Assembly (NCBI RefSeq): GCF_003018255.1 | Contig: NZ_CP027440.1 | Source: Escherichia coli | GTDB lineage: Bacteria; Pseudomonadota; Gammaproteobacteria; Enterobacterales; Enterobacteriaceae | Length of the DNA stretch: 64,000 bases | Reading direction: 5' to 3' (one strand) | Shown: positions 1-64,000 of the stretch, piece after piece | Layout: each line of letters opens with the position of its first letter | Numbering within the stretch: position 1 is the first letter of the stretch | The notes under the pieces: generated by a model | Databases searched by the model: none | What the model saw: the letters and a program-made list of their open reading frames with translations, nothing else | What the model was told of the DNA's origin: nothing | Translations under genes and position numbers: made by a program

Positions 1-2161
1 TGTTGTCTGGGCGTTGCTTGCCGTCTCACTGGTGCGCCACACCGATGGTACGCCGCTCTATTTTATCGCTCAGATTGAAGACATTAACGAGCTAAAACGC
101 ACCGAACAGGTGAACCAGCAACTGATGGAGCGCATCACGCTGGCTAACGAAGCGGGCGGGATTGGCATCTGGGAGTGGGAGCTAAAGCCGAATATTTTTA
201 GCTGGGATAAGCGGATGTTCGAGCTGTATGAAATTCCTCCGCATATCAAACCGAACTGGCAGGTGTGGTACGAGTGCGTACTGCCGGAAGATCGCCAGCA
301 TGCCGAAAAAGTGATTCGTGATTCGTTGCAATCACGCTCGCCCTTTAAGCTGGAATTTCGCATTGCCGTGAAAGATGGCATCCGCCATATCCGCGCCCTC
401 GCCAACCGGGTACTGAATAAAGAAGGCGAAGTCGAACGCCTGCTCGGCATTAATATGGATATGACCGAAGTGAAACAGCTTAACGAGGCATTGTTTCAGG
501 AAAAAGAGCGCCTGCACATTACGCTGGATTCCATCGGCGAAGCCGTGGTCTGTATTGATATGGCAATGAAAATTACCTTTATGAATCCGGTGGCGGAGAA
601 GATGAGCGGCTGGACGCAGGAAGAAGCGTTAGGTGTTCCGCTCCTGACGGTGTTGCATATTACTTTTGGCGACAACGGACCATTAATGGAGAACATTTAC
701 AGTGCCGACACCTCACGTTCCGCGATTGAACAAGATGTGGTGTTGCACTGTCGGAGCGGCGGCAGCTACGACGTGCATTACAGTATTACGCCGTTAAGTA
801 CTCTGGACGGCAGCAATATAGGCTCGGTTCTGGTGATTCAGGACGTCACCGAATCGCGTAAAATGCTGCGCCAGCTGAGCTACAGCGCCTCCCATGATGC
901 ACTGACGCATCTCGCCAATCGCGCCAGTTTTGAGAAGCAACTACGCATCCTGCTGCAAACGGTAAACAGTACACATCAGCGACATGCACTGGTGTTTATC
1001 GATCTTGATCGCTTTAAAGCGGTGAATGACAGCGCCGGGCACGCCGCTGGCGACGCTTTACTGCGCGAACTGGCGTCATTGATGCTGAGTATGCTGCGCT
1101 CCAGCGACGTGCTGGCGCGACTCGGTGGCGATGAATTTGGTCTGCTGCTGCCAGATTGTAATGTCGAAAGTGCGCGTTTTATCGCTACACGCATTATCAG
1201 CGCCGTGAATGACTATCACTTTATCTGGGAAGGACGTGTACATCGGGTAGGTGCCAGTGCCGGGATTACCTTGATTGATGACAACAATCATCAGGCGGCT
1301 GAAGTGATGTCGCAGGCTGATATCGCCTGTTATGCCTCCAAAAATGGTGGACGGGGCCGGGTGACGGTTTACGAACCGCAGCAAGCTGCCGCACATAGCG
1401 AACGGGCGGTGATGTCGCTTGATGAACAGTGGCGGATGATTAAAGAGAATCAGTTGATGATGATCGCCCACGGTGTCGCTTCGCCGCGGATCCCGGAAGC
1501 GCGTAATTTGTGGCTGATTTCACTTAAGCTCTGGAGTTGCGAAGGCGAGATTATTGATGAACAAACATTTCGTCGTAGCTTCAGCGATCCGGCACTTAGC
1601 CATGCTCTTGACCGACGGGTATTCCACGATTTTTTCCAGCAGGCCGCAAAAGCGATTGCCAGTAAAGGCTTAAGCATCGCCCTCCCCCTTTCCGTTGCCG
1701 GTTTGAGTAGCGCCACGCTGGTGAATGAACTGCTTGAGCAGCTGGAAAATAGCCCTCTACCCCCACGGTTATTACATCTGATTATTCCGGCAGACGCGAT
1801 TTTAGATCACGCAGAAAGCGTGCAAAAACTGCGGCTGGCGGGATGTCGGATCGTATTCAGTCAGGTGGGCCGCGATCTGCAAATCTTCAACTCGCTGAAA
1901 GCGAATATGGCAGATTACCTGCTACTTGATGGTGAGTTATGCGCCAATGTGCAGGGAAATTTGATGGATGAGATGCTGATTACGATCATTCAGGGGCACG
2001 CTCAGCGGCTCGGGATGAAGACCATCGCCGGGCCAGTAGTTTTACCCCTGGTGATGGATACGCTTTCTGGCATCGGCGTCGATCTGATTTATGGCGATGT
2101 GATTGCCGATGCCCAACCGCTGGATTTGCTGGTGAATAGCAGTTATTTCGCGATTAACTGA
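1..2161 (+). CDS. dgcE: Diguanylate cyclase DgcE (YegE), C-terminal ~715 aa; the 5' end lies upstream of the window
   Basis: The frame is open from the window edge to the stop at 2159-2161. The translation shows PAS-type repeats, an intact GGDEF motif (ARLGGDEFGLLLP) and a C-terminal EAL-like domain lacking the EAL signature. It is recognisable as E. coli YegE and is followed by alkA, as in E. coli. Confidence 0.9.
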   Translation, partial: VVWALLAVSLVRHTDGTPLYFIAQIEDINELKRTEQVNQQLMERITLANEAGGIGIWEWELKPNIFSWDKRMFELYEIPPHIKPNWQVWYECVLPEDRQHAEKVIRDSLQSRSPFKLEFRIAVKDGIRHIRALANRVLNKEGEVERLLGINMDMTEVKQLNEALFQEKERLHITLDSIGEAVVCIDMAMKITFMNPVAEKMSGWTQEEALGVPLLTVLHITFGDNGPLMENIYSADTSRSAIEQDVVLHCRSGGSYDVHYSITPLSTLDGSNIGSVLVIQDVTESRKMLRQLSYSASHDALTHLANRASFEKQLRILLQTVNSTHQRHALVFIDLDRFKAVNDSAGHAAGDALLRELASLMLSMLRSSDVLARLGGDEFGLLLPDCNVESARFIATRIISAVNDYHFIWEGRVHRVGASAGITLIDDNNHQAAEVMSQADIACYASKNGGRGRVTVYEPQQAAAHSERAVMSLDEQWRMIKENQLMMIAHGVASPRIPEARNLWLISLKLWSCEGEIIDEQTFRRSFSDPALSHALDRRVFHDFFQQAAKAIASKGLSIALPLSVAGLSSATLVNELLEQLENSPLPPRLLHLIIPADAILDHAESVQKLRLAGCRIVFSQVGRDLQIFNSLKANMADYLLLDGELCANVQGNLMDEMLITIIQGHAQRLGMKTIAGPVVLPLVMDTLSGIGVDLIYGDVIADAQPLDLLVNSSYFAIN

Positions 2162-2176
2162 GGCGTGCTTCTCCAT

Positions 2177-2262
2177 CGCCTGATACGACGCTAACGCGTC
2201 TTATCAGGCCTACAAATCGCTCATTCCCCAGGCCGGATAAGGCGCTCGCACCGCATCCGGCG
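2177..2262. repeat. REP/BIME element (two REP-type palindromic units)
   Basis: CGCCTGATACGACGCTAACGCGTCTTATCAGGCCTAC and GGCCGGATAAGGCGCTCGCACCGCATCCGGCG are imperfect palindromes typical of E. coli REP units. They lie between the convergent genes dgcE and alkA. Confidence 0.8.
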
Positions 2263-2269
2263 ACCAACG

Positions 2270-3118
2270 TCATGCTTCGTCTGGTTGCCAGCCTTCCGTA
2301 TACCAGATATGCAACAGCGCATAAGAACGCAAGGGCTTCCAGCGTTCGGCATAACGGCGGATTTGTGCCGGTGTCATTCCCGGAAATCGCTGTTTAATCA
2401 GATAATCATCCGGCAGGAAAACATCTTTCGCCTGCCAGCCGCGCAAGGCGAAATAATTCGCCGTCCAGCGCCCGATACCCGGAAAAGTTTGCAGCGTTTT
2501 CATCGCCTGCTCCACATCGCCCGGTATTGTCATTGGTAAGGTGCCCTCCAGCGCCGCATTTGCCAGATGAATCAGCGCCTCTGCCCGTTTCAACGGCATA
2601 CCTAACGCTTTTAATGCCTGCGGATCTGCTGCTGCCAGCCGCTGAGGCGTGGGGAAGCAGACATAATCCGGAAAATCATCCAGCCTTTCGCCATAAAGCT
2701 GTGCCACTCTGGCGGTCAATTTTGCCGCCATCGCCACGCTCACCAGCTGGCCTAAAATCGCCCGCACGCCCTGCTCAAAAGCATCAACACAACCGGGTAA
2801 ACGCAATCCGGGCCGTGCCGCGCCTAACTTGCCCAACGCACCGTTAACAATCTGCGGGTTACATTGCAGATCAAACAGGCGGCTCATTTTCGCCAGACAC
2901 TCTGCGGCAACGGGTTCTAAACCTGCACTTAAATTTATGTGCAGAGTATGGCTGGCTATATCCGGAATAGCAGTCACCACGCCGCGACATTCGCCCACCG
3001 CCAGACTACGGGCATAATAATCGTCAGCGACCGTTTCCACACCGTTCACCGCACGGGCGGCGAGAAATCCCAACATCCACGACCAGTCATACGGCGGCTG
3101 CCAGTTCAGGGTATACAT
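2270..3118 (-). CDS. alkA: 3-methyladenine DNA glycosylase II (AlkA)
   Basis: 282-aa ORF with an HhH-GPD glycosylase signature (FPGIGRWTANYFALRGW ... LPDDYLI). Size and sequence agree with E. coli AlkA as I remember it. Confidence 0.95.
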   Translation of the reverse strand: MYTLNWQPPYDWSWMLGFLAARAVNGVETVADDYYARSLAVGECRGVVTAIPDIASHTLHINLSAGLEPVAAECLAKMSRLFDLQCNPQIVNGALGKLGAARPGLRLPGCVDAFEQGVRAILGQLVSVAMAAKLTARVAQLYGERLDDFPDYVCFPTPQRLAAADPQALKALGMPLKRAEALIHLANAALEGTLPMTIPGDVEQAMKTLQTFPGIGRWTANYFALRGWQAKDVFLPDDYLIKQRFPGMTPAQIRRYAERWKPLRSYALLHIWYTEGWQPDEA

Positions 3119-3160
3119 CGCATCTCCTTGTTAATCCGCTTTCAGCATAAACGTTATTCA

Positions 3161-3180
3161 GACGCTACGCTTTGCTTTCA
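3161..3180 (-). promoter_or_regulatory. Putative Ada box of the alkA promoter
   Basis: The minus strand reads TGAAAGCAAAGCGTAGCGTC about 45 nt upstream of the alkA ATG. This resembles the Ada-binding AAAGCAAAGCG element, and a TATGCT -10-like hexamer lies downstream. Confidence 0.55.
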
Positions 3181-3251
3181 TATTCCGGTTGTCGCGACGG
3201 CAACATTTCGCTAAAGTCACGCCCCTTCTTCACCGGCATGGGGATTATTTC

Positions 3252-4604
3252 GTGTTTATTGGTTTTGATTACGGTACAGCAAACTGTTCAGTGGCGGTCA
3301 TGCGCGACGGTAAGCCGCAATTACTGAAAATGGAAAACGACAGCACGCTGCTGCCTTCAATGCTTTGCGCGCCAACGCGTGAAGCGGTAAGCGAATGGCT
3401 GTACCGCCATCATGATGTTCCGGCAGACGACGATGAAACGCAGGCGCTGTTGCGTCGGGCGATTCGTTATAACCGCGAAGAAGATATCGATGTTACGGCG
3501 AAAAGCGTGCAGTTCGGTCTTTCCTCACTGGCACAGTACATTGATGATCCAGAAGAGGTGTGGTTTGTGAAATCACCAAAATCATTCCTCGGTGCCAGCG
3601 GCTTAAAACCGCAGCAGGTAGCGCTGTTTGAGGATCTGGTCTGCGCAATGATGTTGCACATTCGCCAGCAGGCGCAGGCGCAGCTGCCGGAGGCAATTAC
3701 TCAGGCGGTGATTGGTCGCCCGATCAACTTCCAGGGGCTGGGCGGCGATGAAGCAAACGCCCAGGCGCAAGGGATTCTGGAACGCGCGGCGAAGCGTGCC
3801 GGGTTTAAGGATGTGGTATTCCAGTACGAGCCGGTCGCGGCTGGGCTGGATTACGAAGCCACCTTGCAGGAAGAAAAACGGGTGCTGGTGGTGGATATCG
3901 GCGGTGGTACGACTGACTGTTCATTGCTGCTGATGGGGCCGCAGTGGCGTTCGCGTCTCGATCGTGAAGCCAGCCTGCTGGGTCACAGTGGTTGCCGTAT
4001 TGGCGGTAACGATCTGGATATCGCACTGGCGTTTAAAAACCTGATGCCGTTACTGGGCATGGGTGGCGAAACCGAAAAAGGCATCGCCCTGCCGATTCTG
4101 CCGTGGTGGAATGCGGTTGCCATCAACGACGTTCCTGCGCAAAGTGATTTCTACAGTAGTGCCAACGGTCGTCTGCTTAACGACCTGGTACGCGATGCCC
4201 GCGAACCGGAAAAAGTGGCCCTGTTACAGAAAGTCTGGCGTCAGCGTTTAAGCTATCGCCTGGTACGTAGCGCAGAAGAGAGCAAAATTGCGCTTTCAAG
4301 CGTAGCGGAAACCCGCGCCTCACTGCCGTTTATCAGCGATGAACTGGCTACGCTGATTAGCCAGCAAGGGCTGGAAAGCGCCCTCAGCCAGCCACTGGCG
4401 CGGATTCTGGAACAGGTGCAACTGGCGCTGGATAACGCCCAGGAAAAACCGGATGTTATCTATCTGACCGGCGGTAGCGCCCGTTCACCGCTGATTAAAA
4501 AAGCGCTGACAGAACAGTTGCCGGGCATTCCGATTGCAGGTGGCGATGACTTTGGCTCCGTCACCGCCGGGCTGGCACGCTGGGCGGAAGTGGTGTTTCG
4601 TTAA
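3252..4604 (+). CDS. yegD: Hsp70/actin-fold ATPase-like protein YegD
   Basis: Track ORF 3189..4604. I place the start at GTG 3252 (VFIGFDYGTANCSVAVM, phosphate-1 motif), which gives the 450-aa size of E. coli YegD. DIGGGTTD (phosphate-2) and YLTGGSARSP (adenosine motif) are present. Confidence 0.88.
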   Translation: MFIGFDYGTANCSVAVMRDGKPQLLKMENDSTLLPSMLCAPTREAVSEWLYRHHDVPADDDETQALLRRAIRYNREEDIDVTAKSVQFGLSSLAQYIDDPEEVWFVKSPKSFLGASGLKPQQVALFEDLVCAMMLHIRQQAQAQLPEAITQAVIGRPINFQGLGGDEANAQAQGILERAAKRAGFKDVVFQYEPVAAGLDYEATLQEEKRVLVVDIGGGTTDCSLLLMGPQWRSRLDREASLLGHSGCRIGGNDLDIALAFKNLMPLLGMGGETEKGIALPILPWWNAVAINDVPAQSDFYSSANGRLLNDLVRDAREPEKVALLQKVWRQRLSYRLVRSAEESKIALSSVAETRASLPFISDELATLISQQGLESALSQPLARILEQVQLALDNAQEKPDVIYLTGGSARSPLIKKALTEQLPGIPIAGGDDFGSVTAGLARWAEVVFR

Positions 4605-4616
4605 TTGAAAACTGGC

Positions 4617-6566
4617 TCAGCAACGGCTTAAATCAGCCTGCGCCTGAGCCAGTTTTTCTGCCGCCTGACGTAGCGGTTCCATCAACGGCATGGTCCGTGC
4701 TGGAGCATGAAGGCGGAATCGCTGCAACTCTGTCGCACCGACATTCAGCGCCGATTCCAGCCGATGTCGTTTGGCGGCCATTTTTGCCATTACCGCTTGT
4801 CTGTCTGCAGGCGTTACCGCTTCGTTCGGCCTGAACACAAAACGGCGTTCACAGCTCGCTTTCCAGTCGATAACCGCCTGGGTCAGATGATCACCAAAAC
4901 CTTTCACTTGCTTAACGCTCCGTCGGGTAACATCCGCTGCTGTTTCAATACCAAAGGACCGTAACGCCGCTTTACGCGCAGGGCCAACGCCGGGAATAGA
5001 GGCAACATCAATAAAAAATCCCTCCAGAAACTTCTGCTTCTGCCGTTCCCTTGCGGTGTCCTGAAGTGCTGCCAGATCGCGCTTTTCTTCTTCCGGTAAC
5101 CCAAGAATTTCGTCCTTCATTTTTTCGAGCATCGTCCGTTTGGCGATAAAACCTTCCAGCCCGCCCAACTGCTGGATCTGGCTGACTAAATGGTCATAGT
5201 CCATTTTCGCGCGATTAAACGCCTCACGGCGTTGCTGGATTTCTGCTTTGTACGCTTTGCTTGTCAGGCTGCCAATAATCCAGATAGCCGCCAGCACAGG
5301 AACCAAAATAATATAACGTGGTTCTGTCTGAAGGCCGCAAAGCAGCAGCGATAACGCTGACAGTGCGATCTCAATCAGAATGATGTATTCACGCCTTAAC
5401 AGGCCTAAAGGAAGCGGCCTGCCAGTCGGTTGGAAATGATCGGGTAATGGTAATTGCAATGCTGGCGGTGCTACTGACGCCATCACCATCGCCCAGACTT
5501 TCGCCAGCACAAAATCACCGCTGGTGGTAATGACCTCTTCGCCGAGATCAATAAAATAGATAACGCCTTGATTATCCAGAGCACACCACGGGCAGTCAGC
5601 CAAATGACCGGGATAAACATGCATTGCCGAAACGGTACATTTCTTTAACTGTTGGCGTAGTAAATCAAGTGCCGCTACCCACGCTTTTGCCGTCGGACGC
5701 CCGGTTGCCACGCCACTTTCCGTGAATGCCTGCTGAAACATGGCTTCAACATCGCCCGGTAACATCGACAGCGGAATAGATCGTGGCGGCGGTTTTAAAC
5801 CACGTCGCTGATTATCTGACGCGTAGGCATAACGGAAATGGGCAATATCCGTCTCCAGTGCATTACCCGCATCAGAGACAAGCGGTACACCGGAATAAGG
5901 ATGCCGCCCACCAAACAAGACGTGAAAAATCAGCAACGCAAGGCCAAAATTATCGTGATTCGCGGTGCGTTCAAAGCCGACAAATGATGGCAAGGTTTGT
6001 TGCTCTGGCGGCGTAAAATGCGACACGCCGACTTCGCATAAATGCAGCGTGCCATTGGCGTTAATCTGAAAGGAGTCGCTATCAATCAACACCACTTTGC
6101 TGTCGCGACCTACCATAAAGCTGTTCTGGTTTACGTCACCCACGACGTGCCCGTGCTCGTGAATCGTAGCAAAAGATGAAGCAATATTGCGCGCAACATA
6201 GAGTAGAAAATCCCACGCACAATGAGGGTAACGTTGACGACGATGTGCCGGGCTATAGATCATATGAATCGGTTCTTTACCAGAAACTTTTGGCATCATA
6301 AAACCGATTACTTTTCCGCCTCGTCCACCGTGAAGCGTTGCCTGCGGCCAGGCGACATAATTCAACAACTGCGCGTCAGCTGTCGCAGCCATAAAGGCAA
6401 GTTTGTCCTGTTTTAAGGCGGGTGGCGGCGTGTGATAAATCTTGGCGACGCTATCGACAAACTCCTCGATATCATAAACCGCGCCTTCACCGCCTTTGCC
6501 CAGTTCACAGCCTGGCGTAACGCACTCACCAGTAGCAGTATATAAAGTGGGTTTCATGGTAACCAC
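4617..6566 (-). CDS. yegI: Membrane Ser/Thr protein kinase-like protein YegI with a C-terminal helix-hairpin-helix region
   Basis: 649-aa ORF. Kinase-like N-terminus: GKGGEGAVY loop, VAKIY lysine, HVVGDVNQNSF catalytic loop, IDSDSF. Two hydrophobic helices follow (YIILIEIALSALSLLLCGL and YIILVPVLAAIWIIGSL), then a charged coiled-coil-like stretch and tandem HhH motifs (IPGVGPARKAALRSFGI, VKGFGDHLTQAV). The track start is GTG 6566; an ATG at 6557 overlaps the yegK stop as ATGA. Confidence 0.88.
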   Translation of the reverse strand: MVTMKPTLYTATGECVTPGCELGKGGEGAVYDIEEFVDSVAKIYHTPPPALKQDKLAFMAATADAQLLNYVAWPQATLHGGRGGKVIGFMMPKVSGKEPIHMIYSPAHRRQRYPHCAWDFLLYVARNIASSFATIHEHGHVVGDVNQNSFMVGRDSKVVLIDSDSFQINANGTLHLCEVGVSHFTPPEQQTLPSFVGFERTANHDNFGLALLIFHVLFGGRHPYSGVPLVSDAGNALETDIAHFRYAYASDNQRRGLKPPPRSIPLSMLPGDVEAMFQQAFTESGVATGRPTAKAWVAALDLLRQQLKKCTVSAMHVYPGHLADCPWCALDNQGVIYFIDLGEEVITTSGDFVLAKVWAMVMASVAPPALQLPLPDHFQPTGRPLPLGLLRREYIILIEIALSALSLLLCGLQTEPRYIILVPVLAAIWIIGSLTSKAYKAEIQQRREAFNRAKMDYDHLVSQIQQLGGLEGFIAKRTMLEKMKDEILGLPEEEKRDLAALQDTARERQKQKFLEGFFIDVASIPGVGPARKAALRSFGIETAADVTRRSVKQVKGFGDHLTQAVIDWKASCERRFVFRPNEAVTPADRQAVMAKMAAKRHRLESALNVGATELQRFRLHAPARTMPLMEPLRQAAEKLAQAQADLSRC

Positions 6567-7315
6567 AGCGCCAGTGCCAACGTTTTATCATCATCGGTAC
6601 GCTCGTTTACCGCCGGGCCGGACAAAAACTGCTTTAACAATTCAGGTAATAAATCGAGTTGTTCCTGCGTTGCTGACGCCAGCCCATTGAAAAACGGGGT
6701 AAAGAAAGGCACATGCGGAGAATTATCCAGCATATTTAACGCCAGCCGCTGGATACCATCCGTAAATGCTGCAACTTTGTGCGCACGCTCAGTGCTGGTG
6801 AAAGTTTCCAGTCTGGAAACGGCATCTTCATCGGTAATGAAGTGCGTCATATTGGTATATTCACCCACCATCGGCGTGAGCGGCAGTTGCAAACCGTGCC
6901 CCAAATCTACCACCACGCCGCCATCGCCAATCTGCATAATCAAGGTGCCATTAGCTGATGAAATCAATCCCAAAAACGTGCAGGCAAAATCGCGAACCGC
7001 TAATTCTTTGGCTTCCGCCTCGGCAAAAAGTCGCTGACGAATGGTCAGCACAATGTCCGTTGCGAGAACATCATTAAGCCCCAATTCCCCGCCCTGCACT
7101 TTTTGCGACATATAAGCCATCGCTTCATTGACGGCGAGCATCGCACCTTCGCCTCCCTGCGAGGCGCTACCTGCGCCATCAGCGACAAATACCGACAATA
7201 ATGGCTGCTGGTCATTTAACCAGGCAACCTGCATCTGGCAGGCATCCTGGCAAGGCAAGTCCGCGCTGATGTGCGACGTTCCAACGGTTGATGCATAGAC
7301 CAGACGCCAGCTCAC
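6554..7315 (-). CDS. yegK: PP2C-like Ser/Thr phosphatase YegK (PphC)
   Basis: 253-aa ORF whose GTG start overlaps the yegL stop (GTGA). PP2C-type acidic metal-site motifs are present ([22 protein letters not shown]). It matches E. coli YegK. Confidence 0.88.
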
Positions 7316-7971
7316 ACTGACGTCCAGCCTTTTGGCGCTTCCAGCACAACTTCCGTTCCCGGCGTGGAGCGGGAAACCGAACGCAGCGAACTGGATAACC
7401 AGCTAAATAGTTCGCGGAATTGTAATCCTTGAAGAGGCAAAGGCTGACGAACGCTGATTTGGGCCAGCGTCTTCATATCCGCCCCCTGAACACCGATGGA
7501 AAAGAAGGCAAACTTCTTATCTTCTTCCCCCTGAAACACCTTGTTGGCAGCAGCCTGCCACTCATCGGTTGGTGCGCCATCGGTAATCAGGAAAATCCAC
7601 GGACGATAATAGGAAATACCATTGGCGCGATACTCACGTTTGCGCTCCTCAACCATATCCAGGGCTTTGGTAATGGCGGCCCCCATTGGTGTATCGCCCT
7701 GGGCAAACAGGATGGGCGGGAAAAAATTAGCGGCGCTGGTAAATGGTTGTTCCACATGCACCGGGCCGAACGTCACAATGCCGAGTTCCACTCTTTTTAA
7801 GGCCAGCGGATCGGCAAGCAGCTCATCGCGAAAGGTAACCAATCCGGCGTTAAGTTCATTAATAGGTCTACCGTTCATAGAACCAGAAACATCCAACAGC
7901 AAAATGCAGGGGCAACGTGGTTCCGGGTTACTGGCAAAATCGCTGGTGGCAAACGTGATTTGTTCGCTCAT
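7312..7971 (-). CDS. yegL: von Willebrand factor A (TerY-like) protein YegL
   Basis: 219-aa ORF with a complete MIDAS: [24 protein letters not shown]. It is the first gene of the yegL-yegK-yegI string. Confidence 0.9.
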
Positions 7972-8149
7972 AAGAAATCCTTTCTTAGAGAATTATTGAG
8001 GCCCGGTATCATACCGACTGCAACAATGAAATAAGAGCAAACGAAGAAACTTTCAGAATTAGGCCCGGCGGCGCAGAAAATTTTGCTATTCGCCTCGCAA
8101 GAACGGAGAGCCGTCGATTGACACTAAGGGCGGAGTGACATAATTTCAG

Positions 8150-8300
8150 GAGTGAGGGTTAGGGAGAGGTTTCCCCCTCCCCCTGGTGTTCTTAGTAAGC
8201 CTGGAAGCTAATCACTAAGAGTATCACCAGTATGATGACGTGCTTCATCATAACCCTTTCCTTATTAAAAGCCCTCTTCTCCGGGAGAGGGTTTCCCGTT
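8150..8300 (+). ncRNA. sibA: Sib antitoxin sRNA, copy 1 (SibA-like); ends approximate
   Basis: TTGACA (8118) and CATAAT (8139) promoter elements. The transcript is fully antisense to ibsA. Terminator hairpin GCCCTCTTCTCCGGGAGAGGGT is followed by TTCCCGTTT. Confidence 0.75.
8192..8251 (-). CDS. ibsA: Ibs type I toxin peptide, copy 1: MMKHVIILVILLVISFQAY
   Basis: My own translation of the minus strand gives 19 codons plus TAA, with an AAGGAAAGGG SD-like stretch upstream. The peptide matches IbsA as I recall it. Confidence 0.85.
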   Translation of the reverse strand: MMKHVIILVILLVISFQAY

Positions 8301-8485
8301 TCAGCGTCCCGCTGAAATCGTCGGCTTACCTCCTTTCGCCCTGAATGCAGTCTATCGCTAACGCGTGAACAAAATAGTTTCCTCTGTGATTATTGCGTAA
8401 CGACTCGCAAAGAATATTTGCTGGCAGGATCGCAGACTACAAAGCCTGCGGATTGACAATCTTATCGTGAAGGCATAATTTCAGG

Positions 8486-8629
8486 AGTGAGGGTAGAGCG
8501 GGGTTTCCCCCGCCCTGGTAGTCTTAGTAAGCTGGCCAGCTAATAACTAAGAGCACCACGATGATGAGTAGCTTCATCATGACCCTTTCCTTATTTAAGG
8601 CCCCTTCCTCGGGAGGGGCTTTCCCGTTT
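8486..8629 (+). ncRNA. sibB: Sib antitoxin sRNA, copy 2 (SibB-like); ends approximate
   Basis: TTGACA (8453) and CATAAT (8474). Antisense to the ibs ORF. Hairpin GGCCCCTTCCTCGGGAGGGGCT plus T-run. Confidence 0.75.
8524..8580 (-). CDS. ibsB: Ibs type I toxin peptide, copy 2: MMKLLIIVVLLVISWPAY
   Basis: Minus-strand translation gives 18 codons plus TAA, at the same position within the repeat unit as copy 1. Confidence 0.82.
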   Translation of the reverse strand: MMKLLIIVVLLVISWPAY

Positions 8630-8813
8630 CAGCGTCCCGCTGAAATCGGCGGCCTACCTCCTTTCGCCATGCAAGCAGTCTATCGCTAACTTGCAGATAA
8701 AATAGTTTCACATGTGATTATTGCGTAACGTCTCGCAAAGAATATTTGCTGGCAGGATCGCAGACTACAAAGCCTGCGGATTGACAATCTAATTGTGAAG
8801 GCATACTTTCAGG

Positions 8814-8957
8814 AGTGAGGGTAGAGCGGGGTTTCCCCCGCCCTGGTAGTCTTAGTAAGCCGGGAAGCTTATGACTAAGAGCACCACGATGATGATCCAC
8901 TTCATCATGACCCTTTCCTTATTTAAGGCCCCTTCCTCGGGAGGGGCTTTCCCGTTT
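8814..8957 (+). ncRNA. Sib-family antitoxin sRNA, copy 3; ends approximate
   Basis: TTGACA (8781) and CATACT (8802). Antisense to the third ibs ORF, with the same hairpin plus T-run as copy 2. Confidence 0.7.
8852..8908 (-). CDS. Ibs-family toxin peptide, copy 3: MMKWIIIVVLLVISFPAY
   Basis: Minus-strand translation gives 18 codons plus TAA, with the conserved MMK...(V/I)S(F/W/Y)PAY frame. Confidence 0.78.
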   Translation of the reverse strand: MMKWIIIVVLLVISFPAY

Positions 8958-9141
8958 CAGCGTCCCGCTGAAATCATCGGCTTACCTCCTTTCGCCCTGA
9001 ATGCAGTCTATCGCTGACTTGCGGATAAAATAGTTTCACATGTGATTATTGCGTGACGTCTCGCAAAGAATATTTGCTGGCAGGATCGCAGACTGCAAAG
9101 CCTGCGGATTGACAATCGGACCGTGAAGGCATACTTTCAGG

Positions 9142-9285
9142 AGTGAGGGTAGAGCGGGGTTTCCCCCGCCCTGGTAGTCTTAGTAAGCTGGGTAGCTAAC
9201 GACTAAGAGCACCACGATGATGAGTATCTTCATCATGACCCTTTCCTTATTTAAGGCCCCTTCCTCGGGAGGGGCTTGCCCGTTT
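9142..9285 (+). ncRNA. Sib-family antitoxin sRNA, copy 4; ends approximate
   Basis: TTGACA (9109) and CATACT (9130). Antisense to the fourth ibs ORF. Hairpin GGCCCCTTCCTCGGGAGGGGCT is followed by TGCCCGTTT. Confidence 0.7.
9180..9236 (-). CDS. Ibs-family toxin peptide, copy 4: MMKILIIVVLLVVSYPAY
   Basis: Minus-strand translation gives 18 codons plus TAA. Confidence 0.78.
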   Translation of the reverse strand: MMKILIIVVLLVVSYPAY

Positions 9286-9443
9286 CAGCGTCCCGCTGAA
9301 ATCGTCGGCCTACCTCCTTTTGCCCTGAATGCAGTCTATCGCTAACGCGTAGATAAAATAGTTTCCTGTGTTATTACTGGATGGGTGCTCGCAAATGTGC
9401 CCGCCATTCAGACGATTCCCGATAGTGTTTCATAATTCCTCCA

Positions 9444-9461
9444 TTTTTCTCCCTGATTGGC
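9444..9461 (+). promoter_or_regulatory. BaeR-binding box upstream of mdtA
   Basis: TTTTTCTCCCTGATTGGC lies about 55 nt upstream of the mdtA ATG. It is nearly identical to the remembered BaeR consensus TTTTTCTCCATDATTGGC. Confidence 0.65.
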
Positions 9462-9514
9462 TGGCTACACTAGTATCATTCCGCGAATCGTTTCAGGAAG
9501 AGAAACTCTTAACG

Positions 9515-10762
9515 ATGAAAAGCAGTTATAAATCCCGTTGGGTAATGGTAATCGTGGTGGTTATCGCCGCCATCGCCGCATTCTGGTTCTGGCAAGGCCG
9601 CAATGACTCCCGGAGTGCAGCGCCAGGGGCGACGAAACAAGCGCAGCAATCGCCAGCGGGTGGTCGCCGTGGTATGCGTTCCGGCCCATTAGCCCCGGTT
9701 CAGGCGGCGACCGCCGTAGAACAGGCAGTTCCGCGTTACCTCACCGGGCTTGGCACCATTACCGCCGCTAATACTGTTACGGTGCGCAGCCGCGTGGACG
9801 GTCAACTGATGGCGTTGCATTTCCAGGAAGGCCAGCAGGTCAAAGCAGGCGATTTACTGGCAGAAATTGACCCCAGCCAGTTCAAAGTTGCATTAGCACA
9901 AGCCCAGGGCCAACTGGCAAAAGATAAAGCCACGCTTGCCAACGCCCGCCGTGACCTGGCGCGTTATCAACAACTGGTAAAAACCAATCTCGTATCTCGT
10001 CAGGAGCTGGATGCCCAACAGGCGCTGGTCAGTGAAACCGAAGGCACCATTAAGGCTGATGAAGCAAGCGTCGCCAGCGCGCAGCTGCAACTCGACTGGA
10101 GCCGCATCACCGCACCAGTCGATGGTCGCGTTGGTCTCAAGCAGGTTGATGTTGGTAACCAAATCTCCAGTGGTGATACCACCGGGATTGTGGTGATCAC
10201 CCAGACGCATCCTATCGATTTGCTCTTTACCCTGCCGGAAAGCGATATCGCTACCGTAGTGCAGGCGCAAAAAGCCGGAAAACCGCTGGTTGTTGAAGCC
10301 TGGGATCGCACCAATTCAAAGAAATTAAGTGAAGGCACGCTGTTAAGTCTCGATAACCAAATCGATGCCACTACCGGTACGATTAAAGTGAAAGCACGCT
10401 TCAATAATCAGGATGATGCGCTGTTTCCCAATCAGTTTGTTAACGCGCGCATGTTAGTCGACACAGAGCAAAACGCTGTGGTGATCCCAACAGCCGCCCT
10501 GCAAATGGGCAATGAAGGCCATTTTGTCTGGGTGCTGAATAGCGAAAACAAGGTCAGCAAACATCTGGTGACGCCGGGCATTCAGGACAGTCAGAAAGTG
10601 GTGATCCGCGCAGGTATTTCTGCGGGCGACCGCGTAGTGACAGACGGCATTGATCGCCTGACCGAAGGGGCGAAAGTGGAAGTAGTGGAAGCCCAGAGCG
10701 CCACCACTCCGGAAGAGAAAGCCACCAGCCGCGAATACGCGAAAAAAGGAGCACGCTCCTGA
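9515..10762 (+). CDS. mdtA: RND efflux membrane-fusion protein MdtA
   Basis: Track ORF 9368..10762. I place the conserved start at ATG 9515 ([26 protein letters not shown]), giving the 415-aa E. coli MdtA. The stop overlaps the mdtB ATG. Confidence 0.93.
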
Positions 10763-13700
10763 TGCAGGTGTTACCCCCGAGCAGCACAGGCGGCCCGTCG
10801 CGCCTGTTTATTATGCGTCCTGTCGCCACCACGCTGCTGATGGTGGCGATCTTACTCGCCGGGATTATCGGTTATCGAGCCCTGCCCGTTTCGGCGCTGC
10901 CGGAAGTGGACTATCCGACCATTCAGGTAGTCACGCTCTACCCAGGTGCGAGCCCGGATGTCATGACCTCTGCCGTTACCGCGCCGCTTGAACGCCAGTT
11001 TGGGCAGATGTCTGGCCTGAAACAGATGTCGTCGCAAAGTTCCGGCGGTGCGTCAGTTATCACTTTGCAGTTCCAGCTAACATTACCGCTCGATGTCGCC
11101 GAGCAGGAAGTGCAGGCCGCGATTAACGCTGCGACCAACTTGTTGCCGAGCGATCTGCCTAACCCGCCGGTTTACAGCAAAGTGAACCCGGCAGATCCGC
11201 CGATCATGACGCTCGCTGTCACCTCAACCGCCATGCCGATGACGCAAGTGGAAGATATGGTGGAAACCCGCGTCGCGCAGAAAATCTCGCAGATTTCCGG
11301 CGTCGGCCTGGTGACACTTTCCGGCGGTCAGCGTCCGGCTGTTCGCGTCAAACTTAACGCTCAGGCGATTGCCGCCCTCGGCCTGACCAGCGAAACCGTG
11401 CGCACCGCCATTACCGGCGCTAACGTCAACTCGGCAAAAGGTAGCCTCGACGGCCCTTCTCGTGCGGTTACGCTTTCCGCTAACGACCAGATGCAATCCG
11501 CCGAAGAGTATCGCCAGCTAATCATCGCCTACCAGAACGGCGCGCCGATTCGTCTGGGCGATGTCGCAACCGTAGAGCAAGGTGCAGAAAACAGCTGGCT
11601 TGGCGCATGGGCTAACAAAGAACAGGCCATTGTGATGAATGTTCAGCGCCAGCCCGGTGCTAACATTATCTCCACCGCCGACAGCATTCGGCAGATGCTG
11701 CCACAGCTCACCGAGAGTCTGCCGAAATCGGTGAAGGTGACGGTACTTTCTGACCGTACCACCAATATTCGCGCATCCGTGGATGATACTCAGTTTGAAT
11801 TGATGATGGCTATCGCGCTGGTAGTCATGATTATCTACCTGTTTTTGCGTAATATTCCGGCGACCATCATTCCCGGCGTCGCAGTGCCGCTGTCGTTAAT
11901 CGGCACCTTCGCGGTCATGGTGTTTCTCGATTTTTCAATCAATAACCTGACGCTGATGGCGTTAACTATCGCCACCGGATTTGTGGTCGATGACGCCATC
12001 GTGGTGATCGAAAACATTTCCCGCTATATCGAAAAAGGCGAAAAACCGCTGGCGGCGGCGCTCAAAGGCGCAGGTGAAATCGGTTTTACCATTATCTCGC
12101 TGACCTTCTCGCTGATTGCAGTGCTGATCCCGCTACTGTTTATGGGCGATATCGTCGGGCGACTGTTCCGCGAATTTGCTATTACTCTGGCAGTCGCGAT
12201 TTTGATCTCAGCCGTGGTGTCGCTGACCCTGACACCGATGATGTGTGCGCGGATGCTCAGCCAGGAGTCGCTGCGTAAACAGAACCGCTTCTCCCGTGCC
12301 TCGGAAAAAATGTTCGACAGGATAATCGCCGCCTATGGTCAGGGACTTGCGAAAGTGCTGAATCATCCGTGGCTGACCTTAAGCGTGGCGCTCAGCACGC
12401 TGCTGCTTAGCGTGCTGTTGTGGGTGTTCATTCCGAAAGGTTTCTTCCCGGTACAGGACAACGGCATTATTCAGGGCACTTTGCAGGCACCGCAATCCAG
12501 CTCCTTTACCAATATGGCCCAGCGGCAACGCCAGGTCGCGGATGTGATTTTGCAAGATCCGGCGGTGCAAAGTCTGACCTCATTTGTTGGCGTTGATGGC
12601 ACTAACCCGTCGCTGAACAGTGCGCGTTTGCAGATCAACCTCAAACCGTTGGATGAACGTGATGATCGGGTGCAAAAAGTCATCGCCCGCCTGCAAACGG
12701 CGGTGGATAAAGTGCCGGGCGTCGATCTCTTCCTGCAACCAACGCAGGACCTGACCATCGATACTCAGGTCAGCCGCACCCAGTACCAGTTTACCTTGCA
12801 GGCCACGTCACTGGATGCGCTCAGTACCTGGGTGCCACAGTTGATGGAAAAACTCCAGCAACTGCCACAGCTTTCTGATGTCTCCAGCGACTGGCAGGAC
12901 AAAGGGCTGGTGGCGTATGTCAATGTTGATCGCGACAGCGCCAGCCGTCTGGGGATCAGCATGGCGGACGTCGATAACGCCCTTTACAACGCGTTTGGTC
13001 AGCGACTGATTTCCACTATTTATACTCAGGCCAACCAGTATCGCGTGGTGCTGGAGCACAACACCGAAAATACTCCTGGGCTTGCGGCGCTGGATACTAT
13101 TCGCCTGACCAGCAGCGACGGCGGCGTGGTACCGCTAAGCTCAATTGCCAAAATTGAGCAGCGTTTTGCGCCGCTTTCCATCAACCATCTGGATCAGTTC
13201 CCGGTAACGACCATCTCCTTTAACGTGCCGGATAACTATTCGCTGGGCGATGCGGTGCAGGCGATTATGGACACCGAAAAGACGCTGAATCTGCCGGTGG
13301 ATATCACCACGCAGTTCCAGGGCAGCACCCTCGCCTTCCAGTCGGCGTTGGGCAGCACTGTCTGGCTGATTGTCGCGGCGGTGGTGGCGATGTATATCGT
13401 GCTCGGCATTCTGTACGAGAGCTTTATTCACCCGATCACCATTCTCTCGACGCTACCCACCGCAGGGGTCGGCGCACTGCTGGCGTTACTGATTGCCGGT
13501 AGCGAGCTGGATGTGATTGCGATTATCGGCATTATTTTGCTGATCGGTATCGTGAAGAAGAACGCCATCATGATGATCGACTTCGCGCTGGCTGCTGAGC
13601 GCGAGCAAGGCATGTCGCCGCGCGATGCAATCTACCAGGCTTGTCTGTTGCGTTTTCGTCCGATCCTGATGACCACCCTGGCGGCTCTGCTTGGCGCGCT

Positions 13701-13884
13701 GCCGCTGATGTTGAGTACCGGGGTCGGCGCGGAACTGCGTCGTCCGTTAGGTATCGGCATGGTCGGCGGTCTGATTGTCAGCCAGGTGCTGACGCTGTTC
13801 ACCACGCCGGTGATTTATCTGCTATTCGACCGCCTGGCATTGTGGACCAAAAGCCGCTTTGCTCGTCATGAAGAGGAGGCGTAA
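10762..13884 (+). CDS. mdtB: RND efflux permease MdtB
   Basis: 1040-aa ORF with AcrB-like 12-TM RND architecture, in the mdtABCD context. Confidence 0.96.
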
Positions 13885-16800
13885 GTGAAGTTTTTTGCCC
13901 TCTTCATTTACCGCCCGGTGGCGACGATTTTACTGTCGGTCGCCATTACCCTGTGCGGCATACTGGGTTTCCGTATGCTGCCAGTCGCCCCGCTGCCGCA
14001 GGTCGATTTTCCGGTGATTATGGTCAGCGCCTCGCTGCCCGGTGCGTCACCAGAAACAATGGCGTCTTCCGTTGCCACGCCGCTGGAACGTTCGCTTGGA
14101 CGCATTGCCGGGGTCAGTGAAATGACCTCCAGCAGTTCGCTCGGCAGCACGCGCATTATTTTGCAGTTTGATTTTGACCGCGATATCAACGGCGCAGCGC
14201 GCGATGTGCAAGCGGCGATCAACGCCGCGCAAAGTTTGCTGCCCAGCGGGATGCCAAGCCGTCCGACCTATCGCAAAGCGAACCCGTCGGATGCGCCAAT
14301 TATGATCCTCACGCTGACATCCGATACTTATTCGCAGGGTGAACTGTACGATTTCGCCTCGACGCAGCTGGCTCCGACGATTTCGCAAATCGACGGTGTC
14401 GGTGATGTCGATGTTGGCGGCAGCTCACTGCCCGCCGTACGCATCGGGCTGAATCCGCAGGCGCTGTTTAATCAGGGCGTGTCGCTGGACGATGTGCGCA
14501 GCGCCATCAGCAATGCCAACGTGCGTAAGCCGCAGGGGGCGCTGGAAGATGATACCCATCGCTGGCAGATCCAGACTAACGATGAACTGAAAACCGCCGC
14601 CGAATATCAGCCGTTGATTATTCATTACAACAACGGCGGCGCGCTTCGTCTGGGCGATGTGGCGACGGTGACCGACTCGGTGCAGGATGTGCGCAACGCC
14701 GGGATGACCAACGCCAAACCGGCTATTTTGCTGATGATCCGCAAGCTGCCGGAAGCCAATATTATCCAGACGGTTGACAGCATCCGGGCAAAATTACCGG
14801 AGTTGCAGGAGACCATTCCGGCGGCGATTGATCTGCAAATTGCCCAGGATCGCTCCCCCACCATTCGCGCCTCGCTGGAGGAAGTCGAGCAAACGCTGAT
14901 TATCTCGGTGGCGCTGGTGATTCTGGTGGTCTTTTTATTCCTGCGCTCGGGTCGCGCCACTATTATTCCCGCCGTTGCGGTGCCGGTTTCGCTGATTGGT
15001 ACGTTTGCGGCGATGTACCTGTGCGGATTCAGTCTCAATAACCTTTCGTTAATGGCGCTCACCATCGCTACTGGTTTCGTGGTGGATGACGCCATCGTGG
15101 TGCTGGAAAACATTGCCCGTCACCTGGAAGCGGGGATGAAACCGCTACAGGCCGCGCTGCAAGGCACTCGCGAAGTCGGTTTTACGGTGCTGTCGATGAG
15201 TCTGTCACTGGTGGCGGTGTTTCTGCCGCTGCTGTTGATGGGCGGATTGCCGGGTCGCCTGTTACGCGAGTTTGCCGTGACGCTTTCTGTCGCCATTGGT
15301 ATTTCGCTGCTGGTTTCTCTGACGCTAACGCCAATGATGTGCGGCTGGATGCTAAAAGCCAGTAAGCCGCGCGAGCAAAAGCGACTACGTGGTTTTGGTC
15401 GCATGTTGGTAGCCCTGCAACAAGGCTATGGTAAGTCGCTGAAATGGGTGCTTAATCATACCCGTCTGGTGGGCGTGGTGCTGCTTGGCACCATTGCTTT
15501 GAATATCTGGCTGTATATCTCGATCCCGAAAACCTTCTTCCCGGAGCAGGACACCGGCGTGTTGATGGGCGGGATACAGGCGGATCAGAGTATTTCGTTT
15601 CAGGCGATGCGCGGTAAGTTGCAGGATTTTATGAAAATTATCCGTGACGATCCGGCAGTGGATAATGTCACCGGATTTACCGGCGGTTCGCGGGTGAACA
15701 GCGGGATGATGTTTATCACGCTGAAGCCACGCGGCGAACGCAGCGAAACGGCGCAGCAAATTATCGACCGTCTGCGCGTGAAGCTGGCGAAAGAACCGGG
15801 GGCGAATCTGTTCCTGATGGCGGTACAGGATATTCGCGTTGGCGGACGTCAGTCGAACGCCAGCTATCAGTACACGTTGCTGTCCGACGACCTGGCGGCA
15901 CTGCGCGAATGGGAGCCGAAAATTCGCAAAAAACTGGCGACATTGCCGGAACTGGCGGACGTGAACTCCGACCAGCAGGATAACGGCGCGGAGATGAATC
16001 TGGTTTACGACCGCGACACCATGGCACGGCTGGGAATCGACGTGCAGGCCGCCAACAGCCTGTTAAATAACGCCTTCGGTCAGCGACAAATCTCGACCAT
16101 TTACCAGCCGATGAACCAGTATAAAGTGGTGATGGAAGTGGATCCGCGCTATACCCAGGACATCAGTGCGCTGGAAAAAATGTTCGTTATCAATAACGAA
16201 GGAAAAGCGATCCCGCTGTCGTATTTCGCTAAATGGCAACCGGCGAATGCTCCGCTGTCGGTGAATCATCAGGGATTATCGGCAGCCTCGACCATCTCGT
16301 TCAACCTGCCGACCGGGAAATCGCTCTCGGACGCCAGTGCGGCGATCGATCGCGCAATGACCCAGCTTGGTGTGCCTTCGACGGTGCGCGGTAGTTTTGC
16401 CGGCACGGCGCAGGTGTTCCAGGAGACGATGAACTCGCAGGTGATCCTGATTATCGCCGCCATCGCCACGGTGTATATCGTGCTGGGTATCCTTTACGAG
16501 AGTTACGTACATCCGCTGACGATTCTCTCCACCCTGCCCTCGGCGGGCGTTGGAGCGCTGCTGGCGCTGGAGCTGTTCAATGCCCCGTTCAGCCTAATCG
16601 CCCTGATAGGGATCATGCTATTAATCGGCATCGTGAAGAAAAACGCCATTATGATGGTCGATTTTGCGCTTGAAGCCCAACGGCACGGTAACCTCACGCC
16701 GCAGGAAGCTATTTTCCAGGCCTGTCTGCTGCGTTTTCGCCCGATTATGATGACTACCCTGGCGGCGCTGTTTGGCGCGCTGCCGCTGGTATTGTCGGGC

Positions 16801-16962
16801 GGTGACGGTTCGGAGCTGCGGCAACCCCTGGGGATCACCATTGTCGGCGGTCTGGTCATGAGCCAGCTTCTGACGCTGTATACCACGCCGGTGGTGTATC
16901 TCTTTTTCGACCGTCTGCGACTGCGTTTTTCGCGTAAACCTAAACAAGCGGTAACCGAGTAA
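13885..16962 (+). CDS. mdtC: RND efflux permease MdtC
   Basis: 1025-aa ORF with a GTG start directly after the mdtB TAA. It is a paralog of MdtB. Confidence 0.96.
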
Positions 16963-18378
16963 ATGACAGATCTTCCCGACAGCACCCGCTGGCAATTGTG
17001 GATTGTGGCTTTCGGCTTCTTTATGCAGTCGCTGGACACCACCATCGTTAACACCGCGCTTCCCTCAATGGCGCAAAGCCTCGGGGAAAGTCCGTTGCAT
17101 ATGCACATGGTCATTGTCTCTTATGTACTGACCGTGGCGGTGATGCTGCCCGCCAGCGGCTGGCTGGCGGACAAAGTCGGCGTGCGCAATATTTTCTTTA
17201 CCGCCATCGTGCTGTTTACTCTCGGTTCACTGTTTTGCGCGCTTTCCGGCACGCTGAACGAACTGTTGCTGGCACGCGCGTTACAGGGCGTTGGCGGCGC
17301 GATGATGGTGCCGGTCGGCAGGTTGACGGTGATGAAAATCGTACCGCGCGAGCAATATATGGCGGCGATGACCTTTGTCACGCTGCCCGGTCAGATCGGG
17401 CCGCTGCTTGGCCCGGCGCTCGGCGGTCTGCTGGTGGAGTACGCATCGTGGCACTGGATCTTTTTGATCAACATTCCGGTGGGGATTATTGGCGCGATCA
17501 CCACACTGATGTTAATGCCGAACTACACCATGCAGACGCGGCGCTTTGATCTCTCCGGCTTTTTATTGCTGGCGGTTGGCATGGCGGTATTAACCCTGGC
17601 GCTGGACGGCAGTAAAGGTACAGGTTTATCGCCGCTGGCGATTGCTGGCCTGGTCGCAGTTGGCGTGGTGGCACTGGTGCTTTATCTGCTGCACGCCAGA
17701 AATAACAACTGCGCCCTGTTCAGTCTGAAACTGTTCCGTACTCGTACCTTTTCGCTGGGTCTGGCGGGGAGTTTTGCCGGACGTATCGGTAGCGGCATGT
17801 TGCCCTTTATGACGCCGGTTTTCCTACAAATTGGCCTTGGCTTCTCACCGTTTCATGCCGGACTGATGATGATCCCGATGGTGCTCGGCAGCATGGGGAT
17901 GAAGCGAATTGTGGTACAGGTAGTGAATCGCTTTGGTTATCGTCGGGTACTGGTGGCGACCACGCTGGGTCTGTCGCTGGTCACCCTGTTGTTTATGACT
18001 ACTGCTCTGCTGGGCTGGTACTACGTTTTGCCGTTCGTCCTGTTTTTACAAGGGATGGTCAACTCGACCCGTTTCTCCTCCATGAACACCCTGACGCTGA
18101 AAGATCTCCCGGACAATCTGGCGAGCAGCGGCAACAGTCTGCTGTCGATGATTATGCAATTGTCGATGAGTATCGGCGTCACTATCGCCGGGCTGTTGCT
18201 GGGACTTTTTGGTTCACAGCATGTCAGCATCGACAGCGGCACCACACAAACCGTCTTTATGTACACCTGGCTTAGCATGGCGTTGATCATCGCCCTTCCG
18301 GTGTTTGTCTTTGCCAGAGTGCCGAGCGATACGCATCAAAATGTAGCTATTTCACGGCGAAAAAGGAGCGCGCAATGA
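16963..18378 (+). CDS. mdtD: MFS transporter MdtD (IceT)
   Basis: 471-aa ORF with a multi-TM MFS profile. The ATG abuts the mdtC TAA. Confidence 0.94.
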
Positions 18379-19778
18379 AGTTCTGGCGACCCGGTATTAC
18401 CGGCAAACTGTTTCTGGCGATTTTCGCCACCTGCATTGTCTTGCTGATCAGTATGCACTGGGCGGTGCGTATCAGTTTTGAGCGTGGCTTTATCGATTAC
18501 ATCAAGCATGGTAATGAACAACGGCTGCAAATGCTCGGCGATGCGCTTGGTGAGCAGTACGCCCAGCACGGGAACTGGCGCTTCCTGCGTAATAACGATC
18601 GCTTTGTATTTCAGATCCTACGTTCACTGGAGCATGATAACAACGAAGATAAGCCCGGCCCCGGTATGCCACCACACGGCTGGCGCACGCAATTTTGGGT
18701 GGTTGATCAAAATAATAAAGTGCTGGTTGGCCCGCGAGCACCGGTTCCACCCGACGGCACACGGCGGCCCATTATGGTCAATGGTGCGGAAGTTGGCGCG
18801 GTGATCGCCTCCCCTGTTGAACGACTGACCCGTAATACTGATATCAATTTTGACAGACAACAGCGGCAAACCAGTTGGCTGATTGTGGCTTTATCTACCT
18901 TATTAGCGGCGCTGGCGACATTCCCACTGGCGCGCGGTTTGCTGGCTCCGGTAAAACGACTGGTGGATGGCACGCACAAACTGGCAGCGGGTGATTTCAC
19001 TACTCGCGTAGCCCCCACCAGCGAAGATGAGTTGGGCAGACTGGCAGAGGATTTCAATCAACTCGCCAGCACACTGGAGAAAAACCAGCAGATGCGCCGC
19101 GATTTTATGGCCGATATTTCTCATGAACTGCGCACGCCTTTAGCAGTACTGCGCGGCGAACTGGAAGCCATTCAGGATGGTGTGCGTAAATTCACGCCGG
19201 AGACGCTGGCTTCTTTACAGGCGGAGGTCGGTACACTGACCAAACTGGTTGACGATCTTCATCAGTTGTCGATGTCTGATGAAGGCGCTCTCGCCTATCA
19301 AAAAGCACCGGTAGATTTGATCCCACTGCTGGAAGTGGCGGGCGGCGCATTTCGCGAACGATTTGCCAGCCGTGGCCTGAAACTGCAATTTTCCCTGCCA
19401 GACAGTATTACCGTATTTGGCGATCGCGATCGTTTAATGCAGTTGTTCAATAACTTACTGGAAAACAGCCTGCGCTACACTGACAGCGGCGGCAGCCTGA
19501 AAATCTCTGCCGAGCAGCACGACAAAACGGTGCGCCTGACCTTTGCCGACAGCGCGCCGGGCGTCAGTGACGATCAGCTACAAAAATTGTTTGAACGTTT
19601 TTATCGCACCGAAGGTTCCCGCAACCGTGCCAGCGGCGGTTCCGGGCTGGGACTCGCGATTTGCCTGAACATTGTTGAAGCACATAATGGCCGCATTATT
19701 GCTGCCCATTCGCCTTTTGGCGGGGTAAGCATTACAGTAGAGTTACCGCTGGAACGGGATTTACAGAGAGAAGTATGA
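18375..19778 (+). CDS. baeS: Envelope-stress sensor histidine kinase BaeS
   Basis: 467 aa with an H-box ([11 protein letters not shown]), N/G boxes (GGSGLGLAI) and an ATGA overlap with mdtD. Confidence 0.96.
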
Positions 19779-20497
19779 CCGAGTTACCAATCGACGAAAA
19801 CACACCGCGTATTTTGATCGTGGAAGATGAACCGAAGCTGGGACAGTTGCTCATTGATTATCTGCGTGCCGCGAGCTATGCGCCGACGCTTATCAGCCAC
19901 GGCGATCAGGTACTGCCGTATGTGCGCCAGACACCACCGGATCTGATCCTGTTGGATCTGATGCTCCCTGGCACCGATGGCCTGACGCTGTGCCGGGAAA
20001 TTCGTCGTTTTTCTGACATTCCGATCGTGATGGTGACGGCAAAAATCGAAGAGATCGACCGCCTGCTGGGGCTGGAGATTGGCGCCGATGACTACATCTG
20101 CAAGCCGTACAGCCCACGGGAAGTGGTAGCGCGTGTCAAAACCATTTTGCGCCGTTGTAAACCGCAACGCGAACTTCAGCAACAGGATGCCGAAAGCCCG
20201 TTGATGATCGACGAAGGTCGTTTTCAGGCTTCATGGCGCGGTAAAATGCTTGACCTGACGCCTGCGGAATTTCGTCTGCTGAAAACGCTCTCTCATGAAC
20301 CAGGAAAAGTGTTCTCCCGCGAGCAATTGCTCAATCATCTTTATGACGACTACCGCGTAGTAACCGACCGCACCATCGATAGCCACATTAAAAACCTGCG
20401 CCGCAAGCTGGAATCTCTCGACGCCGAACAGTCATTTATCCGTGCCGTTTACGGTGTCGGTTACCGCTGGGAAGCCGACGCCTGCCGCATCGTTTAG
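19775..20497 (+). CDS. baeR: OmpR-family response regulator BaeR
   Basis: 240 aa with a receiver domain (ILIVEDE...[11 protein letters not shown]) plus a winged-helix C-terminus. ATGA overlap with baeS. Confidence 0.96.
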
Positions 20498-20687
20498 TTT
20501 TAGCGACATGACTTTGTTAGCCGGAGATGGCGTTCAGATCAGATCCGGCAACATTATCCCACGTATGGTCAGCAAACTGACATTATCTCTCCGCCCTGGC
20601 AGGCACCAGAAAATCGCTCATACTTTAATCGGTAAACAGCACCTTTAGATGCTGTTTTCGATACGCAATTTCAATCAAGGAGTCATT

Positions 20688-21020
20688 ATGGCTGGTTGGT
20701 TTGAACTCAGTAAGAGCAGTGATAATCAATTCCGGTTTGTGCTAAAAGCGGGCAATGGTGAGACTATCCTCACCAGCGAGCTGTATACCTCAAAAGCCTC
20801 TGCGGAAAAGGGCATCGCGTCGGTGCGTAGCAACAGCCCGCAAGAAGAACGCTATGAGAAAAAAACGGCAAGCAATGGCAAATTCTATTTCAATCTGAAA
20901 GCCGCCAATCATCAAATTATCGGCTCCAGCCAGATGTATGCCACCGCGCAATCTCGTGAAACCGGAATTGCCTCCGTTAAAGCAAATGGCACAAGCCAGA
21001 CGGTGAAAGACAATACGTAA
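20688..21020 (+). CDS. yegP: YegP (tandem DUF1508-type repeats)
   Basis: Track ORF 20649..21020. The start is ATG 20688, after a GGAG SD, giving 110 aa (MAGWFELSKSSDNQFRF...). Two internal repeats are visible. Confidence 0.9.
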   Translation: MAGWFELSKSSDNQFRFVLKAGNGETILTSELYTSKASAEKGIASVRSNSPQEERYEKKTASNGKFYFNLKAANHQIIGSSQMYATAQSRETGIASVKANGTSQTVKDNT

Positions 21021-21167
21021 TTACGATGCCGGGCGCGTGTTGTTGGCGTCCGGCGCTTTACCAGCTCCCCCCTACAGCGCTACAATGCCCGCCCTTAAAG
21101 TGGGGGCACTCCCCTGGCCGCTTCATCAGGTGAAGCGGATCTGACCTGTCATCAGAACGAGAGAATT

Positions 21168-22529
21168 ATGTTTAAACCGGAACTCCTTTCCCCGGCGGGA
21201 ACGCTGAAAAATATGCGTTACGCTTTCGCTTATGGCGCAGATGCTGTTTATGCGGGCCAGCCGCGTTACTCCCTGCGTGTGCGCAACAACGAATTCAACC
21301 ACGAAAATCTTCAGCTCGGCATCAATGAAGCCCACGCGCTGGGGAAAAAGTTTTATGTCGTGGTCAACATTGCACCGCACAACGCCAAGCTGAAAACCTT
21401 TATCCGTGACCTGAAACCGGTGGTGGAAATGGGGCCGGATGCGCTAATAATGTCCGATCCAGGGCTGATTATGCTGGTGCGTGAGCACTTCCCTGAAATG
21501 CCGATCCATCTCTCGGTACAGGCTAACGCCGTGAACTGGGCGACGGTGAAATTCTGGCAGCAAATGGGACTGACCCGCGTGATCCTCTCTCGCGAGCTGT
21601 CGCTGGAAGAGATTGAAGAGATCCGCAATCAGGTGCCAGATATGGAGGTAGAGATCTTCGTTCACGGCGCGCTGTGCATGGCCTACTCTGGTCGCTGCCT
21701 GCTCTCTGGCTACATCAACAAGCGCGATCCGAATCAGGGCACCTGCACTAACGCCTGCCGCTGGGAGTACAACGTCCAGGAAGGCAAAGAAGATGACGTT
21801 GGCAACATCGTACACAAGTACGAGCCAATTCCGGTGCAAAATGTTGAGCCGACGCTGGGTATCGGCGCACCAACTGACAAAGTGTTTATGATCGAAGAAG
21901 CCCAGCGTCCGGGCGAGTATATGACCGCGTTTGAAGATGAGCACGGCACTTACATCATGAACTCGAAAGATCTGCGCGCCATCGCCCATGTAGAACGCCT
22001 GACCAAAATGGGCGTGCATTCGCTGAAAATCGAAGGTCGTACCAAATCTTTCTACTATTGCGCACGCACCGCGCAGGTTTACCGTAAAGCTATCGATGAC
22101 GCCGCTGCGGGAAAACCATTCGATACCAGCCTGCTGGAAACTCTGGAAGGTCTGGCGCATCGTGGCTATACCGAAGGTTTCCTGCGTCGTCATACTCACG
22201 ACGATTATCAGAACTACGAATACGGTTATTCAGTTTCTGACCGCCAGCAGTTTGTTGGTGAGTTTACCGGTGAGCGCAAGGGCGACCTCGCGGCGGTAGC
22301 GGTGAAAAATAAATTCTCCGTTGGCGACAGTCTTGAGCTGATGACGCCGCAAGGGAACATTAACTTTACCCTTGAGCATATGGAAAACGCCAAAGGTGAA
22401 GCTATGCCGGTCGCACCAGGCGATGGTTATACTGTGTGGATCCCGGTGCCGCAGGATCTTGAGCTAAATTACGCGCTGCTGATGCGTAATTTCTCCGGGG
22501 AAACCACGCGTAACCCCCACGGTAAGTGA
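21168..22529 (+). CDS. yegQ: Peptidase-U32-family protein YegQ (TrhP, implicated in tRNA ho5U34 formation)
   Basis: 453-aa ORF with U32-family features and a conserved Cys cluster (CMAYSGRCLLS...CTNACRW). It matches E. coli YegQ. Confidence 0.93.
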   Translation: MFKPELLSPAGTLKNMRYAFAYGADAVYAGQPRYSLRVRNNEFNHENLQLGINEAHALGKKFYVVVNIAPHNAKLKTFIRDLKPVVEMGPDALIMSDPGLIMLVREHFPEMPIHLSVQANAVNWATVKFWQQMGLTRVILSRELSLEEIEEIRNQVPDMEVEIFVHGALCMAYSGRCLLSGYINKRDPNQGTCTNACRWEYNVQEGKEDDVGNIVHKYEPIPVQNVEPTLGIGAPTDKVFMIEEAQRPGEYMTAFEDEHGTYIMNSKDLRAIAHVERLTKMGVHSLKIEGRTKSFYYCARTAQVYRKAIDDAAAGKPFDTSLLETLEGLAHRGYTEGFLRRHTHDDYQNYEYGYSVSDRQQFVGEFTGERKGDLAAVAVKNKFSVGDSLELMTPQGNINFTLEHMENAKGEAMPVAPGDGYTVWIPVPQDLELNYALLMRNFSGETTRNPHGK

Positions 22530-22560
22530 TTAATTTCGATTATTTTTCCCGGATGGAAAA

Positions 22561-22582
22561 TTCTTAGAAACCGATCACATAC
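22561..22582 (+). promoter_or_regulatory. Putative class II CRP site of the cyaR promoter
   Basis: The TCACA half-site is at 22575-22579 and a weak left half (TTAGA) lies 6 nt upstream. The site is centred about 42 nt upstream of the cyaR 5' end. TATCAT -10 at 22601-22606. Confidence 0.5.
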
Positions 22583-22613
22583 AGCTGCATTTATTAAGGT
22601 TATCATCCGTTTC

Positions 22614-22700
22614 GCTGAAAAACATAACCCATAAAATGCTAGCTGTACCAGGAACCACCTCCTTAGCCTGTGTAATCTCCCTTACACGGGCTTATTTTTT
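22614..22700 (+). ncRNA. cyaR: CyaR (RyeE) Hfq-dependent sRNA
   Basis: GCTGAAAAACATAACCCATAAAATGCTAGCTGTACCAGGAACCACCTCCTTAGCCTGTGTAATCTCCCTTACACGGGCTTATTTTTT matches CyaR as I remember it. It includes the terminator hairpin and U-run. Confidence 0.92.
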
Positions 22701-22870
22701 ATACATAAACCATAGAGACGGATTGATCCCAGGTCACCGTCTTCCATTGACCACATCGATAGAATCTCCCTTCATAGCACGATGCCTTTCACGTAACGGC
22801 ATCGTGCTCGCACAGGTTCCGGCTAAGCACAACCAGAACGCGGATGTTTGACGCTTACCAAAAAATATTC

Positions 22871-23188
22871 TCACTCTCCACATTTGAATGTCAGACGAGC
22901 GACGCCATGTAATCCTGCACCTTCTGTCTTCAGGTCAACTATCTGCATTTTTTTGCCCTGAGTAACACAGAAATGAACTGCATCATTTTTTACTATATTT
23001 TCTGCACCAGATATTCTACCCCTGGCTAAAGAAGCTTCGGCTTCGGTGTAGTATTGGTTATCGAGTTTACGCTGAATATTACTTTTATATGCAAGACCAA
23101 ATTTACCGATACTTGTCTCATCATTATGTACAGCACACCCAGACATAAGAAAAACACTAATTAATGATATAGCAGCTATCTTTTTCAT
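22871..23188 (-). CDS. yegR: Small lipoprotein YegR
   Basis: Track ORF 22871..23248. The start is placed at ATG 23188 (MKKIAAISLISVFLMSGC lipobox), giving 105 aa. Confidence 0.85.
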   Translation of the reverse strand: MKKIAAISLISVFLMSGCAVHNDETSIGKFGLAYKSNIQRKLDNQYYTEAEASLARGRISGAENIVKNDAVHFCVTQGKKMQIVDLKTEGAGLHGVARLTFKCGE

Positions 23189-23602
23189 CTCACCTTCCCC
23201 CATTAAATACCAACGACACGCTCTGGTGTTTAAATATAATAATGGCATGATTATTATAATTGAATAGGATTATAATAAATGTTCTGTACAACATTTCCTA
23301 CATAAGTAGGAATTACATACACGGATGCCCTTCCAGGTAACCCCATGGGGGGGTTAATATATTTTTAATAGTATATTGAAGATGCCACTGTTTAGTTGAA
23401 TATTAGGTATATGTTCTTTTTTGAAATTTACCGGTGGCTACCGTTAATATTCGCTGTTCCCATTGCAAGCTCCTGGTGGTAACCACTGAATCCTCCATAC
23501 TTGAACTGACTTTTTATCCTCCGACTTTCATCCTGTTCTGACTCCACCTTTTCTTTTCTGCTCTACACTATCTACAGTCCAATCATAAAGGCACATACGA
23601 TC

Positions 23603-24502
23603 ATGGCAGAATTTCCCGCCAGCTTACTGATTCTTAATGGCAAAAGTACTGACAATCTACCCTTGCGCGAAGCAATTATGCTGTTGCGTGAGGAAGGAAT
23701 GACGATCCATGTGCGGGTCACCTGGGAGAAAGGCGATGCCGCACGATATGTAGAGGAGGCACGGAAGTTGGGCGTCGCAACGGTGATTGCCGGTGGTGGC
23801 GATGGCACCATTAATGAAGTTTCTACGGCGTTGATTCAGTGTGAGGGGGATGACATACCCGCGCTGGGAATTTTACCATTAGGAACCGCCAATGATTTTG
23901 CCACCAGTGTAGGGATTCCTGAGGCACTGGATAAGGCGCTGAAACTGGCAATTGCCGGTAACGCCATTGCGATAGATATGGCGCAGGTCAATAAACAAAC
24001 CTGTTTTATTAATATGGCGACAGGCGGATTTGGGACGCGTATTACCACAGAAACGCCGGAAAAATTAAAAGCCGCGCTGGGTGGCGTCTCTTACATCATT
24101 CATGGCTTAATGCGCATGGATACTCTGCAACCGGACCGTTGTGAGATCCGCGGTGAAAACTTTCACTGGCAAGGTGACGCCCTGGTCATTGGTATTGGTA
24201 ACGGGCGTCAGGCCGGTGGCGGTCAGCAATTGTGCCCGAACGCGTTAATTAACGATGGCTTGCTGCAACTGCGCATTTTTACCGGCGATGAAATTCTTCC
24301 AGCTCTCGTATCAACCTTAAAATCTGACGAAGATAACCCGAATATTATCGAAGGCGCTTCGTCGTGGTTTGATATACAAGCCCCACACGAAATCACTTTT
24401 AATCTTGATGGCGAACCGTTGAGCGGACAAAACTTTCATATTGAAATACTTCCGGCGGCGTTGCGTTGTCGATTACCACCAGATTGTCCATTGTTGCGTT
24501 AA
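23603..24502 (+). CDS. yegS: Lipid kinase YegS (DAG-kinase-like fold)
   Basis: 299-aa ORF with the GGDGT nucleotide-binding motif ([12 protein letters not shown]). It matches E. coli YegS. Confidence 0.94.
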
Positions 24503-24537
24503 TCAAACTATTCTCTCTTGAACCAGGGAGAATCCGT

Positions 24538-24574
24538 AATGCCGGATGCGGTGTAAACACCTTATCCGGCATAC
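24538..24574. repeat. REP element
   Basis: AATGCCGGATGCGGTGTAAACACCTTATCCGGCATAC palindrome between the convergent genes yegS and gatR. Confidence 0.8.
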
Positions 24575-24583
24575 AGAACAATA

Positions 24584-25363
24584 CTACACCGTAATTAATT
24601 TCACCCGTGTCTTCTGCAATGCCAGTTTATCCACCTCTGACACAGCATCGTCGGTAATAATAATGTCGATTTTTTCGATTGGCAGTACCTGATTAAAACC
24701 GCGACGATTAAATTTCGATGAATCGAGAACGGCAATCACTTTATTTGCGGCGGTGACCATCGCCCCGCTAATCGAATAACCTTCATTAAAGGTCGTAATA
24801 CCATTAACCGCATCAATACCATCAGCACCGACAAACATTAAATCGGCATTAATATCCTGCAATGAACGCTCGGCAATGGAACCATGCATCGAGCGTGTTT
24901 TATGGCGGACGGTCCCACCACAGACGACCAGAGTAATGTCTTTATTTTCGGAAAGGGCAAACGCCGCCGGGAGACTGTTGGTAATCACCGTGATATTTTT
25001 GGCGGTCATTAAACCTTCGGCGATAAGCATTGTGGTACTTCCGCTGTCGAGAATAACGGTCATCCCTTCGTGGATCATTTTGACTGCCGCCTGCGCTATT
25101 CTGTTTTTTGGCGCACTGGCGAGCTGAAATCGCTCTTTAAACCCAACTTCCTGGGTCTCGGTTTCGCTATTACCGGACATTATTTTCGCCGCACCGCCAT
25201 GAAAGCGCGTAACCACGCCTTTTTGTTCGAGAAAGCGCAAATCGGCACGGATTGTCGCTTCCGAGGCAGCAAATACTCCCGCCAGATCCTGAACAAGCAC
25301 GGTTCCCTGTTCATTCACTAATTGGATGATCTTATTCCTTCGCTCGAATGAATTCATCGTCAT
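24584..25363 (-). CDS. gatR: DeoR-family galactitol operon repressor GatR (intact)
   Basis: Uninterrupted 259-aa ORF with an N-terminal HTH (RRNKIIQLVNEQGTVLVQDLAGVFAASEATIRADL) and a DeoR C-terminal sugar-phosphate domain. Confidence 0.93.
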   Translation of the reverse strand: MTMNSFERRNKIIQLVNEQGTVLVQDLAGVFAASEATIRADLRFLEQKGVVTRFHGGAAKIMSGNSETETQEVGFKERFQLASAPKNRIAQAAVKMIHEGMTVILDSGSTTMLIAEGLMTAKNITVITNSLPAAFALSENKDITLVVCGGTVRHKTRSMHGSIAERSLQDINADLMFVGADGIDAVNGITTFNEGYSISGAMVTAANKVIAVLDSSKFNRRGFNQVLPIEKIDIIITDDAVSEVDKLALQKTRVKLITV

Positions 25364-25462
25364 TTACCCATATTCAATTGTGGCTAGTGTAAACGAAGGG
25401 GGACCATTGGTGAATGATCTGTTTTGCACAATACCGGGCCAGCATCACGCTGGCCCGCGGTT

Positions 25463-26503
25463 TCAGGGAATGAGCAACACTTTGCCCGGCATAGCATTAC
25501 GAGCGATGTCACGCACCGCCTGGGCGAAGCTTTCAAAGCTTCCACGGTGAACGATTAATGGCTCCAGGCTTAACTTACGTTCTGTCAGCAACCGACTCGC
25601 CGTTTCCCACTCCTGCCCCGGCCAAGGGCTGGAGTAGTTCATCCAGCTGCCGATCACCGTCAGCTCTTTACGTAATATTTTGCCAAACGTTGTCGATGTT
25701 AAATGCAGATCCTGATGCAACGTGCCCACCAGCGCCAGCTGGGCATGAGGCCCGGCAATCTCTACCGCCAGTTCGACAGTTTGCGGGACGCCAGCCGTCT
25801 CGAGGATAAGCTGATTAAAGCGCAGCTCGCGTAAAACGCCCTGCATTTGCGGCGCGCTCATTTCAAGGCTGTTAAATGTTTGCATCGCACCGAAAGATTT
25901 TGCCAGTGCCAGTTTTTCTGAGCTAATGTCGATAGCCGTCACACTCTTTGCTCCCAGCGCGACAGCGCACTGAATAGCCAGCAGGCCAATGGTTCCGGCA
26001 CCAATAATAATAACGTTTTTATTCTCACAACCTTGCGCTAAATGAAAAGCATGCAGGCCAACGGTAATCGGCTCAATAAAAGCCCCATCCTCAATAGGCA
26101 TATCCGTGGGTAGAGCAAAGACATTTTTTCGCTTAACGACAATATATTCAGCAAGTCCACCATCACGCCGCGAGCCAATAAAATCATATTTTGCGCACTG
26201 GGAATAAAACCCTTTCAAACACTCTGGACAAGTAAAACAGGGTAATAACGGCACACAGGCAACCACATCGCCAGGGTGTAAATCATCAACACCGGATCCC
26301 ACCGCATCAATATAGCCGCTAAATTCATGACCTAACGTTATTGGATAATAATGTGCACCATTTTTAAATATCCTGGGTAAATCGGAACCACATAAGCCCG
26401 AGCTGGCAATTTTTACCCGCACCTCATCCTGATGTTTAATTTCAGGAATGACGCTTTCTGCTACGCGCACGATACCATCAGTATCATTCACCACTGATTT
26501 CAT
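25463..26503 (-). CDS. gatD: Galactitol-1-phosphate 5-dehydrogenase
   Basis: 346 aa; Zn-dependent MDR dehydrogenase (GHEFSG, CxxCxxC structural zinc, GAGTIG Rossmann motif). Confidence 0.96.
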   Translation of the reverse strand: MKSVVNDTDGIVRVAESVIPEIKHQDEVRVKIASSGLCGSDLPRIFKNGAHYYPITLGHEFSGYIDAVGSGVDDLHPGDVVACVPLLPCFTCPECLKGFYSQCAKYDFIGSRRDGGLAEYIVVKRKNVFALPTDMPIEDGAFIEPITVGLHAFHLAQGCENKNVIIIGAGTIGLLAIQCAVALGAKSVTAIDISSEKLALAKSFGAMQTFNSLEMSAPQMQGVLRELRFNQLILETAGVPQTVELAVEIAGPHAQLALVGTLHQDLHLTSTTFGKILRKELTVIGSWMNYSSPWPGQEWETASRLLTERKLSLEPLIVHRGSFESFAQAVRDIARNAMPGKVLLIP

Positions 26504-26550
26504 AAAAACTCCTGATTGTTAAGGGGGATAACATCCCCCTCAGGTAAAAA

Positions 26551-27906
26551 TTATTCTGCGAGAACGGCTTTCTCTTGTTTAATAAAACCACGCGCTCTAC
26601 GCCAGGTCATGAAAATACCGGTAAGATAAATTGTGCCGATAATAATGAAGCCGGGAATATTTTGCGGGGAGAAAACCTGAATCAGTAACCAGGTAATGGG
26701 AGAACCGCCCTGATCCATTGAAGCCACCATACCCCCGGCTTTTAACGCCCCAGCATTAGCCGCCAGTTGGGTGTGCAAACCAATAGTTTGCGTCGCGATC
26801 CACAGGGTGATGCTCATAATGATGACACCCGAGATTAAGGTGCGGAACAGATTTCCACGATGCACCGCGACCGCCATCGCTACAAAGAAACCGATGGTGG
26901 CAAGGTCGCCAAACGGCAGTACCTGATTACCCGGAACACAAACAGCAATTAAAATGGTGAGCGGGATAAAAATCAGGCTTGCCGATACCACCGCCGTATG
27001 CCCCAGCAGCAACGCCGGATCAAGGCCAATCAGGAACTCCTGACCGCCGAACTTCGCCTGTAAACGACTACGGGCCTGCTTAGCGATGGGCGTTAAACCA
27101 TCCATGATGGGTTTAATCACCCGTGGCATCAGCAGCATAACTGCCGCCGTTTTTACCGCCAGCTGCAATACACCTTTGACATCGTAACCCGCGAGGATGC
27201 CGATAATCAGCCCCATCACAAAGCCCACGGTGACAGGTTCGCCAAATGGGCCAAATTTGCGCTGAATATCGTCGGCGCTAAATTTAATACGGTTAACGCC
27301 TGGGATTTTCTCGATGATAGCATCCACCAGCACCGCAATTGGCCCCAGATACGCCGACGTACCGTGCGGAATAGCAATGCCTTCCAGCTCAAAGAAATTT
27401 CGGGTATCGCGGGCAAACCAGTCGCCGAGCTTATAAACAAACGCCGCGTGAATTACCACACCCGCCATCCCTATCATCCATGAACCGGTTGCCAGATGCA
27501 GCAATGCGCCGGTGAAGGTCATATGCCAGATATTCCAGATATCAACATTTACCACCCGCGTCATACGGGTCAGTAGCATCGCCACGTTAACCAGAATCGC
27601 AATCGGAATCGCCACCAGCGCAATTTGCGACGCCCAGGTCATTGGTGAAGAGCCCGGCCAACCGACATCGACCACATGCAGATTCAGGTCAAAATTTTCC
27701 GCCATCGCTTTCGCCGCCGGGCCAATGGAATCCAGCATTAAGCCAATCACAAGGCCAATACCAACAAAGCCAATCCCGATATGCAGACCTGCTTTAAAGC
27801 AATCGCCTGCCTTCATGCCTAATATTTTAGAAAAAATAATGATGACAATCGGCAGCATCACCGTAGGGCCGAGGTCGAGAATATAACGCATGACTTCTGA
27901 AAACAT
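26551..27906 (-). CDS. gatC: PTS galactitol EIIC
   Basis: 451-aa polytopic membrane ORF in the gat operon. Confidence 0.96.
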   Translation of the reverse strand: MFSEVMRYILDLGPTVMLPIVIIIFSKILGMKAGDCFKAGLHIGIGFVGIGLVIGLMLDSIGPAAKAMAENFDLNLHVVDVGWPGSSPMTWASQIALVAIPIAILVNVAMLLTRMTRVVNVDIWNIWHMTFTGALLHLATGSWMIGMAGVVIHAAFVYKLGDWFARDTRNFFELEGIAIPHGTSAYLGPIAVLVDAIIEKIPGVNRIKFSADDIQRKFGPFGEPVTVGFVMGLIIGILAGYDVKGVLQLAVKTAAVMLLMPRVIKPIMDGLTPIAKQARSRLQAKFGGQEFLIGLDPALLLGHTAVVSASLIFIPLTILIAVCVPGNQVLPFGDLATIGFFVAMAVAVHRGNLFRTLISGVIIMSITLWIATQTIGLHTQLAANAGALKAGGMVASMDQGGSPITWLLIQVFSPQNIPGFIIIGTIYLTGIFMTWRRARGFIKQEKAVLAE

Positions 27907-27909
27907 AGG

Positions 27910-28194
27910 TCACCCCTGTAAGATAGTCAGAATTTTATTTTGTAATGCTTCGATACCGACACCAGAAACAAAAGGCATGCCGTGAACTAACGGAATATCG
28001 CCAAAACTTCGATCCACCCTGGCAGTGGTGCATATCAAATGCACGCCATCCATATAGGTTTCTATTTCATTAACCCGACACTGGATTAATTCAACAGGAA
28101 TATTATGACTCTGACACAACTCTTTAATTTCTTCCGCCGCCATCGTAGAGGTCGCAACCGCGCCTCCGCAAGCGACAATAATCTTGCGTTTCAT
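27910..28194 (-). CDS. gatB: PTS galactitol EIIB
   Basis: 94 aa with an N-terminal active-site Cys ([13 protein letters not shown]). Confidence 0.95.
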
Positions 28195-28224
28195 AAATAG
28201 TCCTTTTTATTGTTACAGAGGGAT

Positions 28225-28677
28225 TTATTCGTCTGAATCTAAAACATACTTTGTGAAGTATTCCTTTAACTGGGTTTCAGGAAGAGTGATTAGTGTCTCG
28301 ACGATCTCGGGCTGTTGTAACTTGCCAAATAAACAGCGTAAAAGTTTCAATTGCTGCTGCGGATTTTCCACAATTAACGCAATAACCAACGATACCGCCA
28401 CGTCGTTATCATCATCCGCTTGCTGAAAATGAACTTTATTTGTTGGCCTTAACAGATAAATGGCTGACGACTTAGCATGAATCGCCTCACAATGCGGTAT
28501 TGCAATGGCGTGCTGCTCAAGCATTATCCCGGTAGGGAATTCTGCTTCTCTGGCAATTAATGCCTGTGGCCAGGTATCATGAACCACACCTTTCGCGAGC
28601 ATCTCATTACCGATATGGGTTAAAACTTCGCTACGATCGACAAAAGAAATTCCGCTACGAACAAACAGGTTAGTCAT
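28225..28677 (-). CDS. gatA: PTS galactitol EIIA
   Basis: 150 aa; EIIA(Mtl/Fru)-type with an active-site His region (AIAIPHC). Confidence 0.95.
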   Translation of the reverse strand: MTNLFVRSGISFVDRSEVLTHIGNEMLAKGVVHDTWPQALIAREAEFPTGIMLEQHAIAIPHCEAIHAKSSAIYLLRPTNKVHFQQADDDNDVAVSLVIALIVENPQQQLKLLRCLFGKLQQPEIVETLITLPETQLKEYFTKYVLDSDE

Positions 28678-28686
28678 ATACCGTCC

Positions 28687-30886
<2,200 letters not shown>

Positions 30887-30948
30887 TTAAATGTCGCGAT
30901 AACGATCACAAAAACGACAATATGAAAATCAATCCAGGAATGAAAGGC

Positions 30949-30977
30949 AAAAAAAACGGCCTCCCGGGGGAAGCCGT
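30949..30977 (-). terminator. Rho-independent terminator of fbaB
   Basis: The minus strand reads ACGGCTTCCCCCGGGAGGCCGT followed by TTTTTTTT. Confidence 0.8.
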
Positions 30978-30998
30978 AACAAAGTACGCGTGGTTTTA

Positions 30999-31033
30999 TG
31001 CCGGATGTGGCGTTAACGCCTTTTCCGGCCTAC
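30999..31033. repeat. REP element
   Basis: ATGCCGGATGTGGCGTTAACGCCTTTTCCGGCCTAC palindromic unit just downstream of fbaB. Confidence 0.75.
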
Positions 31034-31060
31034 GGGGTAGTGCTGTTCGTATGAAGCGCA

Positions 31061-32113
31061 TCAGGCGATAGTAATTTTGCTATCGAGATAAACGTCCTGC
31101 ACGGCGTTAATCAGTTTCACGCCGTCAGCCATCGATTTCTTGAACGCCTTACGTCCAAGAATCAGCCCCATTCCGCCTGCGCGTTTGTTGATAACCGCAG
31201 TACGCACTGCATCGCTGAGGTCAGTTTCACCGCCTGCAGCACCGCCGGAGTTTATCAACCCGGCCCGGCCCATATAGCAGTTAGCTAACTGATAACGCAC
31301 CAGGTCAATCGGGTTTTCACTGGTCAGTTTGCTGTAGACTCGATCGTCGGTATAACCGTAGTTAATCGCTTTATAACCGCCGTTATTTTCCGCCATTTTT
31401 TGTTTGACGATATCTGCACCTATGGTCGCCGCCAGATGGTTTGCCTGACCGGTCAGGTCGGCGAAAACATGGTAATCAACGCCATCTTTCTTAAAGGCGG
31501 AGTTACGCAAATAGGCCCACAGCACTGTCACCATGCCCAGCTCGTGCGCACGTTCAAAAGCCGCAGAAATTTCTTCAATCTGGCGACGTGACTCTTCCGA
31601 ACCAAAATAGATAGTCACACCAACCGCCACCGCGCCCATGTTGAAGGCCTGCTCCACGCTGGCATACAGCGTTTGATCGTAGGTATTCGGGTAACTTAGC
31701 GTCTCGTTGTGATTAAGTTTGACGAGGAATGGAATGCGATGCGCGTAACGCCGCGATACCGATGCCAGCACGCCGTAAGTTGACGCCACACAGTTACAGC
31801 CCGCTTCGATCGCCAGTTCAACAATGTTTTTCGGGTCAAAGTAGAGCGGGTTAGCGGCAAATGAAGCTCCGGCAGAGTGCTCAACGCCCTGGTCAACCGG
31901 CAGAATAGAAAGATATCCTGTGCCAGCCAGACGCCCAGTGTTGTACAACGTCTGCATATTACGTAACACCGCTGGCGGGCGATTATTGTCAATCATCACG
32001 CGGTCTACGTAGTCATGTCCGGGGAGATAAAGCTGGTCAGAAGGAATAGTCATACAACGGTGCTGTAAAAGGTTGTCGGCGTCTTTGCCAAGCAACTGCG
32101 CAATATCTGTCAT
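31061..32113 (-). CDS. fbaB: Class I fructose-bisphosphate aldolase FbaB
   Basis: The track ORF extends to 32185. The conserved start is [16 protein letters not shown] at ATG 32113, giving 350 aa. Confidence 0.93.
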
Positions 32114-32369
32114 TACTATGCTCCCGTAAATTCCGATTGGATATCGGCTATGGATTGTCCTGGCCCGCCTTTTGCGGGCAATCATAATCCTGGTCGTTAC
32201 AGGCGAGTTTTTCCATCTTTTGGATGTTTTTTCAGCGTTTTCTGTTGGCTCGATTCATCAGAAAAAATGTTACCGCGGTCAAGTTTTCACCGCAAAGGTA
32301 TTTAAAAGGTATTATTAAATGGTATTGTCATCGCGTACCTTACATTACCTGTCATGAAGGAATTAAAAG

Positions 32370-33647
32370 ATGAAAACAACAGCAAAGCTGTCGTTCATGA
32401 TGTTTGTTGAATGGTTTATCTGGGGCGCGTGGTTTGTGCCATTGTGGTTGTGGTTAAGTAAAAGCGGTTTTAGTGCCGGAGAAATTGGCTGGTCGTATGC
32501 CTGTACCGCCATTGCGGCGATCCTGTCGCCAATTCTGGTTGGCTCCATCACTGACCGCTTTTTCTCGGCGCAGAAAGTGCTGGCGGTATTGATGTTCGCT
32601 GGTGCGGCGCTGATGTATTTCGCTGCGCAACAGACCACTTTTGCCGGGTTCTTCCCGTTACTGCTGGCCTACTCGCTAACCTATATGCCGACCATTGCGC
32701 TGACTAACAGTATCGCTTTTGCCAACGTGCCGGATGTGGAGCGTGATTTCCCACGCATTCGTGTGATGGGCACTATCGGCTGGATTGCCTCCGGTCTGGC
32801 ATGTGGATTTTTGCCGCAAATGCTGGGTTATGCCGATATCTCTCCGACTAACATCCCGCTGCTGATTACCGCCGGAAGTTCTGCTCTGCTCGGTGTGTTT
32901 GCGTTTTTCCTGCCCGACACGCCGCCAAAAAGCACCGGCAAAATGGACATTAAAGTCATGCTCGGCCTGGATGCGCTGATCCTGCTGCGCGATAAAAACT
33001 TCCTCGTCTTTTTCTTCTGTTCATTCCTGTTTGCGATGCCACTGGCGTTCTATTACATCTTTGCCAACGGTTATCTGACAGAAGTCGGCATGAAAAACGC
33101 CACCGGCTGGATGACGCTCGGCCAGTTCTCTGAAATCTTCTTTATGCTGGCATTGCCGTTTTTCACTAAACGCTTTGGTATCAAAAAGGTATTGTTGCTT
33201 GGTCTGGTCACCGCTGCGATCCGCTATGGCTTCTTTATTTACGGTAGTGCGGATGAATATTTCACCTACGCGTTACTGTTCCTCGGCATTTTGCTGCACG
33301 GCGTCAGTTACGATTTTTACTACGTTACCGCTTACATCTATGTCGATAAAAAAGCCCCCGTGCATATGCGTACCGCCGCGCAGGGGCTGATCACGCTCTG
33401 CTGCCAGGGCTTCGGCAGTTTGCTCGGCTATCGTCTTGGCGGTGTGATGATGGAAAAGATGTTCGCTTATCAGGAACCGGTAAACGGACTGACTTTCAAC
33501 TGGTCCGGGATGTGGACTTTCGGCGCGGTGATGATTGCCATTATCGCCGTGCTGTTCATGATTTTTTTCCGCGAATCCGACAACGAAATTACGGCTATCA
33601 AGGTCGATGATCGCGATATTGCGTTGACACAAGGGGAAGTTAAATGA
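32370..33647 (+). CDS. yegT: Nucleoside:H+ symporter-family (NupG/XapB-like) MFS transporter YegT
   Basis: 425-aa 12-TM ORF; first gene of yegTUV. Confidence 0.9.
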   Translation: MKTTAKLSFMMFVEWFIWGAWFVPLWLWLSKSGFSAGEIGWSYACTAIAAILSPILVGSITDRFFSAQKVLAVLMFAGAALMYFAAQQTTFAGFFPLLLAYSLTYMPTIALTNSIAFANVPDVERDFPRIRVMGTIGWIASGLACGFLPQMLGYADISPTNIPLLITAGSSALLGVFAFFLPDTPPKSTGKMDIKVMLGLDALILLRDKNFLVFFFCSFLFAMPLAFYYIFANGYLTEVGMKNATGWMTLGQFSEIFFMLALPFFTKRFGIKKVLLLGLVTAAIRYGFFIYGSADEYFTYALLFLGILLHGVSYDFYYVTAYIYVDKKAPVHMRTAAQGLITLCCQGFGSLLGYRLGGVMMEKMFAYQEPVNGLTFNWSGMWTFGAVMIAIIAVLFMIFFRESDNEITAIKVDDRDIALTQGEVK

Positions 33648-34648
33648 AAACAGAACGTATTCTCGGTGCTCTTTATGGGCAGGCGTTAGGGGATGCGATG
33701 GGGATGCCCTCCGAGCTTTGGCCGCGCAGTCGCGTCAAAGCACACTTTGGCTGGATTGACCGTTTTCTGCCTGGGCCAAAGGAGAATAACGCAGCCTGTT
33801 ATTTTAACCGCGCCGAATTCACCGACGATACCTCGATGGCGCTGTGTCTGGCGGATGCGTTACTGGAACGTGAAGGCAAGATCGATCCGGATCTGATTGG
33901 GCGTAATATTCTCGACTGGGCGCTGCGTTTCGACGCCTTTAACAAAAACGTACTAGGTCCGACCTCGAAGATTGCTCTCAACGCCATTCGCGACGGTAAA
34001 CCCGTTGCTGAACTGGAAAACAACGGCGTGACCAACGGCGCAGCGATGCGCGTCTCGCCATTAGGTTGTTTGCTTCCGGCGCGTGATGTTGATTCCTTTA
34101 TTGATGATGTGGCGCTGGCCTCCAGCCCGACACATAAATCCGATCTGGCGGTTGCGGGGGCGGTAGTCATCGCATGGGCGATTTCTCGTGCCATTGACGG
34201 AGAAAGCTGGTCAGCGATTGTTGATTCACTGCCTTCAATTGCGCGACATGCTCAACAAAAACGCATCACTACCTTCAGCGCCTCACTGGCAGCACGTCTG
34301 GAGATTGCGCTGAAAATTGTGCGCAATGCCGACGGCACCGAATCCGCCAGCGAACAGCTTTACCAGGTCGTTGGCGCAGGTACCAGCACTATTGAGTCCG
34401 TTCCGTGCGCCATTGCGCTGGTTGAACTGGCACAAACCGACCCGAACCGTTGCGCCGTCCTGTGCGCTAACCTTGGCGGCGACACAGACACCATCGGTGC
34501 TATGGCGACGGCAATTTGCGGCGCGTTGCATGGCGTTAATACTATCGATCCTGCGTTAAAGGCGGAACTGGATACAGTAAATCAGCTTGATTTCAACCGC
34601 TATGCCACGGCGCTGGCGAAGTATCGCCAACAACGGGAGGCGATATGA
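33644..34648 (+). CDS. yegU: ADP-ribosylglycohydrolase-family protein YegU
   Basis: 334 aa with the N-terminal GDAMGMP motif and the C-terminal GGDTDTIGAM motif typical of the DraG/ARH fold. ATGA overlap with yegT. Confidence 0.9.
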   Translation: MKTERILGALYGQALGDAMGMPSELWPRSRVKAHFGWIDRFLPGPKENNAACYFNRAEFTDDTSMALCLADALLEREGKIDPDLIGRNILDWALRFDAFNKNVLGPTSKIALNAIRDGKPVAELENNGVTNGAAMRVSPLGCLLPARDVDSFIDDVALASSPTHKSDLAVAGAVVIAWAISRAIDGESWSAIVDSLPSIARHAQQKRITTFSASLAARLEIALKIVRNADGTESASEQLYQVVGAGTSTIESVPCAIALVELAQTDPNRCAVLCANLGGDTDTIGAMATAICGALHGVNTIDPALKAELDTVNQLDFNRYATALAKYRQQREAI

Positions 34649-35610
34649 GCGGCGCTCGATTACACACGCTGCTGCCTGAATTAACCTCGCGTCAGCCAGT
34701 TATGGTGATTGGCGCGGCGGTCATTGATGTGATCGCCGACGCTTATGCCCTCCCCTGGCGTGGGTGCGATATCGAACTGAAACAGCAGAGCGTTAACGTT
34801 GGCGGCTGTGCACTGAATATTGCCGTGGCATTAAAGCGCCTCGGCATCGAAGCGGGTAATGCCTTGCCGCTCGGTCAGGGGGTGTGGGCGGAGATTATTC
34901 GCAACCGGATGGCAAAAGAGGACTTAATCAGCCTGATCGATAACGCCGAAGGTGATAACGGCTGGTGTCTGGCGCTGGTTGAGCCTGATGGCGAACGCAC
35001 TTTTATGTCATTCAGCGGTGTGGAAAATCAGTGGAATCGCCAGTGGCTGGCGCGATTAACCGTTGCGCCTGGCAGCCTGCTCTATTTTTCCGGTTATCAA
35101 CTGGCCTCGCCCTGCGGCGAATTGTTAGTGGAATGGCTGGAAAAGCTGCAAGACGTGACGCCGTTTATCGATTTTGGCCCACGTATTGGCGATATCCCGG
35201 ATGCATTACTGGCGCGGATCATGGCCTGTCGACCTTTAGTGTCACTCAATCGTCAAGAGGCTGAGATTGCCGCCGAACGTTTTGCTTTATCCGCAGAGAT
35301 AACAACACTTGGCAAGCAATGGCAGGAGAAATTTGCCGCGCCGTTGATCGTTCGTCTCGATAAAGAGGGCGCATGGTATTTCAGCAACGACGCTTCTGGC
35401 TGCATTCCGGCATTTCCAACGCAAGTTGTAGACACCATTGGGGCGGGCGACAGTCATGCCGGTGGCGTACTTGCCGGGCTGGCCTCTGGTCTGCCACTGG
35501 CGGATGCCGTATTACTGGGCAATGCAGTGGCGTCGTGGGTTGTCGGGCATCGGGGCGGTGATTGTGCGCCAACGCGCGAGGAACTACTCCTCGCACACAA
35601 AAACGTATAG
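34645..35610 (+). CDS. yegV: PfkB-family sugar/nucleoside kinase YegV
   Basis: 321 aa with the VDTIGAGDSHAGG PfkB signature. ATGA overlap with yegU. Confidence 0.9.
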   Translation: MSGARLHTLLPELTSRQPVMVIGAAVIDVIADAYALPWRGCDIELKQQSVNVGGCALNIAVALKRLGIEAGNALPLGQGVWAEIIRNRMAKEDLISLIDNAEGDNGWCLALVEPDGERTFMSFSGVENQWNRQWLARLTVAPGSLLYFSGYQLASPCGELLVEWLEKLQDVTPFIDFGPRIGDIPDALLARIMACRPLVSLNRQEAEIAAERFALSAEITTLGKQWQEKFAAPLIVRLDKEGAWYFSNDASGCIPAFPTQVVDTIGAGDSHAGGVLAGLASGLPLADAVLLGNAVASWVVGHRGGDCAPTREELLLAHKNV

Positions 35611-36330
35611 ATCGCTGCGACAGTGGCTGATGCTGTACTCAATAGGCCGTTGCTGTTGGTCAAGCGCCACTTGCTTGATCACCAGCACCGGTATTTTGCT
35701 ATCTAACTGAATATGTGACTGAAACTCGGCATCCGGCATCCGGGCGCTAACGCGGGAACGCGTACGTTGTGGGTAAATGTGCTGGCTGCGGAAGTAGTCA
35801 TAAAGAGAAATCCCGATGGCATCAACATCATGAATTAAATGTGCCGGAACCCACGATTCCTCAATCGATACCGCCTCTTCATCGACATAGCGAATACGCT
35901 TAAGCAAAAAGACATCACTTCCCGCTTCGACCGCCAGCTGCTGCGCGACTTCTTCGGGACATTTCACGACACGCTTGTTAACCCATAACGTATCGGGCTT
36001 TTTCCCGCGCAATACCACCTGCTGAGAAAACCCCCGCGCTTCTTTCAGCGAGTATTCGAAGATGTTGTTGATCTGCGTGCCGTAACCACGCGAACGCGTC
36101 ACCACGCCCTCTTCTTCCAGCGACTGCATCGCCTTGCGCACCGTAATGCGCGAAACGCCGGTTAACTGACTTAAATCACGCTCACCGGGCAAAATATTGC
36201 CATGCTCCAGCACCCCGCTGCGCACGGCATTTTTTACCGTTTCGGCAAACTTAATATAAAGCGGCGTGTTATCCGCCGCTAAAATACGCTCGTTCAGTTG
36301 GGCAATCAGCTGGGTATGCGCTTGTTCCAT
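35584..36330 (-). CDS. yegW: GntR/HutC-family transcriptional regulator YegW
   Basis: 248 aa with an N-terminal winged HTH (LPGERDLSQLTGVSRITVRKAM) plus a UTRA-like C-terminus. It is convergent with yegV and overlaps it by 27 nt. Confidence 0.9.
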   Translation of the reverse strand: MEQAHTQLIAQLNERILAADNTPLYIKFAETVKNAVRSGVLEHGNILPGERDLSQLTGVSRITVRKAMQSLEEEGVVTRSRGYGTQINNIFEYSLKEARGFSQQVVLRGKKPDTLWVNKRVVKCPEEVAQQLAVEAGSDVFLLKRIRYVDEEAVSIEESWVPAHLIHDVDAIGISLYDYFRSQHIYPQRTRSRVSARMPDAEFQSHIQLDSKIPVLVIKQVALDQQQRPIEYSISHCRSDLYVFVCEE

Positions 36331-36381
36331 TTGTCTTTTTCCTGCCGGGGAATCTGGTGGGAGTATATCACTGCTTCTTAT

Positions 36382-37200
36382 TTAAGGCGTTTCTTTAATC
36401 CCATCAACGAATGCCTGCAACTCCTCCACCGTGCCATTAAACACATTAAAATCCACCGGACCATTAATGCCATCGACCTGTCCACGGTCGGAATGCTGCC
36501 AGAAGCGCCAGGCCATGCCGTCATTGTCCGGGCGACGTTGATAATAGTGAGCCACCCACCACGGATATTCATTGAAATAGCCCGCCAGATTGGTGTGATA
36601 AAAAACGGCTCCTGAGTAAATAATTGGCTTTTTACCCGTACGTTTTTCGACCATTTTTAGCCACTGACTTACCCGCTTGCGTAATTCTTTTGCCGATAAT
36701 TTTCCCCGTTCTTCTACGTCCAGCACGGCAGGGAAATCGCCTTGTGAGAAATCCACCGTTTGCAGAAATAATCTCGCCTGAACTGAAGCAGATACCGACG
36801 GGGAAAAATAATGATACGCCCCGCGCAGCAGGCCATTTTCGCGGCTTAGTTGCCAGTTACGCGAAAAATAGGGGTCCACCAGCTTTTCGCCTTCCGTCGC
36901 CTTAATAAAAGCAAACTGTAAGCGGATACCGTTGTCGCGCATTTTTGCCACACGCTGCCAGTCGATCCGCTCCTGCCAGCGTGAAACATCTATTCCGTGA
37001 ATGGTGTAACTGGCAGGAATGCGAATAGCGAAAGATTTAACCGGGCGATAACCGTAGAAGTGGATGTAGTCTTTAATCTGAATTGCTGTCGAATAGAAAA
37101 AATTCACCGTCTGACGCGGATAAATTGCAACGATGGAAATTAGCCCAAGAGCGCATAATAAAACGGTGAATTTTTTTCGACTGGTGATTCTCAACTGCAT
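36382..37200 (-). CDS. yegX: Glycoside hydrolase family 25 (lysozyme-like) protein YegX with an N-terminal membrane anchor
   Basis: The track ORF starts at 37209 (MKPMQL); the E. coli annotation starts at MQLRITS. GH25 hallmarks are present: HGIDVSRWQERIDW and FAFIKATEG. Hydrophobic N-terminus FTVLLCALGLISIVAIY. Confidence 0.87.
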   Translation of the reverse strand: MQLRITSRKKFTVLLCALGLISIVAIYPRQTVNFFYSTAIQIKDYIHFYGYRPVKSFAIRIPASYTIHGIDVSRWQERIDWQRVAKMRDNGIRLQFAFIKATEGEKLVDPYFSRNWQLSRENGLLRGAYHYFSPSVSASVQARLFLQTVDFSQGDFPAVLDVEERGKLSAKELRKRVSQWLKMVEKRTGKKPIIYSGAVFYHTNLAGYFNEYPWWVAHYYQRRPDNDGMAWRFWQHSDRGQVDGINGPVDFNVFNGTVEELQAFVDGIKETP

Positions 37201-37264
37201 TGGTTTCATCCCTGAATGTCAGCACCAAAGGCTGACAATAACCAAAGCAGCTATAGTACGGTGC

Positions 37265-38065
37265 TCACCACCAGGCGTGGAAGTGGTGAACCGGACCAAT
37301 ACCGTGACCAACTTCCAGCGTGTCGGCCTGGGCTAATGCCGATGAAAGCCAGCTTTTTGCCTCCTGTACGGTGTCAGCCCAGTTTGTATGGCGCGGGCGT
37401 AGTGCAGCCAACGCCGCAGAGAGCGTACAACCAGTGCCGTGGGTGTTTTTGGTCATAATGCGCGGTGCAGTAAATCGTTGTTCCCCCTCACGAGTAAACA
37501 GCCAGTCCGGGCTTTGCTCATCATCCAGATGACCACCTTTCATTAGCACTGCGCCACAGCCCATCACCAACAGCGATCGCCCTTGTTCCAGCATTTCCTG
37601 TTCGGTGCGCGCGTGTGGCGCGTCGAGCAAGGCGGCTGCTTCGGGCAAGTTTGGCGTTATTAATGAAACATGTGGCAATAATCGACTGCGCAGCGTAGCA
37701 ACCGCCGAAGGTGAAAGCAGCGGGTCGCCGCTTTTTGCCAGCATAACGGTGTCGAGTACCACGTTTTGGATCTGATAACGTTGCAACCGTTCTGCCACCG
37801 CTTCAACAATATCGGTTTCCGCCAACATACCGATTTTAGTGGTGTCGATTCGCACATCACTGAACACCGAATCGAGCTGGGCGGCGACAAAATCAGGCTC
37901 AATGCGATACACCGACTGTACACCACGGGTATTTTGCGCCACCAGTGCAGTAATAACTGAGCAACCATAAGCGCCAAGTGCCGAGAAGGTTTTAAGATCG
38001 GCCTGAATCCCCGCACCACCACTCGGATCAGTACCGGCAATCGTCAGAGCGTTAATTCGTTTCAT
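37265..38065 (-). CDS. thiD: Hydroxymethylpyrimidine / phosphomethylpyrimidine kinase ThiD
   Basis: 266 aa with [20 protein letters not shown]. Overlaps the thiM stop. Confidence 0.96.
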
Positions 38066-38850
38066 GCCTGCACCTCCTGCGTCAATTGCCAGAGCGCATC
38101 AAGGAAATGTGGAACAAAACTGCCTGGCCCCTCGCTTCTGGCAACTGCGCGTTCTCCGGCTTGTTTCATCCAGTGACAGGCAGATGCGATATTTTCCAGC
38201 GTATCGCCTGGTAGCGCACAACAGGCAGCGACAACCGCCGATAGTGCACAGCCAGTTCCTACCACTTTGGCCATTAGCGGATCGCCACCGTGAATGCCAA
38301 CGGTGCGACGACCATCGGTAACATAATCCACCTCGCCAGTGACCACGACGATTGCGCCAGTTTCCCGTGCCAGTGTTTGTGCAGCGGGTATCGCATTAGC
38401 TGCGGCGTCAGTGGTATCCACTCCCCGTCCACCATTAGCAACGCCAGCTAATGCCATGATTTCCGAAGCATTACCACGTATGGCGGTTGGCTTATGGGAC
38501 AGAAGTTCCACACAAAAACGGCGGCGATAATCGAGCGCACCAACCGCAACCGGATCAAGCGTCCAGGGCGTTTGTGATCGTGTTGCTTGCTCAACGGCAG
38601 CACTCATCGCTTGCGCTCGTGGCTGCGTCAGTGTGCCAACGTTAATCAGCAACGCACTGGCGATAGCCGCAAACTGACTGGCTTCTTCGGTTTCGATAAC
38701 CATCGCTGGCGATGCACCGAGCGCCAGCAAGGTATTGGCAGTAAAGGTTTGCACCACATCGTTGGTCATACAGTGCACAAGAGGGGAATGTTGGTGAAAA
38801 AGGTGTAACGCGTGCGCAGATTGCGCTGAACTCAGCAGGTCGACTTGCAT
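38062..38850 (-). CDS. thiM: Hydroxyethylthiazole kinase ThiM
   Basis: 262-aa ORF preceded by the TPP riboswitch. Confidence 0.96.
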
Positions 38851-38985
38851 AGTTTGCTCCTGCCATAACGTGAAGAAGCAATGACCTGGTGGTCCGTGAC
38901 TTCCCTACGCTGGCATTATCCAGATCAGGTGATACGGGTATTTCTCAGCCTTCACAAAGAAGGGCACCCCGAGTCGTTTGGTTGC
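38851..38985 (-). promoter_or_regulatory. TPP (THI-box) riboswitch of thiMD
   Basis: The minus strand reads ...GGGGTGCCCTTCTTTGTGAAGGCTGAGAAATACCCGTATCACCTGATCTGGATAATGCCAGCGTAGGGAAGTCACGGACCACCAGGTCATTGCTTCTTCACGTTATGGCAGGAGCAAACTATG. This is the classic thiM aptamer plus SD-sequestering expression platform. Confidence 0.93.
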
Positions 38986-39072
38986 GATAATAAATCGCAG
39001 AGGAGGATGGTAATGTCCAGCGCACGCGTTGTAAACGGGGAAAAACGGCGGTATTACAATCGCGTTAATAAA

Positions 39073-39345
39073 TTATTTGATATAAGAATCCAGCACCTTC
39101 AGAACGACATCCAGATCTTCTTCACGTTTTAGCTCATCCCCCTGGTGAACGATGTGTTCCGTCAGATGGCCTTTAATCACTTCCCGCATCAGACCGTTTA
39201 CCGCGCCACGGATAGCAGCAATCTGTTGTAAAACTGCAGCGCATTCATGCGGTTCGTCGAGCATTTTCTTGAGCGCCACGACCTGGCCCTGAATCTTACT
39301 GGCACGCGCTTTCAGTTTCTGTTTATCACGGATTGTATGAGACAT
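39073..39345 (-). CDS. rcnR: Ni/Co-responsive repressor RcnR (CsoR/RcnR family)
   Basis: 90 aa beginning [21 protein letters not shown].... Confidence 0.95.
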
Positions 39346-39393
39346 GGCAACACCTGGTTAACAAGAATATGAAAAATCATAGCACTATTAATC

Positions 39394-39428
39394 TACTGGG
39401 GGGTAGTATAAGGTACTGGGGGGGAGTA
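39394..39428. promoter_or_regulatory. Two RcnR operator sites (TACT-G6/7-N-AGTA)
   Basis: TACTGGGGGGTAGTA (39394-39408) and TACTGGGGGGGAGTA (39414-39428) lie in the rcnR-rcnA divergent intergenic region. Confidence 0.8.
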
Positions 39429-39465
39429 GAATCAGATTGCCGAATTAATACTAAGAATTATTATC

Positions 39466-40290
39466 ATGACCGAATTTACAACACTTCTTCAGCAAGGAAA
39501 CGCCTGGTTCTTCATCCCCAGCGCCATCTTACTTGGTGCGCTTCATGGCCTGGAACCGGGGCACTCAAAAACGATGATGGCGGCGTTTATCATCGCCATC
39601 AAAGGCACCATTAAACAGGCGGTGATGCTCGGACTGGCAGCAACTATTTCGCATACCGCAGTGGTCTGGTTAATTGCCTTTGGCGGGATGGTGATCAGCA
39701 AACGCTTTACTGCTCAATCAGCAGAACCGTGGCTCCAGTTGATTTCCGCAGTGATCATTATTAGCACCGCGTTCTGGATGTTCTGGCGTACCTGGCGCGG
39801 CGAACGCAACTGGCTGGAGAATATGCACGAGCATGATCATGAGCATCATCACCACGATCACGAAGATCACCACGACCATGGACATCATCACCATCACGAA
39901 CATGGCGAGTATCAGGATGCCCATGCACGAGCCCATGCCAATGACATTAAACGACGCTTTGATGGTAGAGAGGTCACCAACTGGCAAATTTTGCTATTTG
40001 GCTTAACCGGTGGCCTTATCCCCTGCCCGGCAGCAATTACCGTGCTGTTGATTTGCATTCAGTTGAAAGCCCTGACACTGGGCGCAACACTGGTCGTCAG
40101 TTTCAGCCTCGGCCTGGCGTTAACGCTTGTCACCGTAGGCGTTGGCGCAGCAATCAGCGTTCAGCAGGTCGCAAAACGCTGGAGCGGATTTAACACTCTC
40201 GCTAAACGCGCTCCCTATTTTTCCAGTCTGTTGATTGGCTTAGTTGGTGTGTATATGGGCGTACATGGCTTCATGGGCATAATGCGATAA
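39466..40290 (+). CDS. rcnA: Ni/Co efflux protein RcnA
   Basis: 274-aa membrane ORF with a His/Asp/Glu-rich loop (HEHDHEHHHHDHEDHHDHGHHHHHEHGEYQDAHARAHAND, nt ~39826-39936). Confidence 0.95.
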   Translation: MTEFTTLLQQGNAWFFIPSAILLGALHGLEPGHSKTMMAAFIIAIKGTIKQAVMLGLAATISHTAVVWLIAFGGMVISKRFTAQSAEPWLQLISAVIIISTAFWMFWRTWRGERNWLENMHEHDHEHHHHDHEDHHDHGHHHHHEHGEYQDAHARAHANDIKRRFDGREVTNWQILLFGLTGGLIPCPAAITVLLICIQLKALTLGATLVVSFSLGLALTLVTVGVGAAISVQQVAKRWSGFNTLAKRAPYFSSLLIGLVGVYMGVHGFMGIMR

Positions 40291-40508
40291 CTCAATCCTT
40301 TAGGCTTGCATGTTATCTTCAGCCCAGGATGATTCTTAAATCAGCTATTTCCGCTGACTCTCTGCTCGCTAAGGATGCTTTTAGGGCATCCTTTCATTTA
40401 CACTTTTTACGAAATCATGGGATCACTAACAAAATATCGCTTGTCAGTTATATTGTATGGCAGGAAAGATATGCGACTGATATTACAGATCCCCAAAGTG
40501 GAGAGTTT

Positions 40509-40847
40509 ATGACCATTAAAAATAAGATGTTGCTGGGTGCGCTTTTGCTGGTTACCAGTGCCGCCTGGGCCGCACCAGCCACCGCGGGTTCGACCAATAC
40601 CTCGGGAATTTCTAAGTATGAGTTAAGCAGTTTCATTGCTGACTTTAAGCATTTCAAACCAGGTGACACCGTCCCAGAGATGTACCGCACCGATGAGTAC
40701 AACATTAAGCAGTGGCAGTTACGTAACCTGCCCGCGCCTGATGCCGGGACGCACTGGACCTATATGGGTGGCGCGTACGTGTTGATCAGCGACACCGACG
40801 GTAAAATCATTAAAGCCTACGACGGTGAGATTTTTTATCATCGCTAA
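40509..40847 (+). CDS. rcnB: Periplasmic Ni/Co homeostasis protein RcnB (YohN)
   Basis: Track ORF 40329..40847. The conserved start is ATG 40509 (MTIKNKMLLGALLLVTSAAWA signal peptide), giving 112 aa. Confidence 0.9.
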   Translation: MTIKNKMLLGALLLVTSAAWAAPATAGSTNTSGISKYELSSFIADFKHFKPGDTVPEMYRTDEYNIKQWQLRNLPAPDAGTHWTYMGGAYVLISDTDGKIIKAYDGEIFYHR

Positions 40848-40874
40848 AAAAAAGCCCCCTCGGAGAGAGGGGGG
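40846..40874 (-). terminator. Hairpin terminator between rcnB and yehA (T-run on the minus strand)
   Basis: The minus strand reads CCCCCCTCTCTCCGAGGGGGC followed by TTTTTTTT. It may also stop rcnB transcription. Confidence 0.7.
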
Positions 40875-40928
40875 AATGCAGACACCTTAATATTTTTATT
40901 ATTAGCCACTTGCTCGTCTTGCTTGTTA

Positions 40929-41963
40929 TTAGTCGTATTTCACGTTGATTAATGCGGTTGCCTCCAGTGCGCCAGATTTAACTTTGTTTGTATCGTAGAC
41001 GTAGTAACTGGCCGTTATCGGAATTGAAACCGTTGTATCTGTAAGTTTTGACTTTGCCGCAATTTCTTTTAAATTTGTATATCCTTTACTGCTGTTAGTG
41101 ATATTTAAAAGTGTGACTGGCGTACCATTACTTTCAAGAATAAATCCTACGCCATTATCTTCCGCACCTTTCAGGATCGTGTTGCTGTTGGTTAACAAGT
41201 CAGAACTTGATAAATACACCTGCATTTTCCGTGATGTTTGATTTTGTTGACCTAATAAATTTTTACAACGCAGAATAATATCCCCTTTTTTACTATTTAT
41301 TGTTGTTTTGTTACCTGTGGCTGGTAATTGTGAAACGGGAATACTCTCTAACGTAATTAATAAATCGTCCGGTTTGCAGGTTGTGGTTATCGGGTTGTAT
41401 GACAATGTCAGATTAAAGGAATAGACACCTGCATTTTGTGCCAATGCATTTCTGTAGCTATTTACACATGCATCCCATGACTTACCACCTAATAAACACA
41501 GTAGAAATTGTACTGCGGCACTCCCGCGTGTCGATGATGAAGCACTGGATAATGTCGCAACTCCATTAATCATCACTGAACCACCGCCCCCCGCAGAAAC
41601 ATTCACTTTTGCATTACTGGCCGCAGGTGTCACCGTCACCGAATAACCACTGGTGAAACTGGTCTGATTATTTGACAACGTAATGTTGTTTTTATTGGTC
41701 CATTCAAAATGTAAATTTAATTTAATGGTATCGTTATAAAGTCCAACAATAATATCCGACGGGCTCATAGGTGTGATAGTATTTGTACTCACGCATGACG
41801 AATCATTAAAATTATGCTCATATGTCGCCATTTGTGTTTGAGTAAGTGCAAAATCCCCCTGAACAACCAAATTGTGCTGAACAGATAACTCACTATAACA
41901 TGCCGCATAGCTCACAGGCATAACCATCATCATTACTATAAATAGCATTATGCGAATTTCCAT
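40929..41963 (-). CDS. yehA: Yeh fimbrial tip adhesin-like subunit YehA
   Basis: 344 aa with a signal peptide and a Ser/Thr/Asn-rich beta-type composition. It is the last gene of the chaperone-usher operon. Confidence 0.88.
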   Translation of the reverse strand: MEIRIMLFIVMMMVMPVSYAACYSELSVQHNLVVQGDFALTQTQMATYEHNFNDSSCVSTNTITPMSPSDIIVGLYNDTIKLNLHFEWTNKNNITLSNNQTSFTSGYSVTVTPAASNAKVNVSAGGGGSVMINGVATLSSASSSTRGSAAVQFLLCLLGGKSWDACVNSYRNALAQNAGVYSFNLTLSYNPITTTCKPDDLLITLESIPVSQLPATGNKTTINSKKGDIILRCKNLLGQQNQTSRKMQVYLSSSDLLTNSNTILKGAEDNGVGFILESNGTPVTLLNITNSSKGYTNLKEIAAKSKLTDTTVSIPITASYYVYDTNKVKSGALEATALINVKYD

Positions 41964-41978
41964 AGAACCACCTGACTA

Positions 41979-44459
41979 TTACTGGCAAATATAATTTCTA
42001 CTTTCATCAATCTCTTTACCGAAGGTGATTGTGCATGAAAGCCCTTGTTGCTTATCAATTGCCACATTAACCGATGGCGGTACTTCATTGGTGCGAATAA
42101 ATAACTGGCTTCCCTGGCCGACAACACCAATATTATGACCATGGATATCATTGACTTCATAACCAAACGTTAATGGTTGCCCATCCGCTCTTAACGCTTT
42201 TATAAACCATGGCTTGCGCTGATCGGTATCAAAATTAACCAGTACAACCGCGCCGCGATAAGGGGCGGCAATTTTCCGGTTGCCACGTAATTCTGCTTCG
42301 CTATCGCTTTGTGACACATCCAACATCAGGTAATTTTCCCGATAAGGTGTCATTCCGTCGTATACCACCACTCCATTACGGTTTGTTGTGCGATATTTTT
42401 GCCCATTGACATAAGCATCTTTAATTCCTGGCGCATTCATCACAGCAAACGTTTCAGAAAGACGGTTTGCCAGATTAACGCCACCCGACCAGGCGACAAT
42501 GCCCCCTGAAACACTGGCTCCAGCCTGTCGATAAGCACTCGACTGACTATAACTGCCATTCACTGTCGCAACCGGCGCGTTCCAGGTTAAATTCGCCCCA
42601 GCTGTCGTTTCATTTCCCTGATACTGATAACTCAGGTTGACCCCATAGTTAAACTGATCCCGGCTTCCAACGGTTCCTGATAATCCCGTATTATTTGAGG
42701 CAACCCCCTGATCATCAAACGTCGTTGAGTTAGACATATATATTTGCCGACGAGGCGTCGTAACGTCATCACCCCAATCAAAGGGAATCGATATAAAAAT
42801 ATTAAAACGTTTCTCTTCATGATGATTCTCGTCATAAGCATGGCTTGCCGCGAGGGTATAGCTTATCCTTCGCAGGTTGTTGGAATAACTCAACTGATAA
42901 TCCTTACTGCTGCCGCTACGCCCCCAGTAATCTCGCCATAACGTACTTAAGGACACAGAACCCCAGCCTTCTGGCAATGACTGACTCATATTGGCAGAGA
43001 AGCTATTTTTACGGCCAAAATCGTTCTGGTAATAATCGGCAATGTCATAGATATCGTTTTCATCACGGCGATAATTATCTTTATTGTTTGCCCATACGTG
43101 ATCATTAAATGTCCGATAATCACGCGACGAATAACGCCAGGCCGCCAGACCAAAACGTGTCGACGTTTGGCTCACAAATTTGTTGTAGGCAATTTGATAA
43201 CTTTGCCCGTCAAACACATCGCCGTTGTCTTGTTTACTATGCGACTTCGTGGCATCGACGGAAATGGCACCAATGCGTGTATTCCAGCCAGTCCCCAAAG
43301 TGAACGCGTAATAATTATTCGCGACCATCGAGCCACCATACAGCGTTAATAAGTTATTAAAACCATACTGATGACCCGCCTGGACAAAATCACTTTGTTT
43401 GCTCGCCCCTTCAATATGGCTACGACCCGCCGCAAAATCATATTTCGACACGCCGGGTTGCAGCATATTTGGTACCGCTGCATAAGGCACCAGATAGGTG
43501 GTTACCGAACCGTCCGCCTCTTTCACGCTGACATCAAGATCTGCTCCACCTCCGGCCAACTGCAAATCTGTAATCGCAAACGGGCCAGGAGGAACCTCTT
43601 TCTGATAAACCACAAAACCATTCTGTTCAATAGTTACCAGCGCGTTACTCTGAGCAATCCCCTGCACCCGTGGCGTAAAATTTTGTTTCGAGTTAGGCAA
43701 CATCTGCATATCACGAAACAACCGCACACCGCTGAAGCGAACAGAATCAAAAATATCGCTTGATGTGTACATATCACCCACACGAAGCGTGCCGAGAAGT
43801 TGGGCAAATCCACGTTCCAGATACAGGGTATTGCTTTTCCACACCCCTGGATTGTTATTTGTTTTACTGAAACTGGCATCAGAATGCAGTTGCCACCCCT
43901 GTAAATTTAACCCGCTGTTAAAACGTACATATGTACTCTTGCTATTACCCGACGCTTTATAGTCGCTGTAATACTGACTCACATAATAAGAGGTATAAAA
44001 CGCATTAATACCCCGCTCCCAGTTTTCCGGTGGAACATAGCCACTTTCCAGTTCTTCCACCCACGCCTGCGGGACACTGAAATCGAGACGAAAAACTCCG
44101 ATATCCCAGGTATAGCTCCCACCCTGAACAAGTTGCTCAAATGTTAAACATTGCTTACCGCTGGCAAAGTTATCGGTATTAATGCCTAACCGCTTGATAA
44201 TTTCCCTTGATAAACATGTTTCTTGCGGGTTGTCTTTAACAATAATCTCATATTTCCCGCGCCATTGCTTATTGACATAAATATCGATGTCATACTGCCC
44301 CGGCAAGGGTTGATTATCATCAAGACGAATATTTGCAACCTGCTGGTCTTTCATTCCACCTATCATGAAATGGGTATCAAAGGTTTCTTCAGCTGCATAA
44401 GCTTCAATGCCGAGCAATAACGCTACGATTGCTGATGCAAGTGGGGTCATTCTCAACAT
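41979..44459 (-). CDS. yehB: Fimbrial outer-membrane usher YehB
   Basis: The track ORF starts at 44474. The conserved start is MLRMTPLASAIVALLLGIEAYA (826 aa). PapC/FimD-like size and composition. Confidence 0.92.
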   Translation of the reverse strand: MLRMTPLASAIVALLLGIEAYAAEETFDTHFMIGGMKDQQVANIRLDDNQPLPGQYDIDIYVNKQWRGKYEIIVKDNPQETCLSREIIKRLGINTDNFASGKQCLTFEQLVQGGSYTWDIGVFRLDFSVPQAWVEELESGYVPPENWERGINAFYTSYYVSQYYSDYKASGNSKSTYVRFNSGLNLQGWQLHSDASFSKTNNNPGVWKSNTLYLERGFAQLLGTLRVGDMYTSSDIFDSVRFSGVRLFRDMQMLPNSKQNFTPRVQGIAQSNALVTIEQNGFVVYQKEVPPGPFAITDLQLAGGGADLDVSVKEADGSVTTYLVPYAAVPNMLQPGVSKYDFAAGRSHIEGASKQSDFVQAGHQYGFNNLLTLYGGSMVANNYYAFTLGTGWNTRIGAISVDATKSHSKQDNGDVFDGQSYQIAYNKFVSQTSTRFGLAAWRYSSRDYRTFNDHVWANNKDNYRRDENDIYDIADYYQNDFGRKNSFSANMSQSLPEGWGSVSLSTLWRDYWGRSGSSKDYQLSYSNNLRRISYTLAASHAYDENHHEEKRFNIFISIPFDWGDDVTTPRRQIYMSNSTTFDDQGVASNNTGLSGTVGSRDQFNYGVNLSYQYQGNETTAGANLTWNAPVATVNGSYSQSSAYRQAGASVSGGIVAWSGGVNLANRLSETFAVMNAPGIKDAYVNGQKYRTTNRNGVVVYDGMTPYRENYLMLDVSQSDSEAELRGNRKIAAPYRGAVVLVNFDTDQRKPWFIKALRADGQPLTFGYEVNDIHGHNIGVVGQGSQLFIRTNEVPPSVNVAIDKQQGLSCTITFGKEIDESRNYICQ

Positions 44460-44474
44460 AGGCAGCTCCTGCAA

Positions 44475-45149
44475 TTAAATTTTGTCACTAATATAGTTGC
44501 CATGGTCATCGATAATGGTCAGATGCCAGTTATTCGCATTATTACTTTTGACATTAATACTCTGACTTTCTAAGGGGGCAATCATAATAGTTTCATAATT
44601 GACTTTGACATTATTAGCTTTGACATCCGAAATCGTTACCCAATTTTCTGAGTCATTTTTTATCACCAATCCATTGCCACTGCGATTTACCAGTAACTTT
44701 TTAAATGTCGCTTTATTTACCGGAGCAATACCCGCTGGCCGGTAAAACAACTTAATTCTGTTTTGCATCGCAAACTTCAGTGCATTCTTACCTTCTTGTT
44801 CTGGACTATTTGGTGGAATATCCAGAACATTCAGATAAAAAATACTCTCTTTATTAGTGGGTAGTTTATTCGGCATAATTTTAATTTTTACTTGCTGCCC
44901 GGAATTTGCCCCTATTTTTGCCACTGGTGGCGTTAACATGAAAGGAACCTGAATTTTTTCTGGTGGTAATGACGTATCGCCATCATCAATCCACGCCTGC
45001 AGCAGCGAAGAACGGTTTCCCTGGTTCATCAACTGCACCATCACTTCTTTATTTTCTGCCGGGTAAATAATGCGCGTCCCGTAGATAACAATACCGGCAT
45101 GTGCAGGAAGGACCATAGAAGAAATGAGTAAAGCTAATAATCCTTTCAT
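44475..45149 (-). CDS. yehC: Periplasmic fimbrial chaperone YehC
   Basis: 224 aa with signal peptide MKGLLALLISSMVLPAHA and PapD-like motifs (IYGTRIIYP, RIKLFYRP). Confidence 0.9.
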   Translation of the reverse strand: MKGLLALLISSMVLPAHAGIVIYGTRIIYPAENKEVMVQLMNQGNRSSLLQAWIDDGDTSLPPEKIQVPFMLTPPVAKIGANSGQQVKIKIMPNKLPTNKESIFYLNVLDIPPNSPEQEGKNALKFAMQNRIKLFYRPAGIAPVNKATFKKLLVNRSGNGLVIKNDSENWVTISDVKANNVKVNYETIMIAPLESQSINVKSNNANNWHLTIIDDHGNYISDKI

Positions 45150-45161
45150 CTTAATGCCTCT

Positions 45162-45194
45162 TAAATTAAAAGGCCGCCATGGGGATAGCGGCCA
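45162..45194 (-). terminator. Intra-operon hairpin/attenuator between yehD and yehC
   Basis: The minus strand reads GGCCGCTATCCCCATGGCGGCC followed by TTTTAATTT. Confidence 0.5.
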
Positions 45195-45229
45195 TGTTTA
45201 TTACCTGGAGAAACTTGCAATTTTATTTA

Positions 45230-45772
45230 TTAATCCTGCGCCACACGCATAACCAGAGAAGATAACACATCACCTGATTGCACTGAATTATCTGTCAGCT
45301 TCAGGTATTTTGCTTTAAACGGAATAGCATATTGACCTTCCGCTGTTTTATAACTCTCAATGTTAAAAGGTGCAGAAATATCCAGGACATCACTGTTATC
45401 ACCTAAATAGAGATAGTAACCCACGGTATCGTTGCTACTGGCTATCGCCTTATCGTTGCCGGTTATTTTGTCGTTTGTGATCAACGAGAGTTTTACACCA
45501 GCAACTTCTTTCGGGCAGCTAATTTTTAACATGCTGCTGGTTACACCGACTGCATCATCATAGGTAGAATATTTAGCTTTACCTTCAAAGACAGTGGTTG
45601 GTACAGTTGGCATATTAATACTTACTGAATCGCCACCTGCTTCGAATTTACACGGAGATTCTGCAATATTCCCTTTAATGGTTAATGTTCCGGTATCAAC
45701 GTCTGCGGCAAATACCCCAGCGCTCATAAAAAAAGAAGAAAAAACAGCGGCAGCAATAATTGAACGTTTCAT
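45230..45772 (-). CDS. yehD: Major fimbrial subunit YehD
   Basis: 180 aa with a signal peptide, a Cys pair and a C-terminal beta-strand motif typical of type 1 pilins. Confidence 0.9.
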   Translation of the reverse strand: MKRSIIAAAVFSSFFMSAGVFAADVDTGTLTIKGNIAESPCKFEAGGDSVSINMPTVPTTVFEGKAKYSTYDDAVGVTSSMLKISCPKEVAGVKLSLITNDKITGNDKAIASSNDTVGYYLYLGDNSDVLDISAPFNIESYKTAEGQYAIPFKAKYLKLTDNSVQSGDVLSSLVMRVAQD

Positions 45773-45991
45773 AATATGCTCCTTAATAAAATCTATTTTT
45801 GGTTGTTAAGAGTCTGTATCTCTTGGAAACAAATTTCTCACACCCAAAAAGTTGCCGCAATGTAAACACATTGTTTTATTGATTTAAAGCAAATTAACCA
45901 TTGCAATATAAACACAACAAATACTTAAACGCATTAAATATTTATCAAATCTATTAATTAATGTAGATTTCTATAAATGGTATTATTAATA

Positions 45992-46035
45992 TCAATAAAA
46001 AAGCTTAAATCATTCATGTGAATGATTTAAGCTTT
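45992..46035 (-). terminator. Rho-independent terminator of yehE
   Basis: Perfect 17-bp arms AAAGCTTAAATCATTCA/TGAATGATTTAAGCTTT, followed on the minus strand by TTTTTATT. Confidence 0.75.
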
Positions 46036-46064
46036 CTAAATCCGATTAAAACCAGGGTGGCAAA

Positions 46065-46346
46065 TTAATCGTAGCGATTTAACACGATTCGACGTTTGCT
46101 ATCGCTATCTGCAGCAATCACTTCCGTCGTTACACCTTTAACTGGCGAAGAAACCTGATGACGGGTATCAACATTATACGTTAACTGACCACAATGCTGT
46201 TGAGGTTGACCATTAACCATAGCCATACTGCATGTCGGGGGACTGATCCTACCATTAATCGTTAATGTGGCAGTTTCTGAAGAGAACGCGGGAGAGGCCA
46301 ATCCATAGGCAAGAAAAATAATTCCTGACAGCCAATACTTATTCAT
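46065..46346 (-). CDS. yehE: Small secreted protein YehE
   Basis: 93 aa with signal peptide MNKYWLSGIIFLAYGLASPAFS. Confidence 0.85.
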   Translation of the reverse strand: MNKYWLSGIIFLAYGLASPAFSSETATLTINGRISPPTCSMAMVNGQPQQHCGQLTYNVDTRHQVSSPVKGVTTEVIAADSDSKRRIVLNRYD

Positions 46347-46536
46347 TGAACGTTATCCCTGTAGTAAAGGTTATGCCTGGATAGAATGAGTGCATAACAA
46401 ACTATAGCTGTACATCCACTACACAGCCACGAAGGATGATAATGAAGCATTGCCTGTACGATCAATCGACTTTGTAGAGTTTCGGACGAAGGTCCGCAGA
46501 ATATTCGCAGCATTAAATAAGTGTTCATTAATGCGG

Positions 46537-46580
46537 CAAAAACAAATACACCGCATCAATGTAACATCTCTGCGGTGTAT
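46537..46580 (-). terminator. Rho-independent terminator of mrp
   Basis: The minus strand reads ATACACCGCAGAGATGTTACATTGATGCGGTGTAT followed by TTGTTTTT. Confidence 0.7.
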
Positions 46581-46608
46581 GAAGAATAACCAGAATGGTT
46601 AATACGCG

Positions 46609-47718
46609 TTAGACCGCGCGGAAGGAAATCTCGCCTGGAATGACTTCACCCTGCCAGTAAAGCTGAGCTGCAACGCGGTCAGCCAGCTGGCGGTAGATAG
46701 CGGTAAATTCGCTCTCAGGACGGCTGATAACCGTTGGCGTGCCTTTATCGAGATCCTCACGTAAGGAGATGTGTAACGGCATCTGCCCCAGCAGCTGTGT
46801 GTGGTATTTCTCGGCCAGTTTCTCTGCACCACCGGTACCGAAAATCGGTTCATGGTGACCACAGTTACTGCAAATATGCACACTCATGTTCTCGACAATA
46901 CCGAGCACCGGAACCTCGACTTTCTCGAACATCACAATGCCTTTTTTCGCATCGATCAACGCGATGTCCTGCGGGGTGGTGACCACGACTGCACCGGTTA
47001 CTGGAATGTTTTGTGCCAATGTCAATTGAATGTCACCGGTACCTGGCGGCATATCAAGCACCAGATAGTCGAGATCCGGCCACAAGGTTTCCTGCAACAT
47101 TTGCATTAACGCCTTGCTCGCCATTGGGCCACGCCACACCATCGCATTGTCGTCTGTCACCAGATAACCAATTGAATTAGTTGCCAGGCCATGAGACATA
47201 ATCGGTGCCATATGGGTACCGTCCGGCGAAGTTGGACGCTGATTTTCTGCACCCAGCATGTTAGGGATTGATGGGCCGTAGATATCGGCGTCCAGAATGC
47301 CGACTTTCGCCCCTTCCGCCGCCAGTGCCAACGCCAGGTTTACCGCCGTGGAGGATTTACCCACGCCACCTTTACCGGAACTGACCGCGATAATGTTCTT
47401 CACGCCGTTAATTCCCGGCTGATTCTTCACGCGTTTCAGAGTGGCTATGTTATGCGACAGTTTCCAGTCGATAGCTTTCGCTCCGGTGATGCGCAGCAGT
47501 TCGGCGCTACATTGCTCTTTTAACTCTTCGAACGCGCTATGCCAGACGAATGGCATAACCAGTTCCACATGCAGCGTGTCGTCCATCCAGGCGACATGGT
47601 GCAACGCTTTCAGCGTTGTGAGGTTATGCTTCAGGGTTGGGTGCTGAAAATTGGCCAGTGTCCCGGCGACCATTGCGCGCAAGGCTTCTGGTGATTTGGC
47701 CTGGGATTGTTCGTTCAT
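46609..47718 (-). CDS. mrp: Fe-S cluster carrier ATPase Mrp (ApbC)
   Basis: The track ORF starts at 47748. The conserved start is MNEQSQAKSPEAL (369 aa). Deviant Walker A SGKGGVGKSS and the CxxC motif (CSNCG). Confidence 0.94.
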   Translation of the reverse strand: MNEQSQAKSPEALRAMVAGTLANFQHPTLKHNLTTLKALHHVAWMDDTLHVELVMPFVWHSAFEELKEQCSAELLRITGAKAIDWKLSHNIATLKRVKNQPGINGVKNIIAVSSGKGGVGKSSTAVNLALALAAEGAKVGILDADIYGPSIPNMLGAENQRPTSPDGTHMAPIMSHGLATNSIGYLVTDDNAMVWRGPMASKALMQMLQETLWPDLDYLVLDMPPGTGDIQLTLAQNIPVTGAVVVTTPQDIALIDAKKGIVMFEKVEVPVLGIVENMSVHICSNCGHHEPIFGTGGAEKLAEKYHTQLLGQMPLHISLREDLDKGTPTVISRPESEFTAIYRQLADRVAAQLYWQGEVIPGEISFRAV

Positions 47719-47849
47719 CCCGACTCCTTTTTTGTATAGATAAACCATCAGTTGATAGTTTACCTGAAGAATATAGAGAAGTACTTACTTAACATTTTCC
47801 CATTTGGTACTATCTAAGCCCTTTTCACTATTAAGAAGTAATGCCTACT

Positions 47850-49883
47850 ATGACTCAAGTCGCGAAGAAAATTCTGGTGACGTGCGCACTGCCGTACGCT
47901 AACGGCTCAATCCACCTCGGCCATATGCTGGAGCACATCCAGGCTGATGTCTGGGTCCGTTACCAGCGAATGCGCGGCCACGAGGTCAACTTCATCTGCG
48001 CCGACGATGCCCACGGTACACCAATCATGTTGAAAGCTCAGCAGCTTGGTATCACTCCGGAGCAGATGATTGGCGAAATGAGTCAGGAGCATCAGACTGA
48101 TTTCGCAGGCTTTAACATCAGCTATGACAACTATCACTCGACGCACAGCGAAGAGAACCGCCAGTTGTCAGAACTTATCTACTCTCGCCTGAAAGAAAAC
48201 GGTTTTATTAAAAACCGCACCATCTCTCAGCTGTACGATCCGGAAAAAGGCATGTTCCTGCCGGACCGTTTTGTAAAAGGCACCTGCCCGAAATGTAAAT
48301 CCCCGGATCAATACGGCGATAACTGCGAAGTCTGCGGCGCGACCTACAGCCCGACTGAACTGATCGAGCCGAAATCGGTGGTTTCTGGCGCTACCCCGGT
48401 AATGCGTGATTCTGAACACTTCTTCTTTGATCTGCCCTCTTTCAGCGAAATGCTGCAGGCATGGACCCGCAGCGGTGCGTTGCAGGAGCAGGTGGCAAAT
48501 AAAATGCAGGAGTGGTTTGAATCTGGCCTGCAACAGTGGGATATCTCCCGCGACGCCCCTTATTTCGGTTTTGAAATTCCGAACGCGCCGGGCAAATATT
48601 TCTACGTCTGGCTGGACGCACCGATTGGCTACATGGGTTCTTTCAAGAATCTGTGTGACAAGCGCGGCGACAGCGTAAGCTTCGATGAATACTGGAAGAA
48701 AGACTCCACTGCCGAGCTGTACCACTTCATCGGTAAAGATATTGTTTACTTCCACAGCCTGTTCTGGCCTGCCATGTTGGAAGGTAGCAACTTCCGCAAG
48801 CCGACCAACCTGTTTGTTCACGGCTATGTAACGGTGAACGGCGCGAAGATGTCCAAGTCTCGCGGCACCTTTATTAAAGCCAGCACCTGGCTGAATCATT
48901 TTGACGCTGACAGCCTGCGTTACTACTACACTGCGAAACTCTCTTCGCGCATTGATGATATCGATCTCAACCTCGAGGATTTCGTTCAGCGTGTGAATGC
49001 TGATATCGTCAACAAAGTGGTTAATCTGGCGTCCCGTAACGCGGGCTTTATCAACAAACGTTTTGACGGCGTGCTGGCAAGCGAACTGGCTGACCCGCAA
49101 CTGTACAAAACCTTCACTGATGCCGCTGAAGAGATTGGCGAAGCGTGGGAAAGCCGTGAATTTGGTAAAGCAGTGCGCGAAATCATGGCACTGGCTGACC
49201 TGGCTAACCGCTATGTCGATGAACAGGCTCCGTGGGTGGTGGCGAAGCAGGAAGGTCGCGATGCTGACCTGCAGGCGATTTGCTCTATGGGCATTAACCT
49301 GTTCCGCGTACTGATGACTTACCTGAAGCCGGTACTGCCGAAACTGACTGAACGAGCAGAAGCATTCCTGAATACGGAACTGACCTGGGATGGTATCCAG
49401 CAACCGCTGCTGGGCCATAAAGTGAATCCGTTCAAAGCACTGTATAACCGTATCGACATGAAGCAGGTTGAAGCACTGGTGGAAGCGTCTAAAGAAGAAG
49501 TGAAAGCCACTACCGCGCCAGTTACTGGCCCACTGGCAGATGATCCGATTCAGGAAACCATCACCTTTGACGACTTCGCTAAAGTTGACCTGCGCGTGGC
49601 GCTGATTGAAAACGCAGAGTTTGTTGAAGGTTCTGACAAACTGCTGCGCCTGACGCTGGATCTCGGCGGTGAAAAACGCAATGTCTTCTCCGGCATTCGT
49701 TCTGCTTACCCGGATCCGCAGGCACTTATTGGTCGTCACACCATTATGGTGGCTAACCTGGCACCACGTAAAATGCGCTTCGGTATCTCCGAAGGCATGG
49801 TGATGGCTGCTGGTCCTGGCGGGAAAGATATCTTCCTGCTAAGCCCGGATGCCGGTGCTAAACCGGGTCATCAGGTGAAATAA
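47850..49883 (+). CDS. metG: Methionyl-tRNA synthetase
   Basis: The track ORF starts at 47841. The conserved start is [25 protein letters not shown] (HIGH motif). KMSKS is present, as are Zn-knuckle cysteines. 677 aa. Confidence 0.97.
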
Positions 49884-49893
49884 TCCCCCCTTC

Positions 49894-49923
49894 AAGGCGC
49901 TGCATCGACAGCGCCTTTTCTTT
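49894..49923 (+). terminator. metG rho-independent terminator
   Basis: AAGGCGCTGCATCGACAGCGCCTT followed by TTCTTT. Confidence 0.8.
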
Positions 49924-50024
49924 ATAAATTCCTAAATTTGTTTTCTTGCGATTTTGTCTCTCTCTAACCCGCATAAATACTGGTAGCATCTGCATTCAAC
50001 TGGATAAAATTACAGGGATGCAGA

Positions 50025-53000
50025 ATGAGACACTTTATCTATCAGGACGAAAAATCACATAAATTCTGGGCGGTGGAGCAGCAGGGAAACGAACTGCACA
50101 TCAACTGGGGTAAAGTCGGCACCAACGGACAAAGCCAGGTAAAAAGTTTTGCGGATGCAGCAGCGGCGGAAAAAGCGGGACTGAAGCTGATTGCAGAGAA
50201 GGTGAAGAAGGGGTATGTGGAGCAAGCGAAGGATAATTCTTTGCAACCTTCCCAAACGGTAACGGACTCTCTCAAGGTAGCTGACTTATCCACCATTATT
50301 CAGGAACAACCCTCTTTCGTAGCAGAAACCCGTGCGGCTGACAAAAATACAGATGCTGTTTTACCGTGGCTGGCGAAAGATATTGCTGTCGTTTTTCCGC
50401 CCGAAGTTGTACACACCACGTTAAGTCATCGCCGCTTTCCCGGAGTTCCTGTTCAGCAAGCAGACAAATTGACCCAATTACGTCGCTTAGCCTGTAGTGT
50501 GTCGCAACGGGATAATAAAACAGCCACATTTGACTTCAGCGCCTGTTCTTTAGAATGGCAAAACACCGTCGCCCAGGCGATCAGTCAGATCGACGGCCTG
50601 AAAACAACACAGCTACCATCACCCGTAATGGCTGTACTCACTGCACTTGAAATGAAATGCACAAGATATAAAGAGCGTGAGGATGTTATGGATCAGATTA
50701 TTCAGGAAGGCGGTCTGGAATATGCTACTGATGTAATAATACATCTTCAACAAATATCTATTGAATGGGATTATGTCAACAATAATATTGTTTTCCTGTC
50801 GTCTGGCATTTCACCTGATTACTTGCAGCAATATTCCAGCTTTGAATTACGCCTACGTAAACATTTATCACTGGCGGAAGAGTCTCTCTGGCAAAAATGT
50901 GCACAAAAACTTATTGCCGCAATTCCACATATTCCAGAATGGCGGCAACCATTAATTGCTTTGTTATTACCCGAAAAACCAGAAATTGCACATGAAATTT
51001 CCCAGCGTCTACTGGGGCAAAAGAAATTACCCTCGCTTGAGTGGCTAAAAATAGTGGCGACTGATGAGCACATTCTTGCCTCATTAGAAAAATATCACGA
51101 GCCATATGCCATTTTTGATGATTACTATTGTGGTGCGATATGGTCAGCCACCGTATTACAGGAGCAAGGTGTTACAGCCCTGCCCCGATTTGCTCCCTAT
51201 GCCGCAAGTGACTACTGCGCCGATGTGTTGCGTCATATCAATCATCCGTTCGCATTAACACTGCTTATACGTGTAGCCGGGCATACTAAACGCTGTCACG
51301 ATCGAATGACGAAAGCCTGCGCTGCGTTCCCACACGCAGCACTGGCAGCACTGGCGGAACTTCTAGTGCAAAAAGAAGAGAATAGTTGGCGCATTATGCT
51401 AATGACGATGCTTATCTCGCATCCGACACTAGCAGAACAGGTCATTCCCTGGCTTTCGACACCCGCAGTTGCAGTGCTGAAATCATGTCAGCAACAACTG
51501 ACACAGCCCTCAAACCATGCCAGCGCCGATCTACTGCCGGCCATAGTAGTCTCCCCACCATGGCTTTCGAAAAAGAAAAAATCGCCGATTCCGGTGCTGG
51601 ATTTAGCACCGCTCAACCTCGAATCCATATGCACAATAACCGACACAGAAGCTAAAGAGTTTCAAACTCATTGGGACTGGGAACCGCATAAGCCAAGTGA
51701 AGGTGCTAAAAATTTCCTTTACTCGCTGGGGTATCGCCGCTGGGATTTTGACACATATAAATATATCGGCGCTTCTGACTCGGCAATTGACGCATGGGAA
51801 CGTGAGGACTTCGCTACACTCATCCAAATGTTTAAAGCCCACCATGCACCGTATCAGGGGGAGTGGCATCTCAACTCACTTCCCTTTTTACCTATGCAAA
51901 AAGCGATTAAGCTATGGGAATTTCTCAGCAAAGAGCCGCATACCGCGATAAAACCAGTCATGCTTTATTTGCGACTGGCAGGTATGAGTGGTTTTCTACA
52001 CTCGTTTTCACGCTACCCTCAAGAAGGTTTTGCGGTTGCTAATTATTTTGCCGCAACGGAACTGGCTCCTGCCGTCGCCCGCGCCTTCAACAAACTCAAA
52101 ACATTACGACAAGACGCCAGTAGCTGGCTGCTGAAATACCCGGAACACGCCATTACCGGCCTGCTGCCTGCAGCGCTCGGCAAAGCCAGTGAAGCACAGG
52201 ACAACGCCCGTGCTGCCTTGCGTATGCTTACCGAAAACGGTCATCAGCCATTGCTGCAAGAAATCGCCCGGCGTTATAACCAGCCGGAAGTAACCGATGC
52301 GGTGAACGCTCTACTTGCGCTCGATGCCTTAGATAATCACCCGACAAAAATCCCCACTCTTCCGACCTTTTATCAGCCATCGCTCTGGACGCGCCCGTTA
52401 TTAAAAGCAAACGCCCAATCACTGCCTGATAGCGCACTCCTCCACCTCGGTGAAATGCTCCGCTTCCCTCAGGAAGAGGCACTGTATCCGGGATTATTGC
52501 AGGTGAAAGATGCCTGTACCACCGACTCACTGGCTGAATTTGCCTGGGATCTGTTTACCGCCTGGCAGACCGCTGGCGCGCCGTCGAAAGAGAGTTGGGC
52601 GTTCACTGCGTTAGGCGTTCTCGGTAACGATGACACCGCCCGCAAACTGACGCCTTTGATTCGCGCCTGGCCTGGTGAATCCCAGCATAAACGCGCCACC
52701 GTCGGGTTGGATATTCTCGCTGCTATCGGTAGTGATATCGCCCTGATGCAGCTTAACGGCATCGCCCAGAAACTGAAATTCAAAGCATTACAGGAGCGGG
52801 CAAAAGAAAAAATTGCCGACATTGCCGAGAGCCGCGAACTCACGGTGGCGGAGCTTGAAGATCGGTTAGCACCGGATCTCGGTCTGGATGATAATGGTTC
52901 GTTGTTGCTGGATTTCGGCCCACGCCAGTTCACCGTCAGCTTTGATGAAACCTTAAAACCGTTTGTGCGTGACGCTTCCGGCAGTCGTCTGAAAGACCTG

Positions 53001-53813
53001 CCCAAACCAAACAAAAGCGATGATGAATTACAGGCGAACAATGCTGTTAACCGCTACAAATTGCTGAAAAAAGATGCGCGTACCGTCGCCGCCCAGCAGG
53101 TAGCAAGGCTGGAATCCGCCATGTGCCTGCGTCGCCGCTGGTCACCGGAAAACTTTCAGCTCTTCCTGGTTGAGCATCCGCTGGTCCGCCACTTAACCCG
53201 CCGTCTGATTTGGGGCGTTTATAGCGCCGAAAACCAGCTACTGGCTTGCTTTCGCGTAGCGGAAGATAACAGCTACAGCACCGCTGACGATGATCTTTTC
53301 ACCCTGCCGGAAGGCGATATCTCTATTGGTATTCCTCACGTTCTGGAAATATCACCGACGGATGCTGCCGCCTTCGGGCAGCTTTTTGCCGACTACGAAC
53401 TGTTACCACCGTTCCGCCAGCTTGATCGTAACAGTTACGCGCTGACAGAAGCCGAGCGCAATGCCAGCGAACTGACACGCTGGGCAGGCAGAAAATGCCC
53501 GAGTGGTCGGGTAATGGGGCTGGCAAATAAAGGCTGGATGCGTGGTGAACCGCAGGACGGTGGCTGGATCGGCTGGATGATCAAACCTCTGGGCCGCTGG
53601 TCGTTAATCATGGAAATCGATGAAGGTTTTGCGGTCGGCATGTCGCCAGCCGAACTCAGTGCCGAGCAACTCTTAAGCAAGCTGTGGCTATGGGAAGGCA
53701 AAGCGGAAAGCTATGGCTGGGGGAGTAATTCAACACAGGAAGCGCAGTTCTCCGTACTCGATGCCATCACCGCCAGCGAGCTAATTAACGATATTGAAGC
53801 CCTGTTTGAATAA
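50025..53813 (+). CDS. yehH: WGR-domain / DUF4132-type giant protein YehH (intact MolR; remembered as a split pseudogene in K-12)
   Basis: Uninterrupted 1262-aa ORF. The N-terminal WGR-type motif is FWAVEQQGNELHINWGKVGTNGQSQVKSF...KLIAEKVKKGY. A long helical-repeat body follows, and the C-terminal region is shared with YehI (LDFGPRQFTVSFDE..., RLIWGVY). Confidence 0.88.
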   Translation: MRHFIYQDEKSHKFWAVEQQGNELHINWGKVGTNGQSQVKSFADAAAAEKAGLKLIAEKVKKGYVEQAKDNSLQPSQTVTDSLKVADLSTIIQEQPSFVAETRAADKNTDAVLPWLAKDIAVVFPPEVVHTTLSHRRFPGVPVQQADKLTQLRRLACSVSQRDNKTATFDFSACSLEWQNTVAQAISQIDGLKTTQLPSPVMAVLTALEMKCTRYKEREDVMDQIIQEGGLEYATDVIIHLQQISIEWDYVNNNIVFLSSGISPDYLQQYSSFELRLRKHLSLAEESLWQKCAQKLIAAIPHIPEWRQPLIALLLPEKPEIAHEISQRLLGQKKLPSLEWLKIVATDEHILASLEKYHEPYAIFDDYYCGAIWSATVLQEQGVTALPRFAPYAASDYCADVLRHINHPFALTLLIRVAGHTKRCHDRMTKACAAFPHAALAALAELLVQKEENSWRIMLMTMLISHPTLAEQVIPWLSTPAVAVLKSCQQQLTQPSNHASADLLPAIVVSPPWLSKKKKSPIPVLDLAPLNLESICTITDTEAKEFQTHWDWEPHKPSEGAKNFLYSLGYRRWDFDTYKYIGASDSAIDAWEREDFATLIQMFKAHHAPYQGEWHLNSLPFLPMQKAIKLWEFLSKEPHTAIKPVMLYLRLAGMSGFLHSFSRYPQEGFAVANYFAATELAPAVARAFNKLKTLRQDASSWLLKYPEHAITGLLPAALGKASEAQDNARAALRMLTENGHQPLLQEIARRYNQPEVTDAVNALLALDALDNHPTKIPTLPTFYQPSLWTRPLLKANAQSLPDSALLHLGEMLRFPQEEALYPGLLQVKDACTTDSLAEFAWDLFTAWQTAGAPSKESWAFTALGVLGNDDTARKLTPLIRAWPGESQHKRATVGLDILAAIGSDIALMQLNGIAQKLKFKALQERAKEKIADIAESRELTVAELEDRLAPDLGLDDNGSLLLDFGPRQFTVSFDETLKPFVRDASGSRLKDLPKPNKSDDELQANNAVNRYKLLKKDARTVAAQQVARLESAMCLRRRWSPENFQLFLVEHPLVRHLTRRLIWGVYSAENQLLACFRVAEDNSYSTADDDLFTLPEGDISIGIPHVLEISPTDAAAFGQLFADYELLPPFRQLDRNSYALTEAERNASELTRWAGRKCPSGRVMGLANKGWMRGEPQDGGWIGWMIKPLGRWSLIMEIDEGFAVGMSPAELSAEQLLSKLWLWEGKAESYGWGSNSTQEAQFSVLDAITASELINDIEALFE

Positions 53814-53822
53814 GGAAAGAGC

Positions 53823-56800
53823 ATGGACAAGGAATTACCGTGGCTGGCGGATAACGCCCAACTGGAACTGAAATATAAAAAAGGCAAAACACCACTCAGC
53901 CATCGCAATTGGCCAGGCGAACCGGTACCTGTTATCACTGAAAACATCATTCAGACACTGGGTGATGAATTGCTACAAAAAGCAGAGAAGAAAAAAAACA
54001 TTGTCTGGCGTTATGAAAACTTTTCACTGGAGTGGCAGTCCGCCATCACGCAGGCCATCAACTTGATCGGCGAACACAAACCCTCAATCACGGCCCGGAC
54101 AATGGCGGCGCTAGCCTGTATCGCGCAAAATGATAGCCAACAGTTGCTCGACGAAATCGTCCAACACGAGGGGCTGGAATATGCAACTGAGGTGGTGATT
54201 GCACGCCAGTTTATTGTACGGTGTTATGAGAGTGATCCTCTGGTAGTAACATTGCAATATCAGAACGAGGACTATGGCTATGGTTATCGCTCAGAAACCT
54301 ATAACGAATTCGATCTCCGATTGCGTAAGCATCTCTCTCTGGCAGAGGAAAGCTGCTGGCAGCGTTGCGCCGACAAACTCATTGCCGCACTGCCAGGAAT
54401 AACCAAAGTTCGCCGCCCTTTTATTGCGCTGAACCTCCCGGAAAAACCCGAAATCGCCAACGAGCTGGTAAGCCTTGAATGTTCGCAAACTCATTTTCGC
54501 TCAAAAGAGTGGTTAAAAGTTGTTGCTGATGACCCTAAGGCGGTGAAAGAACTCGCACGTTACTGGAGCCAGGATATATTTAGCGATCGAGAAGCCAGCT
54601 ACATGTCGCATGAAAACCACTTCGGCTACGCGGCCTGCGCTGCCCTTTTGCGCGAACAAGGACTGGCAGCCGTTCCGCGCCTCGCGATGTATGCACATAA
54701 AGAAGATTGCGGCAGTCTGCTGGTACAAATTAACCATCCGCAAGTCATCCGCACCTTGCTACTGGTGGCTGATAAAAACAAACCCAGCCTGCAACGTGTG
54801 GCTAAATACAGTAAAAACTTCCCCCATGCGACGCTCGCCGCACTGGCAGAACTGCTGGCGTTAAAAGCCCCCCCTGCGCGCCCTGGTTATCCCATCATCG
54901 AAGACCAAAAGCTGCCTGCACAGCAAAAAGCACGTGATGAATACTGGCATACGCTGTTACAAACGCTGATGGCATCGCAGCCACAACTGGCAGAAGAGGT
55001 GATGCCGTGGTTAAGTACTCAAGCCCGGGCAGTGCTGAATAGTTATTTATCGGCACCGCCCAAAACGGTTATTGATAGCACCGATAACAGCCAAATGCCT
55101 GAAATCCTCGTTTCACCACCGTGGCGTAGTAAGAAAAAAATGACAGCTCCACGTCTTGATTTGGCACCGCTCGAATTAACCCCGCAAGTTTACTGGCAAC
55201 CAGGCGAACAAGAGAGGCTTGCCTCCACTGAGTCTGCCCGTTATTTCAGCACGGAATCTCTTGCTGAACGCATGGAACAAAAAAGTGGACGAGTTGTATT
55301 ACAGGAACTGGGTTTTGGGGATGATGTATGGCTGTTTCTGAATTATATACTCCCCGGAAAACTGGATGCTGCACGCAATTCACTCATTGTTCAGTGGCAT
55401 TACTACCCAGGGCGGGTTGAAGAGATCATGAATGGCTGGAGCTCCCCGGAAGCTCAATTAGCAGAACAGGCGCTTCGCAGCGGTCACGTAGAAGTGTTAA
55501 TTAACATATGGGAAAATGACAGCTACTCACGTTATCGTCCGGAAAAGAGTGTCTGGAACCTGTATTTATTGGCACAGTTGCCGCGTGAGATGGCTTTGCC
55601 TTTCTGGCTACGTATCAATGAGAAAAAGCATCTGTCTGCGGGTGAGGACTATTTTCTCAGTATCTTCGGATTGGATGCTCTACCAGGTCTGCTGTTGGCT
55701 TTTTCACATCGTCCAAAAGAAACATTTCCGTTAATTTTAAATTTTGGCGCAACAGAACTGGCCCTGCCCGTTGCCCGCGTCTGGCGACGTTTCGCGGCGC
55801 AGCGTGATCTGGCCCGCCAGTGGATTTTACAATGGCCGGAACATACGGCTACTGCACTTATCCCTCTTGTCTTCACCAAACCCAGCGATAATAGCGAAGC
55901 TGCATTACTTGCCCTACGTTTACTTTACGAACAGGGACATGGTGAATTGCTGCAAACCGCGGCAAACCGCTGGCAGCGTACAGATGTATGGCCTGCCCTG
56001 GAGCATTTACTTAAACAGAGTCCAATAGAGATTTACCCGGCACGCATGCCAAAAGCCCCTGATTTCTGGCATCCGCTAATGTGGTCCAGGCCGCGCCTAA
56101 TCATTAATCATCAACTTATTACCGATGACGCTCTGGAAATTATCGGCGAAATGCTGCGCTTTACCCAGGGGGGACGTTTTCATAGCGGGCTGGAACAACT
56201 GAAAACGTTCTGCCAGCCGCAAACGCTGGCAGCTTTTGCCTGGGATCTCTTCACTGCGTGGCAACAAGCTGGTGCCCCCGCAAAAGACAACTGGGCATTT
56301 CTGGCGTTAAGTCTCTTTGGTGACGAAAGCACGGCACGGGATCTAACGACACAGATCCTCGCCTGGCCACAAGAAGGCAAATCTACCCGTGCTGTCAGTG
56401 GCCTGAACATCCTTACCCTGATGAATAATGATATGGCGCTGATACAGCTGCATCATATATCGCAACGGGCGAAATCCCGCCCCTTACGTGATAACGCGGC
56501 GGAATTTCTTCAGGTGGTCGCAGAAAATCGCGGGCTAAGCCAGGAAGAGTTAGCGGACAGATTAGTCCCAACACTGGGCCTTGATGATCCGCAGGCGTTG
56601 AGTTTTGATTTTGGTCCCCGGCAGTTTACCGTTCGCTTCGATGAAAACCTTAACCCGGTTATCTTTGATCAGCAAAACGTTCGCCAGAAAAGCGTTCCCC
56701 GGTTGCGCACCGATGACGATCAACTGAAAGCGCCCGAGGCACTGGCCCGATTAAAAGGGCTAAAAAAAGATACGACTCAGGTGAGCAAAAACCTGCTCCC

Positions 56801-57455
56801 CCGTCTTGAAGCTGCCCTGCGTACCACCCGACGCTGGTCGCTGGCAGATTTTCATTCTCTGTTTGTTAATCATCCCTTTACCCGTCTGGTTACCCAGCGA
56901 TTAATATGGGGCGTGTATCCGGCAAATGAACCGCGTCGTTTACTCAACGCCTTTCGTGTGGCCGCAGAGGGGGAGTTCTGCAATGCGCAAGATGAGCCCA
57001 TTGACCTGCCTGCGGATGCTCTGATTGGCATTGCCCACCCGTTAGAAATGACAGAAGGAATGCGCAGTGAATTTGCACAGCTTTTTGCCGATTACGAAAT
57101 TATGCCGCCTTTTCGCCAGTTGGCGCGGCGCACGGTGCTGCTCACACCTGACGAGTCAACCAGTAACAGCCTGACTCGCTGGGAAGGTAAATCCGCTACC
57201 GTTGGGCAGCTTATGGGAATGCGATACAAAGGCTGGGAGTCAGGCTATGAGGACGCATTTGTCTATGGCCTGGGCGAGTACCGGCTGGTCCTTAAGTTTT
57301 CACCCGGTTTTAACCACTACAATGTTGATAGCAAAGCGTTAATGAGCTTCCGTTCTCTTCGAGTGTACCGTGACAATAAATCCGTCACTTTTGCCGAACT
57401 TGATGTGTTTGATTTGAGTGAGGCGTTAAGCGCACCTGACGTCATTTTCCATTAA
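53823..57455 (+). CDS. yehI: DUF4132-type giant protein YehI (paralog of YehH without the WGR domain)
   Basis: 1210-aa ORF starting 9 nt after the yehH stop, with an AAGGAAAG SD. It aligns by eye to YehH from about residue 105 (LPWLA..., LRLRKHLSLAEES.W..CA.KLIAA.P, FDFGPRQFTVRFDE, RLIWGVY). Confidence 0.9.
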   Translation: MDKELPWLADNAQLELKYKKGKTPLSHRNWPGEPVPVITENIIQTLGDELLQKAEKKKNIVWRYENFSLEWQSAITQAINLIGEHKPSITARTMAALACIAQNDSQQLLDEIVQHEGLEYATEVVIARQFIVRCYESDPLVVTLQYQNEDYGYGYRSETYNEFDLRLRKHLSLAEESCWQRCADKLIAALPGITKVRRPFIALNLPEKPEIANELVSLECSQTHFRSKEWLKVVADDPKAVKELARYWSQDIFSDREASYMSHENHFGYAACAALLREQGLAAVPRLAMYAHKEDCGSLLVQINHPQVIRTLLLVADKNKPSLQRVAKYSKNFPHATLAALAELLALKAPPARPGYPIIEDQKLPAQQKARDEYWHTLLQTLMASQPQLAEEVMPWLSTQARAVLNSYLSAPPKTVIDSTDNSQMPEILVSPPWRSKKKMTAPRLDLAPLELTPQVYWQPGEQERLASTESARYFSTESLAERMEQKSGRVVLQELGFGDDVWLFLNYILPGKLDAARNSLIVQWHYYPGRVEEIMNGWSSPEAQLAEQALRSGHVEVLINIWENDSYSRYRPEKSVWNLYLLAQLPREMALPFWLRINEKKHLSAGEDYFLSIFGLDALPGLLLAFSHRPKETFPLILNFGATELALPVARVWRRFAAQRDLARQWILQWPEHTATALIPLVFTKPSDNSEAALLALRLLYEQGHGELLQTAANRWQRTDVWPALEHLLKQSPIEIYPARMPKAPDFWHPLMWSRPRLIINHQLITDDALEIIGEMLRFTQGGRFHSGLEQLKTFCQPQTLAAFAWDLFTAWQQAGAPAKDNWAFLALSLFGDESTARDLTTQILAWPQEGKSTRAVSGLNILTLMNNDMALIQLHHISQRAKSRPLRDNAAEFLQVVAENRGLSQEELADRLVPTLGLDDPQALSFDFGPRQFTVRFDENLNPVIFDQQNVRQKSVPRLRTDDDQLKAPEALARLKGLKKDTTQVSKNLLPRLEAALRTTRRWSLADFHSLFVNHPFTRLVTQRLIWGVYPANEPRRLLNAFRVAAEGEFCNAQDEPIDLPADALIGIAHPLEMTEGMRSEFAQLFADYEIMPPFRQLARRTVLLTPDESTSNSLTRWEGKSATVGQLMGMRYKGWESGYEDAFVYGLGEYRLVLKFSPGFNHYNVDSKALMSFRSLRVYRDNKSVTFAELDVFDLSEALSAPDVIFH

Positions 57456-57516
57456 AAACACAGCGGGCAGTGATGCAACTGCCCGTTATCAACACGACTT
57501 ACCAGCGGGGAAAGCG

Positions 57517-57870
57517 ATGATCGTGCAAAAAGAGCTGGTTGCTATTTACGATTATGAGGTCCCTGTACCTGAAGATCCGTTTTCCTTCAGACTTGAGATC
57601 CATAAATGCTCTGAATTATTTACAGGTTCCGTCTATCGACTGGAGCGATTCCGGCTACGTCCAACATTTCATCAACGTGATCGAGAAGATGCTGACCCGC
57701 TAATAAATGATGCGTTGATTTATATAAGAGATGAGTGTATTGATGAGCGGAAATTACGAGGTGAATCACCTGAAACTGTAATAGCAATTTTTAATCGTAA
57801 ACTACAGAATATATTCAACCAACTAATAGAATATTACTTTATTAAAGGGGGAAGCGGTTTTCCCCCTTAG
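57517..57870 (+). CDS. yehK: Small protein of unknown function YehK (3' end runs into the zor terminator hairpin)
   Basis: 117-aa ORF (MIVQKELVAIYDYEVPVPEDPF...). The last codons (IKGGSGFPP*) are encoded by the GGGGGAAGCGGTTTTCCCCC hairpin. Confidence 0.8.
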   Translation: MIVQKELVAIYDYEVPVPEDPFSFRLEIHKCSELFTGSVYRLERFRLRPTFHQRDREDADPLINDALIYIRDECIDERKLRGESPETVIAIFNRKLQNIFNQLIEYYFIKGGSGFPP

Positions 57871-57889
57871 TTGCGTTTCAATTTGCCCA

Positions 57890-57979
57890 TTACTTCAACA
57901 AATCAATCAACCGTAACAGAGCCACTAATAGCTCCAGTACAGCAATGAGCACGGTTAACTTTTGTGTCAGCGTGTCCAT
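57890..57979 (-). CDS. zorO: Zor-family type I toxin, 29 aa: MDTLTQKLTVLIAVLELLVALLRLIDLLK (copy 1; O/P assignment not determined)
   Basis: My own minus-strand translation, with an AAGGAG SD 5 nt upstream. The peptide matches ZorO of the zor-orz family (first described in O157:H7) as I recall it. A TATAAT (minus strand, 58166-58161) lies about 175 nt upstream, consistent with the long 5' UTR reported for zorO. Confidence 0.8.
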   Translation of the reverse strand: MDTLTQKLTVLIAVLELLVALLRLIDLLK

Positions 57980-58217
57980 CCGCTCTCCTTATTAAGGAGC
58001 GCAACACCAGCACCTTACCCTTACACTGCCTGTCGACACTGGTTTACGTTTGTTGAGTCGCCATGTTGCACTCCGGATCAGAGCACTACCTGCGGCACCA
58101 CCCGTCCGGTAGCCAGGACTTGAAATGGGTTCGATCCGGCGCAACTTCCCAACAGTCAGGATTATAAATCTCATTATCTTAATTGCAACACGGTCCAGCG
58201 GTGGTTATAATTCGTTC

Positions 58218-58297
58218 GTTGAGATGCCATGTTGCACTATCAGTAACTTAACATCAAAGTAGTAAATAAAAGAACCTGCCTCACCAGCAGGTTCTTT
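58218..58297 (+). ncRNA. orzO: Orz-family antitoxin sRNA, copy 1 (ends approximate)
   Basis: TTGCAA (58183-58188), a 17-nt spacer and TATAAT (58206-58211). The 5' segment GTTGAGATGCCATGTTGCACT is complementary to the zor 5' UTR at 58052-58072. Terminator AGAACCTGCCTCACCAGCAGGTTCT plus TTTTATTTT. Confidence 0.72.
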
Positions 58298-58497
58298 TAT
58301 TTTCTGCGATCTACTTTCCAGATATTTTTCGCCAATAGCCCACCATAAATATTCACATCCCGGCCAAATAGTACGTTGATTATAAAATCGATGAATTTAT
58401 AAATAAAAATGAGTTATATGATGAATTAATAAAAACAGTAATCATTTTATTAAAGGGGGAAACGGTATTCCCCCTTAGATGCGTTTCAATTTGCCCG

Positions 58498-58587
58498 TTA
58501 CTTCAACAAATCAATCAACCGTAACAGAGCCACTAATAGCTCCAGTACAGCAATGAGCACGGTTAACTTTTGTGTCAGCGTGTCCAT
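58498..58587 (-). CDS. zorP: Zor-family type I toxin, 29 aa, identical peptide (copy 2)
   Basis: The 90-nt ORF is identical to copy 1, with the same SD and the same promoter arrangement (minus-strand TATAAT at 58774-58769). Confidence 0.8.
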   Translation of the reverse strand: MDTLTQKLTVLIAVLELLVALLRLIDLLK

Positions 58588-58825
58588 CCGCTCTCCTTAT
58601 TAAGGAGCGCAACACCAGCACCTTACCCTTACACTGCCTGTCGATACTGGTTTACGTATGTTGGTACGAAACGTTGCTCTCCGGATCAGGGCACCGCCTG
58701 CGGCACCACCCGTCCAGCAGCCAGGACTTAAAATTGGTCCGATCCGGCACAACCTCCCAACGGGCAGGATTATAAATCTCATTCACTGAATTGCAATGGA
58801 GTGTGGATATGGTTATAATTTATTC

Positions 58826-58908
58826 GTTGGTACGAAATGTTGCACAATCAGCAAGTTAGCGTCATTGTAGTAAATAAAAGAACCTGCCTCACCAGCAGGT
58901 TTTTTTAT
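58826..58908 (+). ncRNA. orzP: Orz-family antitoxin sRNA, copy 2 (ends approximate)
   Basis: TTGCAA (58791-58796), a 17-nt spacer and TATAAT (58814-58819). The 5' segment GTTGGTACGAAATGTTGCACA is complementary to the zor 5' UTR at 58660-58680. Terminator AGAACCTGCCTCACCAGCAGGTT plus TTTTTTATTT. Confidence 0.72.
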
Positions 58909-59017
58909 TTACTGTGATCTGCTTTCCAGATATTTTTCGCTCAAACAACTAATGCGGCAAACATTTATTGCGCGTAAAATATCGTTTATTTCATTAATAC
59001 ATTTCAGGGATGAATAT

Positions 59018-60106
59018 ATGTCACCGCAGAATAATCATCTGCAGCGTCCGCCTGCCGCTGTGTTATACGCCGATGAACTGGCAAAATTAAAACAAAATGA
59101 TCACGCACCTTGCCCGCCCGGTTGGCAGTTAAGTTTGCCTGCGGCCCGCGCTTTTATCCTTGGCGATAGCGCGCAAAATATTAGCCGTAAAGTCGTGATC
59201 AGTCCCTCCGCTGTCGAACGCATGTTAGTCACTCTCGCTACCGGGCGCGGTTTGATGTTGGTGGGGGAACCTGGCACCGCAAAATCGCTCCTGTCTGAAT
59301 TACTGGCAACCGCTATTAGCGGCGATGCCGGGTTAACCATCCAGGGCGGCGCATCTACCACCGAAGATCAAATCAAGTACGGCTGGAACTACGCCCTGCT
59401 TATCAACCATGGTCCGTCAACGGAAGCGCTGGTCCCTGCCCCGCTTTACCAGGGAATGCGCGACGGCAAAATTGTCCGTTTTGAAGAGATAACGCGTACA
59501 CCGCTGGAAGTACAAGACTGTCTGTTAGGTATGCTTTCTGACAGGGTAATGACGGTGCCGGAACTCACCGGTGAAGCCAGTCAGCTCTATGCGCGAGAAG
59601 GCTTTAATATTATTGCCACTGCCAATACCCGCGATCGCGGCGTCAATGAGATGAGTGCCGCGCTAAAGCGTCGCTTCGATTTTGAAACCGTCTTTCCGAT
59701 TATGGATTTCGCCCAGGAGCTGGAACTGGTCGCCAGTGCTTCGGCGCGTTTGCTGGCCCATAGCGGTATTCCGCATAAAGTGCCTGACGCGGTACTGGAG
59801 TTACTGGTCCGCACCTTCCGCGATCTGCGTGCCAACGGCGAAAAGAAAACGTCAATGGATACCCTGACGGCAATTATGTCCACCGCTGAAGCCGTGAACG
59901 TGGCCCACGCAGTGGGCGTCCGCGCCTGGTTTTTAGCGAATCGCGCAGGTGAGCCAGCCGATCTGGTGGACTGTATTGCCGGAACCATCGTCAAAGATAA
60001 CGAAGAAGATCGCGCTCGTCTGCGCCGTTACTTCGAACAGCGAGTCGCCACACATAAAGAAGCTCACTGGCAGGCTTATTATCAAGCTCGCCACCGCCTG
60101 CCGTGA
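59018..60106 (+). CDS. yehL: MoxR-class AAA+ ATPase YehL (AAA_5-type)
   Basis: Track ORF 58952..60106. The start is ATG 59018 (MSPQNNHLQRPPAAV), giving 362 aa. Walker A GEPGTAKS, Walker B-like IVRFEEITR, sensor-1 IIATANTRD, and an arginine region SAALKRRFDF. Confidence 0.9.
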   Translation: MSPQNNHLQRPPAAVLYADELAKLKQNDHAPCPPGWQLSLPAARAFILGDSAQNISRKVVISPSAVERMLVTLATGRGLMLVGEPGTAKSLLSELLATAISGDAGLTIQGGASTTEDQIKYGWNYALLINHGPSTEALVPAPLYQGMRDGKIVRFEEITRTPLEVQDCLLGMLSDRVMTVPELTGEASQLYAREGFNIIATANTRDRGVNEMSAALKRRFDFETVFPIMDFAQELELVASASARLLAHSGIPHKVPDAVLELLVRTFRDLRANGEKKTSMDTLTAIMSTAEAVNVAHAVGVRAWFLANRAGEPADLVDCIAGTIVKDNEEDRARLRRYFEQRVATHKEAHWQAYYQARHRLP

Positions 60107-60116
60107 GGAAAGATGC

Positions 60117-62396
60117 ATGAGCGAGCCGTTAATTGTCGGCATCCGGCATCATAGTCCGGCCTGCGCCCGGCTGGTGAAATCGTTAATCGAAAGCCAGCGG
60201 CCACGATACGTGTTGATTGAAGGCCCGGCTGATTTTAATGACCGGGTAGACGAACTGTTTTTAGCCCACCAGCTTCCGGTAGCTATTTACAGTTATTGCC
60301 AGTATCAGGACGGTGCAGCCCCCGGGCGTGGTGCCTGGACGCCATATGCTGAATTTTCGCCGGAGTGGCAGGCGCTACAAGCCGCTCGTCGTATTCAGGC
60401 ACAAACTTACTTCATCGATTTGCCTTGCTGGGCGCAGAGTGAAGAAGAGGACGATTCGCCTGATACGCAAGAGGAAAGCCAGACCTTGCTGCTGCGTGCC
60501 ACCCGCATGGATAACAGCGACACCCTGTGGGATCACTTGTTCGAAGATGAAAGCCAGCAAACTGCATTACCCTCTGCACTGGCGCACTATTTTGCACAAC
60601 TGCGGGGCGATTCCCCCGGAGATGCTCTCAATCGTCAGCGCGAAGACTTTATGGCCCGCTGGATTGGTTGGGCGATGCAGCAAAACAATGGCGACGTGTT
60701 AGTCGTCTGCGGTGGCTGGCACGCTTCTGCACTGGCAAAAATGTGGCGCGAATGCCCGCAGGAAATTAACACGCCGGAATTGCCCTCGCTGGCAGATGCC
60801 GTTACAGGTTGTTATCTCACCCCCTACAGTGAAAAGCGCCTTGATGTGCTGGCAGGATACCTTTCCGGTATGCCTGCCCCGGTCTGGCAAAACTGGTGCT
60901 GGCGGTGGGGCTTGCAGCAGGCAGGTGAACAACTGCTGAAAACGGTTCTTACCCGTTTGCGCCAGCACCACTTGCCTGCTTCAACAGCGGATATGGCTGC
61001 CGCTCATCTGCATGCGATGGCACTGGCACAGTTGCGTGGTCATACACTACCGTTACGCACTGACTGGCTGGATGCCATAGCAGGCTCGCTGATTAAAGAA
61101 GCCCTGAATGCGCCGTTGCCGTGGAGCTATCGCGGCGTTATTCATCCCGATACCGATCCGATTCTGCTAACGTTGATAGACACATTAGCGGGTGACGGAT
61201 TCGGTAAACTTGCCCCCTCTACGCCACAGCCGCCTCTGCCAAAAGATGTCACCTGCGAACTGGAACGTACAGGAATCTCTTTTCCGGCGGAGCTTACTTT
61301 AAATCGCTTTACCCCCGATGGACTGGCGCAAAGTCAGGTGTTACATCGGCTGGTAATACTGGAGATCCCAGGGGTTGTGCGCCAGCAGGGAAGTACACTG
61401 ACACTTGCAGGCAACGGTGAAGAACGCTGGAAATTAACCCGCCCGCTTAGCCAACATGCGGCATTAATTGAGGCCGCCTGCTTTGGTGCCACACTCCAGG
61501 AAGCCGCACGCAATAAATTAGAAGCCGATATGCTGGACGCGGGTGGAATCGGCAGTATCACCACATGTCTTAGCCAGGCGGCGTTAGCGGGTCTGGCGTC
61601 CTTCAATCAACAATTACTGGAGCAACTCACATTATTAATCGCCCAGGAAAATCAGTTTGCCGAAATGGGCCAGGCGCTGGAAGTGCTATATGCCTTATGG
61701 CGGCTGGATGAAATTAGCGGTATGCAGGGCGCGCAGATATTACAAACGACATTATGCGCGGCCATCGATCGCACGCTGTGGCTATGTGAATCCAACGGCA
61801 GACCGGATGAAAAGGAGTTTCACGCTCACCTGCATAGCTGGCAAGCGCTTTGCCATATCCTGCGCGATCTACATAGCGGCGTTAATTTACCCGGCGTTTC
61901 TCTTTCTGCGGCGGTAGCCTTACTGGAGCGACGCAGTCAGGCGATTCATGCCCCGGCGCTGGATCGCGGCGCGGCACTTGGCGCACTGATGCGTCTGGAA
62001 CATCCCAACGCCAGTGCCGAAGCGGCGCTGACAATGCTGGTGCAATTATCCCCGACACAATCCGGCGAGGCGCTGCACGGTTTGCTGGCATTAGCCCGTC
62101 ATCAACTGGCCTGTCAGCCGGTATTTATCGCCGGTTTCAGCAGTCATTTAAATCAACTGAGTGATGCCGATTTTATCAATGCCCTGCCCGATTTACGCGC
62201 GGCGATGGCCTGGCTACCACCACGAGAACGCGGGACGCTGGCGCATCAGGTGCTTGAGCATTATCAACTGGTGCAACTTCCCGTTTCGGCACTGCAAATG
62301 CCGTTGCATTGTCCACCACAAGACATTGCACATCATCAACAACTCGAACAGCAGGCACTGGCATCGCTGCAACACTGGGGAGTTTTCCATGTCTGA
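60117..62396 (+). CDS. yehM: Large protein of unknown function YehM
   Basis: Track ORF 59949..62396. The start is ATG 60117, which is 10 nt after the yehL stop and preceded by a GAGGAAAG SD (MSEPLIVGIRHHSPACARLV...). This gives 759 aa. The body is mostly Leu/Ala-rich and helical. Confidence 0.88.
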   Translation: MSEPLIVGIRHHSPACARLVKSLIESQRPRYVLIEGPADFNDRVDELFLAHQLPVAIYSYCQYQDGAAPGRGAWTPYAEFSPEWQALQAARRIQAQTYFIDLPCWAQSEEEDDSPDTQEESQTLLLRATRMDNSDTLWDHLFEDESQQTALPSALAHYFAQLRGDSPGDALNRQREDFMARWIGWAMQQNNGDVLVVCGGWHASALAKMWRECPQEINTPELPSLADAVTGCYLTPYSEKRLDVLAGYLSGMPAPVWQNWCWRWGLQQAGEQLLKTVLTRLRQHHLPASTADMAAAHLHAMALAQLRGHTLPLRTDWLDAIAGSLIKEALNAPLPWSYRGVIHPDTDPILLTLIDTLAGDGFGKLAPSTPQPPLPKDVTCELERTGISFPAELTLNRFTPDGLAQSQVLHRLVILEIPGVVRQQGSTLTLAGNGEERWKLTRPLSQHAALIEAACFGATLQEAARNKLEADMLDAGGIGSITTCLSQAALAGLASFNQQLLEQLTLLIAQENQFAEMGQALEVLYALWRLDEISGMQGAQILQTTLCAAIDRTLWLCESNGRPDEKEFHAHLHSWQALCHILRDLHSGVNLPGVSLSAAVALLERRSQAIHAPALDRGAALGALMRLEHPNASAEAALTMLVQLSPTQSGEALHGLLALARHQLACQPVFIAGFSSHLNQLSDADFINALPDLRAAMAWLPPRERGTLAHQVLEHYQLVQLPVSALQMPLHCPPQDIAHHQQLEQQALASLQHWGVFHV

Positions 62397-63525
62397 ACTG
62401 AACGATCTTCTGACCACCCGTGAGCTACAACGCTGGCGATTAATTCTTGGCGAAGCGGCAGAAACGACGCTTTGTGGGCTGGATGACAACGCCCGGCAGA
62501 TAGACCACGCGATGGAGTGGCTGTATGGGCACGATCCTGAACGGTTCCAGCGTGGTGAACGCTCCGGTGGATTAGGTTGCTCAAATCTCACCCCCCCTGA
62601 GTGGATCAACAGTATTCACACGCTGTTTCCGCAACAGGTGATTGAACGGCTGGAAAGCGATGCCGTACTGCGCTACGGCATTGAAGATGTGGTGACGAAT
62701 CTCGACGTGCTGGAACGTATGCAACCGTCTGAAAGCCTGCTACGCGCCGTTTTGCACACCAAACATCTGATGAATCCCGAAGTACTGGCTGCCGCCCGCC
62801 GGATAGTACGCCAGGTTGTTGAAGAAATTATGGCTCGACTGGCAAAGGAAGTTCGTCAGGCTTTTTCTGGTGTCCGCGATCGCCGCCGTCGCTCATTTAT
62901 TCCACTGGCGCGTAATTTCGATTTCAAAAGTACGCTGCGTGCCAACCTGCAACACTGGCATCCGCAACACGGCAAGTTGTATATCGAATCCCCCCGCTTT
63001 AACAGCCGCATTAAGCGCCATAGCGATCAATGGCAACTGGTCTTACTGGTTGATCAAAGCGGATCGATGGTTGACTCGGTGATCCACTCAGCGGTGATGG
63101 CGGCCTGTTTATGGCAGTTACCCGGCATTCGTACCCATCTGGTGGCGTTTGACACCAGCGTGGTTGATCTCACGGCAGACGTTGCCGATCCGGTAGAGTT
63201 ATTAATGAAAGTACAACTGGGCGGCGGGACCAATATCGCCAGTGCCGTGGAGTATGGTCGGCAACTTATTGAACAACCTGCAAAAAGTGTCATTATCCTC
63301 GTGAGCGATTTCTATGAAGGTGGTTCATCATCATTGCTGACGCATCAGGTGAAAAAGTGTGTCCAGAGCGGCATCAAAGTGCTGGGACTGGCGGCGCTCG
63401 ATAGCACCGCAACACCTTGCTATGACCGCGATATGGCCCAGGCACTGGTTAATGTCGGTGCACAAATAGCCGCCATGACGCCGGGCGAACTGGCGACCTG
63501 GCTTGCGGAGAATCTTCAGTCATGA
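62389..63525 (+). CDS. yehP: von Willebrand factor A (MIDAS) protein YehP
   Basis: Track ORF 62161..63525. The start is ATG 62389, overlapping the yehM stop (ATGTCTGA), giving 378 aa. MIDAS residues: LLVDQSGSM, GGGTNIASA, ILVSDFYEGG. Confidence 0.9.
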   Translation: MSELNDLLTTRELQRWRLILGEAAETTLCGLDDNARQIDHAMEWLYGHDPERFQRGERSGGLGCSNLTPPEWINSIHTLFPQQVIERLESDAVLRYGIEDVVTNLDVLERMQPSESLLRAVLHTKHLMNPEVLAAARRIVRQVVEEIMARLAKEVRQAFSGVRDRRRRSFIPLARNFDFKSTLRANLQHWHPQHGKLYIESPRFNSRIKRHSDQWQLVLLVDQSGSMVDSVIHSAVMAACLWQLPGIRTHLVAFDTSVVDLTADVADPVELLMKVQLGGGTNIASAVEYGRQLIEQPAKSVIILVSDFYEGGSSSLLTHQVKKCVQSGIKVLGLAALDSTATPCYDRDMAQALVNVGAQIAAMTPGELATWLAENLQS

Positions 63526-64000
63526 ATTCACTACGTCCGGAATTATTAGAACTGACACCACAGGCACTGACGGCGTTAAGCAATGCCGGTTTTGTTAAGC
63601 GCAGCCTTAAAGAACTGGAAAATGGCAACGTCCCGGAAATCAGTCATGAGAACGGCGCTTTAATCGCCACCTTCAGTGACGGTGTCCGCACCCAGCTGGC
63701 GAACGGCCAGGCACTGAAAGAGGCTCAGTGCAGCTGCGGGGCCAGCGGCATGTGCCGCCATCGCGTGATGCTGGTTTTAAGTTATCAGCGACTTTGCGCC
63801 ACCACCCAGCCTACGGAAAAAGAAGAAGAGTGGGATCCGGCAATCTGGCTGGAAGAACTGGCTACCCTGCCCGATGCCACCCGCAAACGCGCACAGGCGC
63901 TGGTCGCTAAAGGCATCACCATTGAGTTGTTCTGTACGCCGGGCGAAATTCCCTCTGCCCGCTTACCGATGAGCGATGTACGTTTTTATTCCCGCAGCAG
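63522..64000 (+). CDS. yehQ: SWIM zinc-finger protein YehQ, N-terminal 159 codons (continues past the window end)
   Basis: The ATG at 63522 overlaps the yehP stop (ATGA). My translation is MNSLRPELLELTPQALTALSNAGFVKRSLKELENG... with SWIM CxC-x7-CxH (CSCGASGMCRH, nt 63729-63761). The frame stays open to nt 64000. It is absent from the ORF track because no stop lies inside the window. Confidence 0.85.
   Translation, partial: MNSLRPELLELTPQALTALSNAGFVKRSLKELENGNVPEISHENGALIATFSDGVRTQLANGQALKEAQCSCGASGMCRHRVMLVLSYQRLCATTQPTEKEEEWDPAIWLEELATLPDATRKRAQALVAKGITIELFCTPGEIPSARLPMSDVRFYSRS

What the first reader, a model, noticed from the sequence alone, without database searches (positions are those of the whole stretch)
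57838..58940. Two tandem zor-orz type I toxin-antitoxin loci inserted between yehK and yehL
Seen in sequence:
- Each ~500-bp unit encodes, on the minus strand, an identical 29-codon hydrophobic ORF (MDTLTQKLTVLIAVLELLVALLRLIDLLK). The ORF has a strong SD and a ~175-nt leader.
- Each unit also encodes a divergent ~80-nt plus-strand RNA ending in a strong terminator.

Established (from memory): this is the zorO-orzO / zorP-orzP family, described in E. coli O157:H7 and absent from K-12.

The pair sits exactly at the break between the yehHIK and yehLMPQ halves of the cluster. It is oriented against the flanking genes, so its terminators and antisense transcription could insulate or modulate read-through from yehK into yehL.
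Basis: partly seen in the sequence, partly recalled or inferred. Interest (0 to 1): 0.6.

Follow-up and report, generated by a model that had tools for sequence, protein, structure and literature searches.

The report
Known zor-orz toxin-antitoxin tandem pair
This is the already well-studied zor/orz small-toxin/small-RNA-antitoxin locus of Escherichia coli, present here as two tandem copies at its usual chromosomal site, so it is real but ordinary.

Summary
Two about 500-bp units, 608 bp apart, lie between yehK and yehL. Each encodes on the minus strand the 29-aa peptide MDTLTQKLTVLIAVLELLVALLRLIDLLK, identical to published ZorO. Each has a 174-nt leader and a hairpin-sequestered AAGGAG. Each also has a divergent plus-strand sRNA that scores 89-90 bits against Rfam OrzO-P (threshold 60).

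It is the known zor/orz type I toxin-antitoxin family at its canonical site (Fozo 2010; Wen 2014, 2017; Shore 2024).

- The pair is not zorO+zorP. The yehK-proximal unit is the published third type (zorQ/orzQ-like, but encoding the ZorO peptide). The yehL-proximal unit is zorO/orzO (98% identical to O157).
- K-12 is not empty. It keeps both promoters and an intact orzP gene, which is published as the expressed OrzPmg sRNA.
- "Inserted" has the wrong polarity. The locus sits at the same site in E. whittamii and lies beside yehL or yehK in two other Escherichia species, so K-12 is a deletion derivative.
- The read-through insulation idea is untested. The orz terminators are co-oriented with yeh, and one remains in K-12.

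Small extras: the Q-then-O order is rare (16 of 5,426 complete genomes), and cognate-only pairing is predicted. Novelty: already known.

The parts
57845..57868 (-). zor unit 1 transcription terminator hairpin (palindrome AAGGGGGAAGCGGTTTTCCCCCTT); in this strain it is overlapped by the extended 3' end of yehK
   Evidence: 9-bp G/C-rich stem, -14.6 kcal/mol, followed by UUUAAUAAA. From start site to terminator is about 310 nt, matching the published zorO transcripts of about 310 nt (PMC3919570).
57890..57979 (-). zor toxin ORF, unit 1 (29 aa, ZorO sequence)
   Evidence: The peptide is identical to the published ZorO peptide (PMC6669753).
57980..58153 (-). zor unit 1 5' UTR, 174 nt. RBS AAGGAG at 57985-57990 (+164..+169) is held in a hairpin. 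The Orz pairing site is at 58052-58071 (+83..+102), inside the published EAP region. The GGAGTG motif lies just upstream of it.
   Evidence: Published landmarks from PMC5397157.
58161..58211 (.). Divergent promoter block, unit 1: zor -10 TATAAT at 58161-58166(-); a single self-complementary -35 TTGCAA at 58183-58188 that serves both strands; orz -10 TATAAT at 58206-58211(+)
   Evidence: The hexamers match those reported as more than 99% conserved (PMC11264685).
58218..58305 (+). orz antitoxin sRNA, unit 1 (zorQ/orzQ recognition type; 5' end GUUGAGAUGCCAUGUUGCAC; intrinsic terminator 58261-58305)
   Evidence: Rfam RF02083, 90.2 bits, at 58225-58298. Fold. Pairing 6(1)13 with its own zor UTR, -34.4 kcal/mol. 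Type assigned. The 5' end is inferred by alignment to OrzO.
58333..58445 (.). A/T-rich spacer between the two units
   Evidence: it lies outside the repeated segments.
58453..58476 (-). zor unit 2 terminator hairpin
58498..58587 (-). zor toxin ORF, unit 2 (29 aa, ZorO sequence; nucleotide-identical to the unit 1 ORF)
58588..58761 (-). zor unit 2 5' UTR, 174 nt (RBS 58593-58598; pairing site 58660-58679, +83..+102; zorO type)
   Evidence: The unit is 98.2% identical to the O157 zorO/orzO unit.
58769..58819 (.). Divergent promoter block, unit 2: zor -10 at 58769-58774(-); shared -35 TTGCAA at 58791-58796; orz -10 at 58814-58819(+)
58826..58913 (+). orzO-type antitoxin sRNA, unit 2 (5' end GUUGGUACGAAAUGUUGC with V1 = GAA; terminator 58869-58913)
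   Evidence: Rfam RF02083, 88.9 bits, at 58833-58906. Eighteen continuous pairs with the unit 2 UTR, -31.3 kcal/mol. V1 definition from PMC3919570.
57517..57870 (+). yehK, left flank. It is 117 aa here because the stop codon TAG is TAC at 57835-57837, so the ORF runs into the zor terminator.
59018..60106 (+). yehL, right flank (AAA_5 / MoxR-like ATPase)

Best explanation
The region holds two tandem copies of the chromosomal zor/orz type I toxin-antitoxin module of Escherichia, at its canonical site between yehK and yehL.

How each unit works:
- It transcribes a zor mRNA of about 310 nt leftward. The mRNA has a 174-nt leader and encodes a 29-aa inner-membrane peptide that is toxic when overproduced.
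- It transcribes an Orz sRNA of about 86 nt rightward from a back-to-back promoter.
- By analogy with zorO of EDL933, the full-length leader hides the RBS in a hairpin and is poorly translated.
- 5' processing (delta-28) exposes the +73..+102 'EAP' standby region and allows translation.
- The first 18-20 nt of Orz pair with +83..+102 of that region. This blocks ribosome loading and triggers RNase III-dependent decay.

In this window the yehK-proximal unit carries the third published recognition type (zorQ/orzQ-like) but encodes the ZorO peptide. The yehL-proximal unit is the zorO/orzO type. The two units therefore make the same toxin under two antitoxins that are predicted not to cross-react.

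Shown here: sequence identity, family matches, anatomy, pairing potential and distribution. Taken from the literature: toxicity, RNase III dependence and processing, all shown for EDL933 zorO/orzO. Inferred: that unit 1 behaves the same way.
For: - Toxin: two identical ORFs equal to published ZorO (PMC6669753).
- Antitoxin: Rfam OrzO-P at 90.2 and 88.9 bits against a gathering score of 60.
- Promoters: -35 TTGCAA and -10 TATAAT on both strands of both units, as reported to be more than 99% conserved.
- Leader: same length as in O157. The RBS sits in a hairpin in the predicted fold, z = -2.4.
- Cognate pairing at UTR +83..+102: unit 1 is 6(1)13 (19 of 20 paired, -34.4 kcal/mol); unit 2 has 18 continuous pairs (-31.3 kcal/mol). 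Both meet the experimental rule of at least 15 continuous pairs, or at least 17 with one gap.
- Non-cognate pairs have runs of at most 9 and energies of -16.0 and -23.4 kcal/mol.
- Unit 2 is 98.2% identical to the O157 zorO/orzO unit and 99.6% to the single unit of strain AF40. Unit 1 is 98.6% identical to units encoding ZorQ (A20S) in 3 of 3 sampled genomes.
- The window region is 100% identical to E. coli 2017.09.02CC, with the order metG-yehH-yehI-yehK-[zor/orz x2]-yehL-M-P-Q.
- Census: the zor leader plus ORF is in 3,397 of 5,426 complete genomes at 5,229 places. A tandem junction is in 1,818 genomes. This is broadly in line with the published 42% two-copy, 25% one-copy and 30% orz-only.
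Against: - No expression or toxicity data exist for this strain.
- The Orz and zor 5' ends are placed by alignment to mapped EDL933 ends, not measured here.
- The zorQ/orzQ reference sequence (Table S21 of PMC11264685) could not be retrieved because the supplement is truncated. The Q assignment therefore rests on linkage to the A20S peptide variant and on the paper's statement that only three locus types exist.
- Unit 1 has one internal mismatch and one G-U pair in its duplex, and no Q-type pair has been tested experimentally as far as I found.
- RefSeq annotates none of these genes.
Confidence: 0.95

Rival explanations
1. The pair is the same zorO-orzO / zorP-orzP duplicate as in E. coli O157:H7 EDL933/Sakai.
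For: The family, site, tandem layout and unit length are the same. The window aligns end to end with the O157 locus at 89.9%.
Against: - O157's yehK-proximal zorO unit matches the window's yehL-proximal unit at 98.2%. No window unit matches O157 zorP better than 91.3%.
- Neither Orz has the OrzP V1 triplet ACG, and neither peptide has T3S.
- Unit 1's recognition sequence, GUUGAGAUGCC..., is a different type.
Confidence: 0.02
2. The main role of the array is transcriptional insulation. Its terminators and convergent zor transcription would block or tune read-through from yehHIK into yehLMPQ.
For: - Two strong intrinsic terminators (the orz terminators) face the yehK-to-yehL direction.
- zor transcription converges on yehK, and in this strain the zor terminator overlaps the yehK 3' end.
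Against: - It is pure inference; no transcript data are available here.
- The effective terminators belong to orz, which is co-oriented with yeh rather than 'against the flanking genes'.
- K-12-type genomes that lost zor still keep one orz terminator, so termination does not depend on the toxin units.
- The module's conserved features are the toxin ORF, the RBS hairpin and co-varying pairing sites. These are what a toxin-antitoxin module needs, not what a terminator needs.
- The two papers found with yehK and yehL that were opened for this gave nothing on read-through.
Confidence: 0.1
3. One or both units are decaying, non-functional remnants, like the K-12 orz-only state.
For: About 30-34% of E. 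coli genomes have lost the toxin gene. A single chromosomal zorO-orzO copy gave no phenotype in MG1655 (PMC9860968).
Against: Every defined element is intact in both units: promoters, 174-nt leader, RBS hairpin, full ORF, pairing site, sRNA and terminators. The ORF plus RBS hairpin (125 nt) is 100% identical between units, while the rest of the unit differs at 15% of positions.
Confidence: 0.03

Closest known systems
zorO-orzO of E. coli O157:H7 EDL933 (Fozo 2010, PMC2887945; Wen 2014, PMC3919570; Wen 2017, PMC5397157)
   Same: Window unit 2 has an identical peptide and an identical Orz 5' 18 nt (V1 = GAA). Its zor target sequence, promoter hexamers, 174-nt leader and RBS hairpin are also the same. 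The whole unit is 98.2% identical, and it lies in the same yehK-yehL interval.
   Different: In O157 the O unit is yehK-proximal and is followed by zorP/orzP. Here it is yehL-proximal and joined directly to the yehL flank, as in single-O genomes such as AF40.
zorQ/orzQ, the third locus type (Shore et al. 2024, PMC11264685)
   Same: Window unit 1 is 98.6% identical to units that encode the ZorQ (A20S) peptide. It shares their Orz 5' end and UTR target, and it occupies the same yehK-proximal position.
   Different: Unit 1 encodes Ala20 (the ZorO peptide), not Ser20. The published reference sequence itself was not available for comparison. No Q-type pair has been tested experimentally, as far as the papers read here show.
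zorP-orzP of EDL933 and the orphan OrzPmg of K-12 MG1655
   Same: Same family, same promoter block and same terminator.
   Different: This type is not present in the window: there is no ACG V1 and no T3S peptide. K-12 keeps only orzP plus a short 5' stub of the zor leader.
tisB/istR-1, shoB/ohsC and dinQ/agrB (divergently encoded type I toxin-antitoxin pairs of E. coli)
   Same: The sRNA is encoded divergently. Its 5' end pairs far upstream of the RBS in a long, processed 5' UTR that carries a standby-type site. The toxin is a small hydrophobic membrane peptide. orz1 gives a sub-threshold Rfam hit to ohsC_RNA (35.4 bits against a threshold of 50).
   Different: The peptides and sRNA sequences are unrelated and the loci differ. 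tisB is under LexA control. None of these forms tandem arrays with different recognition types.

Membership tests
zor/orz type I toxin-antitoxin family | 29-aa hydrophobic Zor peptide (ZorO = MDTLTQKLTVLIAVLELLVALLRLIDLLK, or a single-residue variant) | tested here: met
   Both ORFs are identical to the published ZorO peptide (PMC6669753 section 4.3).
zor/orz type I toxin-antitoxin family | Divergently encoded Orz sRNA of about 85 nt that matches Rfam OrzO-P (RF02083) | tested here: met
   90.2 and 88.9 bits against a gathering score of 60, with full-length model matches.
zor/orz type I toxin-antitoxin family | The Orz 5' end is complementary to the zor 5' UTR inside +73..+102, with at least 15 continuous pairs or at least 17 pairs with one gap | tested here: met
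   Unit 1 is 6(1)13 and unit 2 has 18 continuous pairs, both at +83..+102. The rule is from PMC3919570.
zor/orz type I toxin-antitoxin family | Long (174-nt) 5' UTR with the RBS AAGGAG at +164..+169 sequestered in a stem | tested here: met
   The -10-to-ATG distance is identical to O157. The RBS is paired with an upstream CUCCUU in the predicted fold. The start site itself was not measured.
zor/orz type I toxin-antitoxin family | Conserved promoter hexamers, -35 TTGCAA and -10 TATAAT, for both genes | tested here: met
   compared with Table 3 of PMC11264685.
zor/orz type I toxin-antitoxin family | Chromosomal site between yehK (yehI) and yehL | tested here: met
zor/orz type I toxin-antitoxin family | Zor overproduction is toxic; the cognate Orz rescues; repression needs RNase III but not Hfq | not testable with these tools
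   Shown only for EDL933 zorO/orzO.
zorO/orzO locus type | OrzO 5' end GUUGGUACGAAAUGUUGC with V1 = GAA, and the matching zorO target | tested here: met
   Met by unit 2 only.
zorP/orzP locus type | OrzP V1 = ACG, and the ZorP peptide with T3S | tested here: not met
   Neither unit meets it. The best identity of a window unit to the O157 P unit is 91.3%.
zorQ/orzQ locus type | Third recognition type, linked to the common ZorQ (A20S) peptide variant | tested here: inconclusive
   Unit 1 shares the recognition sequences of units carrying A20S in 3 of 3 sampled genomes and is 98.6% identical to them. However, it encodes A20 itself, and the paper's reference sequence and 650-bit criterion could not be applied.

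The most novel reading that the evidence does not exclude
The yehK-yehL array behaves as a recombination-shuffled cassette system.

- The unit order is fixed as Q, then O, then P.
- An invariant toxin plus RBS module is kept: 125 nt are identical between the two units here.
- The recognition module of about 20 bp (sRNA 5' end and UTR target) diversifies by compensatory change, so that co-resident units stay orthogonal.
- The window's Q-O array would be a rare recombinant (16 of 5,426 genomes) that places one identical toxin under two independent antitoxins.
- The single self-complementary -35 hexamer shared by the divergent promoters would make toxin and antitoxin initiation mutually exclusive at each unit.
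Probability: 0.3. Interest if true: 0.25.

Novelty: already known. Interest (0 to 1): 0.1.

Why it matters
It matters little beyond correct annotation. RefSeq/PGAP leaves both toxin genes and both sRNAs unannotated in every record inspected, so scans will keep 'rediscovering' this locus.

Some practical points follow:
- The locus should be labelled a zorQ-type plus zorO-type array, not zorO/zorP.
- K-12 should not be used as a clean 'no-locus' control, because it expresses the orphan OrzP.
- The rare Q-O combination, with identical toxins and predicted orthogonal antitoxins, could serve as a natural test bed for the published 15/17-nt pairing rule.

Tried and rejected
- Pfam, NCBIfam and PADLOC give nothing for the Zor peptide or YehK, and PADLOC gives nothing for YehI, YehL, YehM or YehP. 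There is therefore no support for linking the array to a known defence system.
- I tried to retrieve the zorQ/orzQ reference from the supplement of PMC11264685. The file is truncated and holds only the table titles. As a substitute I used a 31-mer carrying the A20S codon as a megablast probe and read three of the hits.
- The scan of one genome per species with a degenerate zor ORF pattern found five loci. Two of them, L014 (Shigella flexneri SFBU0723) and L016 (E. coli ECMA0423), show yeh proteins broken into many low-identity fragments. They look like error-rich assemblies and were not used. The scan cannot show absence from species whose zor differs from the pattern; Fozo 2010 reports the locus in E. 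fergusonii, which the scan did not return.
- I considered a fourth, new recognition type for unit 1. I rejected it because the same type is common (HBUT-L, MZ1211, STEC434, S21, OkiPb01697, EM06-18-14, GCEC19) and is linked to ZorQ.
- I considered gene conversion to explain the nucleotide-identical ORFs. I did not pursue it, because ORF divergence between types is only 1-3 nt anyway, so the identity is not statistically remarkable.
- The '51 records at 99% or more' from the 1,701-nt query is not a count of Q-O arrays, since the best place can be partial. The junction-specific query gives 16.
- A literature search on yehK and yehL for read-through or operon data found three papers; the one opened held nothing useful.
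Full report
**1. What is in the sequence**

The interval 57838-58940 contains two direct repeat units spaced 608 bp apart. The segments 57833-58132 and 58441-58740 are 92% identical, and 58202-58332 and 58810-58940 are 86% identical.

Each unit carries these features:
- A minus-strand 29-codon ORF, at 57890-57979 and 58498-58587, with the same product, MDTLTQKLTVLIAVLELLVALLRLIDLLK.
- An AAGGAG Shine-Dalgarno sequence 5 nt upstream of the ATG.
- A terminator-like G/C hairpin about 20 nt after the stop codon.
- A back-to-back promoter block of -35 TTGCAA and -10 TATAAT hexamers on both strands.
- On the plus strand, a match to the Rfam family OrzO-P (RF02083) at 58225-58298 (90.2 bits, E=1.4e-14) and 58833-58906 (88.9 bits, E=2.7e-14). 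The gathering score is 60.

The sRNAs were taken from a G 7 nt after the -10 hexamer to the end of the terminator. They fold into a small 5' stem-loop and a 16-19-bp terminator stem followed by a U run (z = -6.1 and -4.9).

**2. Identity of the window**

The 1,701-bp interval is 100% identical to the chromosome of E. coli 2017.09.02CC. The annotated gene order there is metG, yehH (DUF4132), yehI, yehK, a gap, yehL, yehM, yehP, yehQ. None of the RefSeq records inspected annotates the small ORFs or the sRNAs.

**3. Family**

- The peptide equals the ZorO sequence printed in PMC6669753.
- Fozo et al. 2010 described the tandem z3289/z3290 genes 'between yehI and yehL' in EDL933. They detected sRNAs of about 85 nt by northern blot and reported long 5' UTRs.
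- Wen et al. 2014 showed that ZorO is toxic and that OrzO rescues through its 5' 18 nt. Repression needs RNase III but not Hfq. The 3-nt V1 region (GAA in OrzO, ACG in OrzP) sets specificity. Repression needs at least 15 continuous pairs, or at least 17 pairs with one gap.
- Wen et al. 2017 defined the 174-nt UTR, the sequestered RBS at +164..+169, delta-28 processing and the EAP standby region at +73..+102.

In the window, the distance from the zor -10 hexamer to the ATG is the same as in O157:H7. This places the start site so that the UTR is 174 nt. The RBS is paired with an upstream CUCCUU in the predicted fold of the 314-nt mRNA.

The first 20 nt of each Orz pair with +83..+102 of its own zor leader:
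- Unit 1: 6(1)13, meaning 19 of 20 paired, at -34.4 kcal/mol.
- Unit 2: 18 continuous pairs, at -31.3 kcal/mol.

Every sequence-level defining feature of the family is met. Toxicity and nuclease dependence cannot be tested here.

**4. Which types the two units are**

I compared the window with O157:H7 strain Z866.
- O157's yehK-proximal zorO/orzO unit corresponds to the window's yehL-proximal unit 2. They are 98.2% identical, with identical recognition sequences and V1 = GAA.
- O157's zorP/orzP unit (V1 = ACG, peptide T3S) has no counterpart in the window.

Unit 1 has a different recognition pair: Orz GUUGAGAUGCCAUGUUGCAC and UTR ...GUGCAACAUGGCGACUCAAC. Shore et al. 2024 report exactly three locus types, O, P and Q, and name ZorQ (A20S) as a common product of the third type. 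Their reference sequence was not retrievable.

As a substitute I probed the 5,426 complete genomes with a 31-mer carrying the A20S codon. It gave 300 hits. In three of three loci read, the A20S ORF sits in a unit with unit 1's recognition sequences, and that unit is 98.6% identical to unit 1. Unit 1 is thus the zorQ/orzQ type but encodes the ZorO peptide.

A sub-variant of the Q-type sRNA (GUUGGGGCGCC...) occurs in E2348/69 and N58.

**5. Predicted orthogonality**

I built a 4x4 matrix of Orz 5' ends against zor targets for the O, P, Q and Q' types.
- Only cognate pairs, plus Q with Q', meet the published rule.
- Non-cognate pairs have runs of at most 9 and energies of -15.7 to -26.8 kcal/mol. 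Cognate pairs fall between -31 and -33 kcal/mol.
- This agrees with the experimental finding that OrzP does not repress zorO.

Within the window, the divergence between the two units is concentrated where specificity lies:

| Segment | Identity between units |
|---|---|
| Pairing site | 65% |
| Orz 5' end | 75% |
| Orz middle | 70% |
| ORF plus RBS hairpin (125 nt) | 100% |
| Whole unit | 88.7% |

**6. Distribution and polarity**

- The zor leader plus ORF is present in 3,397 of 5,426 complete E. coli genomes, at 5,229 places. That implies roughly 1,830 two-copy and 1,565 one-copy genomes.
- A tandem junction is present in 1,818 genomes.
- This is broadly in line with the published 42%, 25% and 30% for two-copy, one-copy and orz-only genomes.

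Arrangements seen in the loci I read:
- Q-O: the window.
- Q-P: HBUT-L, MZ1211, STEC434, S21, OkiPb01697, EM06-18-14, GCEC19.
- O-P: O157, JNEC-KY204, ECOR29.
- Single O: AF40.
- Single P: AR435.
- Single Q': E2348/69, N58.
- orzP only: K-12.

The order along yehK to yehL is always Q before O before P. The window's Q-O junction occurs at 99% identity or more in only 16 genomes. Hits at 96-97% are Q-P, and hits at 94-95% are O-P.

K-12 retains the promoter block, a short 5' stub of the zor leader, and an orz gene identical to O157 orzP. Shore et al. showed that this sRNA, OrzPmg, is expressed.

Outside E. coli:
- E. whittamii has an O-P tandem between yehK and yehL.
- Escherichia sp. E1V33 has an O unit next to yehL.
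- Escherichia sp. MOD1-EC7003 has a P unit next to yehK.
- Fozo 2010 lists E. fergusonii.

The locus and its O/P split are therefore old in the genus. The K-12 state is a deletion, and 'inserted ... absent from K-12' misstates the history.

**7. The insulation idea**

Only zor is antiparallel to the yeh genes. The two strong terminators that a yehK read-through transcript would meet belong to orz, and they point the same way as yeh. The zor terminator palindrome also forms on the plus strand, but without a good U tract.

Every population state, K-12 included, keeps at least one orz terminator. The proposed comparison of strains with and without the locus would therefore not isolate the effect. 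Nothing in the literature I could search addresses it. It remains a possible side effect, not an explanation of the element.

**8. Verdict**

This is a correctly spotted but already well-characterised element at its textbook location. The only additions are descriptive:
- the type assignment (Q-type plus O-type, not O plus P);
- the rarity of that combination;
- the predicted orthogonality;
- a strain-lineage yehK stop-loss that runs the ORF into the zor terminator;
- the observation that both divergent promoters use one self-complementary -35 hexamer.

Interest is low.

Noticed in passing
window 57835-57837 (yehK stop codon); yehK 57517-57870: yehK is 117 aa here, against 105-106 aa in other strains. 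Its stop codon TAG is TAC, so the ORF reads 11 codons further, through the zor unit 1 terminator hairpin. RefSeq then calls it 'hypothetical protein'. The exact 31-mer with this change is in 225 of 5,426 complete E. coli genomes. The yehK 3' end varies generally: 101, 105 or 106 aa, and it is frameshifted in E2348/69 and N58.
   Followed up: partly
window 58183-58188 and 58791-58796: The -35 hexamer TTGCAA is its own reverse complement. The same six base pairs serve as the -35 for both the zor promoter (minus strand, 16-nt spacer) and the orz promoter (plus strand, 17-nt spacer). This suggests that toxin and antitoxin initiation could be mutually exclusive at each unit. I found no discussion of this in the text of the papers read.
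   Followed up: no
window 57890-58014 vs 58498-58622: The ORF plus RBS hairpin (125 nt) is 100% identical at the nucleotide level between the two units, whereas the remaining 370 nt differ at 15% of positions. The O157 zorO ORF differs from both window ORFs at two synonymous sites, so local homogenisation (gene conversion) within this lineage is possible but not shown.
   Followed up: partly
window 58212-58700 (orz unit 1 through the zor unit 2 pairing site): The Q-type-then-O-type arrangement is rare. It is found at 99% identity or more in 16 of 5,426 complete genomes, against about 1,818 genomes with any tandem junction. In all arrays read, the unit order from yehK to yehL is Q before O before P. 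This is consistent with unequal recombination trimming a longer array.
   Followed up: partly
L007 (N58) and L008 (E2348/69), between yehK and the zor unit: These strains carry a single Q-like unit with a variant Orz 5' end (GUUGGGGCGCCAUGUUGCAU). They also have an extra segment of about 120-200 bp between yehK and the zor terminator that is absent from the window. Their yehK is annotated as a frameshifted pseudogene.
   Followed up: no
window 58218-58302: orz unit 1 also gives a sub-threshold Rfam match to ohsC_RNA (RF02495, 35.4 bits against a gathering score of 50, E=0.007), mostly through the terminator half. This hints at a distant relation or convergence between the Orz and OhsC antitoxins.
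   Followed up: no
L021 (GCEC19) unit 1; L018 (E. whittamii) unit 2: Further single-residue Zor variants were seen: A13T in a Q-type unit of E. coli GCEC19, and Q6R in the P-type unit of E. whittamii.
   Followed up: no
window 53823-64000 (yehI, yehK, yehL, yehM, yehP, yehQ): The flanking yeh cluster encodes two DUF4132 proteins, an AAA_5/MoxR-like ATPase (YehL, with a weak bpMoxR match), a DUF5682 protein, a vWA protein and a SWIM zinc-finger protein. None of YehI, YehK, YehL, YehM or YehP matches any PADLOC defence model, and the cluster's function remains unknown.
   Followed up: partly

Follow-up and report, generated by a model that had tools for sequence, protein, structure and literature searches.

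Does each small RNA of a duplicated type I toxin-antitoxin locus silence only the toxin gene of its own unit? The question is raised by two direct repeats of ~500 nt each, with a period of 608 nt, at positions 57833-58940 of the window, the whole 64-kb stretch of DNA that was analysed. [quoted passage not shown] The region is 100% identical to a region of E. coli DETEC-S792, in which a yehK-like gene lies on one side and yehL on the other. This chromosomal site (yehI/yehK to yehL, according to the DETEC-S792 annotation of the identical region) agrees with the position near yehI/yehK and yehL given by Fozo et al. (2010, PMC2887945), in the study in which zor-orz was first described in O157:H7 EDL933. 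In the window, a yehK-like ORF (57517-57870) extends into the hairpin at the 3' end of zor copy 1. Both units encode a divergently oriented hydrophobic Zor ORF of 29 aa on the minus strand, and both Orz genes match the Rfam family OrzO-P (RF02083), with 90.2 bits for copy 1 and 88.9 bits for copy 2 against a gathering score of 60. The Orz of copy 1 also has a match to ohsC below threshold (35.4 bits, gathering score 50), and the zor 5' UTR has no family match in the Rfam scan. Sub-threshold matches to STnc370 (58236-58303, 58846-58911) and mir-263 (61005-61090) were discarded as noise. No zor or orz features are annotated in DETEC-S792 or in the other RefSeq records examined, so the locus is overlooked by automated annotation. 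The parts of the two units are as follows.

57845-57868: terminator-like G+C hairpin, 3' end of zor copy 1
57890-57979, minus strand: zor copy 1 ORF, 29 aa, MDTLTQKLTVLIAVLELLVALLRLIDLLK, the same protein as ZorO of O157:H7 Sakai
57985-57990, minus strand: RBS AAGGAG of zor copy 1, mRNA +164 to +169, as published for zorO (PMC5397157)
58052-58072, minus strand: Orz target site in the zor copy 1 5' UTR, q type, ~+82 to +102 of the 174-nt UTR
58161-58188, minus strand: zor copy 1 promoter, -35 TTGCAA (58188-58183), -10 TATAAT (58166-58161)
58183-58211, plus strand: orz copy 1 promoter, -35 TTGCAA (58183-58188, common with zor), -10 TATAAT (58206-58211)
58218-58305, plus strand: Orz sRNA of copy 1, Q type, ~88 nt, Rfam OrzO-P match at 58225-58298
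58453-58476: terminator-like hairpin, 3' end of zor copy 2
58498-58587, minus strand: zor copy 2 ORF, 29 aa, every nucleotide the same as in copy 1
58593-58598, minus strand: RBS AAGGAG of zor copy 2, +164 to +169
58660-58680, minus strand: Orz target site in the zor copy 2 5' UTR, o type, the same as the zorO site of O157:H7 Sakai
58769-58796, minus strand: zor copy 2 promoter, -35 (58796-58791), -10 (58774-58769)
58791-58819, plus strand: orz copy 2 promoter, -35 (58791-58796, common with zor), -10 (58814-58819)
58826-58913, plus strand: Orz sRNA of copy 2, OrzO, V1 (+9 to +11) GAA, Rfam OrzO-P match at 58833-58906

Each unit contains two divergent sigma-70-like promoters that have one palindromic -35 hexamer, TTGCAA, in common. 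Transcription starts were placed from promoter spacing and from agreement with published numbering, the zor +1 (~58153 in copy 1) being set to give a UTR of 174 nt. With this UTR, the RBS AAGGAG of either copy starts at +164 and is followed by the AUG at +175. [quoted passage not shown] The copy 1 target site matches the 3' part of this EAP/standby region (PMC5397157), and in copy 2 the 18 nt at 58660-58677 correspond to zor mRNA +85 to +102. Both units thus have the UTR layout of the family, together with its -35 TTGCAA and -10 TATAAT promoters. An Orz +1 at 58826 puts GAA at +9 to +11, which is the V1 published for OrzO (PMC3919570).

The most probable answer, which we hold with considerable confidence, is that the locus consists of two tandem units, copy 1 of the zorQ/orzQ type and copy 2 zorO/orzO, with each Orz predicted to repress only its own zor. 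In each unit, a gene for a 29-aa membrane toxin (minus strand) and one for an Orz sRNA of ~88 nt (plus strand) would be transcribed divergently from one palindromic -35 box. Orz would use its first 18-21 nt to pair with ~+82/+85 to +102 of the 5' UTR of its own zor; on the mechanism published for zorO-orzO, this pairing would block ribosome loading and bring about RNase III cleavage, so that no toxin is made. Specificity would be set by Orz positions 5-11. There, the differences between the copies are mirrored by compensatory differences in the UTR, and each Orz is therefore predicted to repress its own zor only.

The experimental basis for this reading comes from EDL933. OrzO represses zorO and OrzP does not, and V1 swaps together with compensatory zorO mutations transfer the specificity (Wen et al., 2014, PMC3919570). 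Repression needs no more than the first 18 nt of OrzO, and V1 decides which zor is recognised (PMC3919570, PMC5397157). Effects are position-specific: the first base of V1 is critical (PMC3919570), and a mismatch at position 7 is tolerated, an engineered OrzO with 6(1)11 pairing giving full repression (PMC3919570, PMC5397157). Bound at the 3' end of an exposed standby-like region, Orz inhibits translation and promotes RNase III-dependent decay (PMC3919570, PMC5397157). Toxicity of overproduced Zor, rescue by Orz and the contribution of RNase III are published for zorO-orzO of EDL933 only (PMC3919570, PMC5397157).

Because the two genes are encoded on opposite strands (zor on minus, orz on plus), a UTR and an Orz that read alike on the plus strand are complementary as RNAs. 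The four 21-nt strings quoted in the initial annotation for the two UTRs and the two Orz 5' ends are all exact at their positions. The pairing seed of the copy 1 Orz comprises nucleotides 1-21, GUUGAGAUGCCAUGUUGCACU. The 18-nt run described for copy 2 is confirmed, with a single G·U at position 13; in register, it is followed by a mismatch at position 19, a pair at 20 and a mismatch at 21. The same annotation held that UTR and sRNA match within a copy when G-U wobble is allowed, which is correct for copy 2 but not for copy 1. There, position 7 is a true mismatch (A·A) after 6 pairs, and a G·U at 8 and 13 Watson-Crick pairs complete the duplex. Each of the cross pairs is broken by two 2-nt gaps. 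In one, four pairs are followed by a gap at positions 5-6, a pair, a wobble, a pair, a gap at 10-11, a pair, a wobble, five pairs, a mismatch at 19 and two pairs; in the other, four pairs and a wobble are followed by a gap at positions 6-7, two pairs, a gap at 10-11, nine pairs and a mismatch at 21.

The copies differ at Orz positions 5, 6, 8, 10, 11 and 21 and at UTR positions 5, 6, 7, 10, 11, 13 and 19. At positions 5, 6, 10 and 11, the same substitution is found on the Orz and the UTR side (P ~8e-4), a compensatory pattern. With up to 3 mismatches allowed, each Orz 20-mer has just two matches in the 64-kb window, itself and the UTR site of its own unit, a number that none of 100 shuffled Orz 20-mers reaches. 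Measured against shuffled seeds, the duplexes have z-scores of -6.8 and -6.5 when cognate and of -1.7 and -2.9 when non-cognate. Because of the unique 20-mer sites, these z-scores and the four two-sided changes, the match exceeds chance. The units had also been described as nearly identical outside the pairing block. The pairing blocks are indeed enriched in differences (7/21 on the UTR side, 6/21 on the Orz side, compared with 0/90 in the ORF and 2/72 in the proximal UTR), but the units as a whole differ at 58/500 positions (11.6%), and divergence peaks in the orz promoter spacer at 58189-58205 (10/17). Since the divergence extends beyond the pairing blocks, part of it may be drift between old paralogues.

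Binding of Orz to the zor mRNAs was evaluated with a core-site model and with full cofold partition functions; the energies are thermodynamic predictions and do not include kinetics. Unrestricted RNAduplex runs of whole Orz against whole zor mRNA were rejected, the duplex being extended through long interior loops that inflated the opening energies. Hybridisation of a 25-nt Orz seed with the site gives -34.4 and -31.3 kcal/mol for the cognate pairs and -16.0 and -23.4 kcal/mol for the non-cognate pairs. Core-site totals including opening energies, on full-length and processed Δ28 mRNA, range from -16.3 to -22.3 kcal/mol for cognate and from +1.9 to -11.2 kcal/mol for non-cognate pairs, and the corresponding full-length cofold dG_bind values are -17.6 to -23.3 and -6.0 to -10.3 kcal/mol. 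Equal energies for cognate and non-cognate pairs, an outcome that would speak against copy specificity, were clearly not seen.

For calibration, the constructs of Wen et al. (2014, PMC3919570) were scored on the same hybrid scale as the pairs of the window. Those that repress are OrzO wild type (-31.3 kcal/mol), OrzP-V1 (-26.6) and OrzO Δ3 (-26.1); those that do not are OrzO-V1 (-23.6), OrzP wild type (-18.9) and OrzO Δ6 (-17.8). On this scale, the cognate pairs of the window reach -33.7 and -31.3 kcal/mol, and the cross pairs -23.4 (OrzO on zorQ) and -15.7 (OrzQ on zorO). Both cross pairs are therefore predicted to rank among the non-repressors. Wen et al. (2014, PMC3919570) gave an empirical rule for function, which asks for 15 or more continuous pairs, or for 17 or more if one internal mismatch interrupts them. 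The cognate pairs both conform to it (copy 1 as 6(1)14, copy 2 with 18 continuous nt) and both cross pairs fail. We infer that OrzQ represses zorQ but would not repress zorO, and that OrzO represses zorO and would act on zorQ weakly or not at all. The two directions are not predicted to be equally well insulated, OrzO on zorQ being close to the functional boundary. This pair lies ~2.7 kcal/mol above the weakest repressor (-26.1) and equals a non-repressor (-23.6), so partial cross-repression may occur at high OrzO.

Copy 2 is of the O type. Its Orz begins with GTTGGTAC-GAA-ATGTTGC, with V1 GAA and 18 nt of complementarity to the UTR; the pairing blocks are the same as those of zorO-orzO in O157:H7 Sakai, the G·U included, and the O unit is identical at 469/480 positions. 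An assignment of copy 1 to zorP-orzP was ruled out, as V1 is GCC rather than ACG and the protein has T3 and lacks the T3S of ZorP. A V1 of GCC and a protein without T3S define a third type, distinct from O and P. It is most likely the zorQ/orzQ type named by Shore et al. (2024, PMC11264685), which commonly encodes ZorQ A20S, but the evidence for this assignment is indirect: the pairing blocks of copy 1 are also found in units that encode ZorQ A20S (L004 and L147 among them; 5/22 Q units). Unlike the zorQ of Shore et al. (2024), the copy 1 protein in the window has the ZorO sequence, with A20 and not A20S.

Units were typed in 17 complete E. coli genomes, 6 genomes of an Escherichia species collection and ~120 metagenome contigs. 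Orz seeds in this sample fall into types P, O, Q and R and one rare O variant, and UTR sites into types p, o and q and two rare variants. With lower-case letters for UTR sites and capitals for Orz seeds, the arrays are pP (33), qQ-pP (16), oO (13), qR (13), oO-pP (9) and qQ-oO (4, the window included). P loci that contain orz without any zor are also present (33 complete and 9 cut at a contig end). From yehK to yehL, the order of units is invariably Q, then O, then P, and one complete genome has all three. No array in the sample contains two units of one Orz type. Across 146 sources, neighbouring Orz and UTR are cognate except in a few chimeric units. The Q-O arrangement is rare, with 16 genomes at 99% identity or more compared with 890 for O-P. 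Matches of the pattern scan to Paenibacillus and Ruminococcus contigs have no Orz terminator and were treated as chance.

Covariation was assessed over six distinct natural cognate allele combinations. In these, 92% of cells are paired, compared with 28-40% in slid registers, and double-sided changes occur at positions 5, 6, 9, 10 and 11; none of 500 shuffles reaches the covariation score. Within a type, both pairing blocks are identical at 21/21 positions, E. whittamii included, where the distal UTR is identical at 103/117 and the promoter spacer at 12/17 positions. To be frozen within a type and hypervariable between types, as these pairing blocks are, is the mark of a specificity determinant. 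Other Escherichia species also have O and P types with the same pairing blocks, and this identity across species indicates that the types are old and did not arise by a recent duplication in the strain. The reading of the initial annotation, copy-specific pairing by orthogonal antitoxins, is supported by the energy gap, the covariation and the OrzO/OrzP experiments (PMC3919570). Its proposal that the antitoxins were kept orthogonal after duplication holds as far as the predicted orthogonality goes, but the types are old lineages and not products of a recent duplication in the strain.

Chimeric units occur in two complete genomes, JNE23-001 (qQ-oO-qP) and SL112 (pQ-pP). The zor mRNA of such a unit is not matched by the adjacent Orz, which remains an orphan, but in both genomes its UTR type is covered in trans by a cognate Orz of the same array. 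Two chimeric units from metagenomes (L069, L074) have no match at 99% identity or more in any complete genome. Their dismissal as assembly artefacts is only partly upheld, since similar chimeras occur in the two complete genomes. As no more than a lead, these two cases point to a shuffling of the blocks by recombination, with selection for arrays in which every zor is covered. A wider version of this idea, which we put forward tentatively and regard as the less probable view, is that four or more specificity classes (Orz O, P, Q and R; UTR o, p and q) are shuffled by recombination, that the array and not the adjacent pair is selected, and that the Q-O array of the window is a deletion derivative of an ancestral Q-O-P array.

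The same differences between the copies could have other causes. The paralogues may be old and may simply have drifted, with compensatory evolution keeping the complementarity within each unit because an unrepressed toxin is lethal; the lack of cross-reaction would then be an unselected by-product. An overall divergence of 11.6%, a promoter spacer (10/17) that exceeds the pairing blocks, type-specific differences that run through the distal UTR and the Orz body, and O and P types older than Escherichia speciation are all in line with such drift. It accounts less well for pairing blocks that, between variable flanks, stay constant within a type from one species to the next, for the clustering of between-type changes at positions 5-11, which decide specificity in experiment (PMC3919570), and for the lack, in our sample, of two-copy arrays with units of the same type. 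On this evidence drift as the sole cause is unlikely. It is less probable still that each Orz type also regulates different trans-encoded mRNAs and that the zor UTRs followed. The frequent orz-only P loci (33 complete and 9 cut), which are conserved and expressed in K-12 (PMC11264685), suggest roles beyond toxin repression, and orphan Orz genes persist in chimeric arrays. However, the 64-kb window contains no further site nearly complementary to either seed, a trans target is absent from the published record, and such targets explain the double-sided compensatory pattern no better than cognate pairing does.

A hierarchy rather than full insulation is also conceivable, with OrzO, the stronger cross-binder, partly buffering zorQ. 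OrzO on zorQ has a hybrid energy of -23.4 kcal/mol and a dG_bind of -7.0 to -10.3, compared with -15.7 and -6.0 to -7.5 for OrzQ on zorO, and it falls near the published functional boundary. The pair nevertheless fails the pairing rule, its longest run being 9 pairs with two 2-nt gaps, and an OrzO V1 mutant of the same energy (-23.6) failed completely (PMC3919570). We rate such a hierarchy as slightly less probable than drift, itself an unlikely explanation, and prefer the reading in which each Orz represses the zor of its own unit.

The principle of copy-specific pairing is already known, from Wen et al. (2014, PMC3919570) for the O/P pair and from Shore et al. (2024, PMC11264685) at the population level. 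[quoted passage not shown] In contrast to EDL933, the partner unit in the window is not P (V1 ACG, ZorP T3S) but the third type, with the seed GUUGAGAUGCC, and the O unit is second, adjoining yehL, whereas in EDL933 it is first. Shore et al. (2024, PMC11264685) recognised a third zor/orz type, found cognate pairing potential kept in 99.8% of 2,439 loci and noted a variable pairing region that 'may prevent crosstalk'. In the literature searched, zorQ/orzQ is named as a toxin-antitoxin pair by that study only (PMC11264685).

Several related systems share parts of this architecture. Like zor-orz, the shoB-ohsC, tisB-istR-1 and dinQ-agrB systems have a divergent sRNA gene and a standby-site mechanism, with a short seed far upstream of the RBS and a long processed 5' UTR (PMC5397157). 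They differ from zor-orz in their toxins and seeds. Unlike the tandem zor-orz, shoB-ohsC and tisB-istR-1 are mostly single copy in E. coli, so the discrimination of paralogues does not arise in the same way. In the Sib/Ibs systems, the Sib RNAs are fully cis-antisense to ibs, and discrimination depends on short regions. These systems comprise several paralogous pairs per E. coli genome, and each sRNA reportedly represses its cognate toxin only, a result ascribed to work by Han et al. in Nucleic Acids Res. in 2010. Unlike Sib, Orz is divergently encoded, and its pairing is limited to ~18-21 nt.

What the window adds is small: a rare Q-O array with a predicted asymmetric insulation, in which OrzO on zorQ may lie near the threshold. 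[quoted passage not shown]

Of the types Q, O, P and R, only O has position 7 of the Orz/UTR duplex (window 58058/58224) paired; in the other three, the natural cognate partners show a true mismatch there. The natural Q, P and R pairs have a 6(1)n geometry (6 pairs, 1 mismatch, n pairs), the same as that of an engineered OrzO pairing as 6(1)11, which gave full repression (PMC3919570). Type R is a fourth Orz seed type (GTTGGGGCGCCATGTTGCATA), found in L011 and 12 metagenome loci (e.g., L029, L044) and, in the surveyed sample, confined to single-copy loci. Its seed forms a 6(1)13 duplex with the q-type UTR, so that two different Orz seeds serve one UTR type.

Read from yehK to yehL, a Q unit always precedes O, and O precedes P, in all two- and three-copy arrays (the window, L001-L009, L025, L146, L147 and metagenome loci), and a three-unit array of the order Q, O, P was found. 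This order is compatible with an origin of the two-copy arrays by deletion from an ancestor with three units. Two complete genomes carry chimeric arrays, in which the lower-case letter gives the zor UTR type and the capital gives the Orz seed type:

L146 (NZ_AP045064.1), chimeric array of units qQ, oO and qP, Orz +1 at 990, 1599 and 2207
L148 (NZ_CP043486.1), chimeric array of units pQ and pP, Orz +1 at 1707 and 2315

In both, some other part of the array still provides a cognate Orz for every zor UTR; the Orz adjoining the chimeric zor is an orphan. Comparable chimeras occur in metagenome contigs L074 and L069, both at contig ends.

Loci with orz only, present in K-12, BL21 and others (L016, L017, L019, L022 and about 30 metagenome loci), contain neither a zor ORF nor a target site, and their seed is always P-type, in agreement with OrzPmg (Shore et al., 2024, PMC11264685). 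The copy 1 Orz (58218-58302) matches the ohsC antitoxin model with 35.4 bits (E = 0.014), below the gathering score of 50, which hints at a common ancestry of Orz and OhsC. Neither zor ORFs nor orz sRNAs are annotated in the RefSeq genome records examined (those behind L001-L017 and L146-L149), O157:H7 Sakai included.

Copy 1, apparently of the Q type, and the zorO/orzO copy 2 differ by 11.6% overall, and these differences are unevenly distributed. The two zor ORFs do not differ anywhere, not even at synonymous sites (0/90), and their proximal UTRs are essentially the same as well (segment 57890-58036 vs. 58498-58644). The pattern is suggestive of gene conversion in the ORF and proximal UTR, or of a strong constraint acting there at the RNA level. 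Other features of the locus are as follows:

57517-57870, yehK-like ORF of 117 aa, "hypothetical protein" in the annotation of DETEC-S792, a strain whose zor-orz region is 100% identical to that of the window
58183-58188 and 58791-58796, shared -35 box TTGCAA, a palindromic hexamer used by the zor promoter on the minus strand and by the orz promoter on the plus strand
58189-58205 (copy 1) and 58797-58813 (copy 2), spacer from the shared -35 box to the orz -10 box

The yehK-like ORF runs into the terminator hairpin of zor copy 1, and the length and annotation of yehK vary with the type of the adjoining unit (318, 321 or 354 nt, or frameshifted). Because a single palindromic TTGCAA is the -35 element for both zor and orz, the divergent promoters overlap back to back. 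No block, the pairing blocks included, has diverged more between the copies than the orz promoter spacer, in which 10 of 17 positions differ (P about 1e-6). The spacer is also type-specific, being the same in all E. coli O units compared and of another sequence in Q, P and R. Such a spacer might endow each Orz type with its own promoter strength or regulation.

Follow-up and report, generated by a model that had tools for sequence, protein, structure and literature searches.

Organisation of the yehLMPQ locus

Positions 59018–64000 of the analysed window, a 64,000 nt stretch of the Escherichia coli contig NZ_CP027440.1, contain the yehL-yehM-yehP-yehQ (yehLMPQ) genes, which are annotated but lack a characterised role; no reported function was found in the literature searched, and yehL and yehM have been reported to be repressed by H-NS/StpA. 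The window also contains an intact molR gene and its paralogue yehI (Table 1); between these two genes and yehL lie yehK, a terminator-like hairpin and a type I toxin-antitoxin repeat. The yehLMPQ genes were present in 5376 of 5426 complete E. coli genomes, always at the same chromosomal site with metG on one side and btsSR on the other, and the operon was intact in 5181 of the 5426. In strain K-12 molR is broken and YehQ is C-terminally shortened, and the full gene set is therefore dispensable in the laboratory.

Table 1. Features of the yehLMPQ locus and of the upstream molR-yehI region (window coordinates)
Feature	Position	Strand	Description
LexA-box-like site	49998..50017	+	AACTGGATAAAATTACAGGG; CTGG-N8-ACAG, one core mismatch; 8 nt upstream of molR ATG
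molR	50025..53813	+	1262 aa, intact; WGR domain, HEAT-type repeats, C-terminal DUF4132
yehI	53823..57455	+	1210 aa; MolR paralogue without WGR; C-terminal DUF4132 (Pfam 1.1e-46)
yehL	59018..60106	+	362 aa; MoxR-class AAA+ ATPase, YehL subfamily; Pfam AAA_5 1.6e-34
YehL Walker A	59264..59287	+	GEPGTAKS, residues 83–90; G83, P85, G86, K89 invariant
YehL atypical Walker B	59474..59488	+	VRFEE, residues 153–157; R154, E156, E157 invariant in subfamily
YehL ATANTRD and RRFDF	59615..59683	+	Residues 200–206 (59615–59635) and 218–222 (59669–59683); T201, N203, D206, R218, R219 invariant
yehL stop, spacer, yehM start	60104..60119	+	TGA 60104–60106, 10 nt spacer GGAAAGATGC, ATG at 60117; Shine-Dalgarno-like AGGAAAG spans stop codon
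yehM	60117..62396	+	759 aa, DUF5682; Pfam 4e-95
YehM N-terminal alpha/beta domain	60117..60881	+	Approx. residues 1–255; fold tentatively TIKI/TraB/ChaN/erythromycin esterase-like
YehM C-terminal alpha-solenoid	61449..62393	+	Approx. residues 445–759; poorly conserved
yehM stop/yehP start	62389..62396	+	8 nt overlap ATGTCTGA
yehP	62389..63525	+	378 aa; N-terminal helical region, then CoxE-type vWA domain
YehP RWRLxLG motif	62431..62451	+	Residues 15–21
YehP MIDAS	63052..63309	+	D222-Q-S224-G-S226 (63052–63066), T281 (63229–63231), D307 (63307–63309)
+1 frameshift-prone site in yehP	63247..63262	+	GTGGAGTATGGTCGGC; exact match to published site, none expected by chance
yehP stop/yehQ start	63522..63525	+	4 nt overlap ATGA; yehQ ATG 63522–63524, yehP TGA 63523–63525
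yehQ, 5′ part	63522..64000	+	First 159 of 667 codons; window ends inside yehQ
YehQ SWIM finger	63729..63761	+	C70-x-C72-x5-C78-x-H80

YehL is a MoxR ATPase with a Glu-Glu Walker B motif

YehL scores 119 bits with the Pfam AAA_5 profile (cut-off 22), and the YehL subfamily of MoxR ATPases has been named previously (PMC3893208). Its nearest PDB relatives by sequence are the AAA domains of midasin (E 3e-10), it is weakly similar to GvpN and other CGN-type ATPases, and it shares 74–77% identity with orthologues from the beta-proteobacterial Burkholderiales and from the Xanthomonadales. The Walker A motif fits the GxxGxGK[ST] pattern used to assign MoxR AAA+ ATPases, whereas the canonical hhhhDE Walker B pattern is absent and the motif reads IVRFEE. 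HMMER alignments to the midasin AAA domains place F-E-E of YehL opposite the Walker B L-D-E of midasin, and E156 thus sits at the position of the Walker B aspartate. The initial annotation had noted the canonical Walker A, the E-E in place of D-E and the ATANTRD and RRFDF motifs that follow, all of which were confirmed, with the E-E pair proving to be a trait of the entire family: it was found in 107/107 close YehL homologues spanning the motif, and in 41/44 full-length cluster representatives down to 36% identity. Such conservation marks the substitution as characteristic of the subfamily and not as decay, and the R-h-E-E Walker B, with Glu for Asp, is a signature of the whole YehL subfamily. 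The Walker A lysine, E156/E157, N203, R218/R219 and R271 are all invariant. We take ATANTRD to be the sensor-1 region, the arginine pair of RRFDF to be the Arg finger and R271 to be the candidate sensor-2 arginine, based on position and general AAA+ knowledge rather than on structure.

The proteins encoded downstream of yehL

The vWA gene of the operon is yehP, located two genes downstream of yehL, and 65 of 72 YehL-type loci likewise encode a vWA protein. Residues 151–372 of YehP match the Pfam VWA_CoxE profile (1.4e-71, 240.9 bits versus a cut-off of 26.4), and the N-terminal helical region carries an RWRLxLG motif which is invariant in 71 homologues. The complete set of MIDAS residues (DxSxS, T, D) previously noticed in the C-terminal half of YehP was indeed present, and each of these residues is ≥97% conserved in the 71 homologues, which come from many phyla. 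The MIDAS region also contains a +1 frameshift-prone site, which has been described with reporter and mass-spectrometry evidence (PMC2790909).

In nearly all loci the YehM gene follows that of the YehL-type ATPase. The AlphaFold2 (AF2) model of YehM (pLDDT 83.8, pTM 0.78) has an N-terminal domain with conserved residues R10, H11, H12, E35, E83, D101, E143, R163, R175, E176, G199 and H202, of which H11, H12, H202, E35, E83, E143 and E176 show ≥95% conservation and come after strands in the modelled structure. The domain is a tentative candidate for the TIKI/TraB/ChaN/Ere superfamily, in which a parallel-sheet alpha/beta core and a 2His/2Glu catalytic set at the strand ends would be expected. 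Foldseek gave no match for YehM at E≤0.001, none of 30 YehM-family members was significantly assigned to the Pfam TraB, ChaN or Ere families (TraB_PrgY_gumN, Cofac_haem_bdg, Erythro_esteras), the best score being an E-value of 0.16 for Erythro_esteras in one member, and hhalign of YehM with the E. coli TraB-family protein YbaP returned a probability of 0.2%. YehM differs from the TIKI superfamily hydrolases (TIKI, TraB/PrgY, ChaN, erythromycin esterases, HopBA1, RRSP/PMT) in the fusion of its domain to a 500-residue helical region, and in lacking sequence-profile similarity and Foldseek support.

Full-length YehQ is 667 aa (locus L001), and the SWIM finger that had been placed at residues 70–80 is located there, scoring 22.4 bits with the Pfam SWIM profile (cut-off 19.6). 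Its four ligands (C70, C72, C78 and H80) do not vary among 19 diverse orthologues and show ≥95% conservation in 69. A second CxCx5CxH motif, at residues 167–177 and just beyond the window end, is found in most but not all orthologues.

Gene overlaps and fusions

Start/stop overlaps had been proposed to couple all of the genes, and this holds for yehM/yehP (8 nt) and yehP/yehQ (4 nt), with the yehQ start codon lying inside the yehP stop codon as first described, but not for yehL and yehM, which do not overlap and are 10 nt apart. The median spacing between the latter two genes is 13 nt (76 loci). The yehM- and yehP-type genes overlap in 39/58 loci and the yehP- and yehQ-type genes in 46/66, in both cases across phyla and with a median of −4. 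Fixed stoichiometry, which the initial annotation had read from these overlaps, does not follow from them, as they point to coupled translation only. In at least five lineages YehM and YehP are made as one protein of approximately 1200 aa (loci L025, L045, L063, L070, L075, L077, L078, L079, L080, L081 and L084), with such fusions found in Kitasatospora, Bradymonadales, Anaeromyxobacteraceae, Streptomyces, Sandaracinus and Pirellulaceae.

The module is conserved in about ten phyla and usually includes DUF4132 proteins

Gene order was compared in 72 YehL-type loci with full flanks (≥7 kb downstream). Sixty-five of these retain L, M, P and Q as one collinear block, and they cover about ten phyla (Pseudomonadota, Actinomycetota, Myxococcota, Bacillota, Planctomycetota, Verrucomicrobiota, Cyanobacteriota/Obscuribacterales, Spirochaetota, Bacteroidota and Armatimonadota), with the other seven loci lacking M, P or Q. 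Frequent absence of yehM or yehQ from such loci would have spoken against a joint unit, and was not observed. The conserved block, the conserved overlaps and the M-P fusions support the earlier proposal of a single functional unit in which YehM and YehQ act together with the MoxR ATPase and its vWA partner. Judged by gene content, the invariant core consists of the YehL-type MoxR AAA+ ATPase, the DUF5682 protein (YehM) and the CoxE-type vWA/MIDAS protein (YehP), which are joined by the SWIM-finger protein (YehQ) in 65/65 complete clusters and in both ddr-type loci examined.

The four-protein unit originally put forward holds for YehL, YehM, YehP and YehQ but omitted the DUF4132 proteins, represented in this window by MolR and YehI. 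Of the 65 complete loci, 57 (57/72 overall) additionally encode one to four large DUF4132 proteins, with a MolR homologue adjoining the yehL-type gene on its upstream side and with one to four paralogues arranged in tandem outside this phylum. The unit is thus made up of five parts rather than four, MolR being the fifth, variable partner. MolR matches the Pfam WGR (4.7e-18) and DUF4132 (8.4e-52) profiles, its central HEAT repeats match alphaRep (1.5e-8 with profile A4), and YehI is 40% identical to MolR. The same content is seen in the neighbourhoods of Lysobacter and Variovorax, where the Pfam labels are WGR-DUF4132, AAA_5, DUF5682, VWA_CoxE and SWIM. The distribution of the module is patchy, with plasmid-borne copies in Iodobacter, Agrobacterium, Sinorhizobium, Streptomyces, Bacillus mycoides, Methylosinus, Rhizobium and Deinococcus. 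No metalloenzyme, transporter or cofactor-biosynthesis gene is conserved beside it in the 72 loci, and the flanks vary by genome. We consider it probable (approximately 0.6) that yehLMPQ represents, in E. coli, a MoxR-ATPase protein machine whose parts are inherited together, usually accompanied by DUF4132 partners.

Comparison with other MoxR-vWA systems and midasin

In RavA-ViaA, CbbQ-CbbO, NorQ-NorD, CoxD-CoxE and the Mg/Co chelatases, as in the yeh module, an AAA_5-type MoxR gene lies beside a vWA gene with a complete MIDAS, and YehP is placed in the CoxE vWA family. Such systems are expected to use ATP to remodel a client that is bound via the MIDAS (PMC3893208). The yeh module differs from the characterised pairs in its E-E rather than D-E Walker B, in having two additional obligatory partners (DUF5682 and SWIM) as well as the DUF4132 proteins, and in the absence of a client enzyme encoded nearby. 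The contrast drawn in the initial annotation, in which characterised MoxR/vWA pairs have two partners only, was too simple, since the Mg- and Co-chelatases have three components and vWA-MoxR-VMAP ternary systems have also been described. The latter, which are mentioned and regarded as conflict systems in PMC10910872, likewise combine a MoxR ATPase and a vWA protein with further conserved partners, but the yeh module has no VMAP-type partner or effector domains of that class. In midasin/Rea1 an AAA_5 ring is combined with a long helical region and with a MIDAS domain, the elements found in YehL, the YehM solenoid and YehP; however, midasin is a single chain of 4700–4900 aa with six AAA domains that acts on pre-60S particles, whereas in the bacterial yeh module each element is a protein of its own. 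This likeness is one of architecture and provides no evidence of a shared function.

A possible link to DNA damage

A connection with stress or DNA damage is the best, albeit thin, lead for the biological role of the module. The LexA-box-like 20-mer upstream of molR, compared with the consensus CTGT-N8-ACAG, is presumably the published molR SOS box. The molR gene is listed among the LexA-regulated (SOS) genes of E. coli with a known SOS box (PMC6590174). The box precedes molR and not yehL, and no LexA-box-like site was found before yehL between 57081 and 60024. The elements lying between yehI and yehL, and the reported H-NS/StpA repression of yehL and yehM, also speak against a damage link. 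The LexA-box core was also absent upstream of 48 clusters from gamma/beta- and alpha-proteobacteria, Actinomycetota and Bacillota, and allowing one mismatch gave no box in 13 gamma/beta loci including Klebsiella.

The plasmid locus of D. taeanensis in our collection (L086) is the published ddrTUVWX operon (PMC9510100), and its V, W and X proteins match the YehL, YehM and YehP profiles (1e-120, 1e-140 and 6e-108, respectively), which indicates that ddrTUVWX is a homologous variant of the yeh module. This operon is radiation-induced by >5- to 10-fold in an IrrE/DdrO-dependent manner and has an RDRM site (PMC5552922, PMC4007540), and the DUF4132 and WGR genes of D. radiodurans are upregulated on DdrO depletion (bioRxiv 10.1101/2021.07.07.451423). 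The Deinococcus ddrTUVWX genes (Deide_18730 to Deide_18690; RDR regulon) form a five-gene operon in which a MoxR ATPase of the YehL subfamily is encoded together with SWIM, DUF5682 and CoxE-type vWA proteins; DdrV is 41% identical to YehL with a Walker B of RLEE, the same R-h-E-E, and the vWA protein carries the RWRLxLG and DxSxS motifs of YehP. The gene order is permuted (SWIM, DUF5691, ATPase, DUF5682, vWA), the large helical partner is a DUF5691 protein where E. coli has DUF4132, and the SWIM protein is approximately 470 aa compared with 667 for YehQ; profiles of MolR and YehQ detected neither the DUF5691 nor the SWIM protein. The operons also differ in regulation, with no IrrE/DdrO control via RDRM and no radiation induction known for yehLMPQ, and to our knowledge E. 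coli does not have a DdrO/RDRM system.

Possible function of the module

By analogy with MoxR-vWA pairs and midasin, a YehL ring would hydrolyse ATP with a glutamate replacing the Walker B aspartate in the active site, and YehP would dock on this ring with its MIDAS metal site gripping an acidic residue of the client. YehM would be physically joined to YehP and contribute a scaffold of helices, perhaps also an active site of the hydrolase type, and the fast-evolving SWIM and DUF4132/WGR proteins may be clients, sensors or targeting subunits. Gene content, motifs, conservation, collinearity, fusions and the homology to ddrVWX were observed; that the proteins form a complex, that YehL hydrolyses ATP, that a hydrolase is involved and that the E. 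coli genes are tied to damage is inferred.

Could the genes be mere neighbours, the remnant of a horizontally acquired island without joint function, in which the E-E Walker B would be the sign of an ATPase that has lost its activity and is decaying? The H-NS silencing of the locus, the broken molR and truncated yehQ of K-12 and the lack of a reported function in the literature searched would fit, but YehL is 74–77% identical between E. coli and Burkholderiales/Xanthomonadales with all catalytic residues invariant, including both glutamates, the block is collinear in 65/72 loci from about ten phyla with conserved 4 nt overlaps and M-P fusions, and the operon is intact in nearly all E. coli genomes, making this reading already very unlikely. 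The module may instead serve as a chaperone dedicated to maturation or to the insertion of a cofactor, in the manner of CoxD/CoxE, NorQ/NorD, CbbQ/CbbO, RavA/ViaA and the chelatases, with the DUF4132 or SWIM proteins as the matured enzyme or complex. The MoxR proteins studied so far are maturation factors for specific complexes (PMC3893208), YehP is in the CoxE-type vWA family, YehL has its weak similarity to GvpN and other CGN-type ATPases, and the old MolR name 'molybdate metabolism regulator' would hint at metal handling. This role is nevertheless improbable, as the 72 loci lack a conserved metalloenzyme, transporter or cofactor-biosynthesis neighbour, its partner proteins, of the large helical, WGR and SWIM types, are not enzymes, and the molybdate-metabolism genes of Deinococcus did not respond alongside the DUF4132 and WGR genes (bioRxiv 10.1101/2021.07.07.451423).

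A further alternative is an anti-phage or conflict system of the NTP-dependent MoxR-vWA type, in which an invader, or the damage that it causes, is detected by the variable SWIM and DUF4132/WGR proteins, and the ATPase-vWA pair activates the peptidase-like N-domain of YehM as effector. The extreme conservation of the ATPase next to fast-evolving YehQ and DUF4132 proteins, the tandem DUF4132 paralogues (one to four), the rare in-frame YehQ indel alleles within E. coli, the patchy and plasmid-borne distribution (the Methylosinus copy adjoins toxin-antitoxin and IS elements), H-NS silencing as is typical of acquired DNA, and the view of vWA-MoxR ternary systems as conflict systems (PMC10910872) all favour it, and induction by DNA damage would equally fit the sensing of prophage induction. 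Conversely, none of the seven proteins of the locus matched a PADLOC 2.0 model, the bpMoxR Pfam profile scored YehL at 18.6 bits, below its 27-bit cut-off, the fixed metG-btsSR position in 5376/5426 E. coli genomes is atypical of defence islands, which vary, none of the genes encodes a recognisable toxic effector such as a nuclease, TIR or pore, and no phage phenotype is reported in the literature searched, and we regard a conflict system as possible but unlikely.

Taking yehLMPQ as part of a co-inherited MoxR-ATPase machine, the Yeh/Ddr module might constitute an unrecognised, phylum-spanning stress-response machine, a speculative proposal that we regard as unlikely. An E-E MoxR ring and MIDAS adaptor would deliver WGR/DUF4132 (or DUF5691) and SWIM proteins, as candidate sensors of DNA lesions or nucleic acids, to a TIKI-type hydrolase domain of YehM, allowing ATP-gated proteolytic or esterolytic processing of damage sensors. 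If true, this would represent, in bacteria, the equivalent of remodelling by midasin, with signalling coupled to it, and would at once provide a function for a core E. coli operon and for the radiation-induced ddrTUVWX genes.

The yehLMPQ genes and their junctions

The part of the window from 57.4 to 64.0 kb was matched in 5376 of 5426 complete E. coli genomes, with a single place covering at least 80% of this query in 5181 of those 5376, and it carries the genes yehL, yehM, yehP and yehQ (names taken from annotated records). Translation of the exact coordinates recovered all motifs named in the initial annotation, which had presented the four genes as a translationally coupled MoxR machine; the full-length yehQ was taken from locus L001. 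Coupling by overlap, proposed for all junctions, was found for yehM/yehP (8 nt, ATGTCTGA) and yehP/yehQ (an ATGA common to both genes), but not for yehL/yehM, where the TGA is followed by a 10-nt spacer and a Shine-Dalgarno-like AGGAAAG lies across the stop. To our knowledge, RavA and YehL are the only two MoxR ATPases of E. coli, and RavA has been studied in depth, whereas YehL has not. No NCBIfam family was found for YehM, YehP or YehQ, with YehL giving only sub-threshold GvpN and MadB matches, and PDB sequence searches with YehM, YehP and YehQ gave no match.

Features of the molR-yehQ region and of related loci (window positions unless a locus handle is given)
Feature	Coordinates	Strand	Length	Annotation
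LexA-box-like site	49998-50017			CTGG-N8-ACAG, AACTGGATAAAATTACAGGG, 8 nt before molR ATG
molR	50025-53813	+	1262 aa	WGR-HEAT-DUF4132, intact in window
yehI	53823-57455	+		DUF4132 protein
yehK	57517-57870		117 aa	3′ end reaches into toxin-antitoxin repeat
Tandem duplication	57833-58940		608 bp	between yehK and yehL
Two identical ORFs	57890-57979, 58498-58587	-	29 aa	MDTLTQKLTVLIAVLELLVALLRLIDLLK
GC-rich hairpin, then T-run	~58880-58909	+		GAACCTGCCTCACCAGCAGGTTTTTTTATT, ~110 nt upstream of yehL ATG
yehL	59018-60106	+	362 aa	Pfam AAA_5; GEPGTAKS 83-90, VRFEE 153-157, ATANTRD 200-206, RRFDF 218-222
yehM	60117-62396	+	759 aa	Pfam DUF5682; conserved R10, H11, H12, E35, E83, D101, E143, R163, R175, E176, G199, H202
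yehP	62389-63525	+	378 aa	Pfam VWA_CoxE, residues 151-372; MIDAS D222-Q-S224-G-S226, T281, D307
Frameshift-prone site in yehP	63247-63262			GTGGAGTATGGTCGGC
yehQ	63522 to window end	+	first 159 of 667 codons	Pfam SWIM; finger C70-S-C72-x5-C78-R-H80
yehQ, full length	L001:15123-17126			protein clusters P0243-P0302
17-mer, D. taeanensis plasmid locus	L086:6027-6043			TTACGCCAGAAACATAA, ~10-25 nt upstream of ddrT (SWIM) start
Second locus type	L075:4793-9868; L077:4624-9651; L063:5184-10013; L071:5178-10007; L078:5499-9593
Orphan YehL-like gene, Synechococcales	L040:8359-11071			after KaiC gene
Orphan YehL-like genes	L049, L058: ~7731-11071			beside MshE-type ATPase

A conserved E-E Walker B in YehL

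The closest solved-structure relatives of YehL are the six AAA domains of midasin (E 3e-10), and in the HMMER alignments the F-E-E of YehL stands opposite the L-D-E Walker B of midasin, indicating that the Walker B Asp is truly replaced by E156. The sequence R-F-E-E was present in 107/107 close homologues spanning the motif (at least 73% identical; Enterobacterales, Burkholderiales, Xanthomonadales and Neisseriales), and R-h-E-E in 41 of 44 full-length representatives down to 36% identity, with the remaining three having one D-E, one E-A and one garbled motif. At E≤1e-30, only 193 clusters were found when 1.84 billion cluster representatives were searched exhaustively. Residues R154, E156, E157, R160, the Walker A K89, N203, R218/R219 and R271 were invariant in an alignment of 26 sequences. 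The atypical Walker B pointed out in the initial annotation is thus real and, by the counts in close and diverse homologues, a conserved signature of a compact YehL subfamily. Since the rest of the catalytic set is intact, we infer that YehL is probably catalytically active, with Mg2+ coordinated differently, and not a dead enzyme. The subfamily was reportedly defined by Snider and Houry in 2006.

Composition of the module across phyla

We compared the best 80 YehL-type loci (one per species, 10-kb flanks) and three from exact-protein look-ups, all annotated by HMMER alignments with iteratively built profiles that started from the E. coli proteins; gene content was counted in the 72 loci whose downstream flank beyond the ATPase was 7 kb or longer. 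Homologues of YehM, YehP and YehQ formed one collinear block in 65/72 loci; frequent loss of yehM or yehQ, named in the initial annotation as a refutation, was thus not seen, and the proposal that YehM and YehQ belong with YehL and YehP held up. A total of 57/72 loci also contained one to four DUF4132 proteins of the MolR/YehI type, in most cases encoded immediately before the ATPase; the four proteins are kept together, but the unit has five parts rather than the four first suggested, the fifth in the window being molR together with yehI. These loci came from Pseudomonadota (alpha, beta, gamma), Actinomycetota, Myxococcota, Bacillota, Planctomycetota, Verrucomicrobiota, Obscuribacterales, Spirochaetota, Bacteroidota and Armatimonadota, and in Lysobacter and Variovorax independently computed Pfam labels gave the order WGR-DUF4132, AAA_5, DUF5682, VWA_CoxE, SWIM. 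A SWIM protein was present in every complete cluster examined.

The yehM-yehP junction overlapped in 39/58 loci and the yehP-yehQ junction in 46/66 (both median -4 nt), with median spacings of 13 nt between yehL and yehM and 29 nt between the DUF4132 gene and yehL. A single protein of ~1200 aa combines YehM and YehP in Kitasatospora, Bradymonadales, Anaeromyxobacteraceae, a second Streptomyces type, Sandaracinus and Pirellulaceae, a classical indication that the two may associate physically. Identity between E. coli and Variovorax is ~75% for YehL and ~46% for YehM, and YehQ and the DUF4132 proteins have ~15–40% identity across diverse loci.

Seven of the 72 loci were exceptions without the full YehM/YehP/YehQ set: L047, L071 and L056 have only a DUF4132 protein with YehL or YehL with YehM, three carry the orphan YehL-like genes listed in the table, and in Brachyspira (L062) the gene stands alone. 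Orphan YehL-subfamily ATPases lacking YehM, YehP and YehQ were ~50% identical. The Alishewanella orphan follows a methyltransferase-fused MshE/T2SSE-type ATPase (Pfam-checked), and the Alkalimonas locus is similar by ORF layout alone. A second locus type was seen in Streptomyces, Sandaracinus, another Myxococcota genome (L071) and Pirellulaceae, where a ~290-aa DUF4132-only protein and then an ORF of 1360–1690 aa without Pfam match lie directly upstream of the YehL-like gene. These loci continue with the YehM-YehP fusion and a YehQ without its first ~100 residues, except for L071, where unrelated glucose-6-phosphate dehydrogenase and dehydratase genes lie downstream of the ATPase.

The partner proteins YehM, YehP, YehQ and DUF4132

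The MIDAS residues of YehP are at least 97% conserved in 71 homologues. Its N-terminal region, for which the initial annotation could name no motif, does contain one, RWRLxLG (residues 15–21), conserved equally with the MIDAS in the same homologues. The yehP gene also contains an exact copy of a published +1 frameshift-prone site; a frameshift at codon 291 is experimentally supported and gives a 303-aa product without the last 75 residues, MIDAS D307 among them (PMC2790909).

Of the YehM residues with a conservation of at least 95% (85 homologues), nearly all lie in the N-terminal domain. In an AF2 model built with 30 sequences (pLDDT 83.8, pTM 0.78) these residues come directly after predicted strands, and this clustering suggests a catalytic or ligand-binding pocket. 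The TIKI superfamily, with ChaN, HopBA1, PMT and the erythromycin-esterase family named as members, has a 2His/2Glu site at strand ends in its active members (PMC6254334), and the modelled N-terminal domain may resemble it at the level of the fold only. A Foldseek search of YehM against the PDB was dominated by alpha-solenoids, with no match at E≤0.001 and no TIKI support; neither a Pfam scan of 30 YehM members nor hhalign against the E. coli TraB-family protein YbaP gave a supporting match.

The first SWIM motif of YehQ is invariant across phyla, and a second CxCx5CxH (residues 167–177), without variation in Enterobacterales, also occurs in most other orthologues. No PDB match was obtained with a diverse YehQ profile. 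Rare E. coli yehQ alleles have in-frame duplications or deletions of 23–62 residues in a helical region (~residues 175–330), one with RASVDAFHA four times, and the K-12 allele encodes 614 aa, with ~53 C-terminal residues of the usual 666/667-aa form missing. In K-12 MG1655, molR is split into yehF and a yehH pseudogene. Profile searches of the PDB with the DUF4132 proteins matched central PBS-type HEAT repeats (alphaRep, E 1.5e-8) in the middle part only, with no solved relative of the DUF4132 domain itself.

Relation to Deinococcus ddrTUVWX and a possible link to DNA damage

Deinococcus provides the strongest functional lead. A five-gene operon of D. deserti, ddrTUVWX, running from Deide_18730 (SWIM) via Deide_18710 (MoxR-like) to Deide_18690 (vWA CoxE-like), is radiation-induced more than 5- to 10-fold, is IrrE/DdrO-dependent and has an RDRM site in front (PMC4007540, PMC5552922, PMC6300522). 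A tblastn search of plasmids with YehL found a D. taeanensis copy, which is identified as ddrTUVWX by an additional 78-aa gene that PMC9510100 describes between ddrV and ddrW. In this copy DdrV shares 41% identity with YehL and has the Walker B RLEE, DdrW is a DUF5682 protein (YehM profile match 1e-140), DdrX is a VWA_CoxE protein with RWRLLLG and DQSGS (YehP profile match 6e-108), DdrT is a 466-aa SWIM protein, and DdrU is a DUF5691 protein. With DUF5691 here in place of DUF4132, the comparison indicates that the invariant core is YehL-YehM-YehP, with an exchangeable large helical partner. A ddrTUVWX-like arrangement was also found on a plasmid of Methylosinus, and on plasmids of Rhizobium the ATPase likewise occurs with a DUF5691 gene. 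The 17-mer upstream of the D. taeanensis ddrT fits what we take to be the palindromic RDRM pattern, TTMYGYNNNNNRCRKAA.

Genes for DUF4132 (DRA0166) and WGR (DR2173) proteins of D. radiodurans rise upon DdrO depletion (bioRxiv 10.1101/2021.07.07.451423), and molR is among the LexA-regulated genes with a known SOS box (PMC6590174). A LexA-box-like site precedes molR in the window, with no equivalent upstream of the Klebsiella molR orthologue (L005). In 48 clusters, the 270 nt preceding the first gene were scanned for lineage-appropriate LexA cores (CTGT-N8-ACAG in gamma/beta; GAAC-N4-GTTC in Actinomycetota and Bacillota; GTTC-N7-GTTC or GAAC-N7-GAAC in alpha). No exact core was present in these four lineages, and allowing one mismatch gave none in 13 gamma/beta loci, Klebsiella among them; SOS regulation as a general property of the module was therefore rejected. 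The window has no LexA-like site before yehL, and yehI, yehK, a duplicated type I toxin-antitoxin locus and a terminator-like hairpin separate the molR site from it. Documentation of a damage connection thus covers the complete operon in Deinococcus and, in E. coli, one partner gene, and the connection may not be general. Both yehL and yehM rise in hns/stpA mutants (PMC3686432).

The yehK gene gave no Pfam, NCBIfam or PADLOC match, and with no homologue in 83 related loci it was discarded as a module component and appears to be a lineage-specific insertion. The 608-bp duplication accounts for a yehK-yehL gap of 1.15 kb in the window versus 0.3 kb in K-12. It contains type I toxin-antitoxin genes known as zor-orz. 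Its ORFs correspond to the z3289/z3290 toxin genes with antisense sRNAs described in O157:H7 (PMC2887945). The hairpin resembles an intrinsic terminator, which may be that of the antitoxin sRNA, in which case a yehL promoter would be needed in the last 110 nt.

Interpretation of the module

The yehLMPQ genes fall, by their domains, within the MoxR-vWA kind as a variant, and the best-supported reading, with a probability of about 0.6, is that they encode a multi-subunit MoxR-vWA remodelling machine. In such a machine YehL would form the ATPase ring, YehP the MIDAS adaptor and YehM (DUF5682) a scaffold with possible hydrolase activity, and the SWIM and HEAT/DUF4132 (WGR) proteins may be variable clients or sensors. 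A role in stress or DNA damage is the best functional guess, and taken on its own a tentative one.

A conflict or anti-phage system would fit partners that evolve fast, the expansion of paralogues, the copies on plasmids and the H-NS silencing, but a PADLOC scan of seven proteins gave no match and the locus has a fixed core-genome position, and we consider this unlikely. Family precedent makes a chaperone for cofactor or complex maturation conceivable, yet improbable, as no conserved client enzyme lies nearby, and the conservation data leave hardly any room for a decaying island.

Annotation or publication already covers yehLMPQ, the domains of the encoded proteins and the YehL subfamily (a name dating from 2006 according to a passage of PMC3893208), and ddrTUVWX is published as an operon without assigned function. 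The literature searched, with the 2006 subfamily-defining paper outside the search, did not state the E-E Walker B as a subfamily-wide invariant or the five-part module with YehM-YehP fusions; nor did the literature searched contain a functional treatment of yehLMPQ, a mention of DUF5682, the suggested TIKI-like YehM N-terminal domain or the equation of yehLMPQ with ddrVWX/T. Three findings, namely the five-part module across ~10 phyla, the conserved non-canonical Walker B and the homology to an operon that radiation induces in Deinococcus, make a defined system out of what was a set of y-genes. Together with molR and yehI, these genes occupy ~14 kb of the core genome in E. coli. The residues open to testing are E156/E157, the His/Glu set of YehM, the MIDAS residues and the cysteines of the SWIM finger, and the conditions suggested are DNA damage, phage challenge and release from H-NS repression. 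If a Glu-for-Asp Walker B supports hydrolysis, it would also be informative for AAA+ enzymology.
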